Shown: positions 1 through 64,000 of the stretch, piece after piece | How the letters are laid out: every line of letters starts with the position of its first letter | How positions within the stretch are numbered: the stretch's first letter is position 1 | NCBI GenBank assembly: GCA_905478415.1 | Contig: CAJQIG010000002.1 | Span: 5,573-69,572 of the forward strand | Direction of reading: 5' to 3' | Source: an uncultured Patescibacteria group bacterium | GTDB lineage: Bacteria; Patescibacteriota; Microgenomatia; UBA1400; PJMF01 | Length of the DNA: 64,000 nucleotides | Notes under the pieces: model-generated | Told to the model about the DNA's origin: nothing | What the model saw: only the letters and a program-made list of their open reading frames with translations | Database searches by the model: none | Position numbers and translations under genes: made by a program

Positions 1-1005
1 TTTGACCTTACATTTGTACCGGCAATCACTGGTCCCGAAGTTGAAAAAGCTGTGGAGGCTCTAGTTCCTGGCCAATTTCTTTTACTAGAAAACCTGCGAT
101 TTGATCCCAGCGAAAAGAAAAACCTGGCTCCGTTTGCAAAATCACTCGCACAACTCGCTGATGTCTATATTAATGATGCCTTTTCAACTGCCCACAGGTC
201 TCACGCTTCAACGACTGGAATTACCGAATATATACCTGCCTATGCCGGATTAGCTCTCCAAAAAGAAGTTGAAACCCTTTCTGAACTGACCGAAAACCCT
301 CAAAAACCCCTAGTTGTGGTACTTGGTGGTGCGAAAATTTCTGATAAAGTTGCAGCCGCAGAGAAACTGCTCACTATTGCTGATATTGTGCTTGTTGGAG
401 GTGCAGTAGCAAACAGTTTCCTCAAGGCAGAAGGACTTGAAATTCATAAATCTTTTATTGAAGATGCTTCAGCTGACCTCAAAAAACAAAATATTAACTA
501 CACTACAGTAGCTCGAGACCTGATGGAAGCCCACCGAACAGAAAAAATGCTTCTTAAAGGCTATATCCCGCTTCCAAAAATAATTTATCCTGTTGATGTT
601 ATCGCTGCGCCGTCACTCGATACCCACAAAAAAACCGATGTACAAATACTCGACCTCACTAAAGATATGGCAGATACTCCGAACGATAAAGATCTTTTAT
701 ACCTAGATATCGGTCCAAAAACCATGCATTTATATGCTGAAATTCTAAAACAAGCTCAAACAGTTTTCTGGAATGGCCCCATGGGGGTCTGGGAAAACCC
801 ACTCTTCGCTGCTGGTTCTACCCTCATTGGCAAAGCAATTGGGAAAGTACCTCACTCAATTATTGGTGGAGGCGATACTATTTCATGTGTACGCCATTTC
901 AAACTCGAGAAAACATACACCTATGTATCTGCAGCGGGCGGAGCTGCTCTCGCTTTTTTAGGTGGAGAACAGCTGCCAGGCTTACTACCACTCACTAAAA
1001 AGTAG
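1..1005 (+). CDS. pgk: Phosphoglycerate kinase, C-terminal portion (5' end lies outside the window)
   Basis: Frame 1 is open from base 1. The translation FDPSEKKNLAPFAKSLAQLADVYINDAFSTAHRSHAST...GGGDT matches conserved PGK hinge and C-domain motifs. The track's GTG at 52 is internal. Confidence 0.85.
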   Translation, partial: FDLTFVPAITGPEVEKAVEALVPGQFLLLENLRFDPSEKKNLAPFAKSLAQLADVYINDAFSTAHRSHASTTGITEYIPAYAGLALQKEVETLSELTENPQKPLVVVLGGAKISDKVAAAEKLLTIADIVLVGGAVANSFLKAEGLEIHKSFIEDASADLKKQNINYTTVARDLMEAHRTEKMLLKGYIPLPKIIYPVDVIAAPSLDTHKKTDVQILDLTKDMADTPNDKDLLYLDIGPKTMHLYAEILKQAQTVFWNGPMGVWENPLFAAGSTLIGKAIGKVPHSIIGGGDTISCVRHFKLEKTYTYVSAAGGAALAFLGGEQLPGLLPLTKK

Positions 1006-1055
1006 CTCTCTTCAAGATTGCTCATTGACGACAGTACCAAAAACTATGTATTCTG

Positions 1056-2963
1056 ATGTATAAGCTGTTTTTTGTGCCTTCTTTGGCACTCAGAAAGCCA
1101 ACACACATGATTAGCGCATCAACAGACACACCAGCCACACCAACAGAAAACCAACCAGTTATGGCAACTACGCCTGTTAATAACGCTCCAACCCCTCCTA
1201 GAGCACCTCAAAAGACTAGTAGTCTTCCTTTGAAAATGATTCTGGGAATTGCATTGTTACTTCTACTTGTTTTAGGAAGTGGCGTTGGACTCTATCTTTC
1301 ACAACAAAGTCAAAATATTCGTCCTCAAGCAGCAATAGCCTGTGGAAACATTACTTGTAAAGATGGCAGAACAGCAGGCTCTGACTGTAGTGCTCCTCAA
1401 TCTAGCTGTGAAAAACGCGCTGAAGAATTCTGTGGAGTTGGAAATGTTCAAAGTACTAGCTCTAACCCTTCTTCGTGTGATGGAGGTAGTTCTTCAAGCT
1501 GTGCATATCCATACTGCGATGCTACTTGCGGTGATACAAGTTGTTCAGTTTCTTGTCAATCAGGAACAAGCTGTACAACTGGTAAAAATACATTCGTTTG
1601 TAGCGGAAAAAGTGGTTCTGGTTGTAATGAAGCAATGGGCAGTTATCTTCCAGCTCTTTCAAATAACTCTGGTAGTGTTGGTACTATTACTGAAGAAAAA
1701 TGGTGTACGACTATTCAACTTGACGCTTGGGCTAAAAATTCAGGCGGCAGTGCACAAGAAACCGCTGCTCGAGTCGTCTATATTGGTGATAATGGAGCTG
1801 TTTGTGTTGAAGGCACTGGCTGTAACCCTGACGACTTAGACTGGGACTGTTCAAAAACTCCTCCTGCTGGAACCTACACTTCTGCTTGTTCCCCTGCTAC
1901 TCAAACAGTTGGTAACTTAAGCTATCAGCTTAAAATCACCGGTACGCAACCTAAAGATGTAGGAGAAGTTGTCTTTTTCCTTGGATTTTATGGTAAATAC
2001 TATAACAAAGAGCTTACAGATGGTTTCTTAGGCAAACCAACTTGGTCAGTGACTTCTTGTCAGGCAAGTGTTGAAGGACCTGATAAATGGTGTGGATACT
2101 GGTTGAAACAAGTAAGTGACCCAAATCGTACTGCTGGTGGAGACACTATTACTTGGACCTGGGATGGATCTTTCAAACAACCAGCTCTTGATAACAAAAC
2201 TATTAATGAAATTGCCACAAAAATTGCAGCCATGAAAGCTGCAGGCACATTAGCCGCAGACTATAAAGTCCCTGTTCACGTCGAGTACCGACTACCCGAT
2301 GGATCTAGATATTCAGAAATGGGCACCCAATTCTTAGATATTTCTCCATACGCTTGTGCTCCTAAACCAAGCCCAACGCCGACACCTACTCCTACGCCAA
2401 CCCCGACCCCTACTCCGACGCCTACCCCTACCCCAACGCCTACACCTACTCCAACCCCAGGAGTGACTCCAACGCCGACGCCGACACCTACCCCGACACC
2501 GACACCAACGCCAACGCCGACACCTACCCCAATTGGCCCAATGTGTATGTCTATCACAATGCAAACACCTGCTGGCCAGCCAGTCAGAACCCCTAATGTC
2601 GGAAATACGGTACAGTTTACATGTGGACAAGTTGCTGGTGTAACTGATTACCAATTCAGAGTCATCACTCCAAGCCTAGCAGCAGTCACTGTCGAATCAT
2701 CTGGAAACATCTCTGTCCCTTATACAATAGAGGAGTTTGGAAGATACTATGCTCAGTGCAGAATCTGTCCAACAACTGGAGATGGAGTCCTCTGCCAAGA
2801 TTGGGAACCAGTTCCGGTAGTGTTCGAAGACACAGTTCAACAGTTGGGTGCTCCTCCAAGATCAGAAGTTATGAGTCGCGAATCAGAAACAATTCAACCG
2901 GTCATTGATGAAATACCAGAGAGAACTCAGTCAGATCGCTCACTAGATGTAATGACAAGATAG
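1056..2963 (+). CDS. Membrane-anchored or secreted cysteine-rich surface protein with a long PT linker; paralogous to the N-terminal half of 4530-7040
   Basis: N-terminal hydrophobic helix [26 protein letters not shown] is near-identical to residues ~95-125 of the 4530-7040 product. A Cys-rich module ([23 protein letters not shown]...) and a ~55-residue (PT)n linker are present. No LPXTG at the C-terminus. Start is uncertain (an alternative ATG lies at ~1107). Confidence 0.6.
2366..2532 (+). repeat. Imperfect hexanucleotide (CCNACN)n repeat encoding a PT linker
   Basis: The run ccaacgccgacacctactcctacgccaaccccgacccctact... is directly visible. Its reverse complement generates the spurious GV-repeat ORF 2276-2557. 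Confidence 0.9.
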
Positions 2964-2985
2964 AAACTAACAACATAGTACAAAA

Positions 2986-4503
2986 ATGGAAACACAAAAC
3001 AACCAAACACCAGCATTCTATACAAAAACTCCAAATGAGAATTCTGGAGCAATGAATACTGGTACACCAAACCAGCCTCCTTCAAGAAAACCTATTACTA
3101 GGTCCAAATCGAAGTATGTCATGGCGATACTAGCTGTCTTCCTTTTTGTCATCGTTGGTGCTGCAGGAATTTTAATTTCCCAGCGACAGCGACAAGTTGC
3201 TGGCCCGGTAGCTCCAACAGCTCCAGAGTCAAAACCAAAAGCAGCTCGAGAAATCGAAGAAAGCTGTACGCTTGTCTTTGATGTTCCCGAACCAACTCCA
3301 ACACCAAGCCCAACCCCTACTCCAGTTCCTAGTGATAAAGCTAAATGTATTAGTAAAGAAACATACTACGCTGCTGAAGCTACTTCATCAGCAAGAGTAG
3401 TTGCTGATGCAGCTATGGTCGATCCAAAAGCCCCTCTTCCAGTGGGCACGGTACTTGAATACAGAATTACCGTTCGATCCCAAGGTACTACCACTGGTGA
3501 AGTCAATGTTATTGATACTTTGCCCGATGCAGTTGCATTTATCCCAGATGCAGATGCAAATACTCCAGATTGGATTGTTGATGACGAAGGTCGATTAACA
3601 ACAAACCTTGGAGTTCTAGAAGCAGGCGAACAGGTACTAAAAATAGTTGTCAGAGTAATTAAAGAATCTGCCGGCTTAAGTGGAACAGGTCTCACTTTCA
3701 AAAATCAGGTAGCTGTCACTACAGAACCAAGTACTACAACTGGCCGCGTTCACATGAGTGAGTGTGAAGTCACTAATGTTCTTCCAGAACCAACTCCTAG
3801 CCCAACGCCGACCCCTACTCCAACCCCCACACCGACGCCAACACCAACACCTACCCCTACGCCTGATGTAACTCCTACACCAACGCCAACCCCAACACCA
3901 GGAGTAACACCAACGCCTACGCCAGTCGTGTACTCATGTGGTAGCGTCTGTGAAACTGATGATCAGTGCCAGACTGGTAACGCAAGTCACTTCTGTAGTA
4001 ATGAGTTCGGCAACACTTGCAGACTCTACAGCAATCCATCAGATGCCAATTGTGAACCTGTGGTTGAAACCTATGCTTGTAACAGTACTTGCTCAACTGA
4101 TGAACAATGCTACACAGCCAATCCAAACTATGTCTGTAATGAAGGAGCCTGTCGCTTAGCTGAAAATACAGCTGCCACAAACTGTCTCCCCGTAGCCTAT
4201 GTTCCACCAGCTCCAGCTGTTGGCTGCAATGAAGTTTGTGAAACCAACGCTGACTGTAGCCAGGTTGACCATATCTGCTACACCACGGCTGACGGCACAA
4301 ACCGCTGTAGAACTGAAGAATACGTAAACAGCTCAACCTGTTCTGCTCCTCCTGCAACACAAACTGTCTATACAACTGTTGCTCAAGTACAGCCAGAATT
4401 ACCAGCTGAACTACCAAAGACAGGTGCATTCGACCTAGCTAACTGGCTCAAAGCAGGACTGGTCACACTTGGACTTGGAGCTGCACTCTTACTCTTGTTA
4501 TAA
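2986..4503 (+). CDS. LPXTG cell-wall-anchored surface protein with a DUF11-like repeat domain, PT linkers and three 6-Cys modules; paralogous to the C-terminal half of 4530-7040
   Basis: C-terminal LPKTG followed by a hydrophobic stretch ([26 protein letters not shown]) is a sortase sorting signal. An N-terminal TM helix is present. The segment [30 protein letters not shown] resembles a DUF11/conserved repeat domain. Three modules of the form C-x3-C-x5-C-x7-8-C-x6-8-C-x9-C are present. Confidence 0.7.
3787..3925 (+). repeat. PT-linker-encoding (CCNACN)n repeat
   Basis: The run ccaactcctagcccaacgccgacccctactccaacccccacaccgacgccaacaccaacacct is directly visible. Confidence 0.85.
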
Positions 4504-4529
4504 AAATAGTACTTTAGAGAAGTAGAACT

Positions 4530-7040
4530 ATGATCAACGCATCAGGCATCGGAACGAACACGACACCAACTCCTCAGGGAATTCCTCCAATGCCAGGTGT
4601 TAATGGTCCTACACCCCCCTCCTTCAATCTCAACCAAGCTAACATCCCCAAAGAAAAGGCTAAAGCTGAAATAGCCAAGCCCGTTTCACCAGTAGCAGGT
4701 CAGCCGGCAGGTGCTCCAGTAACTGGACCCAAATTTCCAGATGCTGCAAAAGCTCCTATAACCACTTCTAATAATGGTGGTAACTCGCACCGTAAGAGAA
4801 AAGGCTCATTGAAAATTATCATTGGGGCTATTCTTTTATTCATTCTCGTATTAGGTAGTGGCGTCGGGTTATATCTTTCACAACAGAGTCAAGATATCGC
4901 TCCTCAGGCTGCTATTGTTTGTGGAAGTATTACCTGTACTGATGGCCGTAGTGCTGGCTCGGACTGCAGTGCTCCTCAGGCTGACTGTCAGCAACGTGCT
5001 AGAGAATTTTGTGGCAGCGATGAACAAGTCGCAAGTAAAGGTACAAAACCAGAATGGTGTGGCGGTGGTGGTGATACTTGCGCAACTTCAGACTGTCGTG
5101 GAACCTGTAATAACAACCCTTCTTGTAGTTTAACTGGTAACTGCAGTAAATGCAGTGGAACTGAAAAAGGAACTAAAACCTTCTACTGTGAAGGTAAAAG
5201 TGGCTCTGGTTGTAACGATGCTATGGGTAGCTATATGCCAGAATTTTCAAATCAATCTGGAAGTCTTGGTACTATTACTAAGGAAAAATGGTGCACTACT
5301 GTTCAGCTAGACGCTTTTGGCCCCGCTGGAAGTGATGCTCGAGTCGTCTACATCGGTAATAATGGACAAGTCTGTGTCGAAGGTAAATGTGATGACTACA
5401 AGAATGCTGAATTTTGGAACTGTGATCCACCAGCTTCTCCAACTCCTCCAGCTGGAACCTACACTTCTGCTTGTGCTCCTGCTACTCAGACTGTTGGTAA
5501 CTTAAGTTACAACCTTAAGATTACCGGAACTCAACCAGCAGATCTTGGACCTGTAGTTTTCTTCCTCGGATTTTACGGTAAATACTATAATAAAGAATTA
5601 ACTGATGGTTTTCTAGGTAAACCAACCTGGTCTGATACCTGCCAAGCAGGTATTGAAGGCGAAAGTAAATGGTGTGGATATTGGCTAAAACAAGTCAGTG
5701 ATCCAAACCCTGCTGCTGGTGGTGACACTATCTCCTGGACATGGGATGGCACCCATAAACAACCAGCCATTGACAACAAAACCATCAACGAAATTGCCAC
5801 AAAAATTGCAGCTATGAAAGCTGCAGGCACATTAGCCGCAGACTATAAAGTCCCTGTTCATGTCGAGTACCGACTACCTGATGGAACAAAATACAAAGGC
5901 ATGGGTACCCAATTCTTAGATATCACTCCTAGTGCTTGTGCTCCCGAGCCAAGCCCAACACCTAAGGCTGACCCCAGTCCTACGCCACTGGTCACACCAA
6001 CACCTACTCCGACACCAAGTCCAACGCCAACCCCTACCCCAGAGCCTGGTACCGCAGCTTGTGTGTGGAAACGTGCCTACACCAGTTACCGTGGTGACAC
6101 TGATGCGGCCCGATTGACTGTGGCTGACACCATTAATCCCGGAGATGAGTTTTTCTATCGAACTCGAATCACAGCTAGTACAACAGGTGTCATTGGTGCT
6201 GTTTCTCTCTTAGATGTACTACCAACTGGTATCACCTATGTGCCTGACGCACATAACACAACTGGAATTGAGTATAATGAGGCCGACAACTCTATTTCAA
6301 TGAGTTATGACACTCTTACTGACTACAAAGTCGTCAATTTCAAAGTTATGGTTAACGAGGATGTCGCAGATCAGACTACTATTGCTAACACAGCAATAAT
6401 CACCAATAGTAATAAAGCTTTGGAAGTCAGTGAATGTTCGACCGACATACTTATCTCAGATATTCCTCCAGAACCAACATACGAATGTAACTCACCATGT
6501 AGTGATGACTCCCAATGTCAGACAGCAAACGCCGAATACACTTGTAGTGTTGAAGATGGCAATGTCTGCCGACTCGACAGCAATAGAGCAGATGATATGT
6601 GTCAACCAAAGCCACTCACCTATTCTTGTAACTCTAGTTGTGAAACTGACACCGAATGTCAGACAGCGAATGAGAACTACATTTGTCAACCAGACGAGAA
6701 ACTCTGTCGCTTAGTTAGTAATCCGGACGAATCTAACTGTACAAATCCAGTAGCACCTTCCCCATCTCCAGCAATTGGCTGTAATGAAGAATGTTCTACA
6801 AACGCTGACTGTTCAAACAGTAACCACATCTGCTACACGACACCTGAAGGAACTAACCTCTGCAGATTAGAGAGCTACCTCAACAGCTCAAGTTGTACTG
6901 AACCAGTCGTACAAACAATCGTTGTGCAACCAGAGCTTCCACCGGAGCTACCTCAAACTGGCCCAACTAACTGGCTCAACTGGATCAAGACTGGATTCGT
7001 AACTCTGGGAGTTGGAGCAATCTTACTACTACTACTTTAA
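4530..7040 (+). CDS. Large LPXTG-anchored modular surface protein (836 aa); its architecture equals 1056-2963 plus 2986-4503 fused
   Basis: Pro-rich N-terminus, a TM helix, a Cys-rich module homologous to the 1056 product (MGSYMPEFSNQSGSLGTITKEKWCTTVQLDAF), a PT linker, a DUF11-like domain, three 6-Cys modules, then LPQTG plus a hydrophobic tail. Confidence 0.7.
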   Translation: MINASGIGTNTTPTPQGIPPMPGVNGPTPPSFNLNQANIPKEKAKAEIAKPVSPVAGQPAGAPVTGPKFPDAAKAPITTSNNGGNSHRKRKGSLKIIIGAILLFILVLGSGVGLYLSQQSQDIAPQAAIVCGSITCTDGRSAGSDCSAPQADCQQRAREFCGSDEQVASKGTKPEWCGGGGDTCATSDCRGTCNNNPSCSLTGNCSKCSGTEKGTKTFYCEGKSGSGCNDAMGSYMPEFSNQSGSLGTITKEKWCTTVQLDAFGPAGSDARVVYIGNNGQVCVEGKCDDYKNAEFWNCDPPASPTPPAGTYTSACAPATQTVGNLSYNLKITGTQPADLGPVVFFLGFYGKYYNKELTDGFLGKPTWSDTCQAGIEGESKWCGYWLKQVSDPNPAAGGDTISWTWDGTHKQPAIDNKTINEIATKIAAMKAAGTLAADYKVPVHVEYRLPDGTKYKGMGTQFLDITPSACAPEPSPTPKADPSPTPLVTPTPTPTPSPTPTPTPEPGTAACVWKRAYTSYRGDTDAARLTVADTINPGDEFFYRTRITASTTGVIGAVSLLDVLPTGITYVPDAHNTTGIEYNEADNSISMSYDTLTDYKVVNFKVMVNEDVADQTTIANTAIITNSNKALEVSECSTDILISDIPPEPTYECNSPCSDDSQCQTANAEYTCSVEDGNVCRLDSNRADDMCQPKPLTYSCNSSCETDTECQTANENYICQPDEKLCRLVSNPDESNCTNPVAPSPSPAIGCNEECSTNADCSNSNHICYTTPEGTNLCRLESYLNSSSCTEPVVQTIVVQPELPPELPQTGPTNWLNWIKTGFVTLGVGAILLLLL

Positions 7041-7070
7041 ACAGAGTTCACCTATTGAAATAAAGATATG

Positions 7071-7091
7071 AGCCAGGTAAGTTGCCTGGCT
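7071..7091. terminator. Candidate bidirectional hairpin terminator between convergent genes
   Basis: agccagg-taagttg-cctggct is a 7-bp stem. The T-rich tract is on the minus-strand side only. Confidence 0.35.
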
Positions 7092-7122
7092 CATTGTAGT
7101 TAAGCAGCTCTAGCTAGGAGCG

Positions 7123-8127
7123 TTAGTTTACCTGATCAACTGACCTGTACACAGCTTCAGAAATCTCTTTGATTGTTTCTCTCAGCTCAACCATATCAGT
7201 TCCTTTGGACATCACACACAAAATATATGGCTTTTCTGGGTAGTAGATAACTCCGCAATCATGTAATTGTTTTTCTTCTATACCAACCTTACTGAGAATT
7301 CCAAATTTATGTGCAATAACAACTCCTTCTGGCAAACCAGCCACAAGACCATCCTTAAAATCTGCTTGGCTTAAGGTAAAAAGCAGATACTCTGAATTTT
7401 GCCTATAAAGGTATGAGGAATTGTACAAAACTCTAAAGAGAGAAGCATATTGTTTGACAGAAACAAAATCTTGAGGAGTTTCTTTGTACGCTAATGGAAT
7501 ACCTAGGTCACGATGCGTTTTAACCAAGTATTTTTCAGGCACGTCAGTTGCAAGCAATCGATAAGCAATGTTGTCAGAAAGAGTTAAAGCCCTCTCGATC
7601 AGTTGCTTTGCCGTATACGACTCACCCACAACCAAATCATCTTCAGGCTTCAAGTTTGACTCTAACTCCTCTGAATACACGATCTTCTTTAGAAGAGTGC
7701 TTGGCTCATTTTCAAAATACTTCATGTAGGCTATTGCAGTGGGGACTTTTAACAGGCTCTGAGGAGCAAACGTAGCTTCCTCATTGTATCCATACCAAGG
7801 ACCATTTGATAAATCACGATAATAAACACTAATCGTTTCTTCTGAGTTAGCTTCCACAACCTTCTCTACCGCTTCACTCATACTCTTCAGACTCGTATAT
7901 CCTTGATTATTTGTCTGCTCACACTCTAAGAGTGGATTTATAAAGGTAAATCCTGCTTCTCTTTTTTCGATGGAAAAATTTTCGTTCACCTTTGGCAGGA
8001 TTTTTGTTTTTTCTATCAGAGGTGATACAAAAATACCTAAAAAAAAGGTGGTTGATGCAGCTGTTACGGTTAGTAACAAAGTTTTTGCTGTAGGCATGTG
8101 TTTGAATAAAAAAAGTGAGTAGTACAA
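7123..8127 (-). CDS. Class-A beta-lactamase-like serine hydrolase (secreted or membrane-anchored)
   Basis: N-terminal hydrophobic segment. The SxxK-like FAPQSLLKV, the SDN loop LTLSDNIAYRLL and the KTG-like AHKFG occur in class-A order and spacing. Confidence 0.55.
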   Translation of the reverse strand: MYYSLFLFKHMPTAKTLLLTVTAASTTFFLGIFVSPLIEKTKILPKVNENFSIEKREAGFTFINPLLECEQTNNQGYTSLKSMSEAVEKVVEANSEETISVYYRDLSNGPWYGYNEEATFAPQSLLKVPTAIAYMKYFENEPSTLLKKIVYSEELESNLKPEDDLVVGESYTAKQLIERALTLSDNIAYRLLATDVPEKYLVKTHRDLGIPLAYKETPQDFVSVKQYASLFRVLYNSSYLYRQNSEYLLFTLSQADFKDGLVAGLPEGVVIAHKFGILSKVGIEEKQLHDCGVIYYPEKPYILCVMSKGTDMVELRETIKEISEAVYRSVDQVN

Positions 8128-8397
8128 AAACTACTTAGTATTAAAATAACTACTGAGATTTTATCCCACATATCAGTTAATTGATATCAGAAAAAATAAA
8201 TTGCTCTGTTTGACTGTAAGTTAAAAGTTCACTACTTATGAATAAGTTAACTCCCTAAATAATGTAAAAAACAACTTCATTAGTCATAATAATTTAAATT
8301 ATTGGATAATTCATGATATAATTTCTGCTAGTCACTAAGGATATGCCGTGTTGCGGCCTGTTGCTTAGTTGCTCTTTATCAATTCATTCGTTCAAAA

Positions 8398-9729
8398 ATG
8401 GAGAAGCTCATGCCATTATCGATACAAAGTATTCATCAAAAATTTCAGGCATTACAATCAGGGAGAGTTCAATCTCCCCAATATATTCTCTTTCCTGCTG
8501 CAACCCTAAAAATAACTCTCAATTCTGAGTGTACGATTGCTTGTGATGGATGTTTTCATCAATCAAGCAATGAACCATTTAAAAGGTTCTTAGAAACTCG
8601 AAAACTGAGTGTTGAGCAAATGAAAGAACTTATCCTGGAAGCTCAAGTTGAATTTGGAGTTCCTCTAGTTGAATTTTCAGGAGGCGAACCGACCCTAGAC
8701 CGGAAAGCACTGTTAGAACTTATTGCTTTCTGTACTGGGCTTGGAATTAAAACCCGCCTGATTACCAACGGATCTCTAGTTGGAGGTGAAGGAACATACA
8801 AAGAAAGTTTGCGCCCCTATCTCTCACCAGATTTAAAAAATCTGTCTGGCATTCAATATGCCCAAGAATTAAAATTAGCTAGACTAACTTCTGTAATTGT
8901 AAGTATAGATGTCATGCATACCTCTTCGCAGGAAGAACATGCGCTCAGCACATTGCAGCTGCATAACAAAGTGCCTGTCACCATTGTAGGTTTAGCAATT
9001 CGGAATCTCATGTCTGTTGGTTTTGGATTTGAACCAGAAGAAAATGCGGGTAGAGCTAATAAAACACTCCGCATTGGCGTCACAGCTGCAGGAGATGATT
9101 ACAAGCCCTCCTTTGAGCTGGTCAAAACAGCTCTTGGACTTGCAGCGTCAGACTGGGAAGATTTACTCCCTGTTGCTGATGCCAAAACGTACCGTGTTGT
9201 TCAAAGGAAAAGTGGTCAGAGAGTTTACATCCACAGAAATCAAACTGCAGATATTGGATTCGGAAAAACGCTTCCAATAAATCGACTGAGAGGACCACTG
9301 GGAGAAACTGTCTATGACAGAATGTGTTACCACTTTGCAGGGCCCATCGGTAGCGACGGTGGCCCAAATGGTGAACTTTTTGTTGATAATACGGGATATG
9401 TGTATACCTGCCCCATGGGTTCCTACAGGATCGGAAGTGTCCATACACATACGCTTGCAGGAATTGTTGGCTATGTAAATGCTGGCACACCACCCAAAGA
9501 ATACGAAGTTGGAGTTGGTATGTTTCGAATGCTCAAGATGATTGGGTACTTAACCGAGTACTCCAATTCAATGGGCCTGGCATACCAAATTCTGGTGCAC
9601 ATGGATCCCTCGCTTGTGGAAGAAATTGAAAGCCAACGCTCCCACTCGGGGGCCTGTCATACCCTTGGACACAGCAAAAAGTACTTGGATATGCTGACCC
9701 ACTTTTTTGAGAATGAATTGATAGAATAA
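8398..9729 (+). CDS. Radical SAM domain protein of unknown specificity
   Basis: CTIACDGC is the CxxxCxxC cluster. The glycine-rich SAM motif VEFSGGEPTL follows. Only three further Cys, so no SPASM or twitch domain. A long AT-rich intergenic region lies upstream. Confidence 0.7.
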   Translation: MEKLMPLSIQSIHQKFQALQSGRVQSPQYILFPAATLKITLNSECTIACDGCFHQSSNEPFKRFLETRKLSVEQMKELILEAQVEFGVPLVEFSGGEPTLDRKALLELIAFCTGLGIKTRLITNGSLVGGEGTYKESLRPYLSPDLKNLSGIQYAQELKLARLTSVIVSIDVMHTSSQEEHALSTLQLHNKVPVTIVGLAIRNLMSVGFGFEPEENAGRANKTLRIGVTAAGDDYKPSFELVKTALGLAASDWEDLLPVADAKTYRVVQRKSGQRVYIHRNQTADIGFGKTLPINRLRGPLGETVYDRMCYHFAGPIGSDGGPNGELFVDNTGYVYTCPMGSYRIGSVHTHTLAGIVGYVNAGTPPKEYEVGVGMFRMLKMIGYLTEYSNSMGLAYQILVHMDPSLVEEIESQRSHSGACHTLGHSKKYLDMLTHFFENELIE

Positions 9730-9737
9730 CTAATAAA

Positions 9738-9760
9738 CCCGCCAAATCGGCGGGTTTTTT
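9738..9760 (+). terminator. Rho-independent terminator
   Basis: cccgccaaatcggcggg hairpin followed by tttttt immediately after the radical SAM stop. It also lies directly 3' of the minus-strand tRNA. Confidence 0.8.
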
Positions 9761-9766
9761 ACAGTG

Positions 9767-9839
9767 TGAGCCGAGAGGGACTTGAACCCCCGACCAGTAA
9801 GGTATAAGCTTACCGCTCTACCAGCTGAGCTATCGGCTC
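9767..9839 (-). tRNA. tRNA with anticodon UAU (Ile, decoding AUA)
   Basis: Hand-folded cloverleaf on the minus strand: acceptor GAGCCGA/TCGGCTC; U8; D-arm GCTC-AGCTGGTA-GAGC; anticodon stem GTAAG/CTTAC with loop C-U-UAU-A-C; variable loop TGGTC; T-arm GGGGG-TTCAAGT-CCCTC; discriminator A. No encoded CCA. Confidence 0.75.
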
Positions 9840-9896
9840 ACTCGCAGGTTGAACCATCATTATATACCAAGTGTTTATTTCTGGCGAAAGTAATCC

Positions 9897-10958
9897 GTGG
9901 TATACTACCCTGGTATGAAAAAGAAATTCACCTCCTTATTTACTACTCTAAAGGAACGATGGAAACTTACAATTTTTGTCTTGTTACTTCTCGTAGGTGG
10001 AGCATTCTTTTTCTTTAAACAAAGTGCTGCCAGTGAAGTTGAGCAAACGTTTATCACCCCAGAAAAAGGAAATATTACTGAGTCTATCGAACTCTCCGGA
10101 ACAGTAGATGCCAAAGAGCGAGCCCGCCTCAGATTTATTGCTGGTGGAAAGCTTACCTATCTGGGTGCTCAAGAAGGAGACCAGGTCAAAAAATGGCAAA
10201 CACTTGCAACTATCGATCAAGCTAGTTTACAAAAACAACTTGAACAAAACTTAAATCTCTACATGAAAGAACGCTGGGACTGGGAGCAAACACAAGATAA
10301 CATTGATGGCAACTACTTGGGAGAAGACGATGCCAGTCGCCGAACGATCGATAAAGAACAGTTTGACCTTAACAACACTGTTCTGACCGTAGAAATTCAA
10401 GATATTGCTATCAAAAATACCCGGTTGACTGCCCCATTTGAGGGTATCTTGGTAACATCACCTGCATCAGTAACTGGAGTCCAGTTGTTAGCTACTGATT
10501 ACTTCGAAATTGTGAACCCTGACTCAATTATCTTCAGAGCCTATGTTGATGAAGAAGATGTAGCTAAAATTCAACTCAACCAAATGAGCAATATTACTCT
10601 TGATGCTTTCGACAACGAAATTATAGATAGCACAGTGAACTATATAGCATATACCGCTCTCCAAAGCTCTGAGGGAACGGTATTTATTGTTGAATTCCCC
10701 CTAGAATACAGTGAAACAAGCCTGCCACTGAGAATTGGCATGAATGGAGATGTGCAAGTTGTCCTGAACCAAAAAGAAGACGTCATGACCATTCCAATTA
10801 TAGCTACCATTCAACGTGATGATCGCACCTATGTCCAAGTCAAAGCAGAAAATGGAACTCTTGAAGAGCGTGAAATTGAAATTGGCTTAGAGTCAGAAGA
10901 TTCGGTCGAAATTATTTCAGGACTTACCGAAAGTGACCAAGTCTTACTGCCAGAATAA
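9897..10958 (+). CDS. Efflux transporter periplasmic adaptor (HlyD/MacA family membrane fusion protein)
   Basis: N-terminal TM helix, coiled-coil middle region and a beta-barrel-like C-terminus. It immediately precedes the ABC ATPase and permease. Probable true start at MKKKF (~9915). Confidence 0.6.
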   Translation: MVYYPGMKKKFTSLFTTLKERWKLTIFVLLLLVGGAFFFFKQSAASEVEQTFITPEKGNITESIELSGTVDAKERARLRFIAGGKLTYLGAQEGDQVKKWQTLATIDQASLQKQLEQNLNLYMKERWDWEQTQDNIDGNYLGEDDASRRTIDKEQFDLNNTVLTVEIQDIAIKNTRLTAPFEGILVTSPASVTGVQLLATDYFEIVNPDSIIFRAYVDEEDVAKIQLNQMSNITLDAFDNEIIDSTVNYIAYTALQSSEGTVFIVEFPLEYSETSLPLRIGMNGDVQVVLNQKEDVMTIPIIATIQRDDRTYVQVKAENGTLEEREIEIGLESEDSVEIISGLTESDQVLLPE

Positions 10959-10963
10959 CGCGT

Positions 10964-11683
10964 ATGCTACTCCGCTTAACTACCGTCTCAAAACACTACA
11001 AGCTCGGTGGCACAGTCATTCGAGCCCTCGATAAAGTCACTGTTGATATTGACAGTGGTGAGTTTGTGGCCATCATGGGACCTTCTGGAAGTGGAAAATC
11101 AACCTTTCTCCAGGTAGCAAGCATGCTGGCACAACCCAGTGATGGAACTATCTTTCTGAAAGGAATTGATGTCACTGAGTATAATGAAATTGAGAGTGCG
11201 AAACTTCGAAATAAAGAAATTGGTTTCGTCTTTCAACAGTTTAATCTGCTCGCTAAAACAACAGCTCTTGATAATGTAAAACTACCCCTTGTCTATGGCC
11301 AGGTATCTGATCGAGAACAAAACAGACGTGCCAAAGAAATGCTTGATCGAGTTGGGCTCTCTGATCGAATGAACAACACCTCTGCTCAACTTTCTGGTGG
11401 CCAGCAACAACGAGTAGCCATAGCTCGAGCGCTGGTAAATGAACCAGCAGTCATTTTTGCTGACGAACCAACCGGAAACCTCGATACTAAAAGTGGTGAA
11501 GAAATCATGAAACTCTTGGTCAACCTTCACAAAGAAGGTAAAACCATTATTATGGTCACCCATGAAGAAGAAATTGCCGCCTTTGCTGACCGACTAATTA
11601 TGTTCAGAGATGGAAACATCCTTTCTGATACAAAAAAACGAAAAACAAAGAAAAAAACTTCTAAGAAGAAAGGCAAAAAATAA
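10964..11683 (+). CDS. ABC transporter ATP-binding protein (MacB/LolD-like)
   Basis: Walker [13 protein letters not shown] signature [15 protein letters not shown] and Walker [12 protein letters not shown]. Confidence 0.9.
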
Positions 11684-12894
11684 TGGGAAATGCCTTTAAA
11701 CTTGCCATCAAAGCTATCTGGATCAACAAAACTCGCTCATTTTTGACTACGCTTGGCGTTATTATTGGTGTTGGCTCAGTCGTGCTCCTCACCTCAATTG
11801 GAACTGGCCTTTCTGCCTTTGTCCAAGAACAATTCGACGCACTTGGTGCTAATACCGTTATTGTCTACCCAGGTGATATCTTTGGAGAAGATGGTGGATT
11901 TAGTCAAGAAGCACAACTCAGTGCGCTTTCTAACTCAAAATTAAAAATGAGTGACGTACAAGAACTAAGACGATTGCGAGAGTTCCTTGACATTGTAGTA
12001 CCAATGAACACCAGGCAGGAAACACTTTCATACCGAGGTTCATCAAGAAAAGTAAGCATTGTAGGTACCACACACGAATTCATCATTGCAAAAGCAAATA
12101 TTTTGCCAGAAACAGGCCGTTTTTTTACTAAAGAAGAGTCTGAAGGTGCCAAGAAAGTTATTGTCTTAGGACCAACTATTAAAGAAGACCTCTTCGGTAA
12201 TATCGATCCAATTGGCAAAAAAATGAGAGTTGGTTCAACCACCTACCGAGTTATCGGTGTAATGGAGGAAGCTGGAGGCGGTGGTTTTGGAGGCCCTTCA
12301 TTTGATACCTATGCATATATTCCTATCGAAACTTCTTTCAAACAGTTTGATAACAAGACTATTATCGAAATTATCACTAAAACAAAAAGTACTGATAATA
12401 TTCCAGAATCCATCGCAGCTATCGAGAAAACCATGTTAAAGAAATTCAAAGAAGATGAGTTTTCTGTTGTCGAACAATCTGATATTTTAGAAACAATTCA
12501 AGAAATTCTCGGAGTCCTTACACTTGGCCTCGGTGGTATCTCCAGTATTTCTCTAGTTGTCGGCGGTATTGGCATCATGAACATCATGCTTGTTTCAGTC
12601 ACCGAGCGCACCAAAGAAATAGGCCTCAGAAAAGCCCTCGGTGCTACCCCAAATGTGATTATGTTACAGTTTTTAATCGAGTCTGCACTGCTTTCAATCC
12701 TTGGTGGAACAATTGGTATCATCATTGCTCTTTTTGGAACTTGGGGACTACAATCCTTTTTTCCAGCCAAAGTCACCTTGGATGCTATTTTGCTCGCGTT
12801 CGGCGTTTCAACTGCCGTCGGCCTTATTTTCGGCGTGGCTCCAGCTCGACGAGCTGCTGGCCTTTCACCAATCGAAGCGCTTCGCTACGAGTAA
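11683..12894 (+). CDS. ABC transporter permease, MacB/FtsX family
   Basis: N-terminus [34 protein letters not shown] is typical of MacB-type permeases. A large periplasmic loop and a C-terminal FtsX-like 3-TM bundle are present. Start overlaps the ATPase stop. Confidence 0.85.
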   Translation: MGNAFKLAIKAIWINKTRSFLTTLGVIIGVGSVVLLTSIGTGLSAFVQEQFDALGANTVIVYPGDIFGEDGGFSQEAQLSALSNSKLKMSDVQELRRLREFLDIVVPMNTRQETLSYRGSSRKVSIVGTTHEFIIAKANILPETGRFFTKEESEGAKKVIVLGPTIKEDLFGNIDPIGKKMRVGSTTYRVIGVMEEAGGGGFGGPSFDTYAYIPIETSFKQFDNKTIIEIITKTKSTDNIPESIAAIEKTMLKKFKEDEFSVVEQSDILETIQEILGVLTLGLGGISSISLVVGGIGIMNIMLVSVTERTKEIGLRKALGATPNVIMLQFLIESALLSILGGTIGIIIALFGTWGLQSFFPAKVTLDAILLAFGVSTAVGLIFGVAPARRAAGLSPIEALRYE

Positions 12895-12940
12895 GTATCA
12901 CCTTCTCTACCTCAATATACTTTAATGCTATACTGATCTC

Positions 12941-13333
12941 ATGGGAAAGATAAAAACACTTTTTGGCACACTTGGATTACTGGGAGTTGTGGTAGTTGGA
13001 GGCTATTTCTACTCCAAGAACTCCAACTCATTACTGGCAAAAAAAATAGCTCCGCTTGTCGAAATAGTTGCTCCTACCATCGAAAAAGCCCCCTCACTTG
13101 CACAAGAAATAAAACTCCCAGAAGATGGCCTAGCAGAGGTCAGTACCCTCACAGAGCGTGGCAAAGAACTGACAGAGCATGTGGGAACCGTACTTGGAGA
13201 AAGTGTGGCTGAAGTTGACGCTGAAAAACAACCGCTACATGAAAGAGCCATTGAATATGGACAGTACTTATACTGTAAGGGAATTGTTGAGGAGTACGAG
13301 AGGACTCAACAAATCAAGACCACAGAAAACTAG
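12941..13333 (+). CDS. Small N-terminally membrane-anchored hypothetical protein (intact copy of a duplicated gene)
   Basis: MGKIKTLFGTLGLLGVVVVGGYFY is the anchor. The remainder is acidic and helical. A near-identical DNA copy occurs 817 bp downstream. Confidence 0.5.
   Translation: MGKIKTLFGTLGLLGVVVVGGYFYSKNSNSLLAKKIAPLVEIVAPTIEKAPSLAQEIKLPEDGLAEVSTLTERGKELTEHVGTVLGESVAEVDAEKQPLHERAIEYGQYLYCKGIVEEYERTQQIKTTEN
12957..13301 (+). repeat. Direct repeat copy 1 (345 bp, ~97% identical to 13774-14118)
   Basis: Manual base-by-base comparison; constant offset of 817 bp; about ten mismatches. Confidence 0.9.
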
Positions 13334-13731
13334 TTTTCAACAACTTGTTGTGCTCTGGAAATATGCATTTTTACGATAAAAGCATTAGGGCTAGTAGTAT
13401 CTGTTTCCAAAAAGTATCTAATTTGCCAACCACCCGCCGTTACTTTAAGATCAGTATCTCTTTCAAAAAAATCTCCTTCAGGTATATGAAACATTGTATT
13501 TAGTCCGTTAAATATTCCACCCAAAGAATCGCGTGCTTGCTCCCAAATTGATCGCACATCAGATTCTGAATGAAGATCGTTTTCTAGCAGTGCTTGAAGA
13601 GGAATCGCTATCATTTTCCCTCTTACTTCTAGTTGTTGTTGAGTTAATTCTTTTACTTGAGTTAATTCTTTTTGAGTTGGTACTTTTATATTAAACATTC
13701 GATCAGCAAAAGATGAATATGATTCTCCCAT
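13330..13731 (-). CDS. Hypothetical protein encoded between the two direct-repeat copies
   Basis: 133-aa ORF on the opposite strand in an AT-rich spacer. It has an internal KELTQ duplication and no recognisable motif. Confidence 0.4.
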   Translation of the reverse strand: MGESYSSFADRMFNIKVPTQKELTQVKELTQQQLEVRGKMIAIPLQALLENDLHSESDVRSIWEQARDSLGGIFNGLNTMFHIPEGDFFERDTDLKVTAGGWQIRYFLETDTTSPNAFIVKMHISRAQQVVEN

Positions 13732-13773
13732 AGCTTAGTTCCTTTTTACTTTTTGTCCATGATGGCATCATAG

Positions 13774-14118
13774 CACTTTTTGGCACACTTGGATTACTGG
13801 GAGTTGTGGTAGTTGGAGGCTATTTCTATTCCAAGAACTCCAACTCATTACTGGCAAAAAAAATAGCTCCGCTTGTCGAAATAGTTGCTCCTACCATCGA
13901 AAAAGCCCCCTCACTTGCACAAGAAATAAAACTCCCAGAAGATGGCCTAGCAGAGGTCAGTACCCTCACAGAGCGTGGCAAAGAACTCACTGAACATGTG
14001 GGAACCGTACTTGGAGAAAGTGTGGCTGAAGTCGACGCTGAAAAACAACCCCTGCACGAAAGAGCTATGGAATATGGACAGTACTTATACTGTAAGGGAA
14101 TTGTTGAGGAGTACGAGA
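13774..14118 (+). repeat. Direct repeat copy 2
   Basis: See copy 1. Confidence 0.9.
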
Positions 14119-14144
14119 CAACTAATTCAAAAATAGCAGACTAA
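13806..14144 (+). pseudogene. 5'-truncated duplicate of the 12941-13333 gene (lacks the N-terminal anchor; in-frame TAG upstream)
   Basis: The sequence upstream reads atgatggcatcaTAG. The ORF can only start at an internal GTG. The C-terminus diverges from the first copy (TTNSKIAD vs RTQQIKTTEN). Confidence 0.45.
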
Positions 14145-14149
14145 AAGAA

Positions 14150-17100
14150 CTAATCCCCTTCCCTAATATATCCATATTGGGCTTGCACAATCGGCTGATC
14201 AACCATCTTTGAGAGAAGAGGCTGCATCTCACGCAAGGTTTTTACTGAATCTATTGTCTTCAAGGTATTCTTGTCATACCAAAATGCATACACAAACCCC
14301 TTGATATCCATATAAATAATTTTATTTTCATTAGAAACTAACTCTTTATACATACCAAAGTCTTTAGTCCATTCAACTGACATCGTTTTCAAAAGTCTAC
14401 CTAGTAAAATTGGACCCGTTTTTTTCATCGTGAATCCCTCACTCTGTGAATACGCCGATCTTAAAAAATCTCTAACTTCCAATGGTATTTCTTCATTTTG
14501 AGATAACTCATCTATTATTTCAGTAGTCTTCATGTTAAAAACTCTTGACTGAAGCGTCAATAAGGTGAAAGAGGTGCTAGTTCCATTTTGCTCTATTTGT
14601 TTTTGCTTATCTTTACAGAGCATACTCAGTTCTTTTAAGTCATCTAATGCATTCATTTCATCAGAATTATCATTCTTTTTATACCACTCAAAAAAATCAC
14701 TAATCGAGTGATCTCCACTGGCTTCCCAATCTAAGAACATTTCTAAATTTACATTTTTAAGATTAACCCTTACTTTATCTTTATCGAAAAAATAACCACT
14801 ATTATGTTGCAAACCAACTACAATATTAAGTAAAAAGACCTGTTGACCAATGTCATCTAAAACTCCATCTGCCCACATTTTTTCTCCAAATTCTGCAATA
14901 TTCCCCCAGGAAGCCCCTCCCCATGGATCGTCTTGATCAAAACCTCTTGGGTCAATGAATTTCCCCTTTACTTGATGAAACATTACTCTGATTTCCTCTT
15001 CTGTTCCCTCTTGGTATAGTAAGCGGTTACTTCTTGGAGAAGCAGAAATAGCAAACTTGTCTTGTGCATGTTTAATTTCAGAATTAACTGCAAATACCAT
15101 ATACTCACGCACTTTTTTGAACAATGAAGTTATTTCATTATTTACTCTTTGTCCAAGTTTTTCGTTCAGTTCTAAAGTGGTTTTGTAGTTCTGTCTCAAT
15201 AAGACTAGGATATAATATCTGAAAATTTCTTTAAAACAATTGATCTCACGATAGGGCTCTCGTTCAATTTTTTCTTGTGGAGCAACCTCATTGCTAAGAT
15301 ATGTCTCAATTGAAATAAACTCATCACTTTTGTGTGGGAAAAGTTTTTTACCTAAAGCACACAGGCTTTTTACTGTCTCAAAATTTTTCGCAAATACTTC
15401 TTCTTTTATTTGTGACTTTAGCCATGAGTACTCACCTTCTCCATCTTGTAGTTCGATTTGGAACTCACTAATAAAAAAACAGAGCGTATCATATTCTTTA
15501 TTTTTGACGCAATCAATTAAAAACTGATTTTGCGTGTCAAGTTCTAGACTTCTGAAATCGTCTGCTACTGATGATCTATCAATATCTTTGAAGAGTGAAA
15601 AGTGTGTTAACATAACATCCGGATATACAGAAATGAACTTGTTCAAATACTTCATTTTTGCAGTAGGATCTAGGTACTTAAAATAGTACATTATATCAAC
15701 ATCAAAATAACTATTTGAACTTAGGATTGTTTCAGCTAGCTTCTTCTTATCCACTTGATGAAATGTTTCAGAATATTTTCTTATAATTTCAAACTGTGAC
15801 GCTTCTAAAAACCTTTCTCCTAAACGTTTAAAATCAATATTGGAATGCATAATTACATCCATATGAGAGGATAAAGGGTAGTTCAGCTCGCAGTTCCAAA
15901 ATTCATCAATAATCATGTTGTGGTGATCAGATAAATTGCTCCAGTATCTGAATACTTCATTATGAAATTCAGTATGAATCGTGGCTACTAGAACTTTTTT
16001 CAATTGATCTTGAGAAAGCTTTTCACTCCATTCTAGGAAGCAGTAAATCAATTTATCTTCCCCCATAGACTCTAACAACATGGTGATGTTTGCATTTGGA
16101 AAGTGTGACAATTTTTTTACTACAAAACCCTGGTAATTGTATTTAAGACAAAGTCTCATGAGTACATCTGGATCAATTTCTTTCAGATAGCCCCAAACCT
16201 TATATAAATGATCAACGCTAATTTGATTTCCTTCCATAGCTTTTTCAAGTACATCGAGCACATTAATACTGCTCTCAGTTTTCGATAAACATCGAATTAA
16301 AGAACCAAATTTTTTCTTTGCCAATAGTAGTTCAATAAACTTATCAGTATCGTATGATTCAAAATAATCAATGTATGTGAATACATCATGCCCATGGCCA
16401 GAGTCAACTATCTTTTCAAGTAACAACTCAGCTCTAATCTGCTTAAAAAAATCAAAGTTTTCAAATAGATAGTAAATACGGTAATTCTCAATAAAAGCTT
16501 CTGCAATAACTGTTCTATTACAACTTGAAAAATAATCTAATTCATCACTCAGTAGCCTCATATTTCCATTATCAATTAGTTTCTGAAGGATTAGATCTCG
16601 ATCAGCGTCAGGAAAACTTGATTCTGCTGCAATAAGAGACTCAACACAAGAATTTTTTAATGCATCCTGTTCTATCATCGCTAACTCTGCGGTAGAAAAT
16701 GAAAAGTCCTTAATCCTAGAAATTAAATATTCGATATTTCCTGTTTTTATAGCCATTTTTAATAGCCATGATTGATCTAGATCTTTAAAATATTGAGTGT
16801 TCTGAAAAACATATACACCTTTATTTTCAGCAAACATTGCCTTTGCTAGCTGCTTCATATCTATGTTTGACGTTCTTGCACTTTTAATCATTTCAGTACA
16901 AGAACGATAATTAAAAATAGATCTTGATAAGGACCTCATTTCATCGTAAGTTAATTCTTTTTTTAGTTCAAAAAATTGAGATAAAGCTTCACTTCCCCAT
17001 ACAGTATCTAAAACAAAATGGTTAGATTCAGCGTCAATAGGAAGAATACTATTAACTAATATATCCATACCTTGTTTTTTTAACTTAAGCACTAACTCTA

Positions 17101-17350
17101 AAAACCAAACTGGTTGTGAAAGTGATGTTTTTTCTTCTTTTATTTGAATAAATTTTTGAACAATTTCATCAGTGCTACTACTCAAAATAACTTCTCTGTA
17201 TCCCGCTAGGATCTCTTCTTTACCAGTATTTTTTCGTTCTGAAACTGAATCTTTTATTTCTTCATCTTTGGAATTGACTAAAAACAATTTAGAGATCACT
17301 TGTCTTCTTCTTGTCAACTCATGATTTTGTTTAATAATATGTTCATTCAT
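14150..17350 (-). CDS. Large (1066 aa) AT-rich orphan protein, co-oriented 9 bp downstream of the VirB4-like ATPase
   Basis: Uninterrupted ORF rich in K/E/D/F/Y. No TM segment and no recognisable catalytic motif. It looks visibly more AT-rich than its neighbours. Confidence 0.55.
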   Translation of the reverse strand: MNEHIIKQNHELTRRRQVISKLFLVNSKDEEIKDSVSERKNTGKEEILAGYREVILSSSTDEIVQKFIQIKEEKTSLSQPVWFLELVLKLKKQGMDILVNSILPIDAESNHFVLDTVWGSEALSQFFELKKELTYDEMRSLSRSIFNYRSCTEMIKSARTSNIDMKQLAKAMFAENKGVYVFQNTQYFKDLDQSWLLKMAIKTGNIEYLISRIKDFSFSTAELAMIEQDALKNSCVESLIAAESSFPDADRDLILQKLIDNGNMRLLSDELDYFSSCNRTVIAEAFIENYRIYYLFENFDFFKQIRAELLLEKIVDSGHGHDVFTYIDYFESYDTDKFIELLLAKKKFGSLIRCLSKTESSINVLDVLEKAMEGNQISVDHLYKVWGYLKEIDPDVLMRLCLKYNYQGFVVKKLSHFPNANITMLLESMGEDKLIYCFLEWSEKLSQDQLKKVLVATIHTEFHNEVFRYWSNLSDHHNMIIDEFWNCELNYPLSSHMDVIMHSNIDFKRLGERFLEASQFEIIRKYSETFHQVDKKKLAETILSSNSYFDVDIMYYFKYLDPTAKMKYLNKFISVYPDVMLTHFSLFKDIDRSSVADDFRSLELDTQNQFLIDCVKNKEYDTLCFFISEFQIELQDGEGEYSWLKSQIKEEVFAKNFETVKSLCALGKKLFPHKSDEFISIETYLSNEVAPQEKIEREPYREINCFKEIFRYYILVLLRQNYKTTLELNEKLGQRVNNEITSLFKKVREYMVFAVNSEIKHAQDKFAISASPRSNRLLYQEGTEEEIRVMFHQVKGKFIDPRGFDQDDPWGGASWGNIAEFGEKMWADGVLDDIGQQVFLLNIVVGLQHNSGYFFDKDKVRVNLKNVNLEMFLDWEASGDHSISDFFEWYKKNDNSDEMNALDDLKELSMLCKDKQKQIEQNGTSTSFTLLTLQSRVFNMKTTEIIDELSQNEEIPLEVRDFLRSAYSQSEGFTMKKTGPILLGRLLKTMSVEWTKDFGMYKELVSNENKIIYMDIKGFVYAFWYDKNTLKTIDSVKTLREMQPLLSKMVDQPIVQAQYGYIREGD

Positions 17351-17359
17351 AATAATAAA

Positions 17360-19711
17360 TTACAAATTCGACCGACTCGTAATCTCAGCCTGCACCACAT
17401 CCACATCTTTTCCATACTTGAGCCGAGATAACTGTTTAATCATATCTGCCTGTTTTGGGTTCATACGAGCTTCAATAGCAGCCATATCTTTCATCAATGA
17501 CATACTAAATGGCGGCACTGGCTCATTCTTTACGATTGTCTTTACATAGACATGATACTTTTCGATGTTTGTGAGATCTCCTTCGTTAAAAGTTGGCGCA
17601 AACTCATGCTGCAAAAAGTTTGCATCAGGAACACCGACGCGGAACGAAACCATAGTACCAACGTTACCAAAAACAGCATTCTTAACTTCTTCGTCAATCT
17701 GACTGACAAACTGATTGGCCACAATCAAGTTGAGACGATACTTGCGAGCCTCTGAAAGAATGACCGCAAAATCTTCGGTAGCATAATTCTGGAACTCATC
17801 AACATACAGGAAGAAGTCTTTACGATCGTGCATCGGAATGTCCTGACGAGACATAGCAGCAGTCAGTACTTTTGGAACTAAAATCAGTCCCAAAAACTTA
17901 GCGTCTTCCTCTCCTAGTACACCTTTTGAAAGGTTGCAGAGAATAATTTTTTGTTCATCCATAGCTTTACGAAAATTAAACGAACTTTCTGGCTGACCAA
18001 TAATATTACGCATGGTTTTGTTAGTCACAAACCGACCAAACTTAGAAACAATGTAATCCAAAACTTCGGACTTGTGGAAGTCAGAGGTTTGAGCCATCTG
18101 ATCAGTCCAGTACCGACGCACCACTGGATCTTTTACAAGCGGTAGCATTTCGTCAATATACTTTTGATCGGTTAAAATACGCACCAACTCAATAAAAGTA
18201 GTGCCTTTTTTGTACATAATAGTCAACATAGCATTACGAATAGCGTGCTCAAACCGAGGACCAATGATACCAGTGCGGTGCGGGTCATACAGTTTATACA
18301 TCAAACCAATAATTGATCCCACCACAAAGTGACGTTGCTCTTCGCTATCCGCCTCCATCATATTCAGACCCATTGGACGACTAAGGTCAGAAGGGTTGAA
18401 GTAAATGACATCGTCGGCACGTTCTGGAGGCATGAGTTGTAAGATATCTTCGATAAATTCTCCATGTGGGTCGACAGCACAAACACCATTGCCATTTTCA
18501 ATATCCTGCAGGATCATTTCTTTCAAAAACTCTGACTTACCAGTACCAGTCTTTCCAATAATGTACATATGCCGTCTACGGTCATCATCACCAATGTATA
18601 CTTCTCTCGATTCTCCTCTGTACTGAGACTTACCCAGTCTGAGTCCCTTGGTTGGAATATTGTGAGGAGCCGGAGCATGTTTAGCGTTCAGCCATCTGAT
18701 AAAGTGAGTTTCGATCATTTTACTTGGCAGATGGAACATGGTAGCTAATTCTTCGGAATTAAGAATCATTGTGTTCCGATTAAAAAGAGGCATGTAGCGA
18801 TACAAAAAGTCGATCATGAACAAGTGTTTCAAAAATACTCGTCCTTTTTTAATATTATTGTAGGCACTGCTGAATTGAGCAAAAGCTCCCAAAATGTTAT
18901 TAATGTGAGAGTCAGCAGAGTTTTCATCTGGAGAAGAAACAACAACTCTCAGAGCCACTGTGAAACCTACTTTTTCTGCTTTTGTGGTAATCGCCTCCAT
19001 CTCTTTTGGATCATGGTTGTACGAAGCTTTTTCTGGATCTGCTTCACGCTTTTTCTGCTTCTGTACGTACGATCGACCTTGATCCTGCCATTTTTTTGAT
19101 GCTGGCTGGAGCAAGATCTGCACAACAGCTCCTTCTCCTGGGCCCATCTTTGCAAGCGCAGAAGTAATCAACGATAATCCATCAGTTGGTAAATCTTTAT
19201 ATGGTTTCAGCGGTAAGTACTTGGCACGATCAAACGTCAGCGAAGCAAATGAAACTTTTCCTTTTTCACTGAAAATATTTATTTCGTCAACTTCCTTGAT
19301 ATCTGCGTTTGGATAAGCACCATGAACCTGCTTTTCGACGAAATCTCTAATTCCTCTGGAACAACTAACGTAAAAAGCAATTTCTTCTTTAAGTGCCACA
19401 ATCTCAAACGAGATAATATCGTCCGTCTTTAAAAAGGAAGTAACTCCCCTGCTTTTAAGCGCATAGAGGGCTGCAAACATTTGTTCGGCAGCATCAATTT
19501 TCGTTTCATTGTCTTTTGGTACTCTAATCATGAGCGTTACAAAGCTCAGCGCATACTTTTCACGATTACGATGCTTAAACCACTGCAGACCCATGTAGGC
19601 AAACACTCCAAGAATGATCCATAGAAAGAGCATGGCAAACAGCGCAGCTGTCACCGCTATGAGTTGTTGTAAAACTGTATTTGGATCCATTGCGTTTCCT
19701 CTAAAAGACAA
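17360..19711 (-). CDS. Type IV secretion ATPase, VirB4/TrbE/CagE-like (FtsK-HerA superfamily); a VirD4-type coupling protein is less likely
   Basis: N-terminal TM helix. Walker A IIGKTGTGKSEF sits at ~residue 385 of 783, which is VirB4-like placement. A VDPHGEF motif and Walker B FFLYVDEFQNYAT are present. Confidence 0.6.
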   Translation of the reverse strand: MSFRGNAMDPNTVLQQLIAVTAALFAMLFLWIILGVFAYMGLQWFKHRNREKYALSFVTLMIRVPKDNETKIDAAEQMFAALYALKSRGVTSFLKTDDIISFEIVALKEEIAFYVSCSRGIRDFVEKQVHGAYPNADIKEVDEINIFSEKGKVSFASLTFDRAKYLPLKPYKDLPTDGLSLITSALAKMGPGEGAVVQILLQPASKKWQDQGRSYVQKQKKREADPEKASYNHDPKEMEAITTKAEKVGFTVALRVVVSSPDENSADSHINNILGAFAQFSSAYNNIKKGRVFLKHLFMIDFLYRYMPLFNRNTMILNSEELATMFHLPSKMIETHFIRWLNAKHAPAPHNIPTKGLRLGKSQYRGESREVYIGDDDRRRHMYIIGKTGTGKSEFLKEMILQDIENGNGVCAVDPHGEFIEDILQLMPPERADDVIYFNPSDLSRPMGLNMMEADSEEQRHFVVGSIIGLMYKLYDPHRTGIIGPRFEHAIRNAMLTIMYKKGTTFIELVRILTDQKYIDEMLPLVKDPVVRRYWTDQMAQTSDFHKSEVLDYIVSKFGRFVTNKTMRNIIGQPESSFNFRKAMDEQKIILCNLSKGVLGEEDAKFLGLILVPKVLTAAMSRQDIPMHDRKDFFLYVDEFQNYATEDFAVILSEARKYRLNLIVANQFVSQIDEEVKNAVFGNVGTMVSFRVGVPDANFLQHEFAPTFNEGDLTNIEKYHVYVKTIVKNEPVPPFSMSLMKDMAAIEARMNPKQADMIKQLSRLKYGKDVDVVQAEITSRSNL

Positions 19712-20512
19712 CTATTCTTCTGTATGTCGGTAAATAACCTTACCAGCAAACATCTTGATAACTTTATGACTCCACTCAACAAGCCAACGGATGCTATACC
19801 GAGGACTTTTTTTCTTTCCAGCCTTCTCTTCTTCTTCTGTAATAGGCAACACAATGACTGGCCTCGATGGGTAGTTGGTCGTTGCTTGTTCGGACGTCCC
19901 ATCAGCAATGACAACTTCTTGTGGCTCTTGTGCAGAAAAATCTTCAACTCTTTGTAAAAATCCTTCGACTTCAACGGGAACTTCGGGGTTTCTTTCTGTT
20001 TCTATATGTTGCACTGCCCCGCCCGCATCAACTGATGCTACATCTGGAGCTGCTGGTCGCTCAAAGTTTTCCTTAGCAGAAGCTGGAGCTGGGTTTGGAG
20101 GATTAAGTGGGTCTTCGACTTCCTGAATAGTCGACAGCACTGCTTGAGCGGCTGCGCCTTCTGAAGCCTGAGCTGGTTGAACTGTAGGGGCCACTGGTGT
20201 TGGCACAGGAGCGGGTGGCTCCACCGCAACAGGTACTTCTGGTTGGGGAGTAACAGGAGTATCTCCACTAGAGTTAACAATAGACTCAAGTAAATCGAGC
20301 GCATCACTACTAGTAGCTGGAACAGTTGGGGTTGCCGTCTGAACCGGAGTTTGAGATGGCGCTGGTGGTTGAGGAGCAGCTGGCTGCACTGGAGGTTGGG
20401 CAGGTTGAGGATCAGGCTGGGCAACTGGTTCCGGAGAAACTGCGGCTTGTCCTTGATCTGCTGGCTGTTGGCCACCAGTAAATGCTCCCATCATACTATT
20501 GGGGTCAATCAT
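19712..20512 (-). CDS. Pro/Ala/Gln-rich low-complexity protein immediately upstream of the VirB4-like gene
   Basis: PEPVAQPDPQPAQPPVQPAAPQPPAP...; its stop abuts the VirB4-like start. Start chosen at MIDPNS to avoid overlap with the DUF192 gene. Confidence 0.4.
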   Translation of the reverse strand: MIDPNSMMGAFTGGQQPADQGQAAVSPEPVAQPDPQPAQPPVQPAAPQPPAPSQTPVQTATPTVPATSSDALDLLESIVNSSGDTPVTPQPEVPVAVEPPAPVPTPVAPTVQPAQASEGAAAQAVLSTIQEVEDPLNPPNPAPASAKENFERPAAPDVASVDAGGAVQHIETERNPEVPVEVEGFLQRVEDFSAQEPQEVVIADGTSEQATTNYPSRPVIVLPITEEEEKAGKKKSPRYSIRWLVEWSHKVIKMFAGKVIYRHTEE

Positions 20513-20549
20513 TACACTCCATAATAGCACTTCTTGGCAGGCAAAAAAA

Positions 20550-21053
20550 TCAGTAATTACAGATAGTGCCGGGCACAATGCCAAGTTCAGCAGCTTTGCC
20601 AGCAGGAAGCTCTAGTACTCTATTGACTGGCTCTGATGGTGAATACGTTGGCAGCGCTTTCTGTTCTGGTTTTGGTTTTGGTACAGATGCTGAAATATCG
20701 ACAACTGTGTCATCATTCAACCACACAATATCAATATCGAACTTCATATCAGGCATCCAAAATCGTGGGGTTCTAAGCTCCGGAAATATAAAAAGCATGC
20801 CATCAGCTCCAATTTCCTCTCTGCCACTGAGTCCTTGGGTTGTGCTTTCTGGTGAGGTAACGACTTCCACCTCAAGTGGAATGGTTCCAACCATAATAGT
20901 TCGTCGCTCTCGATCTGTAAATGAAGTATCTACTTTACTCAAAGCTGCTTGCTGTGCCGCCATAGGAACTCCATTCTGTGTTTTATTAATCCAAAAGAAG
21001 ATGGTCAACAAAGAAAGTACTGCTAAACTACTAATCACTATTTTTTGCTTCAT
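20550..21053 (-). CDS. DUF192 family protein (secreted)
   Basis: Signal-like MKQKIVISSLAVLSLLTIFF. MLFIF...FWM...DIDIVWL matches the DUF192 core. Confidence 0.6.
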   Translation of the reverse strand: MKQKIVISSLAVLSLLTIFFWINKTQNGVPMAAQQAALSKVDTSFTDRERRTIMVGTIPLEVEVVTSPESTTQGLSGREEIGADGMLFIFPELRTPRFWMPDMKFDIDIVWLNDDTVVDISASVPKPKPEQKALPTYSPSEPVNRVLELPAGKAAELGIVPGTICNY

Positions 21054-21825
21054 ATACATTCCATTTGTAATTAAAAAACATCCATACTCCAAGTAGTATC
21101 AATAAAATAAGTTGATTTATTCCTAACATACCAAGTACTTGCGGCTTGTCTATTCGTAGAAAATCAAGCAAAAATCGAAATCCGGCGTAAAAACCAACCA
21201 GACTAAAAATAAAGGCTCCTGATCCCAATTTCCATGATTTCTGCTTTTTCCAAAGAAAGATACCAAACGCGACCATACCCAGAGCTTCATACAAAAAGAG
21301 AGGATGATACCGCTCGATGTTCTCAAAGTTAGGTAGACGATGTGTTGCTTCAATAAAAATACCCCAGGGAAGACTTGTTGGCCGCCCATACAACTCCTGG
21401 TTAATATAGTTGCCCCACCGACCAATAGCTTGTCCAAAAGGAAACCCTATGGCCGCACTATCCAAGAGAGCCCTGACTGGAATTTGAGAAAATTTCTTTT
21501 TTTGAAGAAAAAAGATAGTTATGCCTCCAAACAACAAACCACCTAGAATACTGAGACCACCATTCCAAATAGAAAAAATTGCCCTCCAATTATCAATGTA
21601 CAAATAGTAGTCGGTAACCACATGCCACAGTCGAGCTCCAAGAATACTCACTACAAGTACACCACCCGCAGCAGTATAAAATGATGATTCACTAATCGAA
21701 AACTTGTCTTTCAACCGAGAATAAGTAATCTGCAATCCGGTACTAATTGCAATTCCAAGGATGAGTCCATACAGATGAAACGTCACACCAGCTACTGTAA
21801 ATTCTGAAATCATATTAAAAAACAA
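21031..21825 (-). CDS. lgt: Prolipoprotein diacylglyceryl transferase
   Basis: Lgt signature GRWGNYINQELYG and a polytopic membrane profile. Confidence 0.85.
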   Translation of the reverse strand: MFFNMISEFTVAGVTFHLYGLILGIAISTGLQITYSRLKDKFSISESSFYTAAGGVLVVSILGARLWHVVTDYYLYIDNWRAIFSIWNGGLSILGGLLFGGITIFFLQKKKFSQIPVRALLDSAAIGFPFGQAIGRWGNYINQELYGRPTSLPWGIFIEATHRLPNFENIERYHPLFLYEALGMVAFGIFLWKKQKSWKLGSGAFIFSLVGFYAGFRFLLDFLRIDKPQVLGMLGINQLILLILLGVWMFFNYKWNVYEAKNSD

Positions 21826-22303
21826 ACAATTGTAAAACTAAGTACAGCCAAAAGAATAACAATCCACCTCTATACAGCTGTACTTGCTCAGCAGATACAG
21901 CTACTTTCAGTTGTGATAAAAATGTTGCATTAAAACTGTTCGTATCTCCTCCTAAAAATAACATTTCCAATAAAATACTCGAAAAAAGGCTAAAGTACAC
22001 GCCCATACCCATAGCACTTCCGGAAGAAGTTAGTAAAAAAATGCCAAGTGGAATCAAAGCCATCACAAACAACAATGAACGCGTCATCACTATTTTTTTC
22101 TGTACTCCTTGTTCTGCATACCGAGCCGCAAATACCTTTTGATCTAACACTAACAATGCTAATCCAAGTAGTGATCCTATAGAAAAAAGAGTTGCTTCTA
22201 GCCAAACTGAGCTGCCTAAACGAGCTACGAAAAAATAATAGGCGGCACTTGCCAACAGGGCCACAATAACTTGTACTACTATAACGAAGTTCGGTGATTT
22301 CAT
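21815..22303 (-). CDS. Hypothetical integral membrane protein
   Basis: Four to five hydrophobic helices. No motif. Confidence 0.4.
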   Translation of the reverse strand: MKSPNFVIVVQVIVALLASAAYYFFVARLGSSVWLEATLFSIGSLLGLALLVLDQKVFAARYAEQGVQKKIVMTRSLLFVMALIPLGIFLLTSSGSAMGMGVYFSLFSSILLEMLFLGGDTNSFNATFLSQLKVAVSAEQVQLYRGGLLFFWLYLVLQLFVF

Positions 22304-22308
22304 AAGAG

Positions 22309-23601
22309 TTACTTTGCTAATTTATATCGTAACACAAGTGCAACATTGGCATTAATTTTTTCTCGGAATGCATATGAATCGTGAAACTCTCTCAGTAGTC
22401 TCTCGTGCACAATTTTTAGTTCTGACTGTGGAACTCCATCACCAAACACAAGCACGGTATTACCTGCTTCGATAGCTTGCAAAGCGACATCTTCAAGGAA
22501 TACTGTTTCGTTATCAACTCCTGTAGCTTTCATTTCTAAAGCATCGGTAAAAGTTAAAACTTGTGGATACTTTTCATACAGTTGTCCCACACAATCTTTA
22601 CTGAGTGAACATGGAGCAGTAGCATTTTGATTTTCTACACCAACGTGACTGGTCATGACACCGCTGTATGGATACACGTCTAAAATTGTTGAATAGAGTT
22701 CGACATCATCATCGGTGACCGTCACCGTATCAAAACTTGTGTGCAGATCTTTTTTTGCACCCCCAATTCCTGGAAAATGTTTGAGAACAGGCAGCACTTT
22801 GAACTCATTAAAGATTGATACGAACTCCGTTGAGGCCTCATAAATCACCAGTGGTTCATTTGAACAAATACGAGTCTTAAGAATCGGGTGGTTCTTCGCA
22901 CTATCAAGCATTGGCGCTAACACCGCATCCACACCGACATCATGCAACTCAGTTGCAGATTGTGTAAGTAAAGCTACTCGATCTTCTGACTGCATTTGAC
23001 ACTGTTCTTGCCAACTTGGGAGATCAGTAAAACCTGTTCCACTAAACCTCTGAACACTACCTCCTTCGTGGTCAACTAGGATCCATCGGGGAACTGGCCC
23101 CAATGAGGTTTCTTTTAAGAAAGAAATTATTTTCTGTCCCTGAAAAAAAGATATGTTCGAACCAAACAGTGTCGCAAAACCCCAGTTTTCTAGAAATAAT
23201 GGCTGGGCTGACGACCCAGCAGCATCACCAGTGGGAGTCGTCTCCCCCGTTAGGAAGCCCACATAGGCAGGAGAAGTGTCTCCAGATACAGCCTCTGCAA
23301 GGGCAGACATACTGGCTGACATTTCTTCAGCATCAATGGGAACAGCAATCAATTGTGCAATTTTATCTTCCGGAGAAAAGGTGGCAACAAGTGCTTCAAT
23401 TTCTTCTTGAGTATCGGTAACATTCACTGTGTTTTGAATTGGTTCTTGAGAAGCGATCTCTTCAGAAATTCCTTGCTTCTCCGGCATGAACTCTAATTCC
23501 GAGAACGGTTTAAAGAAATAGTTTGCACCCATTAACACAGCCATGACAGCCAAGATTGCAATGAGTATATAGGTGGTAATAGGAGACTTTTTGCTACTCA
23601 T
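22309..23601 (-). CDS. Glycoside hydrolase family 3 N-terminal-domain protein (beta-N-acetylhexosaminidase, NagZ-like), membrane-anchored
   Basis: N-terminal TM. GH3 motif LKHFPGIGGAKKDLHTS is present (KHFPGHG...D.H). Confidence 0.7.
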   Translation of the reverse strand: MSSKKSPITTYILIAILAVMAVLMGANYFFKPFSELEFMPEKQGISEEIASQEPIQNTVNVTDTQEEIEALVATFSPEDKIAQLIAVPIDAEEMSASMSALAEAVSGDTSPAYVGFLTGETTPTGDAAGSSAQPLFLENWGFATLFGSNISFFQGQKIISFLKETSLGPVPRWILVDHEGGSVQRFSGTGFTDLPSWQEQCQMQSEDRVALLTQSATELHDVGVDAVLAPMLDSAKNHPILKTRICSNEPLVIYEASTEFVSIFNEFKVLPVLKHFPGIGGAKKDLHTSFDTVTVTDDDVELYSTILDVYPYSGVMTSHVGVENQNATAPCSLSKDCVGQLYEKYPQVLTFTDALEMKATGVDNETVFLEDVALQAIEAGNTVLVFGDGVPQSELKIVHERLLREFHDSYAFREKINANVALVLRYKLAK

Positions 23602-23924
23602 AAAAGTGGTATCTGTTTAGCATTAGCAGTTTTTTTATTTTTACTCTCAGTCTTTAGTTGTGAAACTTTCCACATAAAGAGCTTTGCTTTGCTTTTTGCT
23701 GACGCTGCATCTGAAACAAAACTCAGAGCTCGTTCAAGAATGCTTCGGTCAACTTCCTTTGCCATCTTCATGTATAAAGACTTATGTTTTAAATCATTGA
23801 GCTTGACTGCCAGTTGGTATCCAAAATCTTGGAATTCCTGACTGATATATTTATTTTTCGTGACAGTATACTCGGTAAATAAATCACCTATACCTGAAAA
23901 TCCACTGTCTTTCTTTTTAGCCAT
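23598..23924 (-). CDS. Hypothetical protein
   Basis: 108-aa basic ORF in an operon-like arrangement. No motif. Confidence 0.35.
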   Translation of the reverse strand: MAKKKDSGFSGIGDLFTEYTVTKNKYISQEFQDFGYQLAVKLNDLKHKSLYMKMAKEVDRSILERALSFVSDAASAKSKAKLFMWKVSQLKTESKNKKTANAKQIPLL

Positions 23925-25152
23925 CTAAGCTTTCTTTGTCTTTCATGAGGACCGAGAGTGATACTCCAATTGCTGCGAATAAAAAGAGAGAGTCCCAGCC
24001 AAGACCAACAACGAAAAATGTTGCAAAAATTGACCAAAAACAAATTGACGTAATATTTAGTATTATTTCTCGATACACAAAGTATGAAAGAGCATTTCTT
24101 CCCTTACCTCGCTTCATCATAATCATGTCATAAAAAAGCCAGTGAAAGTTCGAGGTCAGTCTATCAACAACATCAATAATCGCAATACCCAAAATCGATA
24201 AAAATTGTGTACGTATCAGCCAAAGTGCTGTTAAGACACCCCCACTTAAAAGGAATGGCTTTCGACTTTTTGTATGGTCAATATAGACACTGACAAAAAA
24301 GGTAAACATCATGGCAATAAAAAGTGAGATGGTGTAAAGGTACCCAACTTTATCTACTGAACCCAAAAAGATAAACACATAGAGTGGCCATACATAGAGC
24401 GCTGCGTCATTAATATACCTTCCTGCCAATGAAATAGTAAATTTTTTAAATCGATTTTCCTTGAGCCAAGTAAAGAATTCTTTATACGATACCGTATCCT
24501 TCTGATACTTGAGTGTCATCTGGAGTGTCAAGATAAACCCAATCAAGTTTCCTACTAAAGCCACCAAAAATAAAGATTCTAATCCGGAAACCAAGGCTAT
24601 ATAGCCACTAATAGCTGGGCTGACAACTGCAACCAATTGAAGCAAGAACTGCAAAATTCCCAGATCCTGCCCCATATTATTCTTAAGTGTGTTCTGTGAA
24701 AGAACAGTGTAGTAACTTGGCCAAAACATACTCGACTGAACACCATCAAATAACACAGCTAAAAAAATGGTCCAAGGTGTAGTTGCACTCACAAACATAA
24801 ATAACAAAGCTATTAAACGAAGTACATATGAAAAAATCATTGATTTTTGATACCCAACTCGACCAGTCATTTGGGCAATGGGAATAGCGAATAGAGCCCC
24901 AATAATTCCATATAATACGTAGTGAACGCCCAAAGCCAAAATGCCCTGAGTGAAGGCGGGAAGTCCTGTAAAGGCGTATAAACCGCTAGTGTTCCCAAGT
25001 TGAAAGAGGTAAATAGGTAGAAAGAAGAAAGCTAATTTATTAACTAAGTCACGAGCTACTCGAACACCGTATAAGTAGCGCAAGTTAGTACTATCGTCCG
25101 AGTGAATATGGATATGTGGTAAATGAAGATGATGGTCTCGATATCTTGGCAT
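23917..25152 (-). CDS. MFS-type transporter
   Basis: About 12 predicted TM helices in 6+6 organisation. Confidence 0.6.
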   Translation of the reverse strand: MPRYRDHHLHLPHIHIHSDDSTNLRYLYGVRVARDLVNKLAFFFLPIYLFQLGNTSGLYAFTGLPAFTQGILALGVHYVLYGIIGALFAIPIAQMTGRVGYQKSMIFSYVLRLIALLFMFVSATTPWTIFLAVLFDGVQSSMFWPSYYTVLSQNTLKNNMGQDLGILQFLLQLVAVVSPAISGYIALVSGLESLFLVALVGNLIGFILTLQMTLKYQKDTVSYKEFFTWLKENRFKKFTISLAGRYINDAALYVWPLYVFIFLGSVDKVGYLYTISLFIAMMFTFFVSVYIDHTKSRKPFLLSGGVLTALWLIRTQFLSILGIAIIDVVDRLTSNFHWLFYDMIMMKRGKGRNALSYFVYREIILNITSICFWSIFATFFVVGLGWDSLFLFAAIGVSLSVLMKDKESLDG

Positions 25153-25206
25153 ACTTCATGGTAACAAACTTACTGACACTATGAAATAGGACAGTACACA
25201 ACTGAG

Positions 25207-25749
25207 TTAAGAAATTTTTTCCACAATTTCTGGAACTATGGATTCCAGTAAGATTCGCTTAAAAGTAGCTTCTTCTTCCAAAGAAAAGTTCTGTAATACA
25301 TATGAGTGACCCGGAATCGATCTATCTCCATTTCGACCATCAATACCCAGGCGTGCATACCAAAAATGCTCAATTCCAAGATATGATTGTACTGACTGAA
25401 TACCATTGTGAACTTTTGGACTTTTGTTTTTCTGAACTTTATACTCTCCAAAAGCAATATCAAGATCATCATGCAAAACAATGATATTTTCATCGAGAGG
25501 CTGTGTAATTTTGTCCTTGAAGAAATCTAAGACCGCTCTCACTGCTCGACCAGACTCATTCATAAATGTCTGTGGTTTCACTAAAATATACTCATTATTC
25601 TTAGTAATTTCTGCTTGAAGATTTTTTTTGAAGGAGAACTCTGGTAAACCCAATGTAGCCTGCAGTACATCTAATGCAATAAAACCCGCATTGTGACGTG
25701 TCCGAAGGTACTTAAATCCAGGGTTACCCAAACCAATAATAAGTTTCAT
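25207..25749 (-). CDS. pth: Peptidyl-tRNA hydrolase
   Basis: MKLIIGLGNPGFKYLRTRHNAGF is the canonical Pth N-terminus, so the start is set at that Met rather than the track's upstream start. Confidence 0.9.
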   Translation of the reverse strand: MKLIIGLGNPGFKYLRTRHNAGFIALDVLQATLGLPEFSFKKNLQAEITKNNEYILVKPQTFMNESGRAVRAVLDFFKDKITQPLDENIIVLHDDLDIAFGEYKVQKNKSPKVHNGIQSVQSYLGIEHFWYARLGIDGRNGDRSIPGHSYVLQNFSLEEEATFKRILLESIVPEIVEKIS

Positions 25750-25784
25750 ACTCTGTATTGTAACAGTGTTGTATACTGGAGACC

Positions 25785-26654
25785 ATGCAAAAAGCTCAGC
25801 AAACAAAGAAACCATTTTTCTCCATTATTATTCCCAGTCTTAACGAAGAGAAGTATCTCCCTCTGCTGTTAGAGGATTTGGCGCAACAAACATTTACCAA
25901 CTTTGAGGTTATTCATGTAGATGGAAACTCTGAAGACAAAACGGTTGCTGCTGCCACTGCTTTTTCAAAAAAACTCACAATCACGAGCACTGTTACTACA
26001 GTACAAAATGTCAGTCATCAGCGAAACCTTGGCATTGAGGAAGCCAATGCTAACTGGCTTATTTTTATGGACTCCGATAATAGGCTGCCTGCTTTTTTCC
26101 TCGAGGGAATTAAGTATCACCTTACTAAGAACAAAAAAATTGATCTGTTTACAACACTCATTGACGTCGAACAATACTCTATTGCAAACAAATCAATCAT
26201 GATTTTAACTAATGTTCTCTTAGAAATCCTTGCCAAGGTTAAGCCATCTGGCCCTGGGTCTATGATAGGTGTCCGAAAAAAACTTGCTAAAAAGTTTCCT
26301 TTCGATACTACTGTGCCTCTCTCTGAGGACCACCTCTTTATAGAAACGCTCACACAAGATGGCCATACATTTGTGTGTCTCAAAGACCCTCAATATGAGT
26401 ACTCTCTGAGAAGACTTGAACAGAACGGAACGTTAAAAACTATTAGAATGAATACTACCATTTACTTAAAATATTTTTTAGGACTTGATCTTGAACACGA
26501 AAGTCGAGAATATCCTATGAATGGTGGTGGATCATACTCCCCTAAAGATATTTCAAAACTCAAGCAACTCTTAAATATAAATAAACTCAACGAAAAAATA
26601 CTTCCTTTTAACCTGATAAAGAAACTCCTCAAATCAATTTCCGAACAACTGTAA
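25785..26654 (+). CDS. Family 2 glycosyltransferase
   Basis: FSIIIPSLNEEKYL...DGNSED...FMDSDN matches GT2 DxD-type motifs. Confidence 0.75.
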   Translation: MQKAQQTKKPFFSIIIPSLNEEKYLPLLLEDLAQQTFTNFEVIHVDGNSEDKTVAAATAFSKKLTITSTVTTVQNVSHQRNLGIEEANANWLIFMDSDNRLPAFFLEGIKYHLTKNKKIDLFTTLIDVEQYSIANKSIMILTNVLLEILAKVKPSGPGSMIGVRKKLAKKFPFDTTVPLSEDHLFIETLTQDGHTFVCLKDPQYEYSLRRLEQNGTLKTIRMNTTIYLKYFLGLDLEHESREYPMNGGGSYSPKDISKLKQLLNINKLNEKILPFNLIKKLLKSISEQL

Positions 26655-27738
26655 GCAGCCGCTGTCCACTTTTTTTGTTATCATCAGCAACTGCTGCTAC
26701 TGATTTCTCAAATGGATCTAAGAGTGAGGGATCAGTAATAATAGATTCAAGCAACTTGCTGGCCCCAATTAGACTTTCTTCGACAAAGCCGAGTTTTTGG
26801 TTTTGAATAATTTCTAAGTTGATATCTTCTTGGCCTGCTACATGGGTAATTGCAAAAAATGGAGTCTTCGTAGCGATACTTTCAAACAGCATATTCGGAC
26901 CTGCTTTACCAACCACAATATCAGCAGCTTGCATATGTTCGTGAATCTTCTTTGTAAAGCCAAGGACGCGAACCTCGATATCTGGAGAAATTTTCTTGAT
27001 AAATTTAGATAAAATAGAAACTTGCTCAGATAACAGCTTACTCTTACCGCAAGCAACAGTAATAACTGCTGCTTCATTCACTCTCAAGAGTGACGGTAGT
27101 ATTTTTGTAATCGCGCTGGTTCCTTCTGATCCAGATGCAATCAAAACATGAAATGTGTCTGAAGAAATGTTGTATTTTTTCCTCATGGCTGTTGGTGAAT
27201 AGTCTGCTTCAAACCGAGGACGAACAAACCAACCAGTAGTATAAAAAGTTGCTTCAGGGTATTTTTCTTCTAAATCAAACCGAGTCTCGTCATTTATGAC
27301 CAAGTTATAATCTGCTTTCAAAGCTATCTCGGCAGGGTGAGAAACACCAGGGTTTGCAAGGACATTAAGCAAAGGTAGTGCTTTTTGCTTGCAAATTTTT
27401 TCAAGTGAAGAATTGTAAACAAAATTGGTATTAATACAGAGATCTGGCTTTTCTTTCTCAATAAATGCCTCTATATCACCTGCAAATTTTCGATGTGACA
27501 AACTCGAAAACACATCAGTGACCTTCTGCATTTTACTCAGAGTATACGGCACACTAAATACTGATGGGGCAAATTTGTAAATCATGCCGTACTCTTTCAT
27601 GAGTACCGAGTTCGAAAAAAACTGAACAACTTCAAATTCATCACCCGCTAACTGCTCAATTTTTTGAGTTACTGCTTCGGCAATGCTGAGGTGTCCTTGG
27701 GGTGTTGTAAAAACTGCAATTTTTTTCTTTTTTGACAT
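26629..27738 (-). CDS. GT28-family glycosyltransferase (MGDG synthase / MurG-like, probable glycolipid synthase)
   Basis: N-terminus KKKIAVFTTPQGHLSIAEAV resembles the MGDG-synthase N-domain. A C-terminal GT-B fold region follows. Confidence 0.55.
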   Translation of the reverse strand: MSKKKKIAVFTTPQGHLSIAEAVTQKIEQLAGDEFEVVQFFSNSVLMKEYGMIYKFAPSVFSVPYTLSKMQKVTDVFSSLSHRKFAGDIEAFIEKEKPDLCINTNFVYNSSLEKICKQKALPLLNVLANPGVSHPAEIALKADYNLVINDETRFDLEEKYPEATFYTTGWFVRPRFEADYSPTAMRKKYNISSDTFHVLIASGSEGTSAITKILPSLLRVNEAAVITVACGKSKLLSEQVSILSKFIKKISPDIEVRVLGFTKKIHEHMQAADIVVGKAGPNMLFESIATKTPFFAITHVAGQEDINLEIIQNQKLGFVEESLIGASKLLESIITDPSLLDPFEKSVAAVADDNKKSGQRLLTVVRKLI

Positions 27739-27823
27739 ACTTCTATTATACAGTACTCTACAAACTCAAAACTTTTTAAAAACTTGAGTGGGTAAAAAAA
27801 AAGCAATGGTATACTAAGTACAT

Positions 27824-29032
27824 ATGATTGAAACTCAGCAAGTACCAGATTCGGTAGTCCTAACGCATGCTGAAAATAAAGAAAAAAACCTGAGTCCACA
27901 CGTCTATTGGCTTTCTGGGCTCACTGGCACTGAAAATAGTGGAGCTGCAATGAAGCCAGCTCTTGAGGAAGAACTCAAAAAAACATCTAGTGTTGATGAT
28001 GGTCCAGACGAAGAACGTGTCACCTACCTCCACAGTGTTGCCTCATCCCAAAAAACTGAAACAACTCCAAATTCTCCAGAAAACAGATACATAAAGTACG
28101 CCAAAGAAATTGTGGAACGACTTGAAAATAATCAGGAAACCACTATCGTTGCCCATTCATTTGGAGCTCAAGAATTCCATGTTTTGCTTACAGAACTTGA
28201 AAAACATGAATCGTTTGCTGAGCACCTAGATAAACTAACCTTAGTGTTACTCGCTCCCTACGGCGTTATTGAATCAACAAAACAGCTTCCTCGTCTTTTA
28301 AGATTTGTTGAAATTGTTCGTGCTCAGATGCCGATTGGCCCACTCAATAGTTTTAGGCAAGGACTTGAATCTTTAAGCTACTTACCACCAGCAACTATTG
28401 ATGAATCGACTCTCGAGGAAAGTATGCGTTTGCTGTTTGCAGACGCCTCGCAATACGAACAACTTCCAGAACAAAATGAAGTTGCAACTTTTAGAACGAT
28501 TAGACGTGGAGAAGGGTTCTTCACCACACTACCACCGGAACGCCAAGAAGAAATAAAAGCAAAAATTACTAAAATTGATGAACAAATGGCCACAGCAATT
28601 AAGAAAAAAAACTGGTTTATCTATAAACACCTTTTGAGAAGACGAGGCAAACTTCTCCGAAAAGAAATGGAAGAGGCTTACAAAGGCGGCATCGAGATTC
28701 CAGAACAAGGACTTGGTGAAATGTATAAAACCATGGCTCAAGCACAACTTGGTCTAACAGGTATGTACAACGCAACACTGAATGGAGAAGCCTTCCAACA
28801 TATTCAGTCGCTCACAACTCCAAACAAACTTGGTAAAAAAGTGAAAATTAGAGCCATTATTCCAGAATTTGATGTCATCTACTCGGTCGATGAACTACAA
28901 ACACTCCTAAAACTTTCTGAAGAAGAAGTTTTAGATAGTATCGCAGTACTCTCGGCAACAACACACAACTCGATGGCACTTAATTCTCGGGGACTGGCTG
29001 AAGCGGTTACTCACTTGATCAAAAATACCTAG
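27824..29032 (+). CDS. Hypothetical protein, possible alpha/beta hydrolase fold
   Basis: Nucleophile-elbow-like TIVAHSFGAQE. Otherwise no motif. Confidence 0.3.
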   Translation: MIETQQVPDSVVLTHAENKEKNLSPHVYWLSGLTGTENSGAAMKPALEEELKKTSSVDDGPDEERVTYLHSVASSQKTETTPNSPENRYIKYAKEIVERLENNQETTIVAHSFGAQEFHVLLTELEKHESFAEHLDKLTLVLLAPYGVIESTKQLPRLLRFVEIVRAQMPIGPLNSFRQGLESLSYLPPATIDESTLEESMRLLFADASQYEQLPEQNEVATFRTIRRGEGFFTTLPPERQEEIKAKITKIDEQMATAIKKKNWFIYKHLLRRRGKLLRKEMEEAYKGGIEIPEQGLGEMYKTMAQAQLGLTGMYNATLNGEAFQHIQSLTTPNKLGKKVKIRAIIPEFDVIYSVDELQTLLKLSEEEVLDSIAVLSATTHNSMALNSRGLAEAVTHLIKNT

Positions 29033-29535
29033 TCTGCTTTCTCCACCACATATCTATCATCTTCAACAGTAACTGCAACTGCATCACTGCTGATAAGTTG
29101 TTTTGTAAACATCTCTCTTCCAGCGGGAAGTATCCATCCTGAAGAAAGTTTTGGTGAATAGAATTTTTTCACATGCCCTCGAATTAATAACTCCTCTATA
29201 ACTTTAGAAACAACTCGCGGTATATACAAACTACTATTTTCTGTTGCATCCCCCATCCTGCTGCGATGTGAGTTGCTCACATGAAACAGATAAAACGATT
29301 CTGGATCATTTGCAGCGACTGATCCATCTATGACTCCCAGCTGAGTCCCGTCGGGTTTACAAATACCAAAAGCTTGAGTAATTCTTTCAGTGTCAGCTAA
29401 CTGACTTGTAGCTTGTAACTTTCTTACTTCGATTTCTATACCAGATAAAGTTAATGAAAACAATGTTTCTTGAGGGCCTTCTAAGTCTTCAAGATTCCAA
29501 CCGGCTAAGTGAGAAAAAATCTGTCGCTCAATCAT
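29029..29535 (-). CDS. Hypothetical protein co-transcribed downstream of the DNA ligase
   Basis: 168-aa ORF whose start overlaps the ligase stop. No LigD PE or Pol motifs recognised. Confidence 0.35.
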   Translation of the reverse strand: MIERQIFSHLAGWNLEDLEGPQETLFSLTLSGIEIEVRKLQATSQLADTERITQAFGICKPDGTQLGVIDGSVAANDPESFYLFHVSNSHRSRMGDATENSSLYIPRVVSKVIEELLIRGHVKKFYSPKLSSGWILPAGREMFTKQLISSDAVAVTVEDDRYVVEKAD

Positions 29536-31304
29536 AATGACTTCAGCTCCTCAACCGTCGTCGCATCCTGCCAAGATTTATCTGTGCGAACAGTAATCAA
29601 ACGAGGAAAACGTAAAGCTACTTTGGCTGTGTGATTCGGTGAGCGCGTTATCTCATCGGCTGCAACTTCGATTACAACATCGGGCTGAACCCAAACATCA
29701 GGGGTCAATGCATCTGCCACCACATACATAGTTGGCATTTCAGAGACCCGAATCTTGTCACACGCCTCCTTCAATGAAACCAGTCGTTTTTCTGTTAAAC
29801 CCGTGCCGATTTTAGCAATAGTTTTGACCTGTTCATCACTATCTAAAACCCCCACTAAAAGCGCGCCTATTCCAAATTGTGAGCGCTTACCTCGACCCGC
29901 ATAGTACCCCATCACAACTACATCTAGGGTGTCCTTGAGCTTGCCAGAAGCACCTTCCTCTTCTTTTATTTTGACCCATTTCCAGCCTTTTCGACCACCT
30001 TGGTAATCAGAGTCAACCTTCTTAATGACTGCTCCTTCGAGACCTTTGGCCAATTGATCTTCGTGATATTCACGCAGCAGGACCGAGTCCTTAGTAATGA
30101 CGAATGGAGCAACAATAAATGTGCTCTTAGTATTAAAAACCTCCTCTAATAGGTCTTTTCTCTCACGCAAAGGTTTTTCTAAAAACCCAACTCCATCCCG
30201 AAACAAGATATCAAAGACAAAAAATCTAATGGGAACTTTTTCTGAAGCTGCAACAATGTTGTGTTTCCGTTTTCGAGTCATAGTTTCTTGAAATGGCAAC
30301 AGCTCCCCACTTTCGTTATCGTAGCCAATTGCTTCAGAATCTAACACCAAAGAATCTGCACTGACCGCATGTTCTAACTCGTTGAGCTCAGGAAACATAT
30401 GCGTAGCATCCTCTAAGTTTCGAGTGTATGCACGGACTTTACTTCCATCTTCAAAGCCCGATCTTTTAAAATGGATTTGAACCCGAAGTCCATCATACTT
30501 TGGTTCAGCAATAACCTCACCCATTTTATCGATAATTTCTTGTGAAGTATTTAACCTGTGGCAGAGTGCCGGCACCACTGGCACGCCCGCTTTGACACTA
30601 TATTCAGAAAGGACATCTTTGAGTGAAGACTTGCTTTTTGCAACATCCTTCAAATACGTCTCTGCCAAAAAACCGATATCTGCTTGTTTCAGATAGGCAA
30701 GCTCAAGTTGCGTTCGGTGTGCTTTATCGCCTACTACAGCCCATGAAAGTGCATCCAACATCGTCATAGCACTGAAGCCCAACCGTACTTTCCCTAAAAT
30801 AATTCTGACAATAAACTTAGCCGAAATAGGATCAACTACATCTAGTAGTTGCGAAAGTAACAAAACTTTTTCATCTTGTGAACCTGTCCCAGAAATGTGA
30901 GCCAAAGCAACTAATTTTTCATACACCTGAGCAAGTGTTAGGTCCGATTGGTGTGGCTGTACCCAACCCGCAGTCACTTCTCCTAAATCACCCATGTGCT
31001 TATATCGTTTTTCTAACTCTGCTTGCACAGAGGAGGTATCCTCTTCACCAAATAGAGTGGTGGTCTGACCGGTAATAAATGACGTTTTAACTTTCGCTAA
31101 CGTTCTTAAAATCATCTTGGTTGAAAGCTGAAACTCGAGTGATTGGTAACTTGGCACCAAACTACCTTGCATCAAATATGACGCAGGAGCGACTTCAACA
31201 AGGTCAAGTTCGAGAAAAAGCTGCGCCAATCGTTCAGTCATGTCGATTCGTGAAGATAAGTGTTCGAGCTCTTCAAGAGCAGTCGCAAATTTTGAAAATA
31301 GCAT
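29532..31304 (-). CDS. lig: ATP-dependent DNA ligase
   Basis: Adenylation motif I EPKYDGLRVQIH (KxDG). The size (590 aa) and downstream OB-domain region are typical. Confidence 0.85.
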   Translation of the reverse strand: MLFSKFATALEELEHLSSRIDMTERLAQLFLELDLVEVAPASYLMQGSLVPSYQSLEFQLSTKMILRTLAKVKTSFITGQTTTLFGEEDTSSVQAELEKRYKHMGDLGEVTAGWVQPHQSDLTLAQVYEKLVALAHISGTGSQDEKVLLLSQLLDVVDPISAKFIVRIILGKVRLGFSAMTMLDALSWAVVGDKAHRTQLELAYLKQADIGFLAETYLKDVAKSKSSLKDVLSEYSVKAGVPVVPALCHRLNTSQEIIDKMGEVIAEPKYDGLRVQIHFKRSGFEDGSKVRAYTRNLEDATHMFPELNELEHAVSADSLVLDSEAIGYDNESGELLPFQETMTRKRKHNIVAASEKVPIRFFVFDILFRDGVGFLEKPLRERKDLLEEVFNTKSTFIVAPFVITKDSVLLREYHEDQLAKGLEGAVIKKVDSDYQGGRKGWKWVKIKEEEGASGKLKDTLDVVVMGYYAGRGKRSQFGIGALLVGVLDSDEQVKTIAKIGTGLTEKRLVSLKEACDKIRVSEMPTMYVVADALTPDVWVQPDVVIEVAADEITRSPNHTAKVALRFPRLITVRTDKSWQDATTVEELKSL

Positions 31305-31319
31305 ATATTGTCTAGTCTA

Positions 31320-32411
31320 CTATTCAACCAGCTGGTATGTAACCCCTTTAGTAACGCCTCGTTTTTTAATCACCCCTTTGGCGATCAAATCTTTGACGTC
31401 ACGTAAGATGGTATCTACAGAAACATTCGGTAATACTTTTTGTGCATCATCTGATGTGATGTGCTCTTGTTGCTGAAATAATTCGAGCAAAATAATCTGT
31501 CGTTCAGAAAGTGCAACTTGTTTCCCCAACTGTTTCTTTAGTTTTAAATCTTTTGAAAGTTTGGTAACTTGCTCTCGCACCTTATCAATTCCAATGGCAA
31601 TACCATAACAAAAGTACTCAAGCCAGTAGGTCATATCGTGCAGTGGATCTTGCTGAACTGAAAGCAAAGCCTGGTAGTATGCTTCAACATCAGCATCGAA
31701 GTATGGTTCTATCGAGAAAAATCGTTTAAAATCATAGCCGAGTGAATGCAGTGCCAACATAGCCATTGCTCGAGCAGTGCGTCCATTTCCTTCAATAAAG
31801 GGATGAATATACACCAACTGATAGTGCACAATTGCTGCTAATAAGATTGGGTGAATTTGCGCTGCAGCTGGCGAGTGAATCCAAGTAAAAAAATCATCAA
31901 CCAAAAAGGGGACTTCGACAGAGACTGGAGGTCTGAATACGACACCACCATGAGCGGCGCTTTTCACAATTACTTGCTTATCTCTAAAAGTCCCTGAATA
32001 CTGTTCTTCTATCAAACGCTCCATAGTAAAGCGATGCACTATTGAGAGCGTCTCAAGCGTAAATACTGACTGGAAATGTGGCTTTACTTGGTCATCAATC
32101 CATTTGATAACGTTGCGGTAGTTAATGACTTCTTGTACATCACGTTCACGAGCCATAATGCCTGTACGATGAAATACTTCACCAGTATCACGAACATCTT
32201 CCAACTGAACAACTCGATTTGATTGTTCTTCAGTTAAGTCATTTCCCTCAATTTTAGTACCATAATGAATTGTTTTACTCATGGCATCCTGACGGAACTT
32301 TGCTTCCCAAGCAGGCACTAGTGGAGCATTATCAATCAGAGCTTTGGCTGACTCAATTCGAGTAATGTAAGTAAGGAGATTGTTGGTAATTCTGAATTTG
32401 GGTTGATACAT
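31320..32411 (-). CDS. Fic family protein (AMPylase / Fic-Doc)
   Basis: Canonical Fic motif HPFIEGNGRTARAM. Confidence 0.9.
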   Translation of the reverse strand: MYQPKFRITNNLLTYITRIESAKALIDNAPLVPAWEAKFRQDAMSKTIHYGTKIEGNDLTEEQSNRVVQLEDVRDTGEVFHRTGIMARERDVQEVINYRNVIKWIDDQVKPHFQSVFTLETLSIVHRFTMERLIEEQYSGTFRDKQVIVKSAAHGGVVFRPPVSVEVPFLVDDFFTWIHSPAAAQIHPILLAAIVHYQLVYIHPFIEGNGRTARAMAMLALHSLGYDFKRFFSIEPYFDADVEAYYQALLSVQQDPLHDMTYWLEYFCYGIAIGIDKVREQVTKLSKDLKLKKQLGKQVALSERQIILLELFQQQEHITSDDAQKVLPNVSVDTILRDVKDLIAKGVIKKRGVTKGVTYQLVE

Positions 32412-32503
32412 GGGTCCTGCTGCTTTTAATGCCAGAAAGATAACTATTGATCTACTAAGGAGTAGTCACATTGTAGCTTAATTTTTGCATTTTGTGCAGG
32501 GAA

Positions 32504-32558
32504 AAATGTAAATAAATGTAGATAAAATGTAGATAAATGTAGATAAATGTAGATAAAT
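32504..32558. repeat. Tandem ~10-bp repeat (aaatgtagat) x5 in the Fic upstream region
   Basis: aaatgtaaataaatgtagataaaatgtagataaatgtagataaatgtagataaattg lies between the stop of the 32564-34000 gene and the Fic start. The period is about 10 bp (one helical turn). Confidence 0.85.
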
Positions 32559-32563
32559 TGAAG

Positions 32564-34000
32564 CTATTCCTTAAAAAGGTACCGTCTATCCCTGTTACTT
32601 CCTATCTTTTTTAAAATGCCTAGTTTCACCATTTTTACCAATTCAAAGTTTGCTTTTCGATCATCACCAACTTTTGTTAAGTTATTGAGTTCCCTATATT
32701 CACTATTATTGATTCCAACATTTGTGTGTTTAATATGAACAAGTGCTTTTAATTGTCGTTCGTTAAGTCTATATCTCTGAAATTTCCCCAACCAGTCTTG
32801 ATCAGTATCTTGGATAAATGCAGAACTAAATAAAGTTGCAACAAACCAATCATGTTTATGCTCAAACGTTGGTTCACTTAACCCAGCATTCTTCAAAGAA
32901 GCTATAATTGTGCGAATTCCTCTTCCTCTATGCTCAGAAATACTTAGATCTCGAAGATAACTCATAAGTAGTGGATTTCTTGTTTGTGGATGAGCACTGC
33001 TTAGTTTACTTAAAGGAACTAAACTTCTCCCAGCATTCGCAAACTCAACTCTATCTGAATAGATATCAATTTGAATACGACTAGAATAGGTGCTGTAATC
33101 TCTGTGAGCAAGAGCATTAGCTAAGGTTTCTCTGATTGCCAATTCTGGTATAGCTAGATAGTCGGCTCTTTTACCACCTTCTTCAATACGCCCACGTATT
33201 GGAAGTTTAGAGATAATAAATTTCAAAGCATTCTCAAATTGGTCAGAAACATTTCCTCCGAACTCTCTATCATCTAAACTCACTTCAGCAACATCCCCTG
33301 GATTAACTTTATTTGTACCAGAATAGTGAGTAACCGCAATATTAATAGTTGGAGCAGTTAAATCTTGCAATCCAGTCTTATTGCTAAAAGCAAGCAAACC
33401 AAAAAGGGTTGGATTCAGAGTTTGAGTAATAGCTCTCAATTTCTTCAAGACACTTTCTGTATCCATTTTGTTGTACACATCTCCTCTATTTTTTTTAACT
33501 ACACTCAAGTATGTTTGAATACTCTCTTCACTAAAGAAGCTTTCATAATTACCATTGAACTCTATAAGCTCGGCCCCTCCATTAGCTGTAATAGCAAACC
33601 TTCTAATCCACTCATCGTCTACTTGAGTATTAGCTGTACCAACTCTAACTCTTGCCCCTTTAGGAAGACCCCTACTAACACTGTAGATTGGCCTCATTGT
33701 TGATGGTGCTGGTGGAATGAAAACCTGGACTACTCTGTTCTTATCAATATTTACTTCAGGGTACACCTTATGATTAAAGCCCGTTGCACAAAGTGATGCA
33801 ATTGAAGTAAGGAGTTCATCTTGAAACTTAGAACGAATACCTTGAATATCTCCTTCGGGAGTAACTCCAAGGTATATCGACCCACCATCGCTGTTACTAA
33901 AAGCCGAGATTGACTTCCAAAAGTCACCTGGCAATTTTTCGCTGCTAATAGTTTTGAACTCTACTATATCTGATTCTACTTTGGGAATGTTCATCCTCAT
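32564..34000 (-). CDS. AlbA_2 (Schlafen-like divergent AAA) domain putative transcriptional regulator / RecG-C-like DNA-binding protein
   Basis: N-terminus ESDIVEFKTISSEKLPGDFWKSISAFSNSDGGSIYLGV is the AlbA_2 signature. A C-terminal HATPase-like region and a wHTH-like tail follow. Confidence 0.6.
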   Translation of the reverse strand: MRMNIPKVESDIVEFKTISSEKLPGDFWKSISAFSNSDGGSIYLGVTPEGDIQGIRSKFQDELLTSIASLCATGFNHKVYPEVNIDKNRVVQVFIPPAPSTMRPIYSVSRGLPKGARVRVGTANTQVDDEWIRRFAITANGGAELIEFNGNYESFFSEESIQTYLSVVKKNRGDVYNKMDTESVLKKLRAITQTLNPTLFGLLAFSNKTGLQDLTAPTINIAVTHYSGTNKVNPGDVAEVSLDDREFGGNVSDQFENALKFIISKLPIRGRIEEGGKRADYLAIPELAIRETLANALAHRDYSTYSSRIQIDIYSDRVEFANAGRSLVPLSKLSSAHPQTRNPLLMSYLRDLSISEHRGRGIRTIIASLKNAGLSEPTFEHKHDWFVATLFSSAFIQDTDQDWLGKFQRYRLNERQLKALVHIKHTNVGINNSEYRELNNLTKVGDDRKANFELVKMVKLGILKKIGSNRDRRYLFKE

Positions 34001-34018
34001 TTGTATCCTTGTATTTAC

Positions 34019-34819
34019 CTATTTCAGTAACGTATGTATTGTCTTTGGAACCTGCGCAGCCAAATCAGTAGCATTAAAAAAGGGACCAACTTCCTGGGCC
34101 AGTGTTTCACCTGCTTTTTTATTTACATAACTACTCACAATCGCTGCTACTTCTGCAGAGTTTGTTGCATACAAGCCAGCCATAAGTCCAGCCAGAACAT
34201 CACCCGTTCCTCCCTTAGTCATACCGGGGTGACCTCCTTCGATTAAGATATTTTTTCGATTACAAAACAGAGAGTCCGTTTCCCCTTTTAGGACAATAGT
34301 AACCCCTTTTTCTGACAAGAACTGTAACGCCCCATCTTCATCCAGCTCTAAGTGTGTAGCTACTCTTGCTAACTCTTTTTGATGTGGCGTGATAATCATG
34401 GAGCTCGTCAATAACTCGGGATTAACCATCTGGAGTGCCCCTGCATCAACCACCCATTTTTTATGTGGAAATGTACGCAACAAGGTATTTGTCATTTCAG
34501 TTGTTTCTTCAACTCGTTCCATACCTGGACCAATCAACACACAATCTGCTTCATCAATATACACTTCAACCTGACCTTGTGGCACCACGATACCATTCCA
34601 AAAATTTCCCTTTGCTTCTGCAATGAGTTCGTTATTTTGTGGAACTGAGGCATAAAACAGCATGTCAACAAATCGAGATGCGGTATCAAGAGCCCACCGC
34701 ATCGGAGCATGAAATAACTCTGATCCCCCAATAAAAACTAACTTGCCATTTTCTCCTTTGTGAGAATCACTGGCAGGAAGTTTGAGTTGTGAAAATGCGT
34801 TTTTTATTTCTGGTTGCAT
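34019..34819 (-). CDS. nnrD: ADP-dependent NAD(P)H-hydrate dehydratase (YjeF C-terminal family)
   Basis: GENGKLVFIGGS...GHPGMTKGGTGDVLAGLMAGL. Confidence 0.8.
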   Translation of the reverse strand: MQPEIKNAFSQLKLPASDSHKGENGKLVFIGGSELFHAPMRWALDTASRFVDMLFYASVPQNNELIAEAKGNFWNGIVVPQGQVEVYIDEADCVLIGPGMERVEETTEMTNTLLRTFPHKKWVVDAGALQMVNPELLTSSMIITPHQKELARVATHLELDEDGALQFLSEKGVTIVLKGETDSLFCNRKNILIEGGHPGMTKGGTGDVLAGLMAGLYATNSAEVAAIVSSYVNKKAGETLAQEVGPFFNATDLAAQVPKTIHTLLK

Positions 34820-34824
34820 AGATT

Positions 34825-35910
34825 CTATTCTATAGATTTTTTGTACTGAGTAGTTACGTTCTTTTCACCTACTTTTTCGACAATAAATGGCACAATTCGC
34901 TCATCTGTAGAAGTCACAATCGATTGATAATTTGCTAACGTCTGTAACACAATGTGTTGGCTGTCAACATCAAGCTCAGACATAATATCATCTAATAGTA
35001 GTACCGGCTTCTGTCCACTAATTTTTGCAATATACTCGAGCTCACAAAACTTGAGCCAGAGTACCGCAAGCCGCTGCTGTCCTCGTGAACCATACACCGC
35101 AATGTCCATATCTCTATCGGAGTGAAGAATAATGTTAATGTCATCTTTATGCGGACCAATCAAAGTGTGTCCTGCCGCAATTTCTCTGGGCAAATACTCT
35201 GCTATCCGCTCTTCAGAAATAACTGAAGCCATATACTCCACTGAAAAATTAACTGGAAAGGCTACTTCTGCAAAAGTTGAGAAAAACGCCCGACGATACT
35301 CTTGTAGAATTTCGCCATGTTTAATGAGACCCATATTCCAATACTGCAAAGTAGAACGGGATTGTTCACCTTCACGAACTTGCCACAAAAGTTTATTGCG
35401 TCGTTTCAGTGTCTGTTCATAATTTTTAAGGGCTACTGCATACTTGTAGTACAAAACGGAAAGTGGTGCATCAATATAACTGCGACGTCGGGCTGGTGAC
35501 CCTTCGATAAGTCGCATATCTTCTGGTCGAAATAAAACAGTGAAAAATTTCCCTACTGCATCTTTTTTACGTTTTTTAACGCCATTGACTGAAAACAACC
35601 GATGCTGTGTTCGTTTTCCTTGCACTACCCCTCTTGTTAACATAATCTCAACTTCATCTGATTCACCGTTCAAAGTTGTTTTGGCTTTGACTCTACCCAA
35701 CTCTTCGTCAAAGAGAATCATTTCCTCAATCTTACCTGCTCTGAAACTATTTCCTGTCGAAAGCATATGAACAGCCTCGAGAATAGTGGTTTTGCCACTC
35801 GCATTAGGACCAATAATCACTGTTGATTGGGTAGGAAACTGAATCACAAACGACGAATGTTGACGAAAATTTTGAAGGGCTAAACCGGTAACGAGTCTTT
35901 CTACTTGCAT
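34825..35910 (-). CDS. recF: DNA replication and repair protein RecF
   Basis: Walker A IIGPNASGKTTILEAV and SMC-like signature/Walker B LLLDDIMSELD. Confidence 0.85.
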   Translation of the reverse strand: MQVERLVTGLALQNFRQHSSFVIQFPTQSTVIIGPNASGKTTILEAVHMLSTGNSFRAGKIEEMILFDEELGRVKAKTTLNGESDEVEIMLTRGVVQGKRTQHRLFSVNGVKKRKKDAVGKFFTVLFRPEDMRLIEGSPARRRSYIDAPLSVLYYKYAVALKNYEQTLKRRNKLLWQVREGEQSRSTLQYWNMGLIKHGEILQEYRRAFFSTFAEVAFPVNFSVEYMASVISEERIAEYLPREIAAGHTLIGPHKDDINIILHSDRDMDIAVYGSRGQQRLAVLWLKFCELEYIAKISGQKPVLLLDDIMSELDVDSQHIVLQTLANYQSIVTSTDERIVPFIVEKVGEKNVTTQYKKSIE

Positions 35911-35946
35911 TAGGGCATTATAACTAAACTCACAAAAAAAGAATGG

Positions 35947-37680
35947 TTACTTTTTCTCAATATTAAAGAAAGCTCCACTACAACTACTACCCGACCACTG
36001 TGGAATTCTCAAATTGCCAGGAGCTCGTAGGTTAAAAGCTTTACAAAATTGATCGCCATTCATACTCACACCATTAATAGTAACCGTGTTTGTTTTACCC
36101 TCTCCTTGTGAGACTGACACACTATTTGCCGAAGAGATGCCACCATATTTACCAGCTACATCACGCAATTCTGAGTGGGAGTATGGATTTCCACCCCAAC
36201 AAGAAGTCGTAACTGGGCTGACTCGCTCCGCTTCCCCAGAGTTGCCCTTGGTAATAACTAGGTGGGCATTGACAATATCAGCCATTTCTTCTGGACTCAG
36301 CCACGGATTTGATCGGCCGCAAGTATCACCACTGCTACTGTAACCAGCACGCCACCAAGATTTATAGAGCCAAGGAGAACCACCAATTTTTTCATAGGCT
36401 TTGTTTAGTAGATCCGAACCACCAGCTCCATCGGTCGTATCCCAACCAGAAGTTTTTGACCAACCGCCATGTGTAGAAGCAAATTGGGTTGAAACTGGGT
36501 TTCCACCACCATCAACTAAAACCATACCTTTGGTTTCATTTACCGCTTCTTTCCAAGCACCACCTTTTTCAGAATTTTTAAAGACCTGACATTGTTCGGT
36601 AGTACAAATAGATTTTTGACCATTGTTGGTATAGCGAATTGCATACGTACGAGCTGCAATAGCTTGAGCCTTTAAGACTTCTTTTGGCCAACTTGCTGGC
36701 ACCTCATAGATTCTCTGCAGATACCAATCCTCAAACGATCCAGACCCATTGCCATCAACAGAAATTTGATCCATGGCAGTATAGTTCTCTTTAATTTGAG
36801 AACCCGGATAGTAGGCATTCAAAATTTCAGCATATTTTTGTCCACTCTTGGCTCGGCCAAGCGCGCCATACTGACTCATGCCATTTCGATGACTGTAAGC
36901 ACCAAATGAAAAGATGGCAAAGTATCCACCTGGGGCAGATTCATTAAATCCTTTAATAGAGGCCAAGTAATCATCGGCTAACTCACTATCTCCACTCACG
37001 GTAAACCCTCCACTTCTGGCAGTAATAATTTCTTGCTGTCTGGCAGATAACTCGGCTATTTGACTACCAAGTACTGTTTGGTAGTCTTTTGCTTTTCCTA
37101 TCTCACCTTTGAAGAAAGCTGCTTGACTATCAAGCTGAGCTTCCAAACTGGCAAGCGTTTTTTGTGTTTGTTCCAACTCAGCCTTATCTTCTTCAAGTTG
37201 AAACAGTTCTGTACCAATGGTTTGAATCAACTTATTATCTTGAGCTTTGACTGAATCTCGGTACGCCAAATCTTTTGTCAATTCGGCCGCGTTAGCATTC
37301 TGAATAAAGAAGAGTAACGGCGAAAACATTCGTGCTTTTTTGTACTGCTCGTGCACTCGTCGAGATAGAATTTGGTACTGCACTGCTAAATCTTTCTCTC
37401 TCTGTTCAATTTTAGATTCAACCGCAACTGCATCCGCTTGTGCCTTCGAGATACCATATCGAGCATTGGTAATTCGACTTTCTAGAGTGTCAACTTCTTT
37501 CTCAAGTGGTTTTGTTGCATCTTCCGAGAGTTGCTTGAGGTGTTCTAGTTCATCAATTTCTCTTTGGAGCGATTCAACTTCAGCGTTGGCCTTAGCTTGC
37601 TGGTTGACGAACCTCTGAGAGGTAAAAAATCCCGATAAGACAACAAAAAAAGCTAGAAGCAGGAATGATGATTTTTTCAT
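35947..37680 (-). CDS. SpoIID/LytB-domain protein with an N-terminal signal anchor and a long coiled coil
   Basis: AQAIAARTYAIRY...CTTEQCQVF...STHGGWS are SpoIID/LytB motifs. The N-terminal half is heptad-rich. Confidence 0.7.
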   Translation of the reverse strand: MKKSSFLLLAFFVVLSGFFTSQRFVNQQAKANAEVESLQREIDELEHLKQLSEDATKPLEKEVDTLESRITNARYGISKAQADAVAVESKIEQREKDLAVQYQILSRRVHEQYKKARMFSPLLFFIQNANAAELTKDLAYRDSVKAQDNKLIQTIGTELFQLEEDKAELEQTQKTLASLEAQLDSQAAFFKGEIGKAKDYQTVLGSQIAELSARQQEIITARSGGFTVSGDSELADDYLASIKGFNESAPGGYFAIFSFGAYSHRNGMSQYGALGRAKSGQKYAEILNAYYPGSQIKENYTAMDQISVDGNGSGSFEDWYLQRIYEVPASWPKEVLKAQAIAARTYAIRYTNNGQKSICTTEQCQVFKNSEKGGAWKEAVNETKGMVLVDGGGNPVSTQFASTHGGWSKTSGWDTTDGAGGSDLLNKAYEKIGGSPWLYKSWWRAGYSSSGDTCGRSNPWLSPEEMADIVNAHLVITKGNSGEAERVSPVTTSCWGGNPYSHSELRDVAGKYGGISSANSVSVSQGEGKTNTVTINGVSMNGDQFCKAFNLRAPGNLRIPQWSGSSCSGAFFNIEKK

Positions 37681-37865
37681 ATACTATAATAGTGTATGCA
37701 CATTGTAGCGAAGCATTGACGACTTGGCTAGGAGAGTTCTTTTTTAGATTGAAAATAATCCCATAACAATATATAATGTGTTGTAGAAAATGAAAATTCC
37801 TCTAACTGTTGAGGAGTGTTGTTCTTTCAAAATCAAAACTTTCCCTGAAACTTAAGGAGAAAAAC

Positions 37866-38150
37866 ATGGGATCATTAGCTTTTTTATTTGTTTTAGAAAA
37901 CTATATTTTTATTGGAACGATCTATCTAGTCATCGCTGTTATAGGAGGAGCTGTTCTACAAGACTTCTCTCTCTTTGTATCAGTGATCATTGTCGGTATT
38001 ATTTGTTCCATAGCCATTGTGACTGTGGGACACCTTCTACCCGCCATGCTGCTTGGCACAGCTCTCTGGAGCTGGGGGCCCCTTGCCGCGTTTATTATAA
38101 ATGTGGGCATATTCTTGATAAGTATGAAGTTGCTTTTCTTTTCTAACTAA
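37866..38150 (+). CDS. Small integral membrane protein
   Basis: Strong SD ttAAGGAGaaaaacATG. Three hydrophobic helices. Start moved to the SD-preceded ATG. Confidence 0.5.
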   Translation: MGSLAFLFVLENYIFIGTIYLVIAVIGGAVLQDFSLFVSVIIVGIICSIAIVTVGHLLPAMLLGTALWSWGPLAAFIINVGIFLISMKLLFFSN

Positions 38151-38178
38151 AAGCAATGAAGTTTTGAACAATTATAGT

Positions 38179-38207
38179 AGCCACCTCCTAGAGGTGGCTT
38201 TTCTTTG
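38179..38207 (+). terminator. Rho-independent terminator
   Basis: agccacctc-ctag-gaggtggct hairpin followed by tttctttg. Confidence 0.75.
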
Positions 38208-38245
38208 CACTCTGGCACGTCGCCTCTTTATAAGGTAAAATACAA

Positions 38246-39550
38246 GTGAATCTGAGAAGATATAAGAAAGTATGTTTAATGAAACAAAAGATACTTGGCA
38301 TTTTTATTGTCTTTGCTAGTGTTTTTTTGGCGACTAGTCAGGCAAATCAAGCTTATGCTGCTGCCTGTGCTGGAGTTATTAGCGGCATCGGTGACACTCT
38401 CCCCCCCTACTACTCTGGACTAGAGCATGTGATTGTTATGGATATTTCCTCCTACGATCCAAACGACCGGTACTACGTCAAAGTAAAAAATACAAAACTC
38501 ACCGATGATCAAGCTCAAACAGGAAGTTTTCGTTTAAACGATGGAGTATCAGGATCAAATGGTGATTCAAGATGGGAAGTCAGCGGTGGAAAACTCTACA
38601 TCACCATAACTGAAAAAGAAGCACTTGCCCCAAATACAACAGATGGAGAGAACGGTTCTCACTTTGTCGAACTCTACAAACATGAATTTGGATCAAATAG
38701 ATTTTGTGAAATTGGTTACTATTACACACCAAAGAATACCCTCGCAGGAAAATGTACTTTTACTATTACCCAACAACGAACTGGGGCAGATGGAAACACT
38801 CAGGCCTGTTATGCAGCAGGCCAAGCCTCGTGCATGGAAGATGACAAACCGGTTCAAATTGAGGTCTCTGGCCTTGAAGATGCAGATGGACCGTACAATG
38901 GAGCCGTTAGATTTGTCATAGGTGCTGAAGGCTGGGATGCAGGAGGAGATCATATAGAAACATCAACAAATGGCACAGCTACAACCTCAATAACTCCAAA
39001 CTCATCAGCTTCATTTGCAGAAGGAAAAACATATACCGTCAAAATGGAAGCGTCTAGATTAGGAATCAACTTTGACTTTCCAGACCAAAGTTGTACAACA
39101 AAAATTACAATTTCTGACTATTGTGCTCCAGAGCAGTGTGGAGATGAGGCTACAATCGGAGGTGCTCAAGCAATTGGTCCAGACGAATTCAAACTTTGCT
39201 CACAAATAAAAGACCCCGTTGCATTCGAAGCTTGCACTACTTGCGCCGGCGGCGAAGATGGAGAAGATGGCATCTGGACAGCCATTGGCTGTATTAGCAG
39301 AGAACCTGAAGAAATTGTTGGAAAACTCATCAGATTGGGCCTGAGTATGGGTGGTGGAATTGCGCTTCTGATGATCTTATCTGCTGGATTTACACTAACT
39401 GTTTCACAAGGAAACCCACAGAAGGCAGGTCAAGCTAAAGAGATGATTACTGCTGCGGTCACAGGCCTACTCTTCATTATCTTTTCTGTCACTATTCTAC
39501 AATTTATTGGCTTTTCTGTGCTCAAGATACCTGGATTTGGAGGGCCATAA
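38246..39550 (+). CDS. Secreted protein with a ~370-aa extracellular N-domain fused to a C-terminal VirB2/TrbC-like two-TM pilin module
   Basis: Signal peptide. The C-terminus GIALLMILSAGFTLTVSQGNPQKAGQAKEMITAAVTGLLFIIFSV has the same TM-loop-TM module as the 49801-54266 family. Confidence 0.5.
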   Translation: MNLRRYKKVCLMKQKILGIFIVFASVFLATSQANQAYAAACAGVISGIGDTLPPYYSGLEHVIVMDISSYDPNDRYYVKVKNTKLTDDQAQTGSFRLNDGVSGSNGDSRWEVSGGKLYITITEKEALAPNTTDGENGSHFVELYKHEFGSNRFCEIGYYYTPKNTLAGKCTFTITQQRTGADGNTQACYAAGQASCMEDDKPVQIEVSGLEDADGPYNGAVRFVIGAEGWDAGGDHIETSTNGTATTSITPNSSASFAEGKTYTVKMEASRLGINFDFPDQSCTTKITISDYCAPEQCGDEATIGGAQAIGPDEFKLCSQIKDPVAFEACTTCAGGEDGEDGIWTAIGCISREPEEIVGKLIRLGLSMGGGIALLMILSAGFTLTVSQGNPQKAGQAKEMITAAVTGLLFIIFSVTILQFIGFSVLKIPGFGGP

Positions 39551-40083
39551 TGAAAAAAACGTATAGATTATTCTTAACGCTCACACTCTCTCTCCTTTTA
39601 TTGAGAAAGACTCAAATTGTTTTTGCTCAAACTTGCTATGATGACTGCATTTCTGGCGGAAACACCCCAATAGAGTGTAATGCTGCTTGTGGAAACGCTG
39701 TCCCAAATTTTGATGACCCAAATGACGCCATCAACCCAGTCGAAGCCCCAACTGCAGAAACCTTTGACGCCCTCAACCCACTTCAAATTGGTGGGGGTGA
39801 GACTATTGATGATGTAGCTGCTAGTGAGTATGCTGACCAACTTTCTACACCTGGTGGTATAGTAACCCGCCTCCTCGAATTTATTTTTCCTATAGCTGGC
39901 CTGATCCTCTTCTTAATGATCTCCTGGGGTGGCTTTGAAGTTCTTATGGGTAGTGGTGATAGTGGTAAAGTACAAGCCGGAAAACAGAGAGTCACAGCTG
40001 CGATTGTGGGCTTCCTGGTGCTCTTCTCTTCATACTGGCTGATTCAAATTGTTGAAGCAGTTTTTGGTGTCGTTATTTTCTAG
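39550..40083 (+). CDS. VirB2/TrbC-like pilin-family protein (paralog)
   Basis: Signal peptide. C-terminus LILFLMISWGGFEVLMGSGDSGKVQAGKQRVTAAIVGFLVLFSSYWLI: TM helix, short polar loop with GSGDSGK, then a second TM helix. Confidence 0.55.
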   Translation: MKKTYRLFLTLTLSLLLLRKTQIVFAQTCYDDCISGGNTPIECNAACGNAVPNFDDPNDAINPVEAPTAETFDALNPLQIGGGETIDDVAASEYADQLSTPGGIVTRLLEFIFPIAGLILFLMISWGGFEVLMGSGDSGKVQAGKQRVTAAIVGFLVLFSSYWLIQIVEAVFGVVIF

Positions 40084-40088
40084 AGAAC

Positions 40089-40802
40089 TCAACCTCCACC
40101 AAATCTTCTTTTACGCGTAGCAAATTCTGCCAGGACTTCATCTAGTTTTTCTTTGGTAAATTCGGGAAAGTTAAATCTTGGAAAAATTATTTCCGAGTAC
40201 TGTTGTTGCCAAGACATAAATCCTGATAGTCGGATATTATCCATACCAGTTCGAATAATCACGTCAGGATCTGGCATGTAGTGTGTATCTAAATTTTCTG
40301 CAATAGTTTTTTCAGTTATATCTTCAGGTTTGAGACTGCCAGAGGCAACTTGTGTTGCAAGCTTCTGCATCGTTCGAGTTAACTCATCGCGACCGCCGTA
40401 GTTCATGGCTAGAGTAACGGTGATTTTTTTATTTTCTTTGGTTTTTTCTTCACCTTCAACAATTCTCGTTTGAATGTCCTTGGCAAAACCCTTGATATTT
40501 CCAATCATTTTGAACCGAACACCTTTTTCTCCCCAGCCATCAATGCGTTCATCAAAAATTTTTCTAAACAAGTTCATGAGAAAATCGACTTCGACCTTAT
40601 CTCGTTTCCAATTTTCTGTACTAAAAATCCAAAAAGTCAGGTACTGGATACCGCGCTCAATGCTGTGATCGATCAAATCTTCAAACACTTCGTTCACAGC
40701 CTTTTCGTGACCAATAAAAACTTTCAGGCCTCTTTCTCTGGCCCAAGATCTATTGCCATCGCAAATAATAGCTACGTGAGTTGGTATATTACTTTGTTTC
40801 AT
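40089..40802 (-). CDS. uppS: Undecaprenyl diphosphate synthase
   Basis: HVAIICDGNRSWAR and TFWIFSTENWKR. Confidence 0.9.
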   Translation of the reverse strand: MKQSNIPTHVAIICDGNRSWARERGLKVFIGHEKAVNEVFEDLIDHSIERGIQYLTFWIFSTENWKRDKVEVDFLMNLFRKIFDERIDGWGEKGVRFKMIGNIKGFAKDIQTRIVEGEEKTKENKKITVTLAMNYGGRDELTRTMQKLATQVASGSLKPEDITEKTIAENLDTHYMPDPDVIIRTGMDNIRLSGFMSWQQQYSEIIFPRFNFPEFTKEKLDEVLAEFATRKRRFGGG

Positions 40803-41364
40803 AATCAGATCCTAACACTGCTACTTTTGTATTGAATTTGCCTTGCCAGTACTCTTTGAAAATTCTAACATGCTTTGTATTTACATTTTCACCAGCTGCA
40901 ATAAAAACGTCTAGATCAGCTTCGCTGAAAAATCGAGTTTCTGCAACTTCTGCTGTTTCGAGAACAATCGGCTGGCCTGTGTGGATGCCCACGTAGTAAT
41001 ACATAAAATGTGTTTCCCAATCATAGGTATGAAATGCCTTGGTTATAAACACAAGCTCGGTATCAAAACCCAGTTCTTCTTGGAGTTCTGTGTGAGCTGC
41101 TTCAAGTGTATCTTCACCCTTAAGCACATGACCTGCAGTAACTGACCACATACCTGGATTGACAGTTTTGTAGTGACTTCTTTTTTGTAAGAGAATCTTG
41201 TTCTGACTATCTACTAAAATAACTGCAACTTCTCGGTGGGTGTTACTTGGATTGGTGTTGGCTTCTTCACGAATAACTTCACCAATAACTTTATCATTGG
41301 CATCGACCAGATCGAGCAGCTCTGCTGGCTTATTTGCCTTTTCTGTCTGATGAGAAGTATTCAT
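40789..41364 (-). CDS. Nudix hydrolase embedded in the mevalonate operon
   Basis: Nudix box GHVLKGEDTLEAAHTELQEELGF. Start moved to MNTSHQ to avoid a 41-nt overlap with mvaD. Confidence 0.6.
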   Translation of the reverse strand: MNTSHQTEKANKPAELLDLVDANDKVIGEVIREEANTNPSNTHREVAVILVDSQNKILLQKRSHYKTVNPGMWSVTAGHVLKGEDTLEAAHTELQEELGFDTELVFITKAFHTYDWETHFMYYYVGIHTGQPIVLETAEVAETRFFSEADLDVFIAAGENVNTKHVRIFKEYWQGKFNTKVAVLGSDYETK

Positions 41365-41368
41365 ATCT

Positions 41369-42376
41369 TTAAAATAGGTGTTCTTGTATTTCTCTTGGCT
41401 TTCCACCAACCTTGGCAGAAAGTGTTTTTTGAACTAATGGTAATGCCGCTAGTCGCTCGGTAACTCTGGCTTCAAATTTGGGTAGTGTCAATACATGCAC
41501 ATTGAAACCAGTGTTAATAGTGAAGTAACACTCGATTCCCTCTTCCCTCATTCTCTGAACTTCGTGTATCACCTGGACAGTACCTGGATACCACAGAACT
41601 AAAGGAGGTTGGCTTGTTAATAAAATACTATGAAACTCTAAGCATTCTGCTTCGACAAGTGCTCCTAAAGCAGTAAAATCTTTGGCTACAATATAGTTTT
41701 TAGTATCGATGATCTTTTGAGCAATGTGGTCTTGTCGAACTTTGAAAAACACACTTGATCCAGCAGTTTTATGACCTTCAGTCGAAGAAATCTTCTTTTT
41801 ACCTTGATCAACAACTGCAACAACATCCCGGATATCCCAGTGATCTTTGTCAAAAATAGTTTTTGAGTACGAAGTTTCCGAAGTGTCTCCATCAAGCCAT
41901 TCTGTAAATCCTCCCACTGCACATCGACAAGCTGTTCCTGAAGCCTGTCTGCTGAGAATACTGAGCTCTTTTTCACTAAGCTCTAAATCTAGAGCTTGCA
42001 CAGCTGCATAGGTCAATGCTGCCATTCCAGATCCCGAACTTGAAAGTCCAGTACCTCTAGGAAATGAGTTCTCTGAAACAACTTTAGCAAAGAACGCACC
42101 TGCTTTTTTACCTTGCTCTTGGGCGATAGCTCGAATTCTATCAAGGTGTTTAACGACTCGTTTTGCTTCTCTAGAATCGGTGACAATGGTTTCTCCACTA
42201 ATAATAAATTGATCAGCTTCTAAAGCTTCACGAAATTCGACCGTGGTTACAGTATCTAAACCGTCTAGTAAAATAGAAATGCTGCCATTTTCTGGCAACC
42301 GCAGAACTGGATCTTTTTTACCCCAATACTTAACTAACGCTATATCGCTTGAAGCTTTGACCGTAACTTTTTTCAT
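41369..42376 (-). CDS. mvaD: Diphosphomevalonate decarboxylase
   Basis: ASSDIALVKYWGKKD is the N-terminal MVD motif. GHMP fold and size are consistent. Confidence 0.8.
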   Translation of the reverse strand: MKKVTVKASSDIALVKYWGKKDPVLRLPENGSISILLDGLDTVTTVEFREALEADQFIISGETIVTDSREAKRVVKHLDRIRAIAQEQGKKAGAFFAKVVSENSFPRGTGLSSSGSGMAALTYAAVQALDLELSEKELSILSRQASGTACRCAVGGFTEWLDGDTSETSYSKTIFDKDHWDIRDVVAVVDQGKKKISSTEGHKTAGSSVFFKVRQDHIAQKIIDTKNYIVAKDFTALGALVEAECLEFHSILLTSQPPLVLWYPGTVQVIHEVQRMREEGIECYFTINTGFNVHVLTLPKFEARVTERLAALPLVQKTLSAKVGGKPREIQEHLF

Positions 42377-42383
42377 GAAATTC

Positions 42384-43376
42384 CTACTCTGTTTCTATTC
42401 GCACACCTTCGGCGTGAACAGCTACTTCGATTATTTTGCCACCGTGAGCTTTCAGAGCTTCAATAACTGCTGGCTGAACATCTTCTGGAGCCAACGCTAA
42501 AATACAATCACCACCGGCAGCTCCCGATGATGTTGCACCTAAAGCTCCAGCTGCAAGAGCAGCTCCAGTGAGTTCTTCCAGCTTAGCGTTACTAACGCGA
42601 AGCTTCTGGGCACATACTTGAGAGGTAGTAAAAAGATCTCCAATAGCTTTCCAATTACCTGCTTCAGCTGGTTGAGTAAAAGCATTTGCTATTTCTGCAA
42701 TTTCTTCAAAAATAGCTTGAATCTTTTCGGGATTATCAGCCAACATTGTATCAACGACTCGAATAAGTGTTGGTGTATCAGCTTTTGCACCAGAATAAGC
42801 GATCACAAGGGGGATTTTTTTAATAGCAATGGGACGAACGATTTTCGCAGGGCTGACATAGTAGAGGGTGCCACCCCAAATGGCAGCGGCAATATCGTAT
42901 CCAGAACCTACACCTTGAACCTCAATAACCGCGTTATAGCATAAATTAAAAAGCTCTTGGTTGGTGAGCTTGATGCCATATAACGTTGTTAGGGCTTTTG
43001 CAAAAGCAACGGTAACTGCACTGCTTGATCCAAATCCATAGGTCGAGGAAAAATCACTTTTTGTGGTCACAATAATACCCTCTTTTTGAGGGTGTTTTTC
43101 GAGAAAATGTTTATATAAAATTTCGATAAATCGCACTGCTTTTGGTAAATCTTTTTTTCCAAGGTCAGCCATGTTTTTTGTATAAGCCGTTAAGCCTAAG
43201 TCTGGAGCATCTAGGTGAAAGACGTCAACTCCATTCTTTTTAACCGTAGCAAACAAGCGCTGATCAACTGCCGTCACAATCGTGGGATGACCATGCACCA
43301 CTGCATAACCAACTGAGAGCATCAATTTTCCTGGTGCCGAAGCAGTTACTTGATTTTGTTCTGTTGTTTTTGTCAT
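42384..43376 (-). CDS. Phosphomevalonate kinase (GHMP family)
   Basis: APGKLMLSVGYAVV matches the PMK N-motif APGKLxLxGEY. GFGSSSAVTVA matches GHMP motif 2. Confidence 0.65.
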   Translation of the reverse strand: MTKTTEQNQVTASAPGKLMLSVGYAVVHGHPTIVTAVDQRLFATVKKNGVDVFHLDAPDLGLTAYTKNMADLGKKDLPKAVRFIEILYKHFLEKHPQKEGIIVTTKSDFSSTYGFGSSSAVTVAFAKALTTLYGIKLTNQELFNLCYNAVIEVQGVGSGYDIAAAIWGGTLYYVSPAKIVRPIAIKKIPLVIAYSGAKADTPTLIRVVDTMLADNPEKIQAIFEEIAEIANAFTQPAEAGNWKAIGDLFTTSQVCAQKLRVSNAKLEELTGAALAAGALGATSSGAAGGDCILALAPEDVQPAVIEALKAHGGKIIEVAVHAEGVRIETE

Positions 43377-43412
43377 GTGTTTACTGCTTTCTTTAGAAAG
43401 TCCTCGAAAAGA

Positions 43413-44285
43413 CTATTGTACCTCAACCATAAAGTTTTCCCAAGCCTGGGCATTACAAAATGCTTGCAACTCTTCAAGATTATGGCTTGTTGCAAGTAGC
43501 CAACCAGAGCCAGTTGTAACACCTCCAGCTCCAGTAATTTTGGTGTGGGCACCTTCTCCTTGCAACTGTTTGATCATTTTTATAGCTTTTTGACTAACAA
43601 CTCCAAGTGACTCAAGCTCAATTTGATTTGCATCAAGTAACTCACCAGTAAATGAGCCATCAAGCAACTGTTCTCTAATAAACCCACTTATGGTTCCAAT
43701 TTTTTTACAATGCTGATGTAACTTTGGATCTTTTTTAAGAGTATCAGCAACTTTTTGCACCATTTCACCAGTGGTTTCTGTAGCTTCGCCAGAATTAATA
43801 AGCAGAAATGAGTATTTTTGAGGTAACGTTAGTTTTGTACAACTCATCTGTTTTGTATCTTTTATAAATGAGTGTGTTCCTCCATACACAACCGCACACG
43901 GATCAATACCGCTAGGATTTGTATGTATAAACACTTCTGATAGAAAAACTAAATCGTACAGTTGCTCACTGGAAAGCGTGATTGAATACGTATCTGCAAG
44001 TGCTTGCATAACAGCATGCGCATATGCTGCTGAAGAACCAAGTCCCGCTTTTTTTGGCAACTCACTAACGACTGAAACTGAAACATTGCTTGCCTCAACT
44101 GAAAAGTGCTCAGAAAAAAGCGATACAATGTGCTGCAAGTAGGGAGATCTCGGTGCTAAAGCAACTTTGGTCACCTGAACAGTTACTCCTTTAGTAATAG
44201 CTGACACTACCGCTGGATAGCCATATACCACACTGTGCTCACCAGTGATAATTACTTTTCCAGGTGAAAAAAAGGTTTTGTTCAT
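43413..44285 (-). CDS. mvk: Mevalonate kinase
   Basis: SPGKVIITGEHSVVYG and GLGSSAAYAHA. Confidence 0.75.
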   Translation of the reverse strand: MNKTFFSPGKVIITGEHSVVYGYPAVVSAITKGVTVQVTKVALAPRSPYLQHIVSLFSEHFSVEASNVSVSVVSELPKKAGLGSSAAYAHAVMQALADTYSITLSSEQLYDLVFLSEVFIHTNPSGIDPCAVVYGGTHSFIKDTKQMSCTKLTLPQKYSFLLINSGEATETTGEMVQKVADTLKKDPKLHQHCKKIGTISGFIREQLLDGSFTGELLDANQIELESLGVVSQKAIKMIKQLQGEGAHTKITGAGGVTTGSGWLLATSHNLEELQAFCNAQAWENFMVEVQ

Positions 44286-44569
44286 AGTTTTTCTGCTTTT
44301 AAGCCATACGGTATCGGCTGGCTTGGAGTATTTGAAGCTAATCGACGAAGTACTAATCGGACTGCATCCCCCTTGACAAATGTTACTCCGGGAACTCCCA
44401 TAACTTCCATCTTTTTTTCTTCGACAGAAATAATCAAAAAGCTATAGGGGGAAAAAAGTGCTTGGGCTGTTGGAGGAATAAAAATCTGAGTCGATTGAAC
44501 AACTGTACCTGTTTTAAATAACAGGTTTGACCAGTTACCTTTTTTTCTCCAATATTCTGCTGGTTTCAT
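44282..44569 (-). CDS. DUF35-like OB-fold protein (archaeal thiolase/HMGCS scaffold-type)
   Basis: 95-aa ORF translationally coupled between the thiolase and mvk. The position matches the archaeal thiolase-HMGCS-DUF35 trio. Only weak sequence motifs. Confidence 0.4.
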   Translation of the reverse strand: MKPAEYWRKKGNWSNLLFKTGTVVQSTQIFIPPTAQALFSPYSFLIISVEEKKMEVMGVPGVTFVKGDAVRLVLRRLASNTPSQPIPYGLKAEKL

Positions 44570-45732
44570 GACTGTCCCTTTTCGAGAATATGTACCACTG
44601 CTGTAGCACCACTACCACCAACATTATGTGTCAAACCAACTGAAAAATCAGAGTTTTCACGAAGGAGACGAGTCATGTAAGCCACTTGCTTAACTCCCGT
44701 GGCTCCAACAGGGTGTCCACAAGCTTTAAGACCTCCCGAGTGATTAATTATTGGCAACGAACTTTTTAACTTCTTTTGTGAGCTTTGACGATACTGTGAC
44801 AGTGTTGTTTCTTCTTTCAACACTGCGGTGGCAGCAGTTCCTCTCTTGCAAAAACCGAGATCTTCCATTGCAAATAACTCTGCAATGGTAAAACAATCAT
44901 GTACTTCGGCAACTTGAATATCCGTTGGTTTTTTGTTTGCCATTGCATATGCTTTTTTTGCTGCATCTACCGTACTCTGCAACGATGTGAGAGAACTTCT
45001 GCGAGCTAGGTCCAGTGTTTCTTGTCCCTGCCCAAAACCAGTTAGGGCTACCAATTGCTTACGCGATGGCTTTACAGATAACACAACTGCAGCTGCTCCA
45101 TCAGTAATTGGTGAACAATCAAGAATTCTGAGCGGATCGGCTACTAACATGCTTTTTTCAACTTGGTCTGGAGTAATTGTTCTTCTGAACTGAGCTTGTT
45201 GATTTGCGAGTGCATGGCTGTGATTTTTTGCTGCAATCATACTCAATGCTCGACGCGGTGTCTGGTATTTATGCATGTGTTCTTTTGCTAGAAGCGCATA
45301 GAGACCTGGAAATGTGCTCCCATACTCTCTTGCTGCATCAGCTGCCGAGGAAAGTATCGTGGTAACACCATTTGTATCATCGGTCATTTTTTCGACCCCA
45401 ACAACTAAAACCGTTTGGTACATGCCCGAAAGCAGCGCCATCTCGGCTTGCAGAACTGCTAAACCACCAGAAGCACAAGCAGCTTCGACTCGGGTGCTCG
45501 GGGGAAGATGTGAGAAAAAGCTTGAAACAAGCGCCCCCAAATGCTGCTGGCCTTCAAATTGTCCAGCGGCCATGTTTCCAACAAAGATGGCTTCAATGGT
45601 ACTAGGCTGTATGACAGCATCTGCGACTGCTCCAAGCGCAGCCTCTTTGGCTAAGTCTTCCAAGCTGCGATCCCACAGTTCTCCGAACTGAGTAATATGT
45701 GTGCCTTGGACAAAAATGGGAAGGTGTGACAT
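44566..45732 (-). CDS. Acetyl-CoA C-acetyltransferase, archaeal-type (SCP-x-like) thiolase
   Basis: Thiolase fold with the active Cys region EAACASGGLA and a Gly-rich C-terminus HNVGGSGATA. It lacks bacterial AtoB-type motifs. Confidence 0.65.
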   Translation of the reverse strand: MSHLPIFVQGTHITQFGELWDRSLEDLAKEAALGAVADAVIQPSTIEAIFVGNMAAGQFEGQQHLGALVSSFFSHLPPSTRVEAACASGGLAVLQAEMALLSGMYQTVLVVGVEKMTDDTNGVTTILSSAADAAREYGSTFPGLYALLAKEHMHKYQTPRRALSMIAAKNHSHALANQQAQFRRTITPDQVEKSMLVADPLRILDCSPITDGAAAVVLSVKPSRKQLVALTGFGQGQETLDLARRSSLTSLQSTVDAAKKAYAMANKKPTDIQVAEVHDCFTIAELFAMEDLGFCKRGTAATAVLKEETTLSQYRQSSQKKLKSSLPIINHSGGLKACGHPVGATGVKQVAYMTRLLRENSDFSVGLTHNVGGSGATAVVHILEKGQS

Positions 45733-45734
45733 GT

Positions 45735-46781
45735 TTAGTGTCCCCTCGATGTATTTTTTAGATACTCTGAGTACGAAAGAGTGTATGACTTTTTAAGCTG
45801 GTCTGATACTAATGAGTTCCAAGCGCTTCTCTTTTTAACTAGTAAGGGAGTTGTTTTAAGTAGGAATGCATCTGAACCAGCTCCCGATCCATAAGAGGCC
45901 AATAAAATTGTTTTATTAGCTCCTACTGTATCCAGTAAGTGCGCCAATGCAATCAAAGAAGCAGCCGAGTAAGTATTTCCCACCGTTTCTACGAGTAATG
46001 AAGGCTCAATTTGTTCTTTAGAGAACCCTAATCTTTTGGCAACCTGACGAGGAAACTTTGCATTTGGCGTATGAAAAACACAGTAATCAATTTGGCTTGG
46101 TGTAAGCTTGTTTTGATTGAGAAGTTGAGTAACACTTTTAGTAATATGAGCAAAATAGGCTGGTTCACCAGTAAATCTACCTGCATGACTGGGGAATGGC
46201 GCGCCTGCGGCGCGCCAAAAGTCCGGCGTATCACTCACCACCGAAACAGTATCTAACATTTCAACTAACATCCCTCGGCTCCCAACTACAAAAGCTGCAC
46301 TTCCAGCCGAGGCCGTGTATTCAAGTGCATCTCCAGGAGCTGCTTGAGCCGTGTCGCTGCCAATAGCGAGACCTAGTTCGTGCTGACCAGCTTGCACATA
46401 GGCAGCCGCAATCTGTAAACCTTGAGTTCCAGCTTTACAAGCGAACTCTAAATCGGCAACTGCTAACTGTTCTGAAAGTCCAAGGGCTGCTGCCACGGTG
46501 GCACCTGTTGGTTTAACTGCGTAAGGGTGACTTTCACTTCCCACAAATACCGAACCCACCTTCTCTTTTTTAAAACTACTTCGTTCTAAAGCTTGCCCCG
46601 CTGACATAACTGCCAAAGTAGCTGCGTCTTCGTCAACTTGTGGTACTGATTTTGAAATAAGACCAGCCGCTTTTTGAGTACTCCCCGGACTTTTTCCACG
46701 AACCATATCAATTTCTGCAGAAGTCAATCTGCCAGAGGGGATATAACAACCATAAGAAACAATACCAATCTTTTTTTTCAT
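45735..46781 (-). CDS. Hydroxymethylglutaryl-CoA synthase (archaeal-type)
   Basis: MKKKIGIVSYGCYIPSGRLTSAEI N-terminus. Condensing-enzyme fold. Confidence 0.75.
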   Translation of the reverse strand: MKKKIGIVSYGCYIPSGRLTSAEIDMVRGKSPGSTQKAAGLISKSVPQVDEDAATLAVMSAGQALERSSFKKEKVGSVFVGSESHPYAVKPTGATVAAALGLSEQLAVADLEFACKAGTQGLQIAAAYVQAGQHELGLAIGSDTAQAAPGDALEYTASAGSAAFVVGSRGMLVEMLDTVSVVSDTPDFWRAAGAPFPSHAGRFTGEPAYFAHITKSVTQLLNQNKLTPSQIDYCVFHTPNAKFPRQVAKRLGFSKEQIEPSLLVETVGNTYSAASLIALAHLLDTVGANKTILLASYGSGAGSDAFLLKTTPLLVKKRSAWNSLVSDQLKKSYTLSYSEYLKNTSRGH

Positions 46782-47971
46782 TGGGATCGTCCTAATCGTT
46801 TATGTGCTGCTGCTAATGTATTAGTGCAAAGTGCTGCTAAGCCAGAAATTTCACCACCCAGTGCAACCGCTGCAACTGTGGCTGCTAACACGTGTGCTGT
46901 CAGCTTTTCTCCCGTAATTATCTGTTGCCACTGACGTTGTCCGGGTAGTAAAGTTCCTCCACCAACGGTTCCCACCGGCAGTGAAGCAATTTCTAAACGG
47001 ACCTGAACTCCACCTCCAACCGCTTCAAAAAAAACTTCTGCCGAAGATGCTACGTCAACCACATGTGCAATGTCTTGACCGGTAGCAACAAAAATTCCTG
47101 CCACTGCGTTAGCAACGTGCATATTCCCTGCAGGAATTCCAGCCAGTTGTGAACCAACCACATTTTTAGCAACATGTGTGGCAACTAAATCACCAGCAGC
47201 TACTTTCAGAACATTTTCTAAAACAGTTGGTGGAAGAAGTGCTTCTGCTCGTACTCGATATCCTCGACCAAGTTCCCTATTAATTCTCGATGGTTTTTTA
47301 TCTGTGCAAAGATTGCTCGATAAAGCTCTGAGTGAAACATCTTGTTTCATTTTTCTAGGAACTAACGTATTCCACCAATGGGAAAGAGCAATGCTGACCA
47401 TATTCATTCCCATTGCTTCACCAGTATCAAAAACACATCTGACAAACACTAAGTTGCCTTCAACCCATGTTTTTTGAGAAATAAAATGAAGGTGTGAACT
47501 AGTTGCAAGTGATGCCTCTTCAAAGAGTGAGCTATGTTCTGTAACCCAGTTTGCAAATTTTTGGGCTGATTTTGGAGTCGCGCACTCAAAAACAGGGGCT
47601 CTACTCATCCCCACTTTTTCTACCTGAACATTGAATTCTTTGGAAAGCGAAAGTGCTCGCACACCTCTACTTAAACTCGCAATTAGGGCACCTTCGGTTG
47701 TTGCAATTGGAACAATGACTTTAGCTATTTTGGTGATGTCAGGACCATCAGCCAAAGGAAGATTAAATGGGCCAACCACTCCAACCGGCAGAGCTACTGT
47801 GCCAACTAGGTTTTCACAATTTTTTGAACCAACAGACTGAATATCAAAAGGGAATACTTGTGTCTTTTGTAAAATCTCACCTCGAAGTTCTTTGAGCAAA
47901 CTCACTCGGGCTGAAACTTTCGCTTCTTCTGATTGATTTGATCGAATGTAAAAAGACTTTTGTGACATCAC
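46778..47971 (-). CDS. Hydroxymethylglutaryl-CoA reductase
   Basis: DTGEAMGMNMVS, the GTVGGGT motif and a size of ~400 aa. Confidence 0.8.
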   Translation of the reverse strand: MMSQKSFYIRSNQSEEAKVSARVSLLKELRGEILQKTQVFPFDIQSVGSKNCENLVGTVALPVGVVGPFNLPLADGPDITKIAKVIVPIATTEGALIASLSRGVRALSLSKEFNVQVEKVGMSRAPVFECATPKSAQKFANWVTEHSSLFEEASLATSSHLHFISQKTWVEGNLVFVRCVFDTGEAMGMNMVSIALSHWWNTLVPRKMKQDVSLRALSSNLCTDKKPSRINRELGRGYRVRAEALLPPTVLENVLKVAAGDLVATHVAKNVVGSQLAGIPAGNMHVANAVAGIFVATGQDIAHVVDVASSAEVFFEAVGGGVQVRLEIASLPVGTVGGGTLLPGQRQWQQIITGEKLTAHVLAATVAAVALGGEISGLAALCTNTLAAAHKRLGRSQ

Positions 47972-48016
47972 GTAAAGTTAGTCGCAAAAAGAGAGTCAAA
48001 TCATGCAAAGTAAAAG

Positions 48017-48646
48017 TTATTTTGTTTCTGCCAGACCTGCTTGTAACATCATCACTGTCCATGGAGCCAATTTCATATGCTTTCCACCAAGTAATACGGG
48101 TAAAGGCTGCATATTTTCAGCTAACTCATTCCACGAAGCTTCAAGAGATGTTTGCAAAGTGTAGTAGCCCTGTTCTGAAACAGCAGCTTGGATTACTTTT
48201 TTTAATTCTTCAAGTGATATCCAACTATAGTCGCTCACCTCATCAGGGTTGGCAATGACCTCAACATCATCAACATTCATAAAGAAAATTTGATCAACTT
48301 CATGTTCACTGTACTGCTGATTGCAGTAGGCTTTATACTCGAATTTTTCACCTTTTTTTAAAACCATTTGGTCAACGGAAATACCCAACTCACCTTTGAG
48401 CCTTCTGATTGCACAAGCTTCATAGGTTTCTCCATCCCATACATTACCACACACTGTATTCGCCCACCAAAGAGCTCCCACAATTTTTTTACTGCTTCGC
48501 TGCTGGAACAACACTTCTCCCCGAGCATTAGTAAGCCAAACCGAGATAGCACGATGACGTTTGGGTGGATTTTGATGAGCCGTATACTTTTCAAGTGTTC
48601 CCACTTGAGTGTCATCTGTTGATACTAAAATAATTTGTTCACTCAT
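48017..48646 (-). CDS. idi: Isopentenyl-diphosphate delta-isomerase, type 1 (Nudix family)
   Basis: WANTVCGNVWDGETYEACAIRRLKGELGI closely parallels the Idi type 1 active-site region. Confidence 0.75.
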   Translation of the reverse strand: MSEQIILVSTDDTQVGTLEKYTAHQNPPKRHRAISVWLTNARGEVLFQQRSSKKIVGALWWANTVCGNVWDGETYEACAIRRLKGELGISVDQMVLKKGEKFEYKAYCNQQYSEHEVDQIFFMNVDDVEVIANPDEVSDYSWISLEELKKVIQAAVSEQGYYTLQTSLEASWNELAENMQPLPVLLGGKHMKLAPWTVMMLQAGLAETK

Positions 48647-49047
48647 GTATTCCTAACAATTAATTTAAAGCGCAGTAATAAATACAACAGTAGTACTTGC
48701 CAATATAAACAGAAAAAGACTACCGTGTTTGACACAAATGATAACAAATCACACGACACGTAGTACTTCGTAGAACAAGAAAAGAGTATCTGGGCAAGTG
48801 GTACAACCAAAAACTTCCACAGTACCGTGGCTGCTGCTAGAATATATAAAGGAGTGACTGTCATCCAAACAAACACTTTTCCTTTTACCAAGGACTGCAT
48901 TGTCTGGTACGGATGGAGTAACAAACCTAAAGCAACTTGACCCGTGGAATAAAATAGTGAGAGAAAAACTATTTTTTTATTCATACCTTTTCGATAACTT
49001 CTAATAAAAATGCCGAGAGTAGAGATAAAGAAAGTAACACTTGCCAA
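48643..49047 (-). CDS. Hypothetical membrane protein (possible C-terminal part of an anti-sigma factor)
   Basis: Three hydrophobic helices. It overlaps 48981-49175 in another frame. Confidence 0.35.
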   Translation of the reverse strand: MASVTFFISTLGIFIRSYRKGMNKKIVFLSLFYSTGQVALGLLLHPYQTMQSLVKGKVFVWMTVTPLYILAAATVLWKFLVVPLAQILFSCSTKYYVSCDLLSFVSNTVVFFCLYWQVLLLYLLLRFKLIVRNT

Positions 49048-49175
49048 ACATGTGTGCCCACAAAAGCGGAAACCGCATCAACTTGTCTAGGAAGTAGTCG
49101 TGTCTTTGAAAGCTTTTTTTGAAACTCAGCTTCTGTTTGTAGTTTTGCTAGGAATTCTGTTTGAGAAAGACTCAT
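48981..49175 (-). CDS. Small protein immediately downstream of the ECF sigma factor; possible anti-sigma N-terminal segment
   Basis: Starts 3 bp after the sigma stop. Cytoplasmic N-terminus followed by a TM onset VWQVLLSLSLLSAFLL. The frame differs from 48643-49047. Confidence 0.3.
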   Translation of the reverse strand: MSLSQTEFLAKLQTEAEFQKKLSKTRLLPRQVDAVSAFVGTHVWQVLLSLSLLSAFLLEVIEKV

Positions 49176-49178
49176 CTG

Positions 49179-49703
49179 CTACTCTTCCCGTATCCATAAA
49201 TACTGAAACTCTTTTCGAGCTCTAAATAAGTCTGATTCAATGGCTTTACAACTTCGGCCGCATCTCGATGCAATCTCAGCAACCTTAAGTTTATCAATGT
49301 ACTTTTGTTGTAAGAGCTCACCCGATTCCCGCTTCATTTTAGAAAGAACAGAAGCTACTTTTTCAGACACATCATCTGCATCGTGCACATGGGAGATCAT
49401 GAATGAATCAACCAATGGGAAGGTCTTTAAAGCCTTCTTTGCATATTTTTTTCGATAATAATCAGCAATTTCATGACGCAAGACTGCGTTCATCCACGTC
49501 CACAGCGAAGATTTTCCACGAAATAATCCAATTTGCTTCATGCAGTTTATAAACGTTTCTTGCACCAGTTCTTCGGCCTCGGCTTTATCAGAGACACGCA
49601 GCTGGGCTACAACAAGTAAACGATCAAAGTATGTAGTAAACCAAGTCGCAACAGCTCGTTGTTCACCGTTTTGAAGACCAGTAATAAGTTTTGCCTCTTG
49701 CAT
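49179..49703 (-). CDS. RNA polymerase ECF-type sigma-70 factor
   Basis: Region 2 EELVQETFINCMKQIGLFRGKSSLWTWMNAVLRHEIADYYRKK and region 4 LKVAEIASRCGRSCKAIESDLFRARKEF. Confidence 0.8.
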   Translation of the reverse strand: MQEAKLITGLQNGEQRAVATWFTTYFDRLLVVAQLRVSDKAEAEELVQETFINCMKQIGLFRGKSSLWTWMNAVLRHEIADYYRKKYAKKALKTFPLVDSFMISHVHDADDVSEKVASVLSKMKRESGELLQQKYIDKLKVAEIASRCGRSCKAIESDLFRARKEFQYLWIREE

Positions 49704-49800
49704 GTATTTCAGATACTTTCATATAGTAGAGATACTCTAGGTGAAATGTTCAATCGCCTGGGGTAGTAAAGAAAGTTAAGTTACTATATAATACCATTAC

Positions 49801-50151
49801 ATGAAGCTTCAGTTGATACCACAAGCCTACGCTCAATGTTCCCCCGGAAGTGGAGGCGTTAATCTTGGTGACTGCCTCAAGCTTTCTGATAGTACTCCTG
49901 TCAGCGAAGTGTATAGCAACCCCGCTTTTCTCGTTAATTTAGTTGTCAGAAATTTGTTTATTGTTGGTGGCATTGTCCTAGTCATCATGTTCTTTCTAGC
50001 TGGATACAAATTTATTCTTAAAGGCAAGGAAGGTGTCCAAGAAGCACAATCACTTGCAACTAATGCCTTAATTGGCTTCATTATTATGTTTGCAGCCTAC
50101 TGGATTGTACAAATTATTGCTCTCATTACTGGAGCTGACATAGCACTGTAA
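49801..50151 (+). CDS. VirB2/TrbC-like pilin-family protein, paralog 1 of a 9-gene tandem array
   Basis: Signal/anchor. C-terminus LFIVGGIVLVIMFFLAGYKFILKGKEGVQEAQSLATNALIGFIIMFAAYWIVQ: TM-loop-TM. Confidence 0.5.
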   Translation: MKLQLIPQAYAQCSPGSGGVNLGDCLKLSDSTPVSEVYSNPAFLVNLVVRNLFIVGGIVLVIMFFLAGYKFILKGKEGVQEAQSLATNALIGFIIMFAAYWIVQIIALITGADIAL

Positions 50152-50156
50152 ACCGC

Positions 50157-50615
50157 ATGAAAATTCGTTCTCATTTCACCACTGTCATCTCTACCGCTTC
50201 TTTTTTTCTACTCGCCCTTATCCCCCAACTTAGAATTGTTTCTGCCGTCTTTGCTCAAGATGATCCAATTGGAACAATCGATAAACCAGAAGCTGTTGCA
50301 AACTTTGACAACGCTGGCGGAATTGGTGAAGGTGATATTGGAGTACTGTTTTTCTTCTCAAGAATGATTAGCTATATCACCATTGTTGCAGGTATTTGGT
50401 CATTCTTTAACTTGATCTTGGCTGGATATACCTATGTAACTTCTTCAGGAAACGCACAAAGTCACACCACCGTTCGAGATAAAATCACCATGAGCATCTT
50501 GGGAATGGTTTTGATTGTCACTGTCTATGCCATCGCCGGTATCATTGGCACTATTTTCTTTGGCAACTCCCTTTACTTCCTCAATCCAACCATCGAAGGA
50601 CCGGCTGCGATATAA
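50157..50615 (+). CDS. Pilin-family paralog 2
   Basis: Signal peptide. ITIVAGIWSFFNLILAGYTYVTSSGNAQSHTTVRDKITMSILGMVLIVTVYAIAG. Confidence 0.5.
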   Translation: MKIRSHFTTVISTASFFLLALIPQLRIVSAVFAQDDPIGTIDKPEAVANFDNAGGIGEGDIGVLFFFSRMISYITIVAGIWSFFNLILAGYTYVTSSGNAQSHTTVRDKITMSILGMVLIVTVYAIAGIIGTIFFGNSLYFLNPTIEGPAAI

Positions 50616-50630
50616 CCAAGGTACTGATTT

Positions 50631-51149
50631 ATGAAAAAACTTCTCTCTCAAACACTCATTTTTGCCATCATCTTTAGTAGTTTTTTACTGTTTACTCCTC
50701 AAAAAATTCAAGCCCAAGAGTGTTCTTATACCAGTCAGTGTGTTAATAACCAAAGCTGCTTATGTATCAGTGGTAGCATTTGCTTTCTAACTCCCTCGCC
50801 TTGTGGCTCCGCAATTATTGGAGAAGTGGCACCACCTCAAGGTGTAGCTGCTTATAATGAAGAAGCCGGTGGTGAAATTGGTCTCTTTAAGTTCGCCTCG
50901 AGGATTATTTCTCTCGCCTCTATTATCGGTGGTATTATTGTCATGGTGAACTTTGTTTCTGCTGGCTTTACCTATGTCACTTCGGCTGGAAATGCGAGCG
51001 CTCACGAAAAAGTTAAAGATAAAATCACCTGGGGATTAGTAGGACTAGCAATAATTGCTGCCTTCTACACCATTGCTGGTCTAGTCGGCCTCTTATTCTT
51101 TGGAAATGCAGGGGCTATCTTAAATCCAACTCTTGGTGGATCAGTGTAA
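50631..51149 (+). CDS. Pilin-family paralog 3 with a Cys-rich N-terminal insert
   Basis: Signal peptide, then QECSYTSQCVNNQSCLCISGSICFLTPSPCGS, then the module FVSAGFTYVTSAGNASAHEKVKDKITWGLVGLAIIAAFY. Confidence 0.5.
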   Translation: MKKLLSQTLIFAIIFSSFLLFTPQKIQAQECSYTSQCVNNQSCLCISGSICFLTPSPCGSAIIGEVAPPQGVAAYNEEAGGEIGLFKFASRIISLASIIGGIIVMVNFVSAGFTYVTSAGNASAHEKVKDKITWGLVGLAIIAAFYTIAGLVGLLFFGNAGAILNPTLGGSV

Positions 51150-51208
51150 AAGTACAGAACTTGAAGAAACGAGTACAAAAGAAGTAATAATTAGGATATA
51201 CTATACTT

Positions 51209-51577
51209 ATGTTAACGCTCATAGCACAATTTGGTGGAGGATTTGACACTGGCGATGCCCCTTTTTCTGAAGGTGTTGAAACCAATGAAGGAGCTCTTAC
51301 TAATCTAGAATCCTTTATTTCAAATATTATCGGAGTGTTAACTGTTTTTGGCGCAATTTTCTTTATTGTCTACTTTTTAATCGCTGCTCTTGCTTGGGTT
51401 ACCAGTGGAGGAGATAGTGGAAAACTGCAAAACGCCAGAGAACGCATGCTGCATGGGGTGCTTGGACTCATTATCTTAGTTGCCGCATATGGAATAGTTG
51501 GACTCATTGGATCTATCATTGGCTTTGATATCTTAAGTCCAGCTGAAAAATTACTTGAGTTAGCGCCAACACCATAA
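51209..51577 (+). CDS. Pilin-family paralog 4
   Basis: LIAALAWVTSGGDSGKLQNARERMLHGVLGLIILVAAYG. No obvious signal peptide in the ORF as tracked. Confidence 0.45.
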   Translation: MLTLIAQFGGGFDTGDAPFSEGVETNEGALTNLESFISNIIGVLTVFGAIFFIVYFLIAALAWVTSGGDSGKLQNARERMLHGVLGLIILVAAYGIVGLIGSIIGFDILSPAEKLLELAPTP

Positions 51578-51579
51578 TT

Positions 51580-52068
51580 ATGAAAAAACACATCACCACA
51601 ATTATCACCGCTACAACCACTTTTGGAGTAACACTACTTGCTCCTCTTAAAGCCTTTGCTGCTATTAATAATCCTGTCCTTCCCGAAAACTTAGGAGGAA
51701 CTGCAGATTCTTCTGAAGCAGCAACAAGTGGAACTGTATTTGTACAATATCTCGTCTCTCTTTGGGAATCTATGATAAACATTGGAGGGCTTTTAGTGCT
51801 CTTCTATTTTGCCTGGGGCAGCATTGAATGGATTACTGCTGGTGGCGATAGTGGAAAACTCGAGAAGGCACGTCTCCGAATGATGCATGCCATAATTGGC
51901 CTACTGATTCTAGTTTCAAGCTTTGTTATCCTCGGCTACATTAGCACAGCAATGTTTGGTGAAGAATTCCAAATCCTTAATCTTTCATTCCCGACTCCAG
52001 GAGACGCTGCTGGAGCAGCTGGCGGAGGTGGTAGTGGAGGCGGAGGCGGTGGTAATAACGTAATGTAG
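51580..52068 (+). CDS. Pilin-family paralog 5 with a Gly-rich C-terminal tail
   Basis: Signal peptide. WGSIEWITAGGDSGKLEKARLRMMHAIIGLLILVSSF. C-terminus AGAAGGGGSGGGGGGNNVM. Confidence 0.5.
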   Translation: MKKHITTIITATTTFGVTLLAPLKAFAAINNPVLPENLGGTADSSEAATSGTVFVQYLVSLWESMINIGGLLVLFYFAWGSIEWITAGGDSGKLEKARLRMMHAIIGLLILVSSFVILGYISTAMFGEEFQILNLSFPTPGDAAGAAGGGGSGGGGGGNNVM

Positions 52069-52081
52069 TGGTAAAAATTTT

Positions 52082-52660
52082 ATGAAACTCGCACAAGTCA
52101 CACTCGATTTTGCACAAGAAGCAATAGATAAAGAAGTTCCTGGGACAGCTAACCTTGATGCTGCAAACCACGCATCTGGATTTGGTCCTCTCCTTGGTAG
52201 TATTTTTTCATTCGTAATGCTCATTGCAGCTATTCTGGTCATATTTTACCTGATTTGGGGAGCTTTCGAATGGATCACTTCTGCAGGTGACAAAGGAAAA
52301 CTTGAAAAAGCCAGGCAACGTATTACGGGCGCAATTTTAGGTATCGTGGTACTTGGTTCTGTTATAGCTATCTTTATGGTTGTCCAACAATTCTTAGGAA
52401 TTGAGGCCTTCACCTTTGTTGGTGCCAGTGGTGGCACTAGCAGCGGTGGCGGAGGTGGGGCGGCAGTGGCTGATGGTGCCTGTGTTGTTAATGGCTCTAT
52501 GCTCAATGACGGTGGTGCAGGAAATTACTGTACTCAAGGAGCAGCTATCGTTCGTTGTTTTCCTCCTGAGGGAAGCTATGCCAGCAATCACTATAACCCC
52601 TGCTCTTGTGTAGATGGATCACAGTACGAACGACCAGGCTACAACTTTGGTTCGTGCTAA
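52082..52660 (+). CDS. Pilin-family paralog 6 with a Cys-rich C-terminal extension
   Basis: WGAFEWITSAGDKGKLEKARQRITGAILGIVVLGSV followed by a ~90-aa extension containing seven Cys. Confidence 0.5.
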   Translation: MKLAQVTLDFAQEAIDKEVPGTANLDAANHASGFGPLLGSIFSFVMLIAAILVIFYLIWGAFEWITSAGDKGKLEKARQRITGAILGIVVLGSVIAIFMVVQQFLGIEAFTFVGASGGTSSGGGGGAAVADGACVVNGSMLNDGGAGNYCTQGAAIVRCFPPEGSYASNHYNPCSCVDGSQYERPGYNFGSC

Positions 52661-52752
52661 TAAACCAGCCAAAGAAATTGGCTTGACTATTTCTCTGGAA
52701 CACAGGTATAATTGAAAGTATTAAGTTTGTAACTAAAGTAATAAGGAGAAGC

Positions 52753-53157
52753 ATGACAAACTCACTTAAAAAAATGGCAGCTTCAGCTGTCGCTACCGGA
52801 ACCGCTTATTTAACAGCCGTTTCACCAGTATTTGCTCAAATTGACGTAACTACCATCGAACCAGGAAAAGGTTTCGCAACTAACATCGGTGATGTTATTA
52901 ATGCTGTTCTCTCTTTTGTCATGGTAATCGCTGCCCTCTTGGTATTTATGTACCTTATCTGGGGTGGTATCGAATGGATCACATCGGGTGGAGACAAAGG
53001 TAAGACTGAATCTGCACGTAACAAAATTACTGCAGCTATCTTGGGACTTATCGTTCTTGCTGCTTCATATGCAATCCTCTTAATTGCTCTTAACTTCATC
53101 GGGTTTGAAAACCTTGGAGATGCTTTCAGCAATGTTAAAAGAATTAATGGTAACTAA
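52753..53157 (+). CDS. Pilin-family paralog 7
   Basis: Good SD aAGGAGaagcATG. Signal peptide. WGGIEWITSGGDKGKTESARNKITAAILGLIVLAASY. Confidence 0.55.
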   Translation: MTNSLKKMAASAVATGTAYLTAVSPVFAQIDVTTIEPGKGFATNIGDVINAVLSFVMVIAALLVFMYLIWGGIEWITSGGDKGKTESARNKITAAILGLIVLAASYAILLIALNFIGFENLGDAFSNVKRINGN

Positions 53158-53184
53158 TAGATAGTTATCTTAGACTTGAAACCG

Positions 53185-53215
53185 AAGGCCTCGCACTCTG
53201 TGCGAGGCTTTTTGG
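53185..53215 (+). terminator. Rho-independent terminator inside the pilin array
   Basis: aaggcctcgcac-tctg-tgcgaggctt followed by tttgg. Confidence 0.8.
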
Positions 53216-53242
53216 ATTCAAAAACAAACTTAGTAATATCGA

Positions 53243-53797
53243 GTGTTTACCAAATCTGATATACTAAGCCTCACTCAAATGGAAGACATGCTAAAAAAAT
53301 TACTCATACTTTTTATCACACTAGGTGCTATCGTGCTCTTGTCAAATCCAGCCTTAGGAAAAGCTAAGACTACAAATGATGTTCTTGTTCAACAAGACGG
53401 TGATATTTTGTTCTTAACAACTACCGAAGCTACCAATTCAGCAAACACTACTAAAACAACCACTCAACAATCATTTATTTCTCTTGAAAAAAGCTGGATT
53501 ACGATTCCAAAAGGATTTGCAACTGATGTTGGCACGCTTCTAAATGCCATTCTCAGTTTTGTTATGCTCCTTGGTTCTTTGTTAGTTTTTACACAACTTA
53601 TTTTAGCTGGATTATACTGGATCACTTCTGGTGGAGATAAGGGGAAGGTCGATGCTGCTCGTCAAAGACTCATGGCTGCAATTATTGGTTTGATTATTCT
53701 AGCCTCAAGTTTTGCTATTCTAACAATTGGACTTAATTTTCTTGGCTTTGAATCACTTGATGAAGTATTTAAAAACACTAAAACAATCGCTCCATAA
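53243..53797 (+). CDS. Pilin-family paralog 8
   Basis: Probable real start at MLKKLLILFITLGAIVLLSNPALG (~53288). LAGLYWITSGGDKGKVDAARQRLMAAIIGLIILASSF. Confidence 0.5.
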   Translation: MFTKSDILSLTQMEDMLKKLLILFITLGAIVLLSNPALGKAKTTNDVLVQQDGDILFLTTTEATNSANTTKTTTQQSFISLEKSWITIPKGFATDVGTLLNAILSFVMLLGSLLVFTQLILAGLYWITSGGDKGKVDAARQRLMAAIIGLIILASSFAILTIGLNFLGFESLDEVFKNTKTIAP

Positions 53798-53831
53798 TTT
53801 GGTATACTAAAAAAGTAGAAAAATTATATTT

Positions 53832-54266
53832 ATGTCAACAAAAGCAGCTAAATTCCTTAACAAGTTCTCAAGCTTTGTGGCTGCTCTTGCTTTTTACCTA
53901 ACAGTGGCCACTCCAGCTCGAGCTCAAACACTTACCTGGAGCGGTGTCTGTGTCGGTACTACCGAAAACTCTACTGATGTAGCAACACTACAAGGCCTTG
54001 AATGCTTGATTGCGAATGTCTTTACCGTCATCATTACAATCATTGGACTAGCTGGATTTGTCATGTTTGTAGTTGGAGGAATTACTTGGATGCTTTCAGG
54101 TGGTGATTCTGGTAAGGTTCAATCTGCTCGTGGTTCGATGACCTATGCGGTGGTTGGTATGGTTGTGGCACTGAGTGCCTTCATCATCCTCAACTTGATA
54201 GCTTCATTTACTGGAATTAGTTTGATTACTCAATTTAGAATTCCCGTTGCTGGCGACGGTACCTAA
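53832..54266 (+). CDS. Pilin-family paralog 9
   Basis: Signal peptide. VGGITWMLSGGDSGKVQSARGSMTYAVVGMVVALSAF. Confidence 0.5.
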   Translation: MSTKAAKFLNKFSSFVAALAFYLTVATPARAQTLTWSGVCVGTTENSTDVATLQGLECLIANVFTVIITIIGLAGFVMFVVGGITWMLSGGDSGKVQSARGSMTYAVVGMVVALSAFIILNLIASFTGISLITQFRIPVAGDGT

Positions 54267-54291
54267 ATTAAGTTCCACCAGGCAAAAGTGA

Positions 54292-57200
54292 TTGTTGAAT
54301 CACGTAATTCACGGTATACTACTGGTTGTGAACATCTTCAAGAAAATAGCTTCTATCATTTTCCTTTCTGCAGTTCTTTTTACCAGACCTCAAAAAATAT
54401 TTGCTGCCGTTGGTACCCATCTTGGGGCAGGTGATGTTGGCACACAAGTAAGTGTTATGAATGGTGTGATTGGAAATCGCCCTGGATTTCCCGTAACAAT
54501 TATGGCAGATATGGGTCTTTCTGACGACTCTTTAGGACAACTTGCAGCTGCCGCTAACAATAATGGACTCTTTCCAATTGTCCGTATTAACTATGCCTGT
54601 ACTGTAGCTTCTGACGAAGCTATCGCAATGGTAAATCGAGTTAAGGCTGCCTTTGGCAATGATGTCATCATCACTTTTGGAAACGAGGTAAACAACCAAA
54701 GCTCGGATAATGCTGGGTGTACCGATTGGAATAGATATGCAGCTAACTACAACTCCGTAAAGGGATTAGGAAATATTTCACCTTCTGCCCTTGATTGGTA
54801 CATGGGAGATCCAGCCTACAACGCCCAACTCTTTTTAGATTCTTCTGGCATGAATGGAGCCTACTCGGCTGCAGGCATACGAACCGCCAATGCCTACGGT
54901 TGTATTGGTGGCACCAGCAGTGACTGCGATCCAGCTGGTACTGACACCCAATCAATCGGTGTCCAGGGAACTAGTGGCAAAGAACTCTATATTACTGAAT
55001 TTTCCCTTTCTCCTGGTGGCGGTGATCCTCCCGATTCAAATTTAGCTAACGTTCTTGACTTCATTCAAAACCGTTCTGGCGAAATGAATGCAGCCCAGAT
55101 TACTCCACTAGTCAGAAATGTCTGTTCTGATCTGCAGAGTGAGGGAGAATGGCTTGTCTACGTTGAAGGTGAACTTTTTACTTGGGGTGGCACAAAAGTA
55201 GACCCCGACTGTAGCGCGATTGCTGGTACCAACGGGAGTAATGGCTATGACCTAAGTGATTTTCCAGAATACGATACCAGCCCCGATCTTTTTTACTTAC
55301 AACCAATATCAGGAATGCTCCCCCCAACCAGAAACGTAGACCTTATTCGCAAAGATTTAACTAGTTCAGGCTACGAAGCCTACTGTGCTGCCGAAAATAT
55401 TGAAATAAAACCTCGATACAATACCTCTAGTCTCATTGATAGATATTTAGAACTGTACCCAGATGGAATTAACTTGGCTGTTGACTCTGTCGCTTCAGCA
55501 GATTTTACCAATGCAAAAATTCCTATTTGGAGAGATGTCGAAGGCACAAAGTTTTTAATGAGCTCTCTTGAAGAATTCTTTAGTTTCAAAGACTTATACA
55601 CACAAGATCCAAATTATGCTGAGCTGAACTCTGCCCCAATCAACTCACTCTTAAGCCAAGAACAACGGTGTGTCCAATCCGCTCGAACTCTGTTGGCGAC
55701 CGAGCTTATGTGCGAAAAATTACTCAATCCTGGAGAGTGTGCACTACTTGCCCAGGCAGTACCCACTGGTGGAACTGTTGAAGAAGTCAGAACCATGATG
55801 CATGAGCTTATGCCAACCTACCGGGATGGTGGTATTTCAAGAGAATGTCGCAGCCTCTACTCTGCTGACCTTGAGGAAACACCAGCTATCAAAAAATTTA
55901 AAACAGCCTTACAAAGTTTTCCTCTGGAAATCAACAGATCGTACCGACTTGCCTTTTTAGTTGTTTCGATCGAAATGAAAGAACCCCTTCTCAGTGGAGA
56001 CGTGGCCAGTAAAATTTTTAACTTCTTTACAAAAAAAACTGAAGATTTAATTCCTAAACATGAGGTCCTGGTTATTGCGTTCAAAATTCCAGATATTGCA
56101 ACAAATAAAGGTGGTGGTGATGACTCAGGAAGTGTCTATTGGAATGACCCTTCGTACCTCACTCGCAACATTCTCCTTACCCAAGATCAAATTAGAAACC
56201 TAGAAGATGTCCGTCGTCCTCAAAAACGTAGTGAAATTGCTCAACTAGCAGAAGCTGCAAAGAATCAAAATGATGGTAGTCGTATTTTTTGCTATGAAGG
56301 CAACTTTCCAGATGGAGACGGCACTCCAGCTTGTAAAAATGAGCTTGGTAAAGCGGTCGTTGATATCGTCAATGGAGCCGCCTATGGCTGTGATGACAAA
56401 GAGACTGAGCCCGTAGCACAAATTAATGACTATGCTGGTCTGAGAGATCCTAAAGATCCTTATGGAAAAATCTATATCGACCAATGGGGAAATTCCCTCC
56501 TCCTTAACCTCTTTGGAGCAGGAAGTAATGCTGATGTAACGCATGTAGCTGATAATAACTACATGGACCCTCAAAAAGCTAAAACTTCAGACCCCTGGTA
56601 TGAAAAAATAAAAACACAATGGACTATTAACCCAACTACCTGGCCACCATCCGAAAATAAAACTATTGCTAACTACTACCTTGTTTACCCAATGGGCTTC
56701 GAATTAAAAGAAATAGAAGCTGTCATTAAAAACACCTTCTTTACTGCAGAACAGATTGCCCAAATCGAAGAAACAGAGGATATCTTAGATGGTTTTCCTA
56801 TTCAAGGTACTCAAATTGGTGTAGCTGGTGGAACTGCAACTTGGGACTTTCCTGACCCAGACAAAAACTGTGGTACAGATGCTTCGCCCAGCCCATGTAC
56901 AGAGTACGTCTCAATCCCTATCGAAACAGAAAATAAGGGAGTTGGTTTCTTAGGAGCAAATCTTGGATTTTGGCTGCGTCAGGTTCAAAGATCACTCAAC
57001 TCATCAGCATCAGCAACTCACAACTATATTACTTCGTGTAAAACTCTTGAACAATTTTTGTTAGGTCAATGTGCAGGAGGTATTGCAAGTGGAGATCCTT
57101 CTTCTTCAAACTTTGATTATGACACTTGTGGGTACAAGCTCGGTACCGGCTACTGTGCTCCCGATAATCTTGCCCCCTACTTTGCTGAAGCCGGCTTTGC

Positions 57201-57660
57201 TAACCCTCAACTCGAGGCAGACAAAGCCTCACGGATCTGTCAAAAAGAAAGTGGAAGTAGTCCCTATGCCTTTAATGATCGCTGCATAGAAGGCACTTCT
57301 GTTGACTATAGCGTGGGTCTCTTCCAGATTAATATGTTACCTCGCTGTCCTGGCTCTTTCTTAGATGGTAGCGGCAATCCAGATACTTCTGCAGCTTACG
57401 ATGCCTATGACCTTCCTTGTACTATTACTGACCAAGTTAATCTGAACGAATGCGCCCTTTCAAAGCTTGCCATTGGCTCATATGCACAACCTCGAATCAA
57501 CGCTAATTTACCAGCTGGAGCCTCTCCAATTCAACAAGACACCTTGGCAGAGGAAGCTATTAAAGCTGATAACAATATCAAAGCTATGGTACAACTGAGA
57601 AAAGCCTGGGGTAACTGGCAACCTTGGACAAATGGGGCAGGCAACTGCAGTATCGAGTAA
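54292..57660 (+). CDS. Secreted 1122-aa bifunctional cell-wall hydrolase: N-terminal GH clan-A-like glycosidase domain plus C-terminal VirB1/SLT-like lytic transglycosylase domain
   Basis: Signal/anchor. ITFGNEVNN (acid/base NE-motif) and YITEFS (nucleophile TE) are spaced ~110 residues apart, as in clan GH-A. C-terminal ICQKESGSSPYAFN...YSVGLFQINMLP matches the SLT catalytic ES...GLxQ[IV] signature. Confidence 0.55.
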   Translation: MLNHVIHGILLVVNIFKKIASIIFLSAVLFTRPQKIFAAVGTHLGAGDVGTQVSVMNGVIGNRPGFPVTIMADMGLSDDSLGQLAAAANNNGLFPIVRINYACTVASDEAIAMVNRVKAAFGNDVIITFGNEVNNQSSDNAGCTDWNRYAANYNSVKGLGNISPSALDWYMGDPAYNAQLFLDSSGMNGAYSAAGIRTANAYGCIGGTSSDCDPAGTDTQSIGVQGTSGKELYITEFSLSPGGGDPPDSNLANVLDFIQNRSGEMNAAQITPLVRNVCSDLQSEGEWLVYVEGELFTWGGTKVDPDCSAIAGTNGSNGYDLSDFPEYDTSPDLFYLQPISGMLPPTRNVDLIRKDLTSSGYEAYCAAENIEIKPRYNTSSLIDRYLELYPDGINLAVDSVASADFTNAKIPIWRDVEGTKFLMSSLEEFFSFKDLYTQDPNYAELNSAPINSLLSQEQRCVQSARTLLATELMCEKLLNPGECALLAQAVPTGGTVEEVRTMMHELMPTYRDGGISRECRSLYSADLEETPAIKKFKTALQSFPLEINRSYRLAFLVVSIEMKEPLLSGDVASKIFNFFTKKTEDLIPKHEVLVIAFKIPDIATNKGGGDDSGSVYWNDPSYLTRNILLTQDQIRNLEDVRRPQKRSEIAQLAEAAKNQNDGSRIFCYEGNFPDGDGTPACKNELGKAVVDIVNGAAYGCDDKETEPVAQINDYAGLRDPKDPYGKIYIDQWGNSLLLNLFGAGSNADVTHVADNNYMDPQKAKTSDPWYEKIKTQWTINPTTWPPSENKTIANYYLVYPMGFELKEIEAVIKNTFFTAEQIAQIEETEDILDGFPIQGTQIGVAGGTATWDFPDPDKNCGTDASPSPCTEYVSIPIETENKGVGFLGANLGFWLRQVQRSLNSSASATHNYITSCKTLEQFLLGQCAGGIASGDPSSSNFDYDTCGYKLGTGYCAPDNLAPYFAEAGFANPQLEADKASRICQKESGSSPYAFNDRCIEGTSVDYSVGLFQINMLPRCPGSFLDGSGNPDTSAAYDAYDLPCTITDQVNLNECALSKLAIGSYAQPRINANLPAGASPIQQDTLAEEAIKADNNIKAMVQLRKAWGNWQPWTNGAGNCSIE

Positions 57661-57681
57661 TTGTTATCTCAAAAGTTGAGA

Positions 57682-58608
57682 TTAATTTCTGGAAATGTTT
57701 TTTGAAGGGTCGTAGTGAAGACCACCGGGGTTTTGGTTCTTTTTTCTCAACCCTGATTTTTTCTTTTTCTTAAGCGGAATTCCCTGTTTTTGTTTCTCGA
57801 CAGAAATTTCAACTTCTTTGTGCTGGTGCTTTTGCTGATGGGTAACTGGATCTGATTTAGATACTTTTACTGGTTGTGCTGGTCTAATTCGACGTGCTCC
57901 CATTCTCATCAACTGAGCAACTGCCTCAAAGGTAATAGCCGTGGCACTCAAAGACCGCATGTACTCTGTCTCTACATCAATAGCAGAAAGTAAGTTAGTG
58001 GCACTTTCAGTAGAAAATGAGATGCCCATACTATTGAGTAACACCAGTAAACACTCACTAATAGTCGAGTATCCAACCGAGTTTATATTTAGATTTCCGA
58101 GTTGAGAACCATTCTTTGAGAACGAAATTTTAGGAGTTTTTTCAAAAAGATCTTCATAGCCAAAGTATAGCTGTTCAAGCGATTCGAGTGAGTTTACTCC
58201 CACTAGTAAGAGTAAATCGCTTTCTGCTCCTGTATAAGAAAAATCAATCTGCTTATAATCGAGAGGTGTTACTCCTTTTTTGGGTTTAATAGTCAGGTAA
58301 AAACGACCTGTCTCTTCACCAATGTGAGAAACAACTTTATCGATTTTTGACTCATCATAATCGAAACTTAACAATAAATTTTGATTTCCAATTTCAGTCG
58401 CCACTTGATCTAAACCTGAAATAACTGATTGTGAAAGTTTTCGAGGAGCCAACAACTGTACTTCTTTACCTTCAGCTTGCATAACTTGTAGCAACGTTGA
58501 AACTGCAGCCAAGACATCAATGCTCGCATCTGGACCACAAATAATGGTAACTGTTTGCGCTTGTTCAAAGTAATTCCGAGCAGTTGAAAGTTGTGCTTGA
58601 TCTAACAT
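57682..58608 (-). CDS. Hypothetical protein with a basic C-terminal tail
   Basis: 308-aa ORF with a Lys/Arg-rich C-terminus. No convincing motif. Confidence 0.35.
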   Translation of the reverse strand: MLDQAQLSTARNYFEQAQTVTIICGPDASIDVLAAVSTLLQVMQAEGKEVQLLAPRKLSQSVISGLDQVATEIGNQNLLLSFDYDESKIDKVVSHIGEETGRFYLTIKPKKGVTPLDYKQIDFSYTGAESDLLLLVGVNSLESLEQLYFGYEDLFEKTPKISFSKNGSQLGNLNINSVGYSTISECLLVLLNSMGISFSTESATNLLSAIDVETEYMRSLSATAITFEAVAQLMRMGARRIRPAQPVKVSKSDPVTHQQKHQHKEVEISVEKQKQGIPLKKKKKSGLRKKNQNPGGLHYDPSKNISRN

Positions 58609-58696
58609 ATGCTCATTCTACTATACCAAACTAGATCTTTCCACACCACGATTAAGCGTGTTACTTTTGTCAAAATTCTTGATATAATAACTCCAT

Positions 58697-60310
58697 ATGG
58701 CTAAGCGAGCTCTCTTGATGCTAGCAGTACTGTTTGTGTTCCTTTTCGGGGGCCGAGCTTCTGTCGCACATGCTCAAGGAGCACCAGCAGAAAGTCCTTT
58801 TAGTCCGCAATACGACGCCAACCTCATTGATTCTTACCGAGAAGCTATCACTAACTGTGGAACTCCTTCTTTAGAATGTCTTGTTCACCACGTCTTTAAG
58901 TATGTACAAATTGAAACAGCTGGCACCGTCTACCAAGGAACTCCTCCAAGCAGTGCCGGGGCCCAATCTGCTGAAGCTCCAGCAACTAATAGTGTTGCTG
59001 GCGGCCTGATGTACTTAATCGGCCAAATGTATGCTTCACCTCCAGCCAGTACTGCCACCTATGTAGCTGATGTTATGAACAGCGCTCACATTGCTACCCC
59101 AGCCTATGCACAAGGACTTGGGTTTGCCGCCCTAGATCCCATTTTAGCTCTCTGGAAAACATTTAGAAATATCGCGTACCTCTTCTTTGTGATTATCTTT
59201 ATTGTCATTGGTTTCATGATTATGTTCCGGAATAAGGTTAACGGGGCTGATATTACGGCGCAACAAGCAATCCCAAGTATCATTGTTTCGCTTATCTTTG
59301 TTACGTTTTCATACGCTATTGCCGGATTTATGATCGACCTGATGTATTTAACAATGTTCCTTATGGTGGGACTGTTCGACACAACCATGACCAATGGTGG
59401 TCAAATTATTGATTACAACATTCTCCAGATTGGAGCCATGCTCTTTAGCGGAGTGGGAACATCCTTTAGTAATAACATTGATATCGTCACTAACATGTTA
59501 GCAGGGTTAGTCAGCGCCGAAAACTTTGGAACTGATCTGTTGGGTGTAATCGGTGGCGTTACTCTTTCGTTAGTGTTAGCTGTAGCTGTTATTATTGGAA
59601 CCTTTAAACTTTTCTTCGAACTCCTGAAAAGTTATGCCAATGTAATTGTCAGTACCGTTATCGCCCCAATTACCCTAATGATGGGTGCTATCCCTGGTAA
59701 AAACGTCTTCACTCCTTGGGTCCGAAACTTAGCAGGGAACCTGGCAGCCTTCCCCGCCGTTCTCTTCGTCGTCATTTTATATAACCAGTTTACAGAACTT
59801 GGCAGTGGAACAAATGGTGGCTTTATGCCTCCTTTTTTACTTGGCCGAGGCCAAGATGGCGCTATTGCTTCCTTAATGGGATTAGCCCTAATTTTAGCTT
59901 TGCCAGAAATTGTGAAAGAGATTAAAACTGCCGTTGGCGCTACTGAGGGTATTGGAACGAAGATTTGGGGATGGGCTTCAGCTCGAGCTAAAGAATCTCC
60001 AAGATATGGATTCCCTGTCTATGGTGCTGCAGCTGGGGGAGCCTATGGAGCTGCAAAAGGATTTATGCAAGGAGATGGCCTTACAGATCGATTATCAAAA
60101 GCGGGAGCTGGAATGAAAAGCCATGGTAGAAGAGGTTTCACCAAGGGACAAGATGCTGCTAAACAAACAGAACAAATCATGGAAGGAAAATTCTTTGACC
60201 CTAATAGCTGGGAGAATGCTCTTTTGAAACGAGAGCGAGCAGCTCAAGAAAAGGAAAGAGCAGAAGAACTACTCAAGAAAAAGCAAAATAAAGATAAAGA
60301 CCCAGGCTAG
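58697..60310 (+). CDS. VirB6/TrbL-like polytopic membrane protein (T4SS inner-membrane channel candidate)
   Basis: Signal peptide, a ~150-aa extracytoplasmic domain, about six TM helices and a long charged cytoplasmic tail. This is VirB6/TcpH-type architecture. Confidence 0.4.
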   Translation: MAKRALLMLAVLFVFLFGGRASVAHAQGAPAESPFSPQYDANLIDSYREAITNCGTPSLECLVHHVFKYVQIETAGTVYQGTPPSSAGAQSAEAPATNSVAGGLMYLIGQMYASPPASTATYVADVMNSAHIATPAYAQGLGFAALDPILALWKTFRNIAYLFFVIIFIVIGFMIMFRNKVNGADITAQQAIPSIIVSLIFVTFSYAIAGFMIDLMYLTMFLMVGLFDTTMTNGGQIIDYNILQIGAMLFSGVGTSFSNNIDIVTNMLAGLVSAENFGTDLLGVIGGVTLSLVLAVAVIIGTFKLFFELLKSYANVIVSTVIAPITLMMGAIPGKNVFTPWVRNLAGNLAAFPAVLFVVILYNQFTELGSGTNGGFMPPFLLGRGQDGAIASLMGLALILALPEIVKEIKTAVGATEGIGTKIWGWASARAKESPRYGFPVYGAAAGGAYGAAKGFMQGDGLTDRLSKAGAGMKSHGRRGFTKGQDAAKQTEQIMEGKFFDPNSWENALLKRERAAQEKERAEELLKKKQNKDKDPG

Positions 60311-60397
60311 TTATTAGCACTAGGTATTTTCACACTACTATAGAAAATATATTGATATTATTATTTTTTTGAACAAGAAATTGTAAAAAAGCAGGAT

Positions 60398-63300
60398 CTA
60401 GCTACCCTTAGTAGTATCTCTATCAACGTGCTTATACTCCCAAGGAGCTCTGACTCCTACTTGAGCACCATCAAGCTTTTTACCTACTCCACCAGGAAGA
60501 ATTCTTGCAACCTTGACTCCAGGTCTTTTTGATGCAGCTGTCTTAAACAAGTACAACTTCTTTTTATATGCTGCTTCAAGCAACAATCTTTTTTTATCAA
60601 TCATTGAACTAATTCTCTTGTCTGGCAATCCTTTAAATGACTCTAAATCAATATATTCTTCTGTGTTTTCAGGGTTGTCTTCATCAGGTTCTGCAATCTC
60701 TGCATACTTAAAAACCTTATCAATGGAGGCTTGGTCCCATTCTAGATAGAGAAGAACTTGTTCTTTAACAAACTTTGGAACACCACCAGCTCCCAATAGT
60801 TCCTTAACAAATTCTCTTCTTAATTCATCCACTTCCCACTTATCATCGCTTGCTGTAAATGAGTTCATTAAACGATATATTTTTCGCATAGTCATAGGTG
60901 CAAATAAAAGTTGGTGTTTCCCTGGAATAAGTTTTGCTTTTCCAACTACCGAAGAAAGCCAGCCTCTAAAGTCTTCAATTAAAACTTCTTTATCATGCTC
61001 CCACTCGGGTTTTTCTCTAAATGTTGAGAACATCTTATCTGTAGCTTTAAAGGAAAGTTTATATTGACCTTGGTCAATTTGAGATAGTTTTTTTATTCCT
61101 AAGTCATCATATTTTTTACCATAGCCCATGTTTATAAAGTGTTTGGCGAATTCAGCTTTTTGAGCTTCAGTTGCATTTGGATTATCTTCTTCAAATTTTC
61201 TTTTAGCATCTTCAACTCGAATAATATTAACAGACACTTCCCCTGGCATTGGCAACCAATTTTCATTTACATTTAATGAGTCATCATCCCAACGACCACC
61301 ATCCCCCATTGTTCCTGCGGTCGTCATCCTTCTAACATCTGTTACCCACTTGGGAATCTCTCCCCATTTAGCTTTTCTATAACTTTCAACAACTTCCCAT
61401 AATTCTCTCGTTCCATCTCTCTTCTGTCTATGATCAATTAATGAAGTAGCTGTATGCTCATCCATAAACAATAAGTCTTCGGCTGTGGCATTAGCTGCAA
61501 CAAATGCATATCTTATTCTGGAGTATGAGCCAGCTGCAAAAGGGGCCGCCGCAAAAAGCTCGTCACTAAAGGGTTTGTCACCAAGTAAAGCTGAAGTTCC
61601 TCCATGAGCTCTGGTTGTACCAGCAAGCAACCAGGGAACATATCCAGATGATTTAACAGCCATGTTCTGTGCATATTTCACCATTTCTCTGAGTTTATCT
61701 TCATTTAATGAATCAAATTCTATCTTTAAGTGAGCAATAAAATCACCAACTGCGTCCTCACTTAAGTGGTTATAGTCAAATTCCTCATTAAATTCTTTTT
61801 TTTCTTCCTTAGACCACTGGTCATATGGCTTTGTTCGATCATATTTTGAATCAATCTCTTCAGTAGTTGGAAGATACAGCCCAGCACGTTCTCGTTCATC
61901 CTTAGTTGCAAATTTTCCCTTAATTCTAACTAAAATATAATCATATACACGAATCATATGAGTATCAATTTCAGCCTTATTCATATCCTCATTTTCAACT
62001 TTAAGATTTTCACTTTCTTCCATGAGGATAGAATCACGTTCGGTTGCAGTTAAAACTCTCGCACCTTTTTCAGCTGTTTTGGGGTTAAGAAGTAATGCAC
62101 GAGCCATTCCCAAAAAAGAAACATATTTATCTGAAAGAGTTGGCATAATTGCATCGAAGTAGACACCAAAATCAATTTTACCTGGATCTCCAGCTACTGA
62201 TACCTCTTGAATACCAACTTGTAATCTATAAAAATTTGCTAACTTTGTATTAGCTACATCACCAATTTTATTTAAAAACTCATTTTTAAGTGAGTTAATA
62301 CGGGGGTCATGGCCAAAGATAATAGTTAATAATTCGCCCACAATTGCACGAACCTTCATTCTATTTGGATCTTCTTTTCTTGCTGGAGTTTCACTGTGAG
62401 TAATAAATCCCTGTAATCTATCAAGTATTTGATATGAAGTATCACCAAGGTCTAGAGCTCTCTTTTTTATTTGTTCTGATTTATCATTAAAGAAAGGATT
62501 TCCTTCATCAAACATTCCAAGAGCATTACAAGCATCAATAGCAGCTTGCAAATCATCAAATAATACCGTTAGCTGTTCTGAATTATAAGTGTGTCTTCTT
62601 GTTGATCGAGCGTGAGGTTCAATATCCTCTCGAGAGATCTTCTTAATTGCTTCAATTAACGGCACTATTGTAGCAACTTCAGGAATTGTTAGAAATTGTC
62701 TCGTTGCTTCTCTCTCTTGTTTGTTAGAAAAGTTATTAATTCTTTTTTCGAGTTTAATGTATCCAGAAACCAGGTTTTTTGCTTTTACTTGATACTCGGC
62801 TTCAAACACTTTTTCTTTATACAAAGGATCGAAAGCACTCTTTTTTTGATTCAATAAACGCAAGTTTTCTTCAACGTCAAATGGAAGTGTATCGTCAACT
62901 TCTGCTCTATCAAGTTCAGAAGTAATTTGTACAATTACTTGCTCTAATGCTTGTACCTCAGCAGGAGTGTTTTTTACTACTTCTAGCTTCTTTTTAAGCT
63001 CACTTGCTTTACGCTGATAGGTATCAACATAGAGTTGTTGAAGAACAAACAGATCCTCATCCTCCTGATCAAACTCCGCTTGAGCAGCAGCTATAAAACG
63101 GGTCTCTTTTTGAGACAGCTCTGTTAAAACAGTGGCAATATCTTGATATTCAACTGTTGAAGTATCAAGATCTTCGATGAAATCAACAAATGATTCTACA
63201 GCTGGAATAGCTTCTATTCTAGTAACCCAAAGTGTAGTTTTTTCTTCAAGTTCAACCTTAAATTCATCTGCTGAAATTTCCAATAGACCATGGAGCTTTT

Positions 63301-64000
63301 TATATTCTTTTTTTAGTTCTTTATCTAATGTTCGATGAAAATGAGTCTTTGCTGCTTCATAAAATTCATCTAATTCTTCGATAAGTCTTTGAGCTTGACG
63401 TTTAAAATCGGGATGATCTTGGTAATTATTTAATTGGCTAATAGCCTCATCAAGTCTAAGTACGGGAATTCTATGCTGTAATTCATGAACTCTAATTTCT
63501 AACCTTTTTAAACTTCCATCAAGAATTTCAAATTTTCTGGCGGCTTCTGGTTCATTTAGAAACAAAAATGTTGCATCGTCAAAATTTTCCCTCAAAGCTT
63601 CAACTCTTTCTAAAAGAGCTGAAATATCAGCCGCTGATTTAATTTTTGAAATATCATTGAGAATACTTCTACTTTCCAGTACGTACGAAGCATTCCAGTT
63701 TTCGAATGAGCTTTCTTCAGCTGTTTCTTCTTGAGTTTCTTCTTCTATATGAGATGCGATACTTTTTTCTGCTTCAATAAGTGCATTCTCAAAAAGGGCC
63801 TTACCACTTGCGGGTATTGAGATCTTTGCTTCTTCAAGTTCTTCAAGGCTACCACTCATAACTGCGGCTTGAATATCATCCCAAAGACCCAAAATAAAGT
63901 CTTTACCATCAATAATGCTCTGAAGCGTGCGAATTTTAGTTGTATAAGCTTCGAGATTTTTAAACTTTTCTAATGCAAGTTCTACGGCTTGTCGGTCGGA
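60398..64000 (-). CDS. Very large (>1200 aa) orphan protein; the ORF remains open to the window edge (N-terminus outside the window)
   Basis: Minus-strand frame has no stop between 60398 and 64000. The track's TTG start at 63892 is probably internal. K/E-rich, no recognisable motif, and it looks visibly AT-rich. Confidence 0.5.
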   Translation of the reverse strand, partial: SDRQAVELALEKFKNLEAYTTKIRTLQSIIDGKDFILGLWDDIQAAVMSGSLEELEEAKISIPASGKALFENALIEAEKSIASHIEEETQEETAEESSFENWNASYVLESRSILNDISKIKSAADISALLERVEALRENFDDATFLFLNEPEAARKFEILDGSLKRLEIRVHELQHRIPVLRLDEAISQLNNYQDHPDFKRQAQRLIEELDEFYEAAKTHFHRTLDKELKKEYKKLHGLLEISADEFKVELEEKTTLWVTRIEAIPAVESFVDFIEDLDTSTVEYQDIATVLTELSQKETRFIAAAQAEFDQEDEDLFVLQQLYVDTYQRKASELKKKLEVVKNTPAEVQALEQVIVQITSELDRAEVDDTLPFDVEENLRLLNQKKSAFDPLYKEKVFEAEYQVKAKNLVSGYIKLEKRINNFSNKQEREATRQFLTIPEVATIVPLIEAIKKISREDIEPHARSTRRHTYNSEQLTVLFDDLQAAIDACNALGMFDEGNPFFNDKSEQIKKRALDLGDTSYQILDRLQGFITHSETPARKEDPNRMKVRAIVGELLTIIFGHDPRINSLKNEFLNKIGDVANTKLANFYRLQVGIQEVSVAGDPGKIDFGVYFDAIMPTLSDKYVSFLGMARALLLNPKTAEKGARVLTATERDSILMEESENLKVENEDMNKAEIDTHMIRVYDYILVRIKGKFATKDERERAGLYLPTTEEIDSKYDRTKPYDQWSKEEKKEFNEEFDYNHLSEDAVGDFIAHLKIEFDSLNEDKLREMVKYAQNMAVKSSGYVPWLLAGTTRAHGGTSALLGDKPFSDELFAAAPFAAGSYSRIRYAFVAANATAEDLLFMDEHTATSLIDHRQKRDGTRELWEVVESYRKAKWGEIPKWVTDVRRMTTAGTMGDGGRWDDDSLNVNENWLPMPGEVSVNIIRVEDAKRKFEEDNPNATEAQKAEFAKHFINMGYGKKYDDLGIKKLSQIDQGQYKLSFKATDKMFSTFREKPEWEHDKEVLIEDFRGWLSSVVGKAKLIPGKHQLLFAPMTMRKIYRLMNSFTASDDKWEVDELRREFVKELLGAGGVPKFVKEQVLLYLEWDQASIDKVFKYAEIAEPDEDNPENTEEYIDLESFKGLPDKRISSMIDKKRLLLEAAYKKKLYLFKTAASKRPGVKVARILPGGVGKKLDGAQVGVRAPWEYKHVDRDTTKGS

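Follow-up and report, generated by a model that had tools for sequence, protein, structure and literature searches.

The mevalonate (MVA) operon of a bacterium of the CPR/Patescibacteria contains an ORF of only 95 amino acids between the genes of the thiolase and the first kinase. Could a protein this short serve as the DUF35 scaffold of an archaeal-style complex of thiolase and HMG-CoA synthase (HMGCS)? In archaea, DUF35 acts as the scaffold of this complex, whose subunits are insoluble or inactive if expressed alone (PMC12960953). [quoted passage not shown]

Organization of the operon

The window, the whole stretch of 64,000 nucleotides that was analyzed, carried all eleven ORFs of the earlier note on the minus strand between 40089 and 49047, with coordinates and order as first given. 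The genes of type 1 isopentenyl-diphosphate isomerase (idi), class I HMG-CoA reductase (HMGR), archaeal-type HMGCS, an archaeal/SCP-x-type thiolase and the 95-aa protein were followed by those of two GHMP kinases, diphosphomevalonate decarboxylase, a Nudix protein and UppS. These family assignments bore out the view of the region as a complete MVA operon with an archaeal-type thiolase/HMGCS/DUF35 trio and with uppS at its end. The majority of the junctions were 4-bp overlaps or gaps of a few bases, and ATGA stop/start overlaps were seen in the sequence at both the thiolase/95-aa ORF and the 95-aa ORF/kinase junctions, in agreement with the translational coupling that had been claimed for the small ORF. 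The unit reached further upstream, to 49703, because a 64-aa ORF and the gene of an ECF sigma factor precede the 113-aa membrane protein gene; this sigma factor and the two small membrane proteins were conserved. Convergent T4SS-pilin genes on the plus strand were found beyond the uppS end.

Features of the region, in the order of the minus strand:
49782..49796, minus: candidate operon promoter, extended -10-like element TGGTATTATATAGTA, conserved, of putative function
49179..49703, minus: sigma-70 family sigma factor of ECF type, at the head of the unit (PF04542, PF08281, PF07638; TIGR02937 68.5 bits, cut-off 42.9)
48981..49175, minus: ORF of 64 aa with a single hydrophobic segment at the C-terminus, also annotated as a gene on an identical contig
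48643..48984, minus: 113-aa membrane protein with three hydrophobic segments (from hydropathy and conservation), overlapping idi by 4 bp
48017..48646, minus: isopentenyl-diphosphate isomerase type 1 (NF002995 128.4 bits, cut-off 127; TIGR02150 110.4, cut-off 105.8)
46778..47971, minus: HMG-CoA reductase, class I (PF00368 299.8 bits, full domain)
45735..46781, minus: HMG-CoA synthase, archaeal type (TIGR00748 377 bits, cut-off 353; NF003274 430 bits), overlapping the HMGR gene by 4 bp
44566..45732, minus: acetoacetyl-CoA thiolase, archaeal/SCP-x type (PRK06064/archaeal; NF004720 419.6 bits)
44282..44569, minus: DUF35 without zinc ribbon ("mini-DUF35"), N-terminal helix and OB fold, putative thiolase/HMGCS scaffold
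43413..44285, minus: GHMP kinase 1 (290 aa), mevalonate-kinase-like, MVK or PMK (TIGR00549 154 bits, cut-off 163; PMK model 42 bits)
42384..43376, minus: GHMP kinase 2 (330 aa), MVK-like, PMK or MVK (NF003036 160 bits; TIGR00549 139)
41369..42376, minus: diphosphomevalonate decarboxylase (TIGR01240 250.8 bits, cut-off 171.35; PF22700, PF18376)
40789..41364, minus: YfcD/IDI-like Nudix hydrolase, accessory (PF00293 68.7 bits; ORF to 41409 with a TTG start)
40089..40802, minus: undecaprenyl-diphosphate synthase (cis-prenyltransferase, cis-IPPS), last gene (PF01255 224 bits; TIGR00055 220.4, cut-off 109.55, full-length)

We consider it probable that the region 40089-49703 (minus strand) is an operon of 14 genes in a CPR bacterium related to 'Candidatus Pacebacteria', which would encode the classical MVA route leading from acetyl-CoA to IPP/DMAPP, followed by UppS, and would include the mini-DUF35 trio of the mechanism proposed below.

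HMG-CoA reductase, HMG-CoA synthase and thiolase

The HMGR was assigned to class I by the NADPH model TIGR00533 (259 bits, below the equivalog cut-off of 441.8) versus 31 bits for the class II model TIGR00532. The HMGCS scored only 108 bits with the bacterial-type model TIGR01835, and it matched the archaeal structure chain 6esq_I with 336.7 bits versus about 74 bits for bacterial-type HMG-CoA synthases (best 1xpk_A). The alignment to 6esq_I revealed that the Glu/Cys/His/Asn catalytic tetrad, as defined in PMC12960953, was retained. The thiolase had been described as archaeal/SCP-x-type, and it proved to be of this type and not of the AtoB or FadA types: NF004720 gave 419.6 bits and NF053570 (M. 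thermolithotrophicus type) 391 bits, versus 92.5 bits for TIGR01930 (AtoB type). It matched 6esq_A with 259.8 bits and retained the catalytic Cys (EAACASG) and the HDCF and GHP motifs. By their sequences, the thiolase, HMGCS and HMGR are all of archaeal type.

A DUF35 protein that lacks the zinc ribbon

The exact sequence of the 95-aa protein gave no Pfam match even at E<=10. This silence was a false negative, since its homologues and its family profile matched DUF35; the DUF35-like character suggested earlier thus held, but not by a direct HMM match of the ORF itself. Seven of nine close homologues matched PF01796, and the other two had no PF01796 match. A profile built from 116 family sequences matched 6esq_E with E=2e-19, versus only 1e-4 to 0.03 for the other DUF35 types (ChsH2, BbsA, PhlB, MucC, and Shy). 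The fold was predicted with confidence, with a helix at residues 3-16, and the top Foldseek matches were 6esq_F, E, and G. At E<=1e-3, a library of 1.84 billion proteins contained at least 138 cluster representatives of the family (clusters defined at 50% identity), nearly all of about 100 aa, and the ORF is accordingly a real gene and did not arise by chance. Family members are labeled "hypothetical protein" in the databases.

The C-terminal OB-fold domain homologous to PF01796 was present in the protein, and the rubredoxin-like Cys4 zinc ribbon (PF12172 region) was absent; the 95 residues contained no cysteine, and no CxxC pair was found in about 140 family representatives searched. In the alignment to archaeal and Chloroflexota orthologues, a gap of 32 residues fell exactly at the ribbon; the OB fold was kept, and so was the N-terminal helix, which in DUF35 proteins comes before the ribbon and serves in partner binding. 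The deletion was in-frame, and its boundaries were identical in all lineages. The helix motif "P-A-x-Y-W-R" aligned with "xWRxxxxRYxLxG" of the full-length orthologues ("xWR...L.G" kept), and the residues R8, G21, Y42, G67, R75, Y88, and K91 were nearly invariant in the family. The protein is a DUF35 variant because the zinc ribbon is missing, and by these alignments its orthologue in the archaeal thiolase/HMGCS complex is the DUF35 subunit, from which it differs in domain content only by the loss of the Cys4 ribbon.

The gene order HMGR-HMGCS-thiolase-mini-DUF35 was found in all 13 CPR loci that had sequence downstream of the thiolase gene. Remote members of only 25-27% identity (P0069, P0122, and P0085) held the same position, and the loci L087, L088, and L091 kept the trio. 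Among the loci sampled, mini-DUF35 was met only in CPR; archaeal loci kept the ribbon, as did the Chloroflexota loci with a detected DUF35.

Later enzymes of the pathway

Two GHMP kinases stand where mvk and pmk had been annotated, and either may be MVK or PMK, since both proteins match MVK best, with scores under the equivalog cut-offs. The best PDB match of kinase 1 was the mevalonate kinase 2oi2_A (73.8 bits). Kinase 2 had the stronger PMK signal (TIGR01220 92.6 and NF040957 75 bits), and its best PDB matches, at about 100 bits, were two mevalonate kinases, 4hac_A and 6mde_A. Because both kinases resemble MVK, the PMK step is an assignment by inference, in which the two proteins would divide the MVK and PMK steps between them. 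The decarboxylase scored 184.7 with the phosphomevalonate decarboxylase model NF040704, versus a cut-off of 475.

In the type 1 isomerase, alignment to E. coli IDI structures showed that Cys67, Glu114, Glu116, His25, and His32 were kept and that His69 was replaced by Asn; CGN stood in place of CGH in all CPR orthologues. The embedded Nudix protein had been proposed as a possible second IPP isomerase. That function is unlikely, since the protein has neither of the two catalytic residues of IDI: Cys67 aligned to a gap (TA-GH), and Glu116 was replaced by His. Its score with NF002995 was 62 bits versus the cut-off of 127, and its best PDB match was E. coli YfcD (2fkb). The Nudix box G-x5-E-x7-TELQEELGF was intact, which makes a hydrolase more likely, and the protein would act as such and not as an isomerase. 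A start at 41364, which gives a protein of 191 aa and was chosen on an identical contig, is the more likely one. Among the loci scored, the embedded Nudix gene was present only in L008 and L011.

With the MVA route leading to IPP/DMAPP and then to UppS, the operon would supply the undecaprenyl lipid carrier for envelope synthesis. No trans-prenyltransferase that could provide the FPP primer for UppS was found in the 64-kb window, and no MEP genes were found among the 30 other ORFs scanned there. The MEP pathway is sparse in CPR (PMC6107057).

Head of the operon

The sigma gene stood at the operon head, directly upstream of small ORFs before idi or the HMGR gene, in the loci L007-L012, L018, L088, L089, and L091; in L016 and L020, a homologue was present elsewhere in the locus. 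The sigma protein of the window fitted the ECF pattern of sigma-70 regions 2 and 4 with region 3 lacking. The 64-aa ORF was kept after the sigma gene in seven CPR loci and matched nothing in Pfam and NCBIfam. Its position and single-TM topology suggest a putative anti-sigma factor. The next gene had been noted as a membrane protein of 134 aa. A membrane protein gene is real, but that length came from a TTG-extended ORF to 49047, and the conserved gene encodes 113 aa. In L007-L012 and L018 it was conserved immediately upstream of idi, with scores of 127-167 bits, and it had no family match.

The candidate promoter element TGGTATTATATAGTA lay in a divergent intergenic region of 97 bp, about 80 bp upstream of the sigma gene, and occurred once in the window versus 0.09 expected by chance. 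It was identical in L007 and L008; the counterpart in L011 was the near-identical variant TGTTATTATATAGTA, and L009 and L010 had TGGTATAGTATA and TGTTATAGTATA, respectively. A generic promoter scan gave results at chance level. The sigma factor and the small membrane proteins may couple expression of the operon to envelope signals.

Proposed channelling and its alternatives

By analogy with archaea, the CPR thiolase, HMGCS, and mini-DUF35 would form a channelling complex. [quoted passage not shown] Our tentative proposal, which we hold at slightly below even confidence, is that CPR run such an archaeal-style complex with a minimal scaffold of 95 aa, a helix plus an OB fold, for which the ribbon is dispensable in clamping, and that the whole MVA-UppS operon, with an ECF sigma factor of its own and small membrane proteins at the front, is a regulon kept over deep divergence that would couple the supply of the lipid carrier to envelope signals in these reduced genomes.

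The loss of the ribbon leaves mini-DUF35 with half of the thiolase-binding cleft missing, which counts against a clamp, and removes some of the surface on which the archaeal complex relies; no compensating lineage-specific insertion or indel was found in the CPR thiolase and HMGCS. These observations would suit a protein that partners the thiolase only, as a subunit for solubility or for shaping of the active site, similar to BbsA for BbsB or ChsH2-DUF35 for Ltp2. Complexes of DUF35 with a thiolase only are known in several systems (PMC12329534), and 7pxp, 6ok1, and 9myr were among the structural matches of the protein. Such a protein would not bridge to HMGCS, and CPR would then have neither a shared CoA site nor channelling. 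However, the family profile was far nearer to the DUF35 of the MVA complex (E=2e-19) than to the thiolase-only DUF35s (1e-4 or weaker), the gene always followed the HMGCS-thiolase pair, and both of these enzymes closely matched their archaeal counterparts in the complex, so that we regard the thiolase-only arrangement as unlikely. That the ORF is a decaying DUF35 remnant with no function of its own is scarcely credible. The missing domain is present in every structurally characterised DUF35 (PMC12329534), and neither Pfam nor the names given to family members recognise the sequence, but the clusters hold the same length and motifs, the position is kept down to 25% identity, the fold prediction is confident, and the in-frame deletion has the same boundaries throughout.

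A recent horizontal acquisition of the cluster from archaea, as opposed to a long-standing CPR trait, would explain the archaeal-type HMGCS, thiolase, and HMGR, and archaea are indeed among the nearest relatives of the HMGCS outside CPR (42-50% identity). The closest relatives, however, were all from CPR (51-73%), and beyond CPR, Chloroflexota were as near as archaea. The operon and its flanks (pilin arrays, ECF sigma, and SpoIID) were kept across deeply diverged CPR, its GC content showed no deviation from the surroundings, mini-DUF35 was confined to CPR in the sample, and the published CPR clades are congruent with the CPR species tree (PMC6107057). Recent transfer is highly improbable on this evidence.

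With its DUF35 that lacks zinc, CPR offers a deletion experiment made by nature. The scaffold family concerned is under current study in the archaeal MVA pathway, in benzylsuccinate degradation, and in steroid aldolases and Friedel-Crafts acyltransferases. Should the CPR trio still channel, the minimal scaffold would be defined as a metal-free helix and OB fold of 95 aa, which would be useful for engineering acetyl-CoA-to-HMG-CoA modules and would reveal for which tasks the ribbon can be spared. In addition, the family accounts for a recurrent "hypothetical protein" in CPR genomes. Because Pfam is blind to this sequence, and two of its nine close homologues do not match PF01796 either, genome mining with a PF01796 probe (as in PMC12960953) may miss at least some of these loci. 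The ECF sigma factor at the operon head offers a lead on how envelope precursor supply is controlled in organisms with very few regulators.

Comparison with known systems

The MVA operons of Staphylococcus, Enterococcus, and Streptococcus consist of mvaS/mvaA and mvaK1-mvaD-mvaK2 and follow a classical MVK/PMK/MDD route with GHMP-family enzymes. Their MvaS is of the bacterial type, their HMGR belongs to class II, and their AtoB-type thiolase comes without a DUF35. The CPR operon, also with GHMP-family enzymes, would share the classical MVK/PMK/MDD route, and its first kinase was closest to the mevalonate kinase 2oi2_A, but bacterial-type HMGCS structures and the class II HMGR model reached only the low scores given above (about 74 and 31 bits).

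In the archaeal thiolase/HMGCS/DUF35 complex (2018 PNAS report, cited by PMC6996347 and PMC12960953), the DUF35 has 130 aa versus 95 aa here, where the Cys4 ribbon is gone. In addition, the host here is a bacterium, the trio lies inside a full classical MVA operon with uppS, and its complex and channelling are putative. Zinc fingers of the Cys4 or Cys3His type are kept in PhlB/MucC (Friedel-Crafts acyltransferases), BbsA (benzoylsuccinyl-CoA thiolase), the ChsH2 and Shy DUF35 domains (steroid aldolases), Trf, and SSO2064 (PMC12329534). These scaffolds serve other pathways, and their profile similarity to mini-DUF35 was much weaker (E 1e-4 to 0.03).

CPR MVA clusters with an archaeal AACT, syntenic with cis-IPPS, were described by Hoshino and Gaucher (2018, Mol Biol Evol; PMC6107057). 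The uppS synteny and the lineage, the Microgenomates group, are the same as here; in that paper DUF35 has no occurrence, and the ECF sigma factor and small membrane proteins at the operon head and the embedded Nudix gene are unmentioned. The operon itself adds little because it has been textbook CPR biology since 2018: the cluster type, the archaeal-type thiolase, and the cis-prenyltransferase linkage in CPR were already published, and the one new detail is a DUF35 without its zinc-finger domain.

Gene content of the mevalonate operon

The eleven ORFs that an earlier note had listed on the minus strand at 40089-49047 were all found in the order given there, and family searches bore out its reading of a complete mevalonate (MVA) operon ending in uppS. 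The type 1 IPP isomerase (IDI-1) matched NF002995 at 128.4 bits (cut-off 127), and the HMG-CoA reductase (HMGR) matched PF00368 at 299.8 bits, with 259 bits to the class I model versus 31 bits to the class II model. The HMG-CoA synthase (HMGCS) was archaeal in type, with 377 bits to TIGR00748 (cut-off 353) and 108 bits to the bacterial-type model. The claim of an archaeal/SCP-x-type thiolase also held, with 419.6 bits to NF004720 and 391 bits to the Methanothermococcus-type model versus only 92.5 bits to the AtoB-type TIGR01930. Diphosphomevalonate decarboxylase (MDD; TIGR01240, 250.8 bits, cut-off 171) and UppS (TIGR00055, 220.4 bits, cut-off 109.6) were above their cut-offs. Overlaps of 4 bp (ATGA) joined the membrane protein to idi, HMGR to HMGCS, the thiolase to a 95-aa ORF and this ORF to the following kinase, while the remaining junctions measured 2-45 bp. 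The GC content of the operon was that of the flanking DNA.

Both GHMP kinases were mevalonate-kinase-like. The 290-aa kinase was closest to the mevalonate kinase 2oi2_A (73.8 bits) and reached 154 bits with TIGR00549, slightly below the cut-off; the 330-aa kinase had its best structural matches, at about 100 bits, in the mevalonate kinases 4hac_A and 6mde_A, and its phosphomevalonate-kinase signal was the stronger of the two (92.6 bits with TIGR01220). Two kinases and a bona fide MDD fit the classical MVA route, in which either kinase may carry out either phosphorylation. The gene set was shown to encode the path from acetyl-CoA through acetoacetyl-CoA, HMG-CoA, mevalonate and two phosphorylations to IPP, interconverted with DMAPP, followed by a cis-prenyltransferase. 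No MEP-pathway, IPK or trans-prenyltransferase genes were found among 30 other window ORFs scanned.

IDI-1 retained C67, E114/E116, H25 and H32. The metal ligand H69 was replaced by Asn, and CGN stood in place of the canonical CGH in all orthologues examined from the CPR (Patescibacteria). Compared with E. coli IDI, the copies upstream of HMGR had about 20-30 residues inserted C-terminally; this insertion was absent from several second copies located downstream of the 95-aa ORF family member (L014-L016). The embedded Nudix protein, nearest to E. coli YfcD, could be a second IPP isomerase according to the earlier note, an idea made unlikely by the absence of both IDI catalytic residues. Because these residues were missing, the Nudix box was intact (G-x5-E-x7-TELQEELGF) and, of the related loci scored with HMMs, just L008 and L011 had the gene, the protein is predicted to be an accessory hydrolase rather than an isomerase.

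A DUF35 protein without a zinc ribbon

The 95-aa ORF (44282-44569, minus strand) contained no cysteine. The HMM test proposed for it was negative when run directly: neither Pfam (even at E<=10) nor NCBIfam matched the sequence alone, and phmmer found nothing in the PDB. The informative searches were those with family profiles. Nine close homologues (59-100% identity, 95-101 aa each) were collected, seven of which matched the DUF35 OB-fold domain PF01796 (best E 4.8e-6). The thiolase/HMGCS complex of Methanothermococcus thermolithotrophicus has a "Pfam DUF35" subunit, chain 6esq_E, whose residues 47-124 were matched end to end by the nine-sequence profile, though with an E of no better than 0.18. 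When 1.84 billion cluster representatives were searched with a profile, 138 passed E<=1e-3; almost all of these were 95-105 aa long, and none had paired CxxC motifs. The profile of 116 family members then reached 6esq_E at E=2e-19, versus only 1e-4 to 0.03 for the DUF35s of other systems (Shy, ChsH2, BbsA, PhlB and MucC). The top Foldseek matches of a first AlphaFold model (pLDDT 73) were chains F, E and G of 6ESQ, and a deep-alignment model (pLDDT 91.8) showed a helix spanning residues 3-16 and, after it, a five-stranded barrel. The family-profile matches and the agreeing structure prediction established that the protein is homologous to DUF35, specifically to the mevalonate-associated DUF35. 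The DUF35 suggestion of the earlier note thus holds as to homology, in a form from which the zinc ribbon is absent. Members of this family, here called mini-DUF35, are labelled "hypothetical protein" in public database records.

The HMGCS protein served as query for a genome scan that returned 80 related loci, all of which were searched with HMMs built on the window proteins. The closest were CPR/Patescibacteria MAGs, with HMGCS identities of 73% (L007), 71% (L008, [quoted passage not shown], phylum Minisyncoccota) and 51% (a Woesebacteria locus). Chloroflexota (mainly Anaerolineae) and various archaea, among them Thermoproteota, Nitrososphaeria and Caldarchaeum, followed at 42-50% each. Eight loci (L007, L009, L010, L012, L014-L016 and L018) bore "Pseudomonadales bacterium" in their titles (e.g. 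isolate HK-STAS-PATE-16); these are apparently Patescibacteria bins that were given the wrong taxonomy.

In all 13 CPR loci that extended past the thiolase, HMGR-HMGCS-thiolase was followed by a DUF35 of about 100 aa without CxxC. The archaeal loci and about 15 Chloroflexota loci had HMGCS-thiolase followed by a DUF35 of 128-150 aa, with two CxxC pairs in those checked. When seven long and eight short DUF35s were aligned with MAFFT, every short form showed a single clean gap of 32 residues that coincided exactly with the Cys4 ribbon; on one side of it the N-terminal "xWRxxxxxxxLxG" segment aligned, and on the other the OB domain. Since every structurally characterised DUF35 has a zinc finger (PMC12329534; PMC6392133), the short form is most simply a derived deletion that was fixed early in this CPR lineage. 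Three distant family members (P0069, P0122 and P0085; 25-27% identity to the window protein) were also encoded directly after HMGCS-thiolase. The zinc ribbon is one defining feature of the two-domain Pfam architecture; because it is missing, the window protein should be filed as a ribbon-less DUF35 variant and not as a canonical member. As a separate observation, many or most Anaerolineaceae loci (among L022-L062) had no match to the mini-DUF35 HMM, and their thiolases scored low, at about 110-150 bits. Possible reasons for the missing match are a divergent or fused DUF35, or none at all.

Partner enzymes and the proposed role of the mini-DUF35

The window HMGCS scored 336.7 bits against the archaeal chain 6esq_I versus about 74 bits against bacterial-type structures (best 1xpk_A), and it kept the Glu/Cys/His/Asn catalytic tetrad defined in PMC12960953. 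The thiolase scored 259.8 bits against 6esq_A, and its catalytic Cys was intact, as were the motifs HDxF (HDCF) and GHx (GHP). The best hypothesis, drawn by analogy, is that the mini-DUF35 works like the archaeal scaffold. Like its archaeal orthologue, it would bridge thiolase and HMGCS, and HMG-CoA synthesis would then pull the endergonic thiolase step via a shared CoA site, as described for the archaeal complex in PMC12960953 and PMC12329534. The orthology of all three proteins to chains of the archaeal complex, the strict gene adjacency across deep divergence and the translational coupling support this role, and the mini-DUF35 retains the N-terminal helix, which serves in partner binding, together with the OB fold.

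The absence of the ribbon bears on how the proteins would meet. In the archaeal complex, ribbon and OB domain flank the cleft in which the thiolase sits (PMC6996347), and CoA is in contact with all three proteins (PMC6392133), so the CPR interface must differ from the archaeal one. Among thiolase and HMGCS, the search for CPR-specific insertions compensating for the ribbon yielded only differences of 2-4 residues, none convincing. With the ribbon side of the thiolase-binding cleft gone, the mini-DUF35 might instead serve the thiolase only, without bridging to HMGCS; this seems rather unlikely, because all three proteins are orthologous to chains of the complex and their adjacency is strict. 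Two other proposals were weighed and rejected: that the 95-aa ORF is the pseudogene remnant of a DUF35 gene, which is extremely improbable, and that the cluster was recently transferred from archaea, which is scarcely more credible.

Operon head and neighbourhood

The 134-aa "membrane protein" of the earlier note was in fact a TTG-extended ORF. Gene calls on an identical contig, together with conservation, placed three genes upstream of idi, and a conserved element lay beyond them:

49179-49703, minus strand, ECF sigma factor (TIGR02937, above cut-off)
48981-49175, minus strand, 64-aa ORF with a single TM segment (gene call and conservation)
48643-48984, minus strand, 113-aa protein with three hydrophobic segments (gene call and conservation)
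49782-49796, minus strand, extended -10-like element TGGTATTATATAGTA (also written TGGTATTATA), conserved

Seven CPR loci (L007-L012 and L018) kept the three genes and their order, and an ECF sigma gene with small ORFs also headed the HMGR-HMGCS-thiolase-mini-DUF35 block in the distant L088, L089 and L091. In L091, a Yip1-family membrane protein replaced the 113-aa protein. This retention of a sigma factor and small membrane ORFs at the operon head in diverged CPR suggests that a lipid-carrier operon may be under sigma/anti-sigma control, and the ECF-sigma head of the MVA-uppS operon is a lead on its regulation.

Conserved upstream elements were sought by counting shared 7-mers only. The sole one, TGGTATTATATAGTA, looks like a housekeeping extended -10. 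It lay inside the 97-bp divergent intergenic region, adjoining the start codon of a plus-strand pilin-like gene, and was identical in L007 and L008; its counterparts were TGTTATTATATAGTA in L011, TGGTATAGTATA in L009 and TGTTATAGTATA in L010. A generic promoter/terminator scan of 39500-50300 gave sites at chance frequency only. Arrays of small T4SS-pilin-family genes (PF18895) flanked the operon on the plus strand at 38246-40083 and 49801-54266. Since pilin arrays, then SpoIID, recurred around the operon in distant CPR loci such as L088 and L091, the entire neighbourhood is syntenic. In L012, L014, L015 and L016, a second IDI-like gene and then uppS took the place of the two kinases and MDD after the mini-DUF35, and in L091 uppS followed immediately; with these genes replaced, the lower MVA half is encoded elsewhere, or is different, in these genomes.

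Elsewhere in the window, the minus strand encoded a VirB4/TrwB-like ATPase (17360-19711), an ATP-dependent DNA ligase that has the full set of three archaeal/eukaryotic-type domains (29532-31304), a Fic-domain protein (31320-32411) and a Schlafen/AlbA_2 + HATPase_c_4 protein (32564-34000). Large ORFs without any Pfam match included 1056-7040 (plus), 14150-17350 (minus) and 58697-60310 (plus). The sole Rfam match in the whole window was a tRNA at 9767-9839, and no tandem repeats were found.

Comparison with known systems

Hoshino and Gaucher (2018; PMC6107057) reported MVA clusters with an archaeal-type thiolase from CPR, especially from the Microgenomates group. According to them, the MVA enzymes group near archaeal ones, the clusters are typically syntenic with a cis-IPPS gene and MEP genes occur only sparsely in CPR. 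The features singled out in the earlier note are therefore already published for CPR, and the MVA operon overall is of an already known type. The window shares the cis-IPPS synteny with those clusters, whereas DUF35 appears nowhere in PMC6107057, and no mention of DUF35 together with Patescibacteria was found in the literature searched. For the thiolase/HMGCS/DUF35 trio, the closest characterised system is the archaeal complex 6ESQ, and the zinc-less DUF35 family adds a new form of a known scaffold.

Follow-up and report, generated by a model that had tools for sequence, protein, structure and literature searches.

Divergent tandem arrays of VirB2-like pilin genes have been described for the Patescibacteria (PMC12102498, PMC10633639, PMC12857230). 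Arrays of 2–11 such genes were reported from 383 patescibacterial assemblies (Quinonero-Coronel et al. 2025, PMC12102498), and a series of pilin subunits is essential in Southlakia epibionticum ML1 (Wang et al. 2023, PMC10633639). The window analyzed here, a 64,000-nucleotide stretch of DNA from an uncultured Patescibacteria group bacterium, contains a further example. As far as the available passages of these reports extend, the locus resembles the published arrays in its tandem PF18895 genes, in paralog identity (mean about 25%, maximum about 53–54%; PMC12102498), and in the association with VirB6-like and VirB4-like genes, with no relaxase seen; Microgenomatia are reported to be rich in such arrays (PMC12102498). 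It differs in lying 30 kb from virB4 and adjoining an ECF sigma module, rather than forming a compact T4SS cluster. With its 9 + 2 genes, the window stands close to the upper end of the published range. The original prediction regarded this number as an unusual, roughly tenfold expansion, a view that the published array sizes and the usual seven genes of related loci do not sustain.

The array comprises nine + strand ORFs in a head-to-tail series with intergenic gaps of 2–92 nt, and two further ORFs with the pilin module lie outside it (38246–39550 and 39550–40083). In a Pfam profile search, all 11 ORFs matched PF18895 (T4SS_pilin); nine of them, at 27.8–38.8 bits, pass the gathering score (26.6 bits), and two, 49801 (24.1 bits) and 50157 (16.8 bits), fall below it. 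An HMM of the window module recovers these two at E values of 1e-24 to 1e-29, which is not independent evidence because both were used in its training; independent support for their membership comes from positional orthologs in other genomes. The predicted set of 11 small proteins sharing one two-helix module is confirmed, with exact coordinates. When the whole window was scanned in six frames by HMM, it yielded these 11 ORFs and a weak hairpin within a 537-aa protein, and no confident further carrier of the module among the other window ORFs. The loop motifs TSGGDSGKLQNARERM, TSGGDKGKTESARNKI, and TSAGNASAHEKVKDKI sit between two hydrophobic helices, and the paralogs share a mean column identity of 25% (pairwise 21–53%). 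As anticipated for a helical hairpin, the AlphaFold model of the 52753 protein consists of a signal peptide followed by such a hairpin, with a core pLDDT > 90. The proposed VirB2-like affiliation is supported by the PF18895 membership and by a test of 61 sequences (52 orthologs of 52753 and nine window paralogs), in which 32 matched PF04956 (TrbC/VirB2; best E 2.8e-8) and four matched CagC. No window protein reaches the PF04956 gathering score of 27.9 (best 17.6 bits), which counts against the pilus reading.

The comparison set consisted of 80 related loci, for which the class-6 protein served as bait, and represents one clade. Seven ortholog classes are collinear: 65 of 66 loci keep the same order, most often with the pattern 1234567 (27 loci). 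Arrays in the 66 related loci range from 6 to 10 genes and usually hold 7; the window array reaches nine through one duplication in class 2 and another in class 6. The class-1 gene (49801..50151, 116 aa) encodes a short leader with an AYAQ end and a conserved 2-Cys motif, C..GG.NLGDCL.LSD, and its reciprocal-best orthologs (median identity 50%) likewise open the array in 63 loci. The two class-2 copies, 50157..50615 (152 aa) and 50631..51149 (172 aa; PF18895 27.9 bits), share 45% identity, and each corresponds to the second gene of 7-gene arrays. The second copy is a lineage-specific duplicate, and the predicted Cys-rich insert, with 6 Cys, follows its signal peptide. Class 3 (51209..51577, 122 aa, 32.6 bits, 68 reciprocal-best orthologs) has a short MLTLIAQ leader in place of a full signal peptide, and its 'LIAQ' is conserved class-wide. 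Class 4 (51580..52068, 162 aa, 32.1 bits, 66 reciprocal-best orthologs) ends in a Gly-rich tail. In class 5 (52082..52660, 192 aa, 29.9 bits), a short MKLAQ leader is found, and a Gly-rich linker precedes a C-terminal extension with 6 Cys, not 7 as first counted; 25% of class-5 members have two or more Cys in the C-tail. Class 6 is represented by 52753..53157 (134 aa; 35.7 bits, with a weak TrbC match at 17.6 bits) and by a duplicate whose longest ORF spans 53243..53797 (184 aa, 27.8 bits), although its start is more probably 53288 (169 aa), per the gene call on the identical public contig. This duplicate has a longer Thr-rich N-extension, is 53% identical to 52753, and maps to position 6 of 7-gene arrays. 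Class 7 (53832..54266, 144 aa, 38.8 bits) has a full signal peptide and a conserved motif, W.GVCVG...DVATIQGL, and its 61 reciprocal-best orthologs occupy the last array position.

Consensus scans for promoters, Shine-Dalgarno sites, and terminators distinguish class 6 from the other classes. The 92-nt gap before 52753 contains a sigma-70-type promoter-like site, TTGACT-18-TATAAT (52683..52712, + strand, 11/12 matches), with an AAGGAG Shine-Dalgarno site downstream of it. An intrinsic terminator, GCCTCGCAC-tct-GTGCGAGGC, then TTTTT, lies 3' of the gene (53188..53213, + strand), with a fold energy of -25.5 kcal/mol and a z of -6.4. Within the window, this is the only one of the pilin genes to have a strong promoter of the sigma-70 type, along with a Shine-Dalgarno site and a terminator of its own. 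Across the related loci, a promoter site with at least 10/12 matches precedes 60 of 97 class-6 genes and 3–17% of the genes in each other class, p537 control included. The Shine-Dalgarno site is likewise present at 60/97 class-6 genes versus 0–31% in other classes (class 3 highest), and a terminator follows 68/97 versus 0–3 genes per other class (0–8%), its stem sequences varying between genomes. The 52753 protein has 1083 homologs, with identity of at least 60% in nearly all of the best 120; its identity in the nearest relatives is 83–86%, versus 46–83% for the other paralogs, an apparent conservation that is inflated by the use of class 6 as bait. These signals make 52753–53157 a likely candidate for the major subunit. 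Upstream of the whole array, a TATAAT box of the sigma-70 -10 type (49787..49792, + strand) ends 8 nt before the first array ATG, and a cTATATAATa box is equally spaced from the first array gene in many related loci. The putative promoter would yield a leaderless or near-leaderless transcript. The sequence does not resemble an ECF-type promoter.

The two ORFs outside the array carry large extracellular additions. The 434-aa protein (38246..39550, + strand) is composed of a signal peptide, a variable Cys-rich domain of ~320 aa predicted to be extracellular, a conserved Cys-rich stalk, and a C-terminal pilin module (PF18895 28.4 bits, residues 366–421). Its orthologs (359–508 aa) are present in 12 or more loci and invariably open a gene pair; 12 of 13 family members match PF18895, and several cysteines are invariant. 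The N-domain varies (27–43% identity), matches no Pfam family, and shows a weak PDB sequence match to an intimin fragment (E 0.0066). The conserved partner gene encodes a 177-aa protein (39550..40083, + strand, 34.8 bits) with an N-extension of ~100 aa containing 4 Cys. Cysteine numbers in the extracellular decorations are all even (2, 6, 6, 4, and 12).

Immediately after the array lies a gene for a lysozyme/lytic-transglycosylase-like protein of 1122 aa (54292..57660, + strand), called as 1110 aa on the identical contig. Its C-terminal match to PF18896 SLT_3 (residues 966–1016) is borderline at 25.7 bits against a cut-off of 27; the motifs KESGSS and GLFQIN can be read in its sequence. A gene of this type follows the array in 21/62 loci, and the protein, large and secreted or membrane-anchored, is a candidate VirB1 analogue. 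The 537-aa polytopic membrane protein (58697..60310, + strand) has a signal peptide, ~7 TM segments, and a VirB6-like fold, in which one internal hairpin weakly resembles the pilin module by HMM. A 783-aa VirB4/VirD4-superfamily ATPase (17360..19711, - strand), with an N-terminal TM segment and Pfam matches to DUF87 and TrwB_AAD_bind, weakly matches the NCBIfam models TraD, CD1115 VirD4-like, CedD, and VirB4_plasma and is likely the T4SS motor. Divergent from the array and directly upstream of it, the - strand carries an ECF-type sigma factor (49179–49703; Sigma70_r2, r4_2, and ECF matches), a 64-aa protein predicted to be single-pass (48981–49175), and a predicted 3-TM protein (48643–49047). 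This trio (48643..49703) is found in the same arrangement in 42/58 loci and is possibly a sigma/anti-sigma module, any regulatory link to the array being suggested by gene order only.

Considering these observations, we propose, with a probability of roughly 0.6, that this locus of a Patescibacterium (Pacebacteria/Microgenomatia-like) supplies the set of subunits for a VirB2-like 'T4SS pilin' system, with class 6 as the major subunit. The label 'pilin' rests on homology, from which we infer the pilus; to our knowledge, no organism has yet shown a pilus built of PF18895 proteins. Each subunit is a membrane hairpin, its leader or signal peptide probably cleaved at A|Q, and comprises a class-specific extracellular N-segment, helix 1, a short cytoplasmic K/R-rich loop (TSGGD.GK...AR.K), helix 2, and an extracellular tail that is either short or decorated. 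The class-6 protein would be abundant, and the remaining classes may serve as low-copy minor subunits with initiation, adaptor, or tip roles. The 434-aa and 177-aa proteins could present disulfide-rich extracellular heads on the pilin module, as candidates for distal, host-contacting positions at the tip. The VirB4-like ATPase and the VirB6-like protein may extract the subunits from the membrane and assemble them into a wall-crossing tube or stalk, through which cargo might pass, and passage through the wall would be eased by the lysozyme-like domain at the C-terminus of the 1122-aa protein. The lack of a normal signal peptide in classes 3 and 5, the 30 kb between array and VirB4-like gene, and the failure to recognize VirB3, VirB8, or VirD4 homologues within the window count against this proposal.

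A heteromeric T4SS channel or short stalk spanning the envelope, built without a polymerizing pilus from VirB3/PrgI-like or VirB2-like hairpins that remain embedded in the membrane or just above it, would suit seven fixed classes as well as a filament, and the module-like hairpin in the VirB6-like protein agrees with it. The 52753 and 53832 proteins weakly match NCBIfam NF045849 (Mbov_0395 family, Mycoplasma ICEs), small hairpin proteins of Mycoplasma ICEs are described as VirB3-like (PMC12857230), and pili are normally absent from monoderm T4SSs (PMC12102498, PMC12857230, in the passages available). We nevertheless consider this alternative unlikely: the Pfam matches of the 61 sequences that gave the TrbC/VirB2 and CagC hits include no VirB3 family, the proteins of most classes bear a cleavable signal peptide and extracellular decorations, and one class shows the promoter/terminator pattern expected for a very abundant structural subunit.

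A different explanation, in essence the main reading of the original prediction and an idea also raised in PMC12102498, takes the genes to be exchangeable versions of a single pilin, whose expansion and shuffling would vary the surface, be it for antigenic or phage escape or to suit different hosts. The low paralog identity, the diverse decorations (Cys-rich insert, Gly tail, Cys-rich tail), the repeated duplication of classes 2 and 6, and the variable N-domain of the 434-aa protein are compatible with it. However, every paralog has a same-order positional ortholog across ~65 species-level genomes, reciprocal-best orthologs are more alike (median identity 41–58%) than window paralogs, the N-terminal motifs and leader types are specific to each class and conserved, and copy number stays confined. 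Nor do the pilin genes evolve faster than flanking genes: their ortholog identity equals or exceeds that of neighbors including the sigma factor and Nudix genes, a point against antigenic or host-range variation. This explanation is accordingly improbable, and domain shuffling fares no better. The array looks like an old, conserved set of seven specialized subunits kept in fixed order, and not like a recent expansion; the second option of the original prediction, a heteropolymeric appendage, is favored by the evidence. That the ORFs are generic two-TM membrane proteins without a secretion link, for instance holin-like or bacteriocin-immunity-like, is very improbable: the two-helix hairpin is common enough to make structural matches unspecific, and weak cross-matches to unrelated families such as WLS-like_TM and DUF6112 occur, but PF18895 membership is consistent and joined by the TrbC and CagC cross-matches, gene order with the VirB6-like and lysozyme-like proteins is conserved, no lysis, phage, or bacteriocin genes lie nearby, and homologous arrays lie inside the essential T4SS cluster of S. 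epibionticum (PMC10633639).

The VirB2/TrbC/TraA pilins (diderm T-pilus, RP4, F-pilus) and those of the archaeal Ced/Ted systems (PDB 8dfu) resemble the proposed subunits in being small, with a cleaved leader, two hydrophobic helices, and a short basic loop, and in the weak PF04956 similarity. They differ in that those systems have one pilin gene, occasionally a few, whereas the window proteins fall below the PF04956 threshold and the host is monoderm. In type IV pili and type II secretion pseudopili, a highly expressed major subunit gene has its own promoter and terminator, and conserved minor subunits of low expression share a common membrane-anchoring module. The likeness to the major/minor arrangement proposed here is an analogy only, since their fold, a single N-terminal helix with a globular domain, is unrelated, as are the assembly ATPase and prepilin peptidase. 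The retrieved passages of PMC12102498, PMC12857230, and PMC10633639 make no mention of seven-class collinearity, a class-6 expression unit, or head-bearing fusions. Anaplasma phagocytophilum and Bartonella also carry several divergent tandem virB2 copies on one strand, which, in these animal pathogens, are read as antigenic variants (as cited in PMC12102498); in contrast, the copies here fall into fixed ortholog classes that are shared throughout a bacterial clade, which points to a division of labor.

Nine open reading frames (ORFs) lie head to tail on the + strand at 49801–54266, separated by gaps of 2–92 nt, and a pair encoding proteins of 434 and 177 aa occupies 38246–39550 and 39550–40083 upstream. 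Alignment and hydropathy analysis revealed that all 11, named here by their start coordinates, share a module comprising a hydrophobic helix, a short loop with the pattern TSGGD.GK...AR.K, and a second hydrophobic helix. The identity among the paralogs averages 25% by alignment column and reaches 53% at most. An HMM of this module, run over all six-frame ORFs of the window, recovered the same 11, together with a weak hairpin within a 537-aa protein, and the nine tandem and two upstream genes of the original prediction are thereby confirmed. Each of the 11 ORFs matches the Pfam family PF18895 (T4SS_pilin), nine of them at 27.8–38.8 bits, where the gathering score is 26.6 bits. The other two, 49801 (24.1 bits) and 50157 (16.8 bits), fall below it, and both have positional orthologs; their scores with the HMM of the window's own module (E of 1e-24 to 1e-29) are not independent evidence, since that HMM was trained on these two proteins as well. 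PF04956 (TrbC/VirB2) has a sole match in the window, 52753, which at 17.6 bits (E 0.0046) does not reach the gathering score of 27.9. In a wider scan of 61 proteins, consisting of 52 orthologs of 52753 and nine window paralogs, PF18895 was matched by all 61, PF04956 by 32 (E ≤ 0.01, best 2.8e-8), and the Helicobacter CagC pilin family by four. Neither the 11 ORFs nor the 61 orthologs and paralogs matched VirB3 (Pfam PF05101). The predicted VirB2/TrbC identity thus holds through PF18895 but not through PF04956: at the sequence level, the ORFs are PF18895 members and relatives of VirB2/TrbC, outside PF04956 at the curated threshold. Weak matches were also obtained to NCBIfam NF045849 (Mbov_0395; 29.8 and 20.8 bits against a cut-off of 40), annotated in NCBIfam as a 'pilin-like conjugal transfer protein' of Mycoplasma ICEs. 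These matches fit the connection of the Patescibacteria T4SS to the monoderm MPF-FATA class drawn in the passages of PMC12102498 that deal with it.

The AlphaFold model of 52753 contains a helix at residues 45–77, a loop at 78–81 and a second helix at 82–116, with pLDDT above 90, in agreement with the helical hairpin originally anticipated. The proteins display the architecture of VirB2-type pilins, namely a leader, two hydrophobic helices and a short basic loop, with very short leaders in two of the ortholog classes described below (classes 3 and 5). A PDB sequence search with the paralog profile yielded chance-level matches only, to a sensory rhodopsin transducer (E about 0.4). In nearly all the proteins, alanine and glutamine flank the predicted cleavage site, and cleavage would leave an N-terminal glutamine. 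The leaders of 49801, 51209 and 52082 are only 7–12 residues long, with AQ at the end, which is less than a normal Sec signal peptide needs, and very short leaders of this kind are kept across genomes in classes 3 and 5. An alternative genetic code or truncated ORFs were rejected as their source because no earlier start codon is available between the preceding stop and the start of these ORFs, and because the orthologs keep the leaders.

Eighty related loci were collected from species-representative genomes with 52753 as bait, and hence from one clade, and their pilin-module ORFs were assigned to classes by the best-matching window paralog. The cross-genome comparison of copy number envisaged in the original prediction gave core arrays of 6–10 genes in 66 loci, with a mode of seven (6 genes in nine loci, 7 in 32, 8 in 14, 9 in eight and 10 in three). 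The class order is identical in 65 of the 66, and the modal pattern, 1234567, occurs in 27. Larger arrays arise from duplication of class 2 and/or class 6, and the window array reads 1-2-2-3-4-5-6-6-7, its duplicates being 45% (50157 and 50631) and 53% (52753 and 53243) identical. Reciprocal-best orthologs have median identities of 41–58%, as against 21–53% among the window paralogs. Every class carries its own conserved N-terminal signature, such as the 2-Cys motif C..GG.NLGDCL.LSD in class 1, the M..LIAQ or M.IAQ leaders that replace the signal peptide in classes 3 and 5, and W.GVCVG...DVATIQGL in class 7. As judged from these alignments and gene orders, the array is an ancient ordered set, and a recent expansion is rejected. 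The class pattern supports a division of labor among subunits of one structure.

Among these classes, class 6, represented by 52753–53157 and its duplicate 53243, is the candidate major subunit. A predicted TTGACT-18-TATAAT promoter (11 of 12 consensus matches) is located at 52683–52712 upstream of 52753, accompanied by an AAGGAG Shine-Dalgarno site, and a 9-bp GC-rich hairpin followed by TTTTT lies 3' of the gene at 53188–53213 (−25.5 kcal/mol, z −6.4). Across the loci, 68 of 97 class-6 genes have such a terminator, and a strong promoter and a Shine-Dalgarno site are each present in 60 of 97. Every other class has 0–3 terminators (0–8%) and promoters in 3–17% of genes, and Shine-Dalgarno sites range from 0 to 31%, with the highest value in class 3 (22 of 70). 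The class-6 terminator stems vary in sequence between genomes, which indicates active maintenance by selection as opposed to mere inheritance. Furthermore, 52753 has 1083 homologs, and identity is 60% or more in nearly all of the best 120 of these 1083, a conservation somewhat inflated by the use of 52753 as bait. Together with this conservation, the promoter and terminator pattern is what would be expected if class 6 supplied an abundant major structural subunit and the other classes minor ones of low copy number.

The 434-aa and 177-aa proteins encoded upstream form a conserved pair, which in some genomes lies directly ahead of the array, after SpoIID, giving 10–12 genes in a row. The 434-aa protein combines a variable N-domain (27–43% identity, 12 cysteines), an invariant Cys-rich stalk and a conserved pilin module. 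Its N-domain belongs to no Pfam family and shows one weak intimin match (E 0.0066). The decorations attributed to the array proteins are likewise present, except that the C-terminal extension of 52082, described as having seven cysteines, has six; the Cys-rich segments of 50631 and 52082 contain six each. In the window, the two pilin clusters are separated by a complete-looking mevalonate operon at 40089–48646 (−), located between uppS and a Nudix/IDI-like gene and encoding HMG-CoA reductase, HMG-CoA synthase, thiolase, and three GHMP kinases or a decarboxylase. In several relatives, uppS lies almost next to the Nudix gene.

Upstream of the array and divergently transcribed from it, a trio at 48643–49703 (−) encodes an ECF-type sigma factor, a 64-aa single-pass protein and a 3-TM protein; the same trio occupies this position in 42 of 58 loci and may represent a sigma/anti-sigma module. 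A conserved cTATATAATa box ends about 8 nt before the ATG of the first array gene, and its sequence identifies it as a housekeeping-type −10 element, predicted to give a leaderless transcript, not as an ECF-type promoter. Control of the array by the ECF sigma factor is not supported, as this element is TATAAT-like and not ECF-like, so the trio is retained here as conserved gene order only. Downstream of the array, uppS is found in 24 loci and a trio of genes for the 1122-aa, 308-aa and 537-aa proteins in 21. In the window, the lysozyme-like and VirB6-like genes of this trio follow immediately, and a VirB4/VirD4-superfamily ATPase, the VirB4-like gene, is located 30 kb from the array at 17360–19711. 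VirB3, VirB8 and VirD4 were not recognized within the 64-kb window. The 1122-aa protein (54292–57660), a candidate VirB1 analogue, has a borderline match to the lysozyme-like family PF18896 (SLT_3; 25.7 bits against a cut-off of 27) and carries KESGSS and GLFQIN, which we take to resemble the E-S and GLMQ motifs of family-1 lytic transglycosylases. For the 537-aa protein (58697–60310), searches of Pfam, NCBIfam and PDB sequences were all empty, and its 810 homologs have no informative names or domains, one being labelled 'phage tail tape measure protein'. The fold search was the only informative one and pointed to a VirB6-like fold. The first TM hairpin of this protein (residues about 150–220) resembles the pilin module, with a SYAIAG motif common to helix 2. 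Its score with the window-only HMM is 11 bits and rises only once orthologs join the model, which is circular; the resemblance is thus left as a lead. The 308-aa (57682–58608, −) and 1164-aa (60398–63892, −) proteins are soluble and match no Pfam or NCBIfam family. In more than 20 loci, the gene for the former retains its place alongside the 1122-aa and 537-aa genes. The gene for the latter, in a low-GC stretch (35–37%), occurs in one other distinct locus only (L071) within the flanks examined.

The gene content of the window is that of a reduced genome, with the mevalonate operon, SpoIID, an ATP-dependent ligase and LPXTG surface proteins. The window's nearest counterparts among public sequences are MAGs that carry the label Pacebacteria, Microgenomates, Woesebacteria or 'Patescibacteria group', and an identical array is present on a 394-kb metagenome scaffold. 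Many MAG records with this locus bear the title 'uncultured Pseudomonadales', 'Vitreimonas sp.', 'Methylococcaceae', 'Verrucomicrobiae' or 'candidate division TM6' (CP011212.1), at odds with the gene content; the records are probably mislabelled or chimeric. Each of the large proteins at 2986–4503 and 4530–7040 (+) has a TM segment at its N-terminus, and one of them matches DUF11 weakly. Their LPKTG or LPQTG C-termini and hydrophobic tails make them look like sortase-substrate surface proteins, and a third large membrane-anchored protein is encoded at 1056–2963. The only tRNA gene in the 64 kb is a tRNA-Ile with anticodon UAU (9766–9839, −), an uncommon way of reading AUA in bacteria. A 300-nt direct repeat of 96% identity (12950–13249 and 13767–14066) flanks an ORF at 13330–13731 (−), and through it the 5' portion of a small membrane-protein gene is present twice. 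Either a recent duplication or insertion or an error of assembly could account for the repeat. The GC content drops to 34% across 14001–18000, compared with about 41% elsewhere, in a region covering a 1066-aa soluble ORF (14150–17350, no family match) and the 3' part of the VirB4-like gene.

The family membership, hairpin fold, seven-class organization and expression signature of class 6 are established here, and a VirB6-like fold is indicated for the neighbor. We consider it probable, at roughly 60%, that the locus encodes a VirB2-type structure that works as follows. By analogy with VirB2-type pilins, the hairpins would insert so that the two termini face outward and the basic loop inward, and the VirB4/VirB6 machinery would extract and polymerize them into a tube with a loop-lined lumen. 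Most of the structure would consist of class 6, and the other, minor classes would have initiation, adaptor or tip roles. The head-bearing 434-aa and 177-aa fusions are candidates for the distal, host-contacting end, and the lysozyme-like domain of the 1122-aa protein may aid wall passage. The main rival, which we regard as rather unlikely, is that the subunits form a membrane-proximal heteromeric channel or stalk of the T4SS instead of an extended pilus; a pilus of PF18895 proteins is termed a 'possibility' in the relevant passage of a 2025 review (PMC12857230). The antigenic or host-range variation initially proposed, in which interchangeable pilin copies would diversify the surface, is improbable. 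The fixed classes, their order and their signatures stand against it, and so does the rate of divergence. Identity to the window's genes in the three nearest genomes is 46–86% for the pilin genes, compared with 56–70% for the sigma factor, 52–57% for the Nudix gene and 59–72% for the 1122-aa protein. These identities relative to neighboring genes, used in place of dN/dS owing to excessive divergence of the orthologs (amino-acid identity under 86%), give no sign of accelerated divergence of the pilin genes. Our results therefore oppose the published antigenic or host-range speculation, at least in the Pacebacteria/Microgenomatia-like clade sampled. With all 11 ORFs matching PF18895, the remaining explanation, that they are unrelated two-TM proteins, is very improbable.

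The locus itself is not a discovery, as the phenomenon is already in the literature. Using the same Pfam model, Quinonero-Coronel et al. (2025) report 441 arrays in 383 assemblies, especially in Microgenomatia and Saccharimonadia, and the passages concerned (PMC12102498) describe them as 2–11 pilin genes, tandem or one gene apart, with a mean identity of about 25% and a maximum of 54%, in VirB4-bearing Patescibacteria. The present locus has this form, with nine tandem genes and an upstream pair, identities of 25% and 53%, a VirB4-like ATPase and Patescibacteria relatives. The premise of a tenfold expansion from the usual one or two pilin genes consequently fails for this phylum. According to the corresponding section of the 2025 review, Patescibacteria systems are the only monoderm T4SSs with VirB2-like genes (PMC12857230). 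An essential series of pilin subunits is described in Southlakia epibionticum ML1 by Wang et al. (2023; PMC10633639), and the Patescibacteria T4SS and pilin array are essential in the one species tested (PMC11665869). The seven-class collinearity, the candidate major subunit and the conserved head-bearing fusions do not appear in the relevant passages of three key papers and are what the present analysis adds. This comparison replaces the vague notion of 'many divergent pilins' with specific predictions that can be tested, namely that there are seven fixed subunit classes, that one of them bears a major subunit's expression signature, and that two fusions may lie at the tip. A large fraction of uncultivated bacteria are Patescibacteria, which apparently live at the expense of host cells. 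In the Saccharibacterium Mycosynbacter amalyticus, cryo-ET has visualized a 'lance' of roughly 9 nm whose tip is barbed, as well as a conduit between cells, both given no molecular identity (PMC11880426). Speculatively, and as a doubtful proposal for now, the seven classes might build one heteromeric monoderm tube corresponding to this lance and conduit and serving Patescibacteria as a route for host material, in which the shaft would consist of class 6, the base and adaptors of the minor classes, and the distal tip of the disulfide-rich fusions of 434 and 177 aa.

Follow-up and report, generated by a model that had tools for sequence, protein, structure and literature searches.

A gene behind a VirB2-like pilin array of a Microgenomates-type CPR bacterium encodes a protein with two predicted envelope glycosidase domains

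Patescibacteria (CPR) represent a large part of bacterial diversity. As far as tested, i.e., in Southlakia, epibiotic growth cannot proceed without the T4SS-like machinery and pilin arrays of these bacteria (PMC10633639). According to a survey of these systems, VirB1 cannot be recognised in the majority of genomes that encode VirB2-like pilins, and in Microgenomatia VirB6 is "scarce" (PMC12102498). In the 64,000-nt window analysed here, derived from an uncultured, ultra-small Patescibacteria group bacterium, a large ORF is located directly behind nine tandem pilin genes (Table 1). The question raised by this locus is whether the product of the ORF could open the cell envelope for the pilus, which would make its family a candidate, amenable to testing, for the wall-breaching function missing in Microgenomatia.

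Table 1. Coordinates of the large ORF, its predicted domains and residues, and other genes of interest in the window
Feature	Position (nt)	Strand	Basis or remarks
beta-N-acetylhexosaminidase-like protein	22309..23601
SpoIID-like protein	35947..37680
Gene of an ECF-type sigma factor, oriented divergently to the pilin array	49179..49703	-
Array of nine VirB2-like T4SS_pilin genes in tandem, immediately upstream of the large ORF	49801..54266	+	Pfam PF18895
Large ORF including stop codon	54292..57660	+	1122 codons from TTG 54292, uninterrupted
Signal-peptide-like N-terminal segment, …NIFKKIASIIFLSAVLFTRPQKIFA/AVGTH	54292..54408	+	Hydropathy scan and sequence
GH-A-like (β/α)8 glycosidase domain of an unclassified family, aa ~40–312	54409..55227	+
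N131-E132, predicted acid/base pair immediately following β4	54682..54687	+	Invariant in 47 sequences; model
E236, predicted catalytic nucleophile in β7	54997..54999	+	Invariant; model
Conserved family-specific middle region, aa ~336–925	55297..57066	+	Mixed α/β, helical and β-rich sub-domains; many invariant Cys
Lysozyme-like peptidoglycan glycosidase module (Pfam SLT_3), aa 945–1122	57124..57657	+
E986, predicted general acid, C-terminal end of a helix	57247..57249	+	Invariant; aligned to lysozyme Glu35
D1005, equivalent of lysozyme Asp52/53 and EtgA Asp60	57304..57306	+	Invariant; alignments; PMC10880428

The open reading frame and its pilin neighbourhood

The original prediction of a 1122-aa ORF was borne out by the uninterrupted frame. 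A public gene call with an identical protein (P0001; 100% identity) is 1110 aa long and begins 12 codons downstream at GTG 54328, which is likely the true start. The predicted motifs were found at the positions claimed for them (FGNEVNN at aa 129–135, YITEFS at aa 233–238, ESGSS at aa 986–990 and GLFQIN at aa 1009–1014), with the distance between the NE and TE motifs being slightly shorter than the claimed ~110 residues (104 from E132 to E236). As core residues of the NE, TE, ES and GLFQ motifs are invariant in the aligned homologues, their occurrence is not due to chance.

The protein had also been described as secreted. The hydropathy scan revealed a single hydrophobic segment in the 1122-aa protein, located at the N-terminus, in which a KK n-region and a cleavage-like site (IFA/AV) could be recognised, the site being placed by inference from the scan and the sequence. 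The protein contains 26 cysteines, many of them invariant among homologues. Such features suggest Sec export and an extracytoplasmic location, and the claim of secretion is retained in this predicted form.

All nine pilin ORFs match the T4SS_pilin model PF18895 (the scores of seven exceed the curated cut-off), and the spacing from the array to the large ORF is 25–61 nt on the same strand. The promoter/terminator scan, which gave results at the background level and was used solely to look for a terminator before the large ORF, revealed no terminator-like site between the last pilin gene and this ORF. The large ORF may well be co-transcribed with the pilin array. Its position right after the array, as originally noted, proved to be a conserved feature, since the gene was located directly 3' of T4SS_pilin genes in 7/7 genomes or loci examined, at a protein identity of 27–45%; a still more distant relative also had pilin neighbours. 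The wider neighbourhood varied among the seven loci while the adjacency to pilin genes stayed. The divergent arrangement of the ECF sigma factor gene and the pilin array was detected in four other genomes (loci L001, L003, L006 and L009). Together with three other conserved proteins without an assigned function, the ECF sigma factor, the pilins and the two-glycosidase protein make up a compact conserved locus. One conserved multi-TM neighbour was considered as VirB6 and rejected, as its homologues (at least 810) were all unannotated and no Pfam match was obtained. A virB4-type ATPase is encoded about 6 kb from the corresponding gene in L005 and about 35 kb from the large ORF in the window. Because of the latter distance, the link to the T4SS is an association with VirB2-like pilins, not a compact operon, and mechanistically it is indirect.

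The N-terminal barrel and the middle region

The N-terminal domain had been proposed to be a GH-A-like glycosidase. The fold comparison of the predicted model revealed the (β/α)8 TIM barrel of clan GH-A, and both catalytic hallmarks of the clan, Asn-Glu at the end of β4 and Glu at the end of β7, appear to be present, with N131-E132 modelled two residues past the strand aa 126–129 and E236 inside the strand aa 231–239. The residues G130-N131-E132, N134, N135 and E236-F237-S238 were invariant among 47 homologues (26–75% identity to the query), and distant relatives retained the catalytic glutamates (GNEVNN/LTEY in P0077 and GNELNN/FTEF in P0087). However, no match to a glycosidase family model was obtained, Pfam being used as a stand-in for CAZy. 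The N-terminus gave no Pfam match at E ≤ 10, the NCBIfam search with the whole protein was also negative, and neither the N-domain profile nor phmmer matched any PDB sequence. The domain was thus not assigned by a sequence model to any established GH-A family (GH5, GH39, GH79, GH128 and others). The lack of a family HMM match had been named in advance as an outcome that would speak against the prediction, and for the N-domain it is the fold comparison alone that rescues the GH-A call. The domain apparently represents an unclassified GH-A-like family rather than a recognisable GH5-like member, and it may be a retaining β-glycosidase-type enzyme, as predicted from the model.

The PF00150 match found in the orthologue P0059 falls in an additional, bona fide GH5 domain at its N-terminus, outside the shared domain, and hence it cannot be counted as evidence on the query; hhalign of the N-domain to this genuine GH5 domain was insignificant. 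The exhaustive profile search revealed only 95 relatives in 1.84e9 proteins. It did not lead to any known GH family, the sole hint being that one distant member matched GH128 below the threshold. The compact clan GH-A structures used for comparison, GH128 β-1,3-glucanases (6UAQ), GH39/PslG (4ZN2, 1W91) and GH79 (5L77, 5BWI), share only 9–15% identity with the N-domain. Unlike these families, the query and its core family have no family HMM match, and their N-domain is rich in conserved cysteines and, in the core family, always fused to the family-specific middle region. No GH-A family is known to act on peptidoglycan, and therefore any contribution of the N-domain to "wall breaching" is conjectural.

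The middle region of ~600 aa, absent from the original prediction, makes up over half of the 1122-aa protein. No relative of aa ~336–925 was found by fold or sequence. This part may act as a scaffold or a docking element. Independently of its possible role, the protein contributes a clan-GH-A-like family that is apparently unclassified, as well as ~600 residues for which no structural relative was found.

The C-terminal module and its replacement in homologues

The C-terminal part had been described as a VirB1/SLT-like lytic transglycosylase, of which the affiliation with the lysozyme superfamily stood. The excised domain scored 32.0 bits against SLT_3 (PF18896), above the gathering threshold of 27 bits, and the full-length query scored 25.7 bits, below this threshold; SLT_3 was matched by 19/19 family members (best E 2.8e-14). 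In the model, E986 is located at the end of helix 637–652 (aa 972–987). The stretches E986-S987 and D1005-Y-S-x-G-L-F-Q-x-N1014 were invariant in the 19 aligned sequences carrying this module, the invariant set comprising E986/N995/D1005/Q1012/N1014. The query did not match the classical SLT model (PF01464) at E ≤ 10, and the AYNxG/YNxG motif was absent from aa 945–1122, with ES and GLFQ being present. The module is therefore distinct from a classical SLT of GH23 family 1, which combines PF01464 with ES, GLMQ and AYNxG. Due to these differences and to the invariant Asp, which resembles lysozyme Asp52 and EtgA Asp60 and is missing from canonical SLTs, the name "lytic transglycosylase" is not established, and the module could be a hydrolytic muramidase instead. 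Its predicted catalytic residues are the "hybrid" set of EtgA and hen lysozyme, and the same question of lytic transglycosylation versus hydrolysis concerns EtgA (PMC10880428).

The specialised peptidoglycan glycosidases of secretion systems, EtgA (T3SS; PDB 4XP8) and VirB1/IagB/IpgF, are among the closest known counterparts of the C-terminal module. In contrast to this group, the module occupies the C-terminal ~180 residues of a multidomain protein of 1122 aa, belongs to SLT_3 and not SLT, is devoid of Y-N-x-G, contains eight conserved cysteines and is encoded by a CPR bacterium with virB4 not adjacent in the window. The likeness to C-type lysozymes (GH22; hen, human) extended over no more than ~36 aligned columns, with an hhalign probability of 14% and an hmmsearch E-value of 0.05, while the cysteine pattern and the remaining domain differed, and the query is not demonstrably GH22. 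The tblastn search of plasmids with the module, aimed at annotated virB1 genes, gave only chance-level matches.

PrgK (pCF10), TraG (pIP501) and CwlT (ICEBs1), wall hydrolases of monoderm conjugative T4SSs, likewise carry two catalytic domains for envelope degradation in a single exported chain; they are associated with the MPF-FATA type, to which the T4SS of Patescibacteria is related (PMC12102498). These proteins pair a muramidase or SLT domain with a peptidase (CHAP, NlpC/P60, LytM), whereas the query combines a lysozyme-like domain with a GH-A-type barrel and a 600-aa region of no known relative; no sequence similarity to them was detected with Pfam and NCBIfam.

In the otherwise conserved family, the C-terminal module occurred in at least five sequence-unrelated types. 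In one orthologue, a T4SS_pilin domain was fused in place of the lytic module, and one distant relative ended in a near-threshold classical SLT. Pfam searches with the excised alternative modules gave hints at E~0.1 only, all to families of the lysozyme clan, and phmmer against PDB yielded no match. Local hhalign linked only types b and e. Type c, at first taken for a DPBB/RlpA-like domain, was left without any match and this impression was dropped. Such faint hints suggest that the C-terminal position may accommodate different lytic modules, the candidates being assigned without confidence. This natural series of swaps could reveal determinants of target-wall specificity.

Possible roles in envelope breaching

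The protein is probably a Sec-exported envelope-breaching enzyme that serves the VirB2-like pilus of Microgenomates-type CPR as a functional analogue of VirB1. In other systems, the wall-opening job is done by VirB1, EtgA, PrgK and CwlT. Due to its consistent location behind the pilin array, the gene stands out as the most promising candidate for the wall-breaching enzyme missing from the pilus system. It would be transcribed together with the array, and its product of ~1080 residues, soluble, disulfide-rich and Sec-exported, would act on cell-envelope glycans. The GH-A barrel would cleave a non-peptidoglycan or other uncharacterised envelope polysaccharide, the C-terminal Glu/Asp module would cut the MurNAc-GlcNAc bond of peptidoglycan by hydrolysis or lytic transglycosylation and the middle region would serve as the scaffold or docking part. 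The opened glycan layers would provide a passage for the pilus or secretion apparatus, the cell being cut either the producer or the host. The enzymatic activities of both domains are predicted from conserved residues and the model. A barrel that is non-enzymatic and only binds carbohydrates or plays a structural role, leaving catalysis to the C-terminal domain alone, would find its model in the non-catalytic proteins of GH128 subgroup VII; it seems improbable, as the invariance of both catalytic Glu and the flanking Asn across the core family, with the glutamates preserved also in P0077 and P0087, is not expected for a purely binding barrel.

The pilin neighbours would be a matter of chance if the protein were a general wall remodelling enzyme engaged in growth, division or turnover, with no role in the pilus or secretion. 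The presence of other wall enzymes in the window (SpoIID-like and beta-N-acetylhexosaminidase-like proteins) and the non-adjacent virB4-type ATPase are in line with such a role, but the pilin-domain fusion and the adjacency to pilins, which persists in homologues of only about 27% identity and in one relative still further removed, make it highly unlikely. Moreover, the family comprises only about 95 representative clusters and does not occur in bacteria in general, which sets it apart from housekeeping autolysins. A less probable but possible alternative to the producer's own wall as the substrate is a host-directed weapon or penetration factor at the epibiont–host interface, perhaps pilus-borne, with the N-domain digesting host surface polysaccharide and the C-domain host peptidoglycan to form a feeding or attachment junction. 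The exchange of lytic modules and the hypervariability of the neighbouring pilins (PMC12102498) would be expected if host-range pressure acted on parts that face the target, as it does in phage lysins, and the additional GH5 domain of one orthologue fits the same role. The pilin-domain fusion suggests physical coupling to the filament, and for essential envelope proteins of Southlakia that carry glycan-binding or -degrading domains, host glycans were the proposed target (PMC10633639). However, the monoderm T4SS hydrolases PrgK, TraG and CwlT, which act on the own wall, are likewise varied in their domain combinations (PMC12102498), and hence module diversity does not discriminate between the own wall and that of a host. 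Furthermore, the lineage has no known host, no sign of T4SS translocation was found in the 1122-aa protein and its N-terminus resembles an ordinary Sec signal, which alone leads only to the surface of the producer.

A more specific and rather doubtful proposal is that the protein forms the "drill head" of the CPR VirB2-type pilus, in which the 600-residue region would dock on the filament and the GH-A domain with the swappable muralytic module would pierce the host envelope. If true, Microgenomates-type epibionts would have a first defined factor for host penetration, and the type of the C-terminal module would track host wall chemistry. The pilin-fused orthologue would then represent docking turned covalent in one lineage.

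Position and neighbourhood of the large ORF

The large ORF, originally predicted to stand right after a pilin array, was indeed preceded directly by nine tandem ORFs, each with a match to Pfam T4SS_pilin (PF18895) that exceeded the curated cut-off in seven cases, and this order was kept in six other genomes. The gap between the last pilin gene and the large ORF was 25–61 nt, and a sequence scan revealed no terminator-like site in between. In the six genomes, with protein identity down to about 27%, the gene lay directly behind one to about ten T4SS_pilin genes; pilin neighbours were also present at the locus of a more distant relative. VirB2 arrays of 2–11 genes are described as common in Microgenomatia. 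The T4SS of Patescibacteria is kin to monoderm conjugation systems (PMC12102498), and pilins are essential for the epibiotic growth of Southlakia (PMC10633639).

Downstream, the same six genomes carried three unannotated genes, coding for proteins of ~320 aa (−), ~560–680 aa with multiple TM segments (+) and ~1000–1500 aa (−), often followed by a gene for a large Peptidase_M23 protein. The latter had ~1360–1400 aa in the other genomes, its equivalent position falling beyond the window's end. The multi-TM protein has 537 aa in the window, where it shows a signal-like N-terminus and about 6–7 hydrophobic segments and matched nothing in Pfam or NCBIfam. None of its homologues, at least 810 in number, is annotated, and it is a candidate for the channel subunit 'missing' from Microgenomatia, a strongly diverged VirB6-like protein.

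The divergent ECF sigma factor gene was also found in four of the six genomes (L001, L003, L006 and L009), and this recurrence suggests that the operon of pilin and glycosidase genes has a dedicated transcriptional regulation. The virB4/virD4-like ATPase gene was located about 35 kb from the large ORF in the window and about 6 kb in the genome encoding the orthologue P0038 (locus L005). The ATPase stretch (14150..19711) had the lowest GC content of the window (0.34 vs about 0.41). The counterpart of the SpoIID-like gene was found immediately upstream of the pilin genes in L005, L006 and L008, so its product may be part of this functional neighbourhood, even though the gene lies ~12 kb off in the window. 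In L001 and L003, synteny with the pilin locus extended to the flanking mevalonate pathway block, which is joined by a NUDIX gene. In L009, a small DUF6364 and PIN-domain pair (7028..7730), toxin–antitoxin-like, was inserted within the pilin array.

Features of the window and motifs of the protein encoded by the large ORF
Feature	Position	Strand	Remarks
1066-aa ORF after the ATPase gene	14150..17350	(−)	no family match
VirB4/VirD4-type ATPase	17360..19711	(−)	DUF87, TrwB_AAD_bind; weak NCBIfam TraD/CD1115 matches
SpoIID-like protein	35947..37680	(−)	PF08486
Mevalonate pathway block	~42384..47971	(−)	complete-looking; HMG-CoA reductase, HMG-CoA synthase-like, thiolase, GHMP kinases
ECF-type sigma factor	49179..49703	(−)	Sigma70_r2/r4_2; divergent from pilin array
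Nine pilin ORFs	49801..54266		PF18895
Large ORF	54292..57660	(+)	TTG start, 1122 codons, uninterrupted
Unannotated gene, 308 aa	57682..58608	(−)	syntenic in every locus examined; no Pfam/NCBIfam match
Conserved 537-aa protein	58697..60310	(+)	two genes downstream in 7/7 loci
Unannotated gene, 1164 aa	60398..63892	(−)	syntenic in every locus examined; no Pfam/NCBIfam match
FGNEVNN	aa 129–135
YITEFS	aa 233–238
ESGSS	aa 986–990
GLFQIN	aa 1009–1014

The protein family, its N-terminal barrel and middle region

The identical protein in the public gene call (P0001) has 1110 aa and begins at GTG 54328, which gives the N-terminus MNIFKKIASIIFLSAVLFTRPQKIFA|AVGTH. The single hydrophobic segment, located N-terminally, and 26 cysteines suggest that the protein is soluble, exported by Sec and stabilised by disulfide bonds. 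Among 5.8 billion proteins, a word-indexed search revealed 66 homologues, nearly all of 1075–1500 aa. Every name supplied by a source reads 'hypothetical protein'; most names stem from Woesebacteria, Pacebacteria or Microgenomates metagenome bins, with Pseudomonadales given in two NCBI names. All four motifs of the original prediction were present in the translated ORF, and in the alignment of 47 homologues, 26–75% identical to the query, H43, R98, G130-N131-E132, N134, N135, N200, Y202, E236-F237-S238, W287 and many cysteines were among the invariant residues, which places the motifs far from chance.

The GH-A-like character assigned to the N-terminal domain stood as regards the modelled fold and catalytic pair, whereas no family match was obtained in Pfam or NCBIfam, nor did a profile of 30 sequences match the sequences of any PDB chain. 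In the predicted model, N131-E132 immediately follows β4 (aa 126–129) and E236 lies inside β7 (aa 231–239), the clan-defining '4/7' arrangement, so that the model depicts a barrel of GH-A type whose catalytic pair is intact. When 1.84 billion representative proteins were searched exhaustively by HMMER, the domain profile returned only 95 proteins, 30 of them below 1e-30 and most also longer than 1000 aa; the family to which the domain belongs is small, restricted to a lineage and not covered by current family models. One distant member matched Glyco_hydro_cc (GH128) below threshold. The PF00150 (GH5) annotation of the orthologue P0059 (L008, 9001..13488) was considered as a clue to the shared barrel and rejected, as it sits in an additional N-terminal domain for which profile comparison detected no relationship to the shared one. 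P0059 thus carries a genuine extra GH5 ahead of the family barrel, giving three predicted glycosidase domains.

Residues ~336–925, absent from the original prediction, form more than half of the protein and are conserved family-wide, some of their Cys, Gly, Pro and Glu residues being invariant. Modelled with reasonable confidence, they combine a small α/β unit and a helical bundle, in which cysteines are conserved, with β-rich parts and additional helices; neither BFVD nor the Pfam and PDB profile searches yielded anything comparable.

The exchangeable C-terminal module

The full-length protein scored 25.7 bits against Pfam SLT_3 (threshold 27 bits) and the excised module (aa 945–1122) 32.0 bits, with all 19 aligned modules matching (best E 2.8e-14). 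The profile's best PDB sequence matches were C-type lysozymes, weak as they were (E 0.05 and 0.62), aligning E986 with Glu35 and the invariant D1005 with Asp53; hhalign against hen lysozyme aligned the same block over just 36 columns, at a probability of 14%. The invariant E986, N995, D1005, Q1012 and N1014 correspond to E42, N54, D60, Q65 and N67 of EtgA, a T3SS-associated peptidoglycan glycosidase that has been called a 'hybrid' between muramidase and lytic transglycosylase, its chemistry still unresolved (PMC10880428). Hence, of the proposed SLT/VirB1-like label, the fold, catalytic Glu and biological analogy were retained, but 'lytic transglycosylase' was not established, as neither classical SLT (PF01464) nor an AYNxG/YNxG motif was found in the module.

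Beyond about aa 930, the 47 members diverged into different C-terminal types: the SLT_3 type of the query (a; 21 members, ES…DYSxGLFQxN), b (12; …ALAMWGEESGFS…), c (5; YYAxG(L/V)MN…ALLRAGD), d (5; …EIEGSPYL…GPMQI…), e (3; …NETGG / TESGG…) and one pilin fusion. Profile comparison related only b and e. The alternative types had no match among PDB sequences and gave just faint Pfam signals (E~0.1), all of the lysozyme clan (Glucosaminidase (GH73), SLT_2, SLT). Because the types vary and a distant relative sharing the N-terminal domain only ends in a near-threshold classical SLT, the architecture of a GH-A-like barrel and a muralytic module is recurrent, with the latter exchangeable. In another distant relative, the shared part spanned the N-terminal domain and the middle region's first third.

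In the fusion, P0038 (L005, 10001..13231), a T4SS_pilin domain (28.9 bits) replaces the muralytic module, a link of the Rosetta-stone type that joins the large protein to the pilus. Upstream of the fusion gene, no more than one or two separate pilin genes are present in that genome.

Proposed action and target envelope

Multidomain wall hydrolases attached to secretion or pilus systems are already known, and no paper describing this family was found within the limited literature searched. What is new is that a GH-A-type barrel from an unclassified family is paired with a lysozyme-like module, that a region of 600 aa has no relative, that the modules are swapped in a natural series and that the family is strictly coupled to VirB2 arrays of CPR bacteria.

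The protein would be exported by Sec, fold with disulfides outside the membrane and, judging from the strict synteny and the pilin fusion, remain associated with the products of the pilus locus. The barrel would cleave a β-linked envelope polysaccharide by a retaining Glu/Glu mechanism; since no GH-A family in CAZy is known to cleave peptidoglycan, some other polysaccharide of the envelope would be the likelier target. The C-terminal module would cut peptidoglycan glycan strands through E986, assisted by D1005, and both domains would jointly open a passage for the VirB2-type filament or apparatus.

As a best estimate, the envelope opened would be the producer's own, as in the classical VirB1 role, which the Sec-type N-terminus and the parallel with PrgK/TraG/CwlT tend to favour. 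The exchangeable muralytic module and the extra GH5 of P0059 lean instead to a target-facing role, and action on the host's envelope is considered a less likely alternative.
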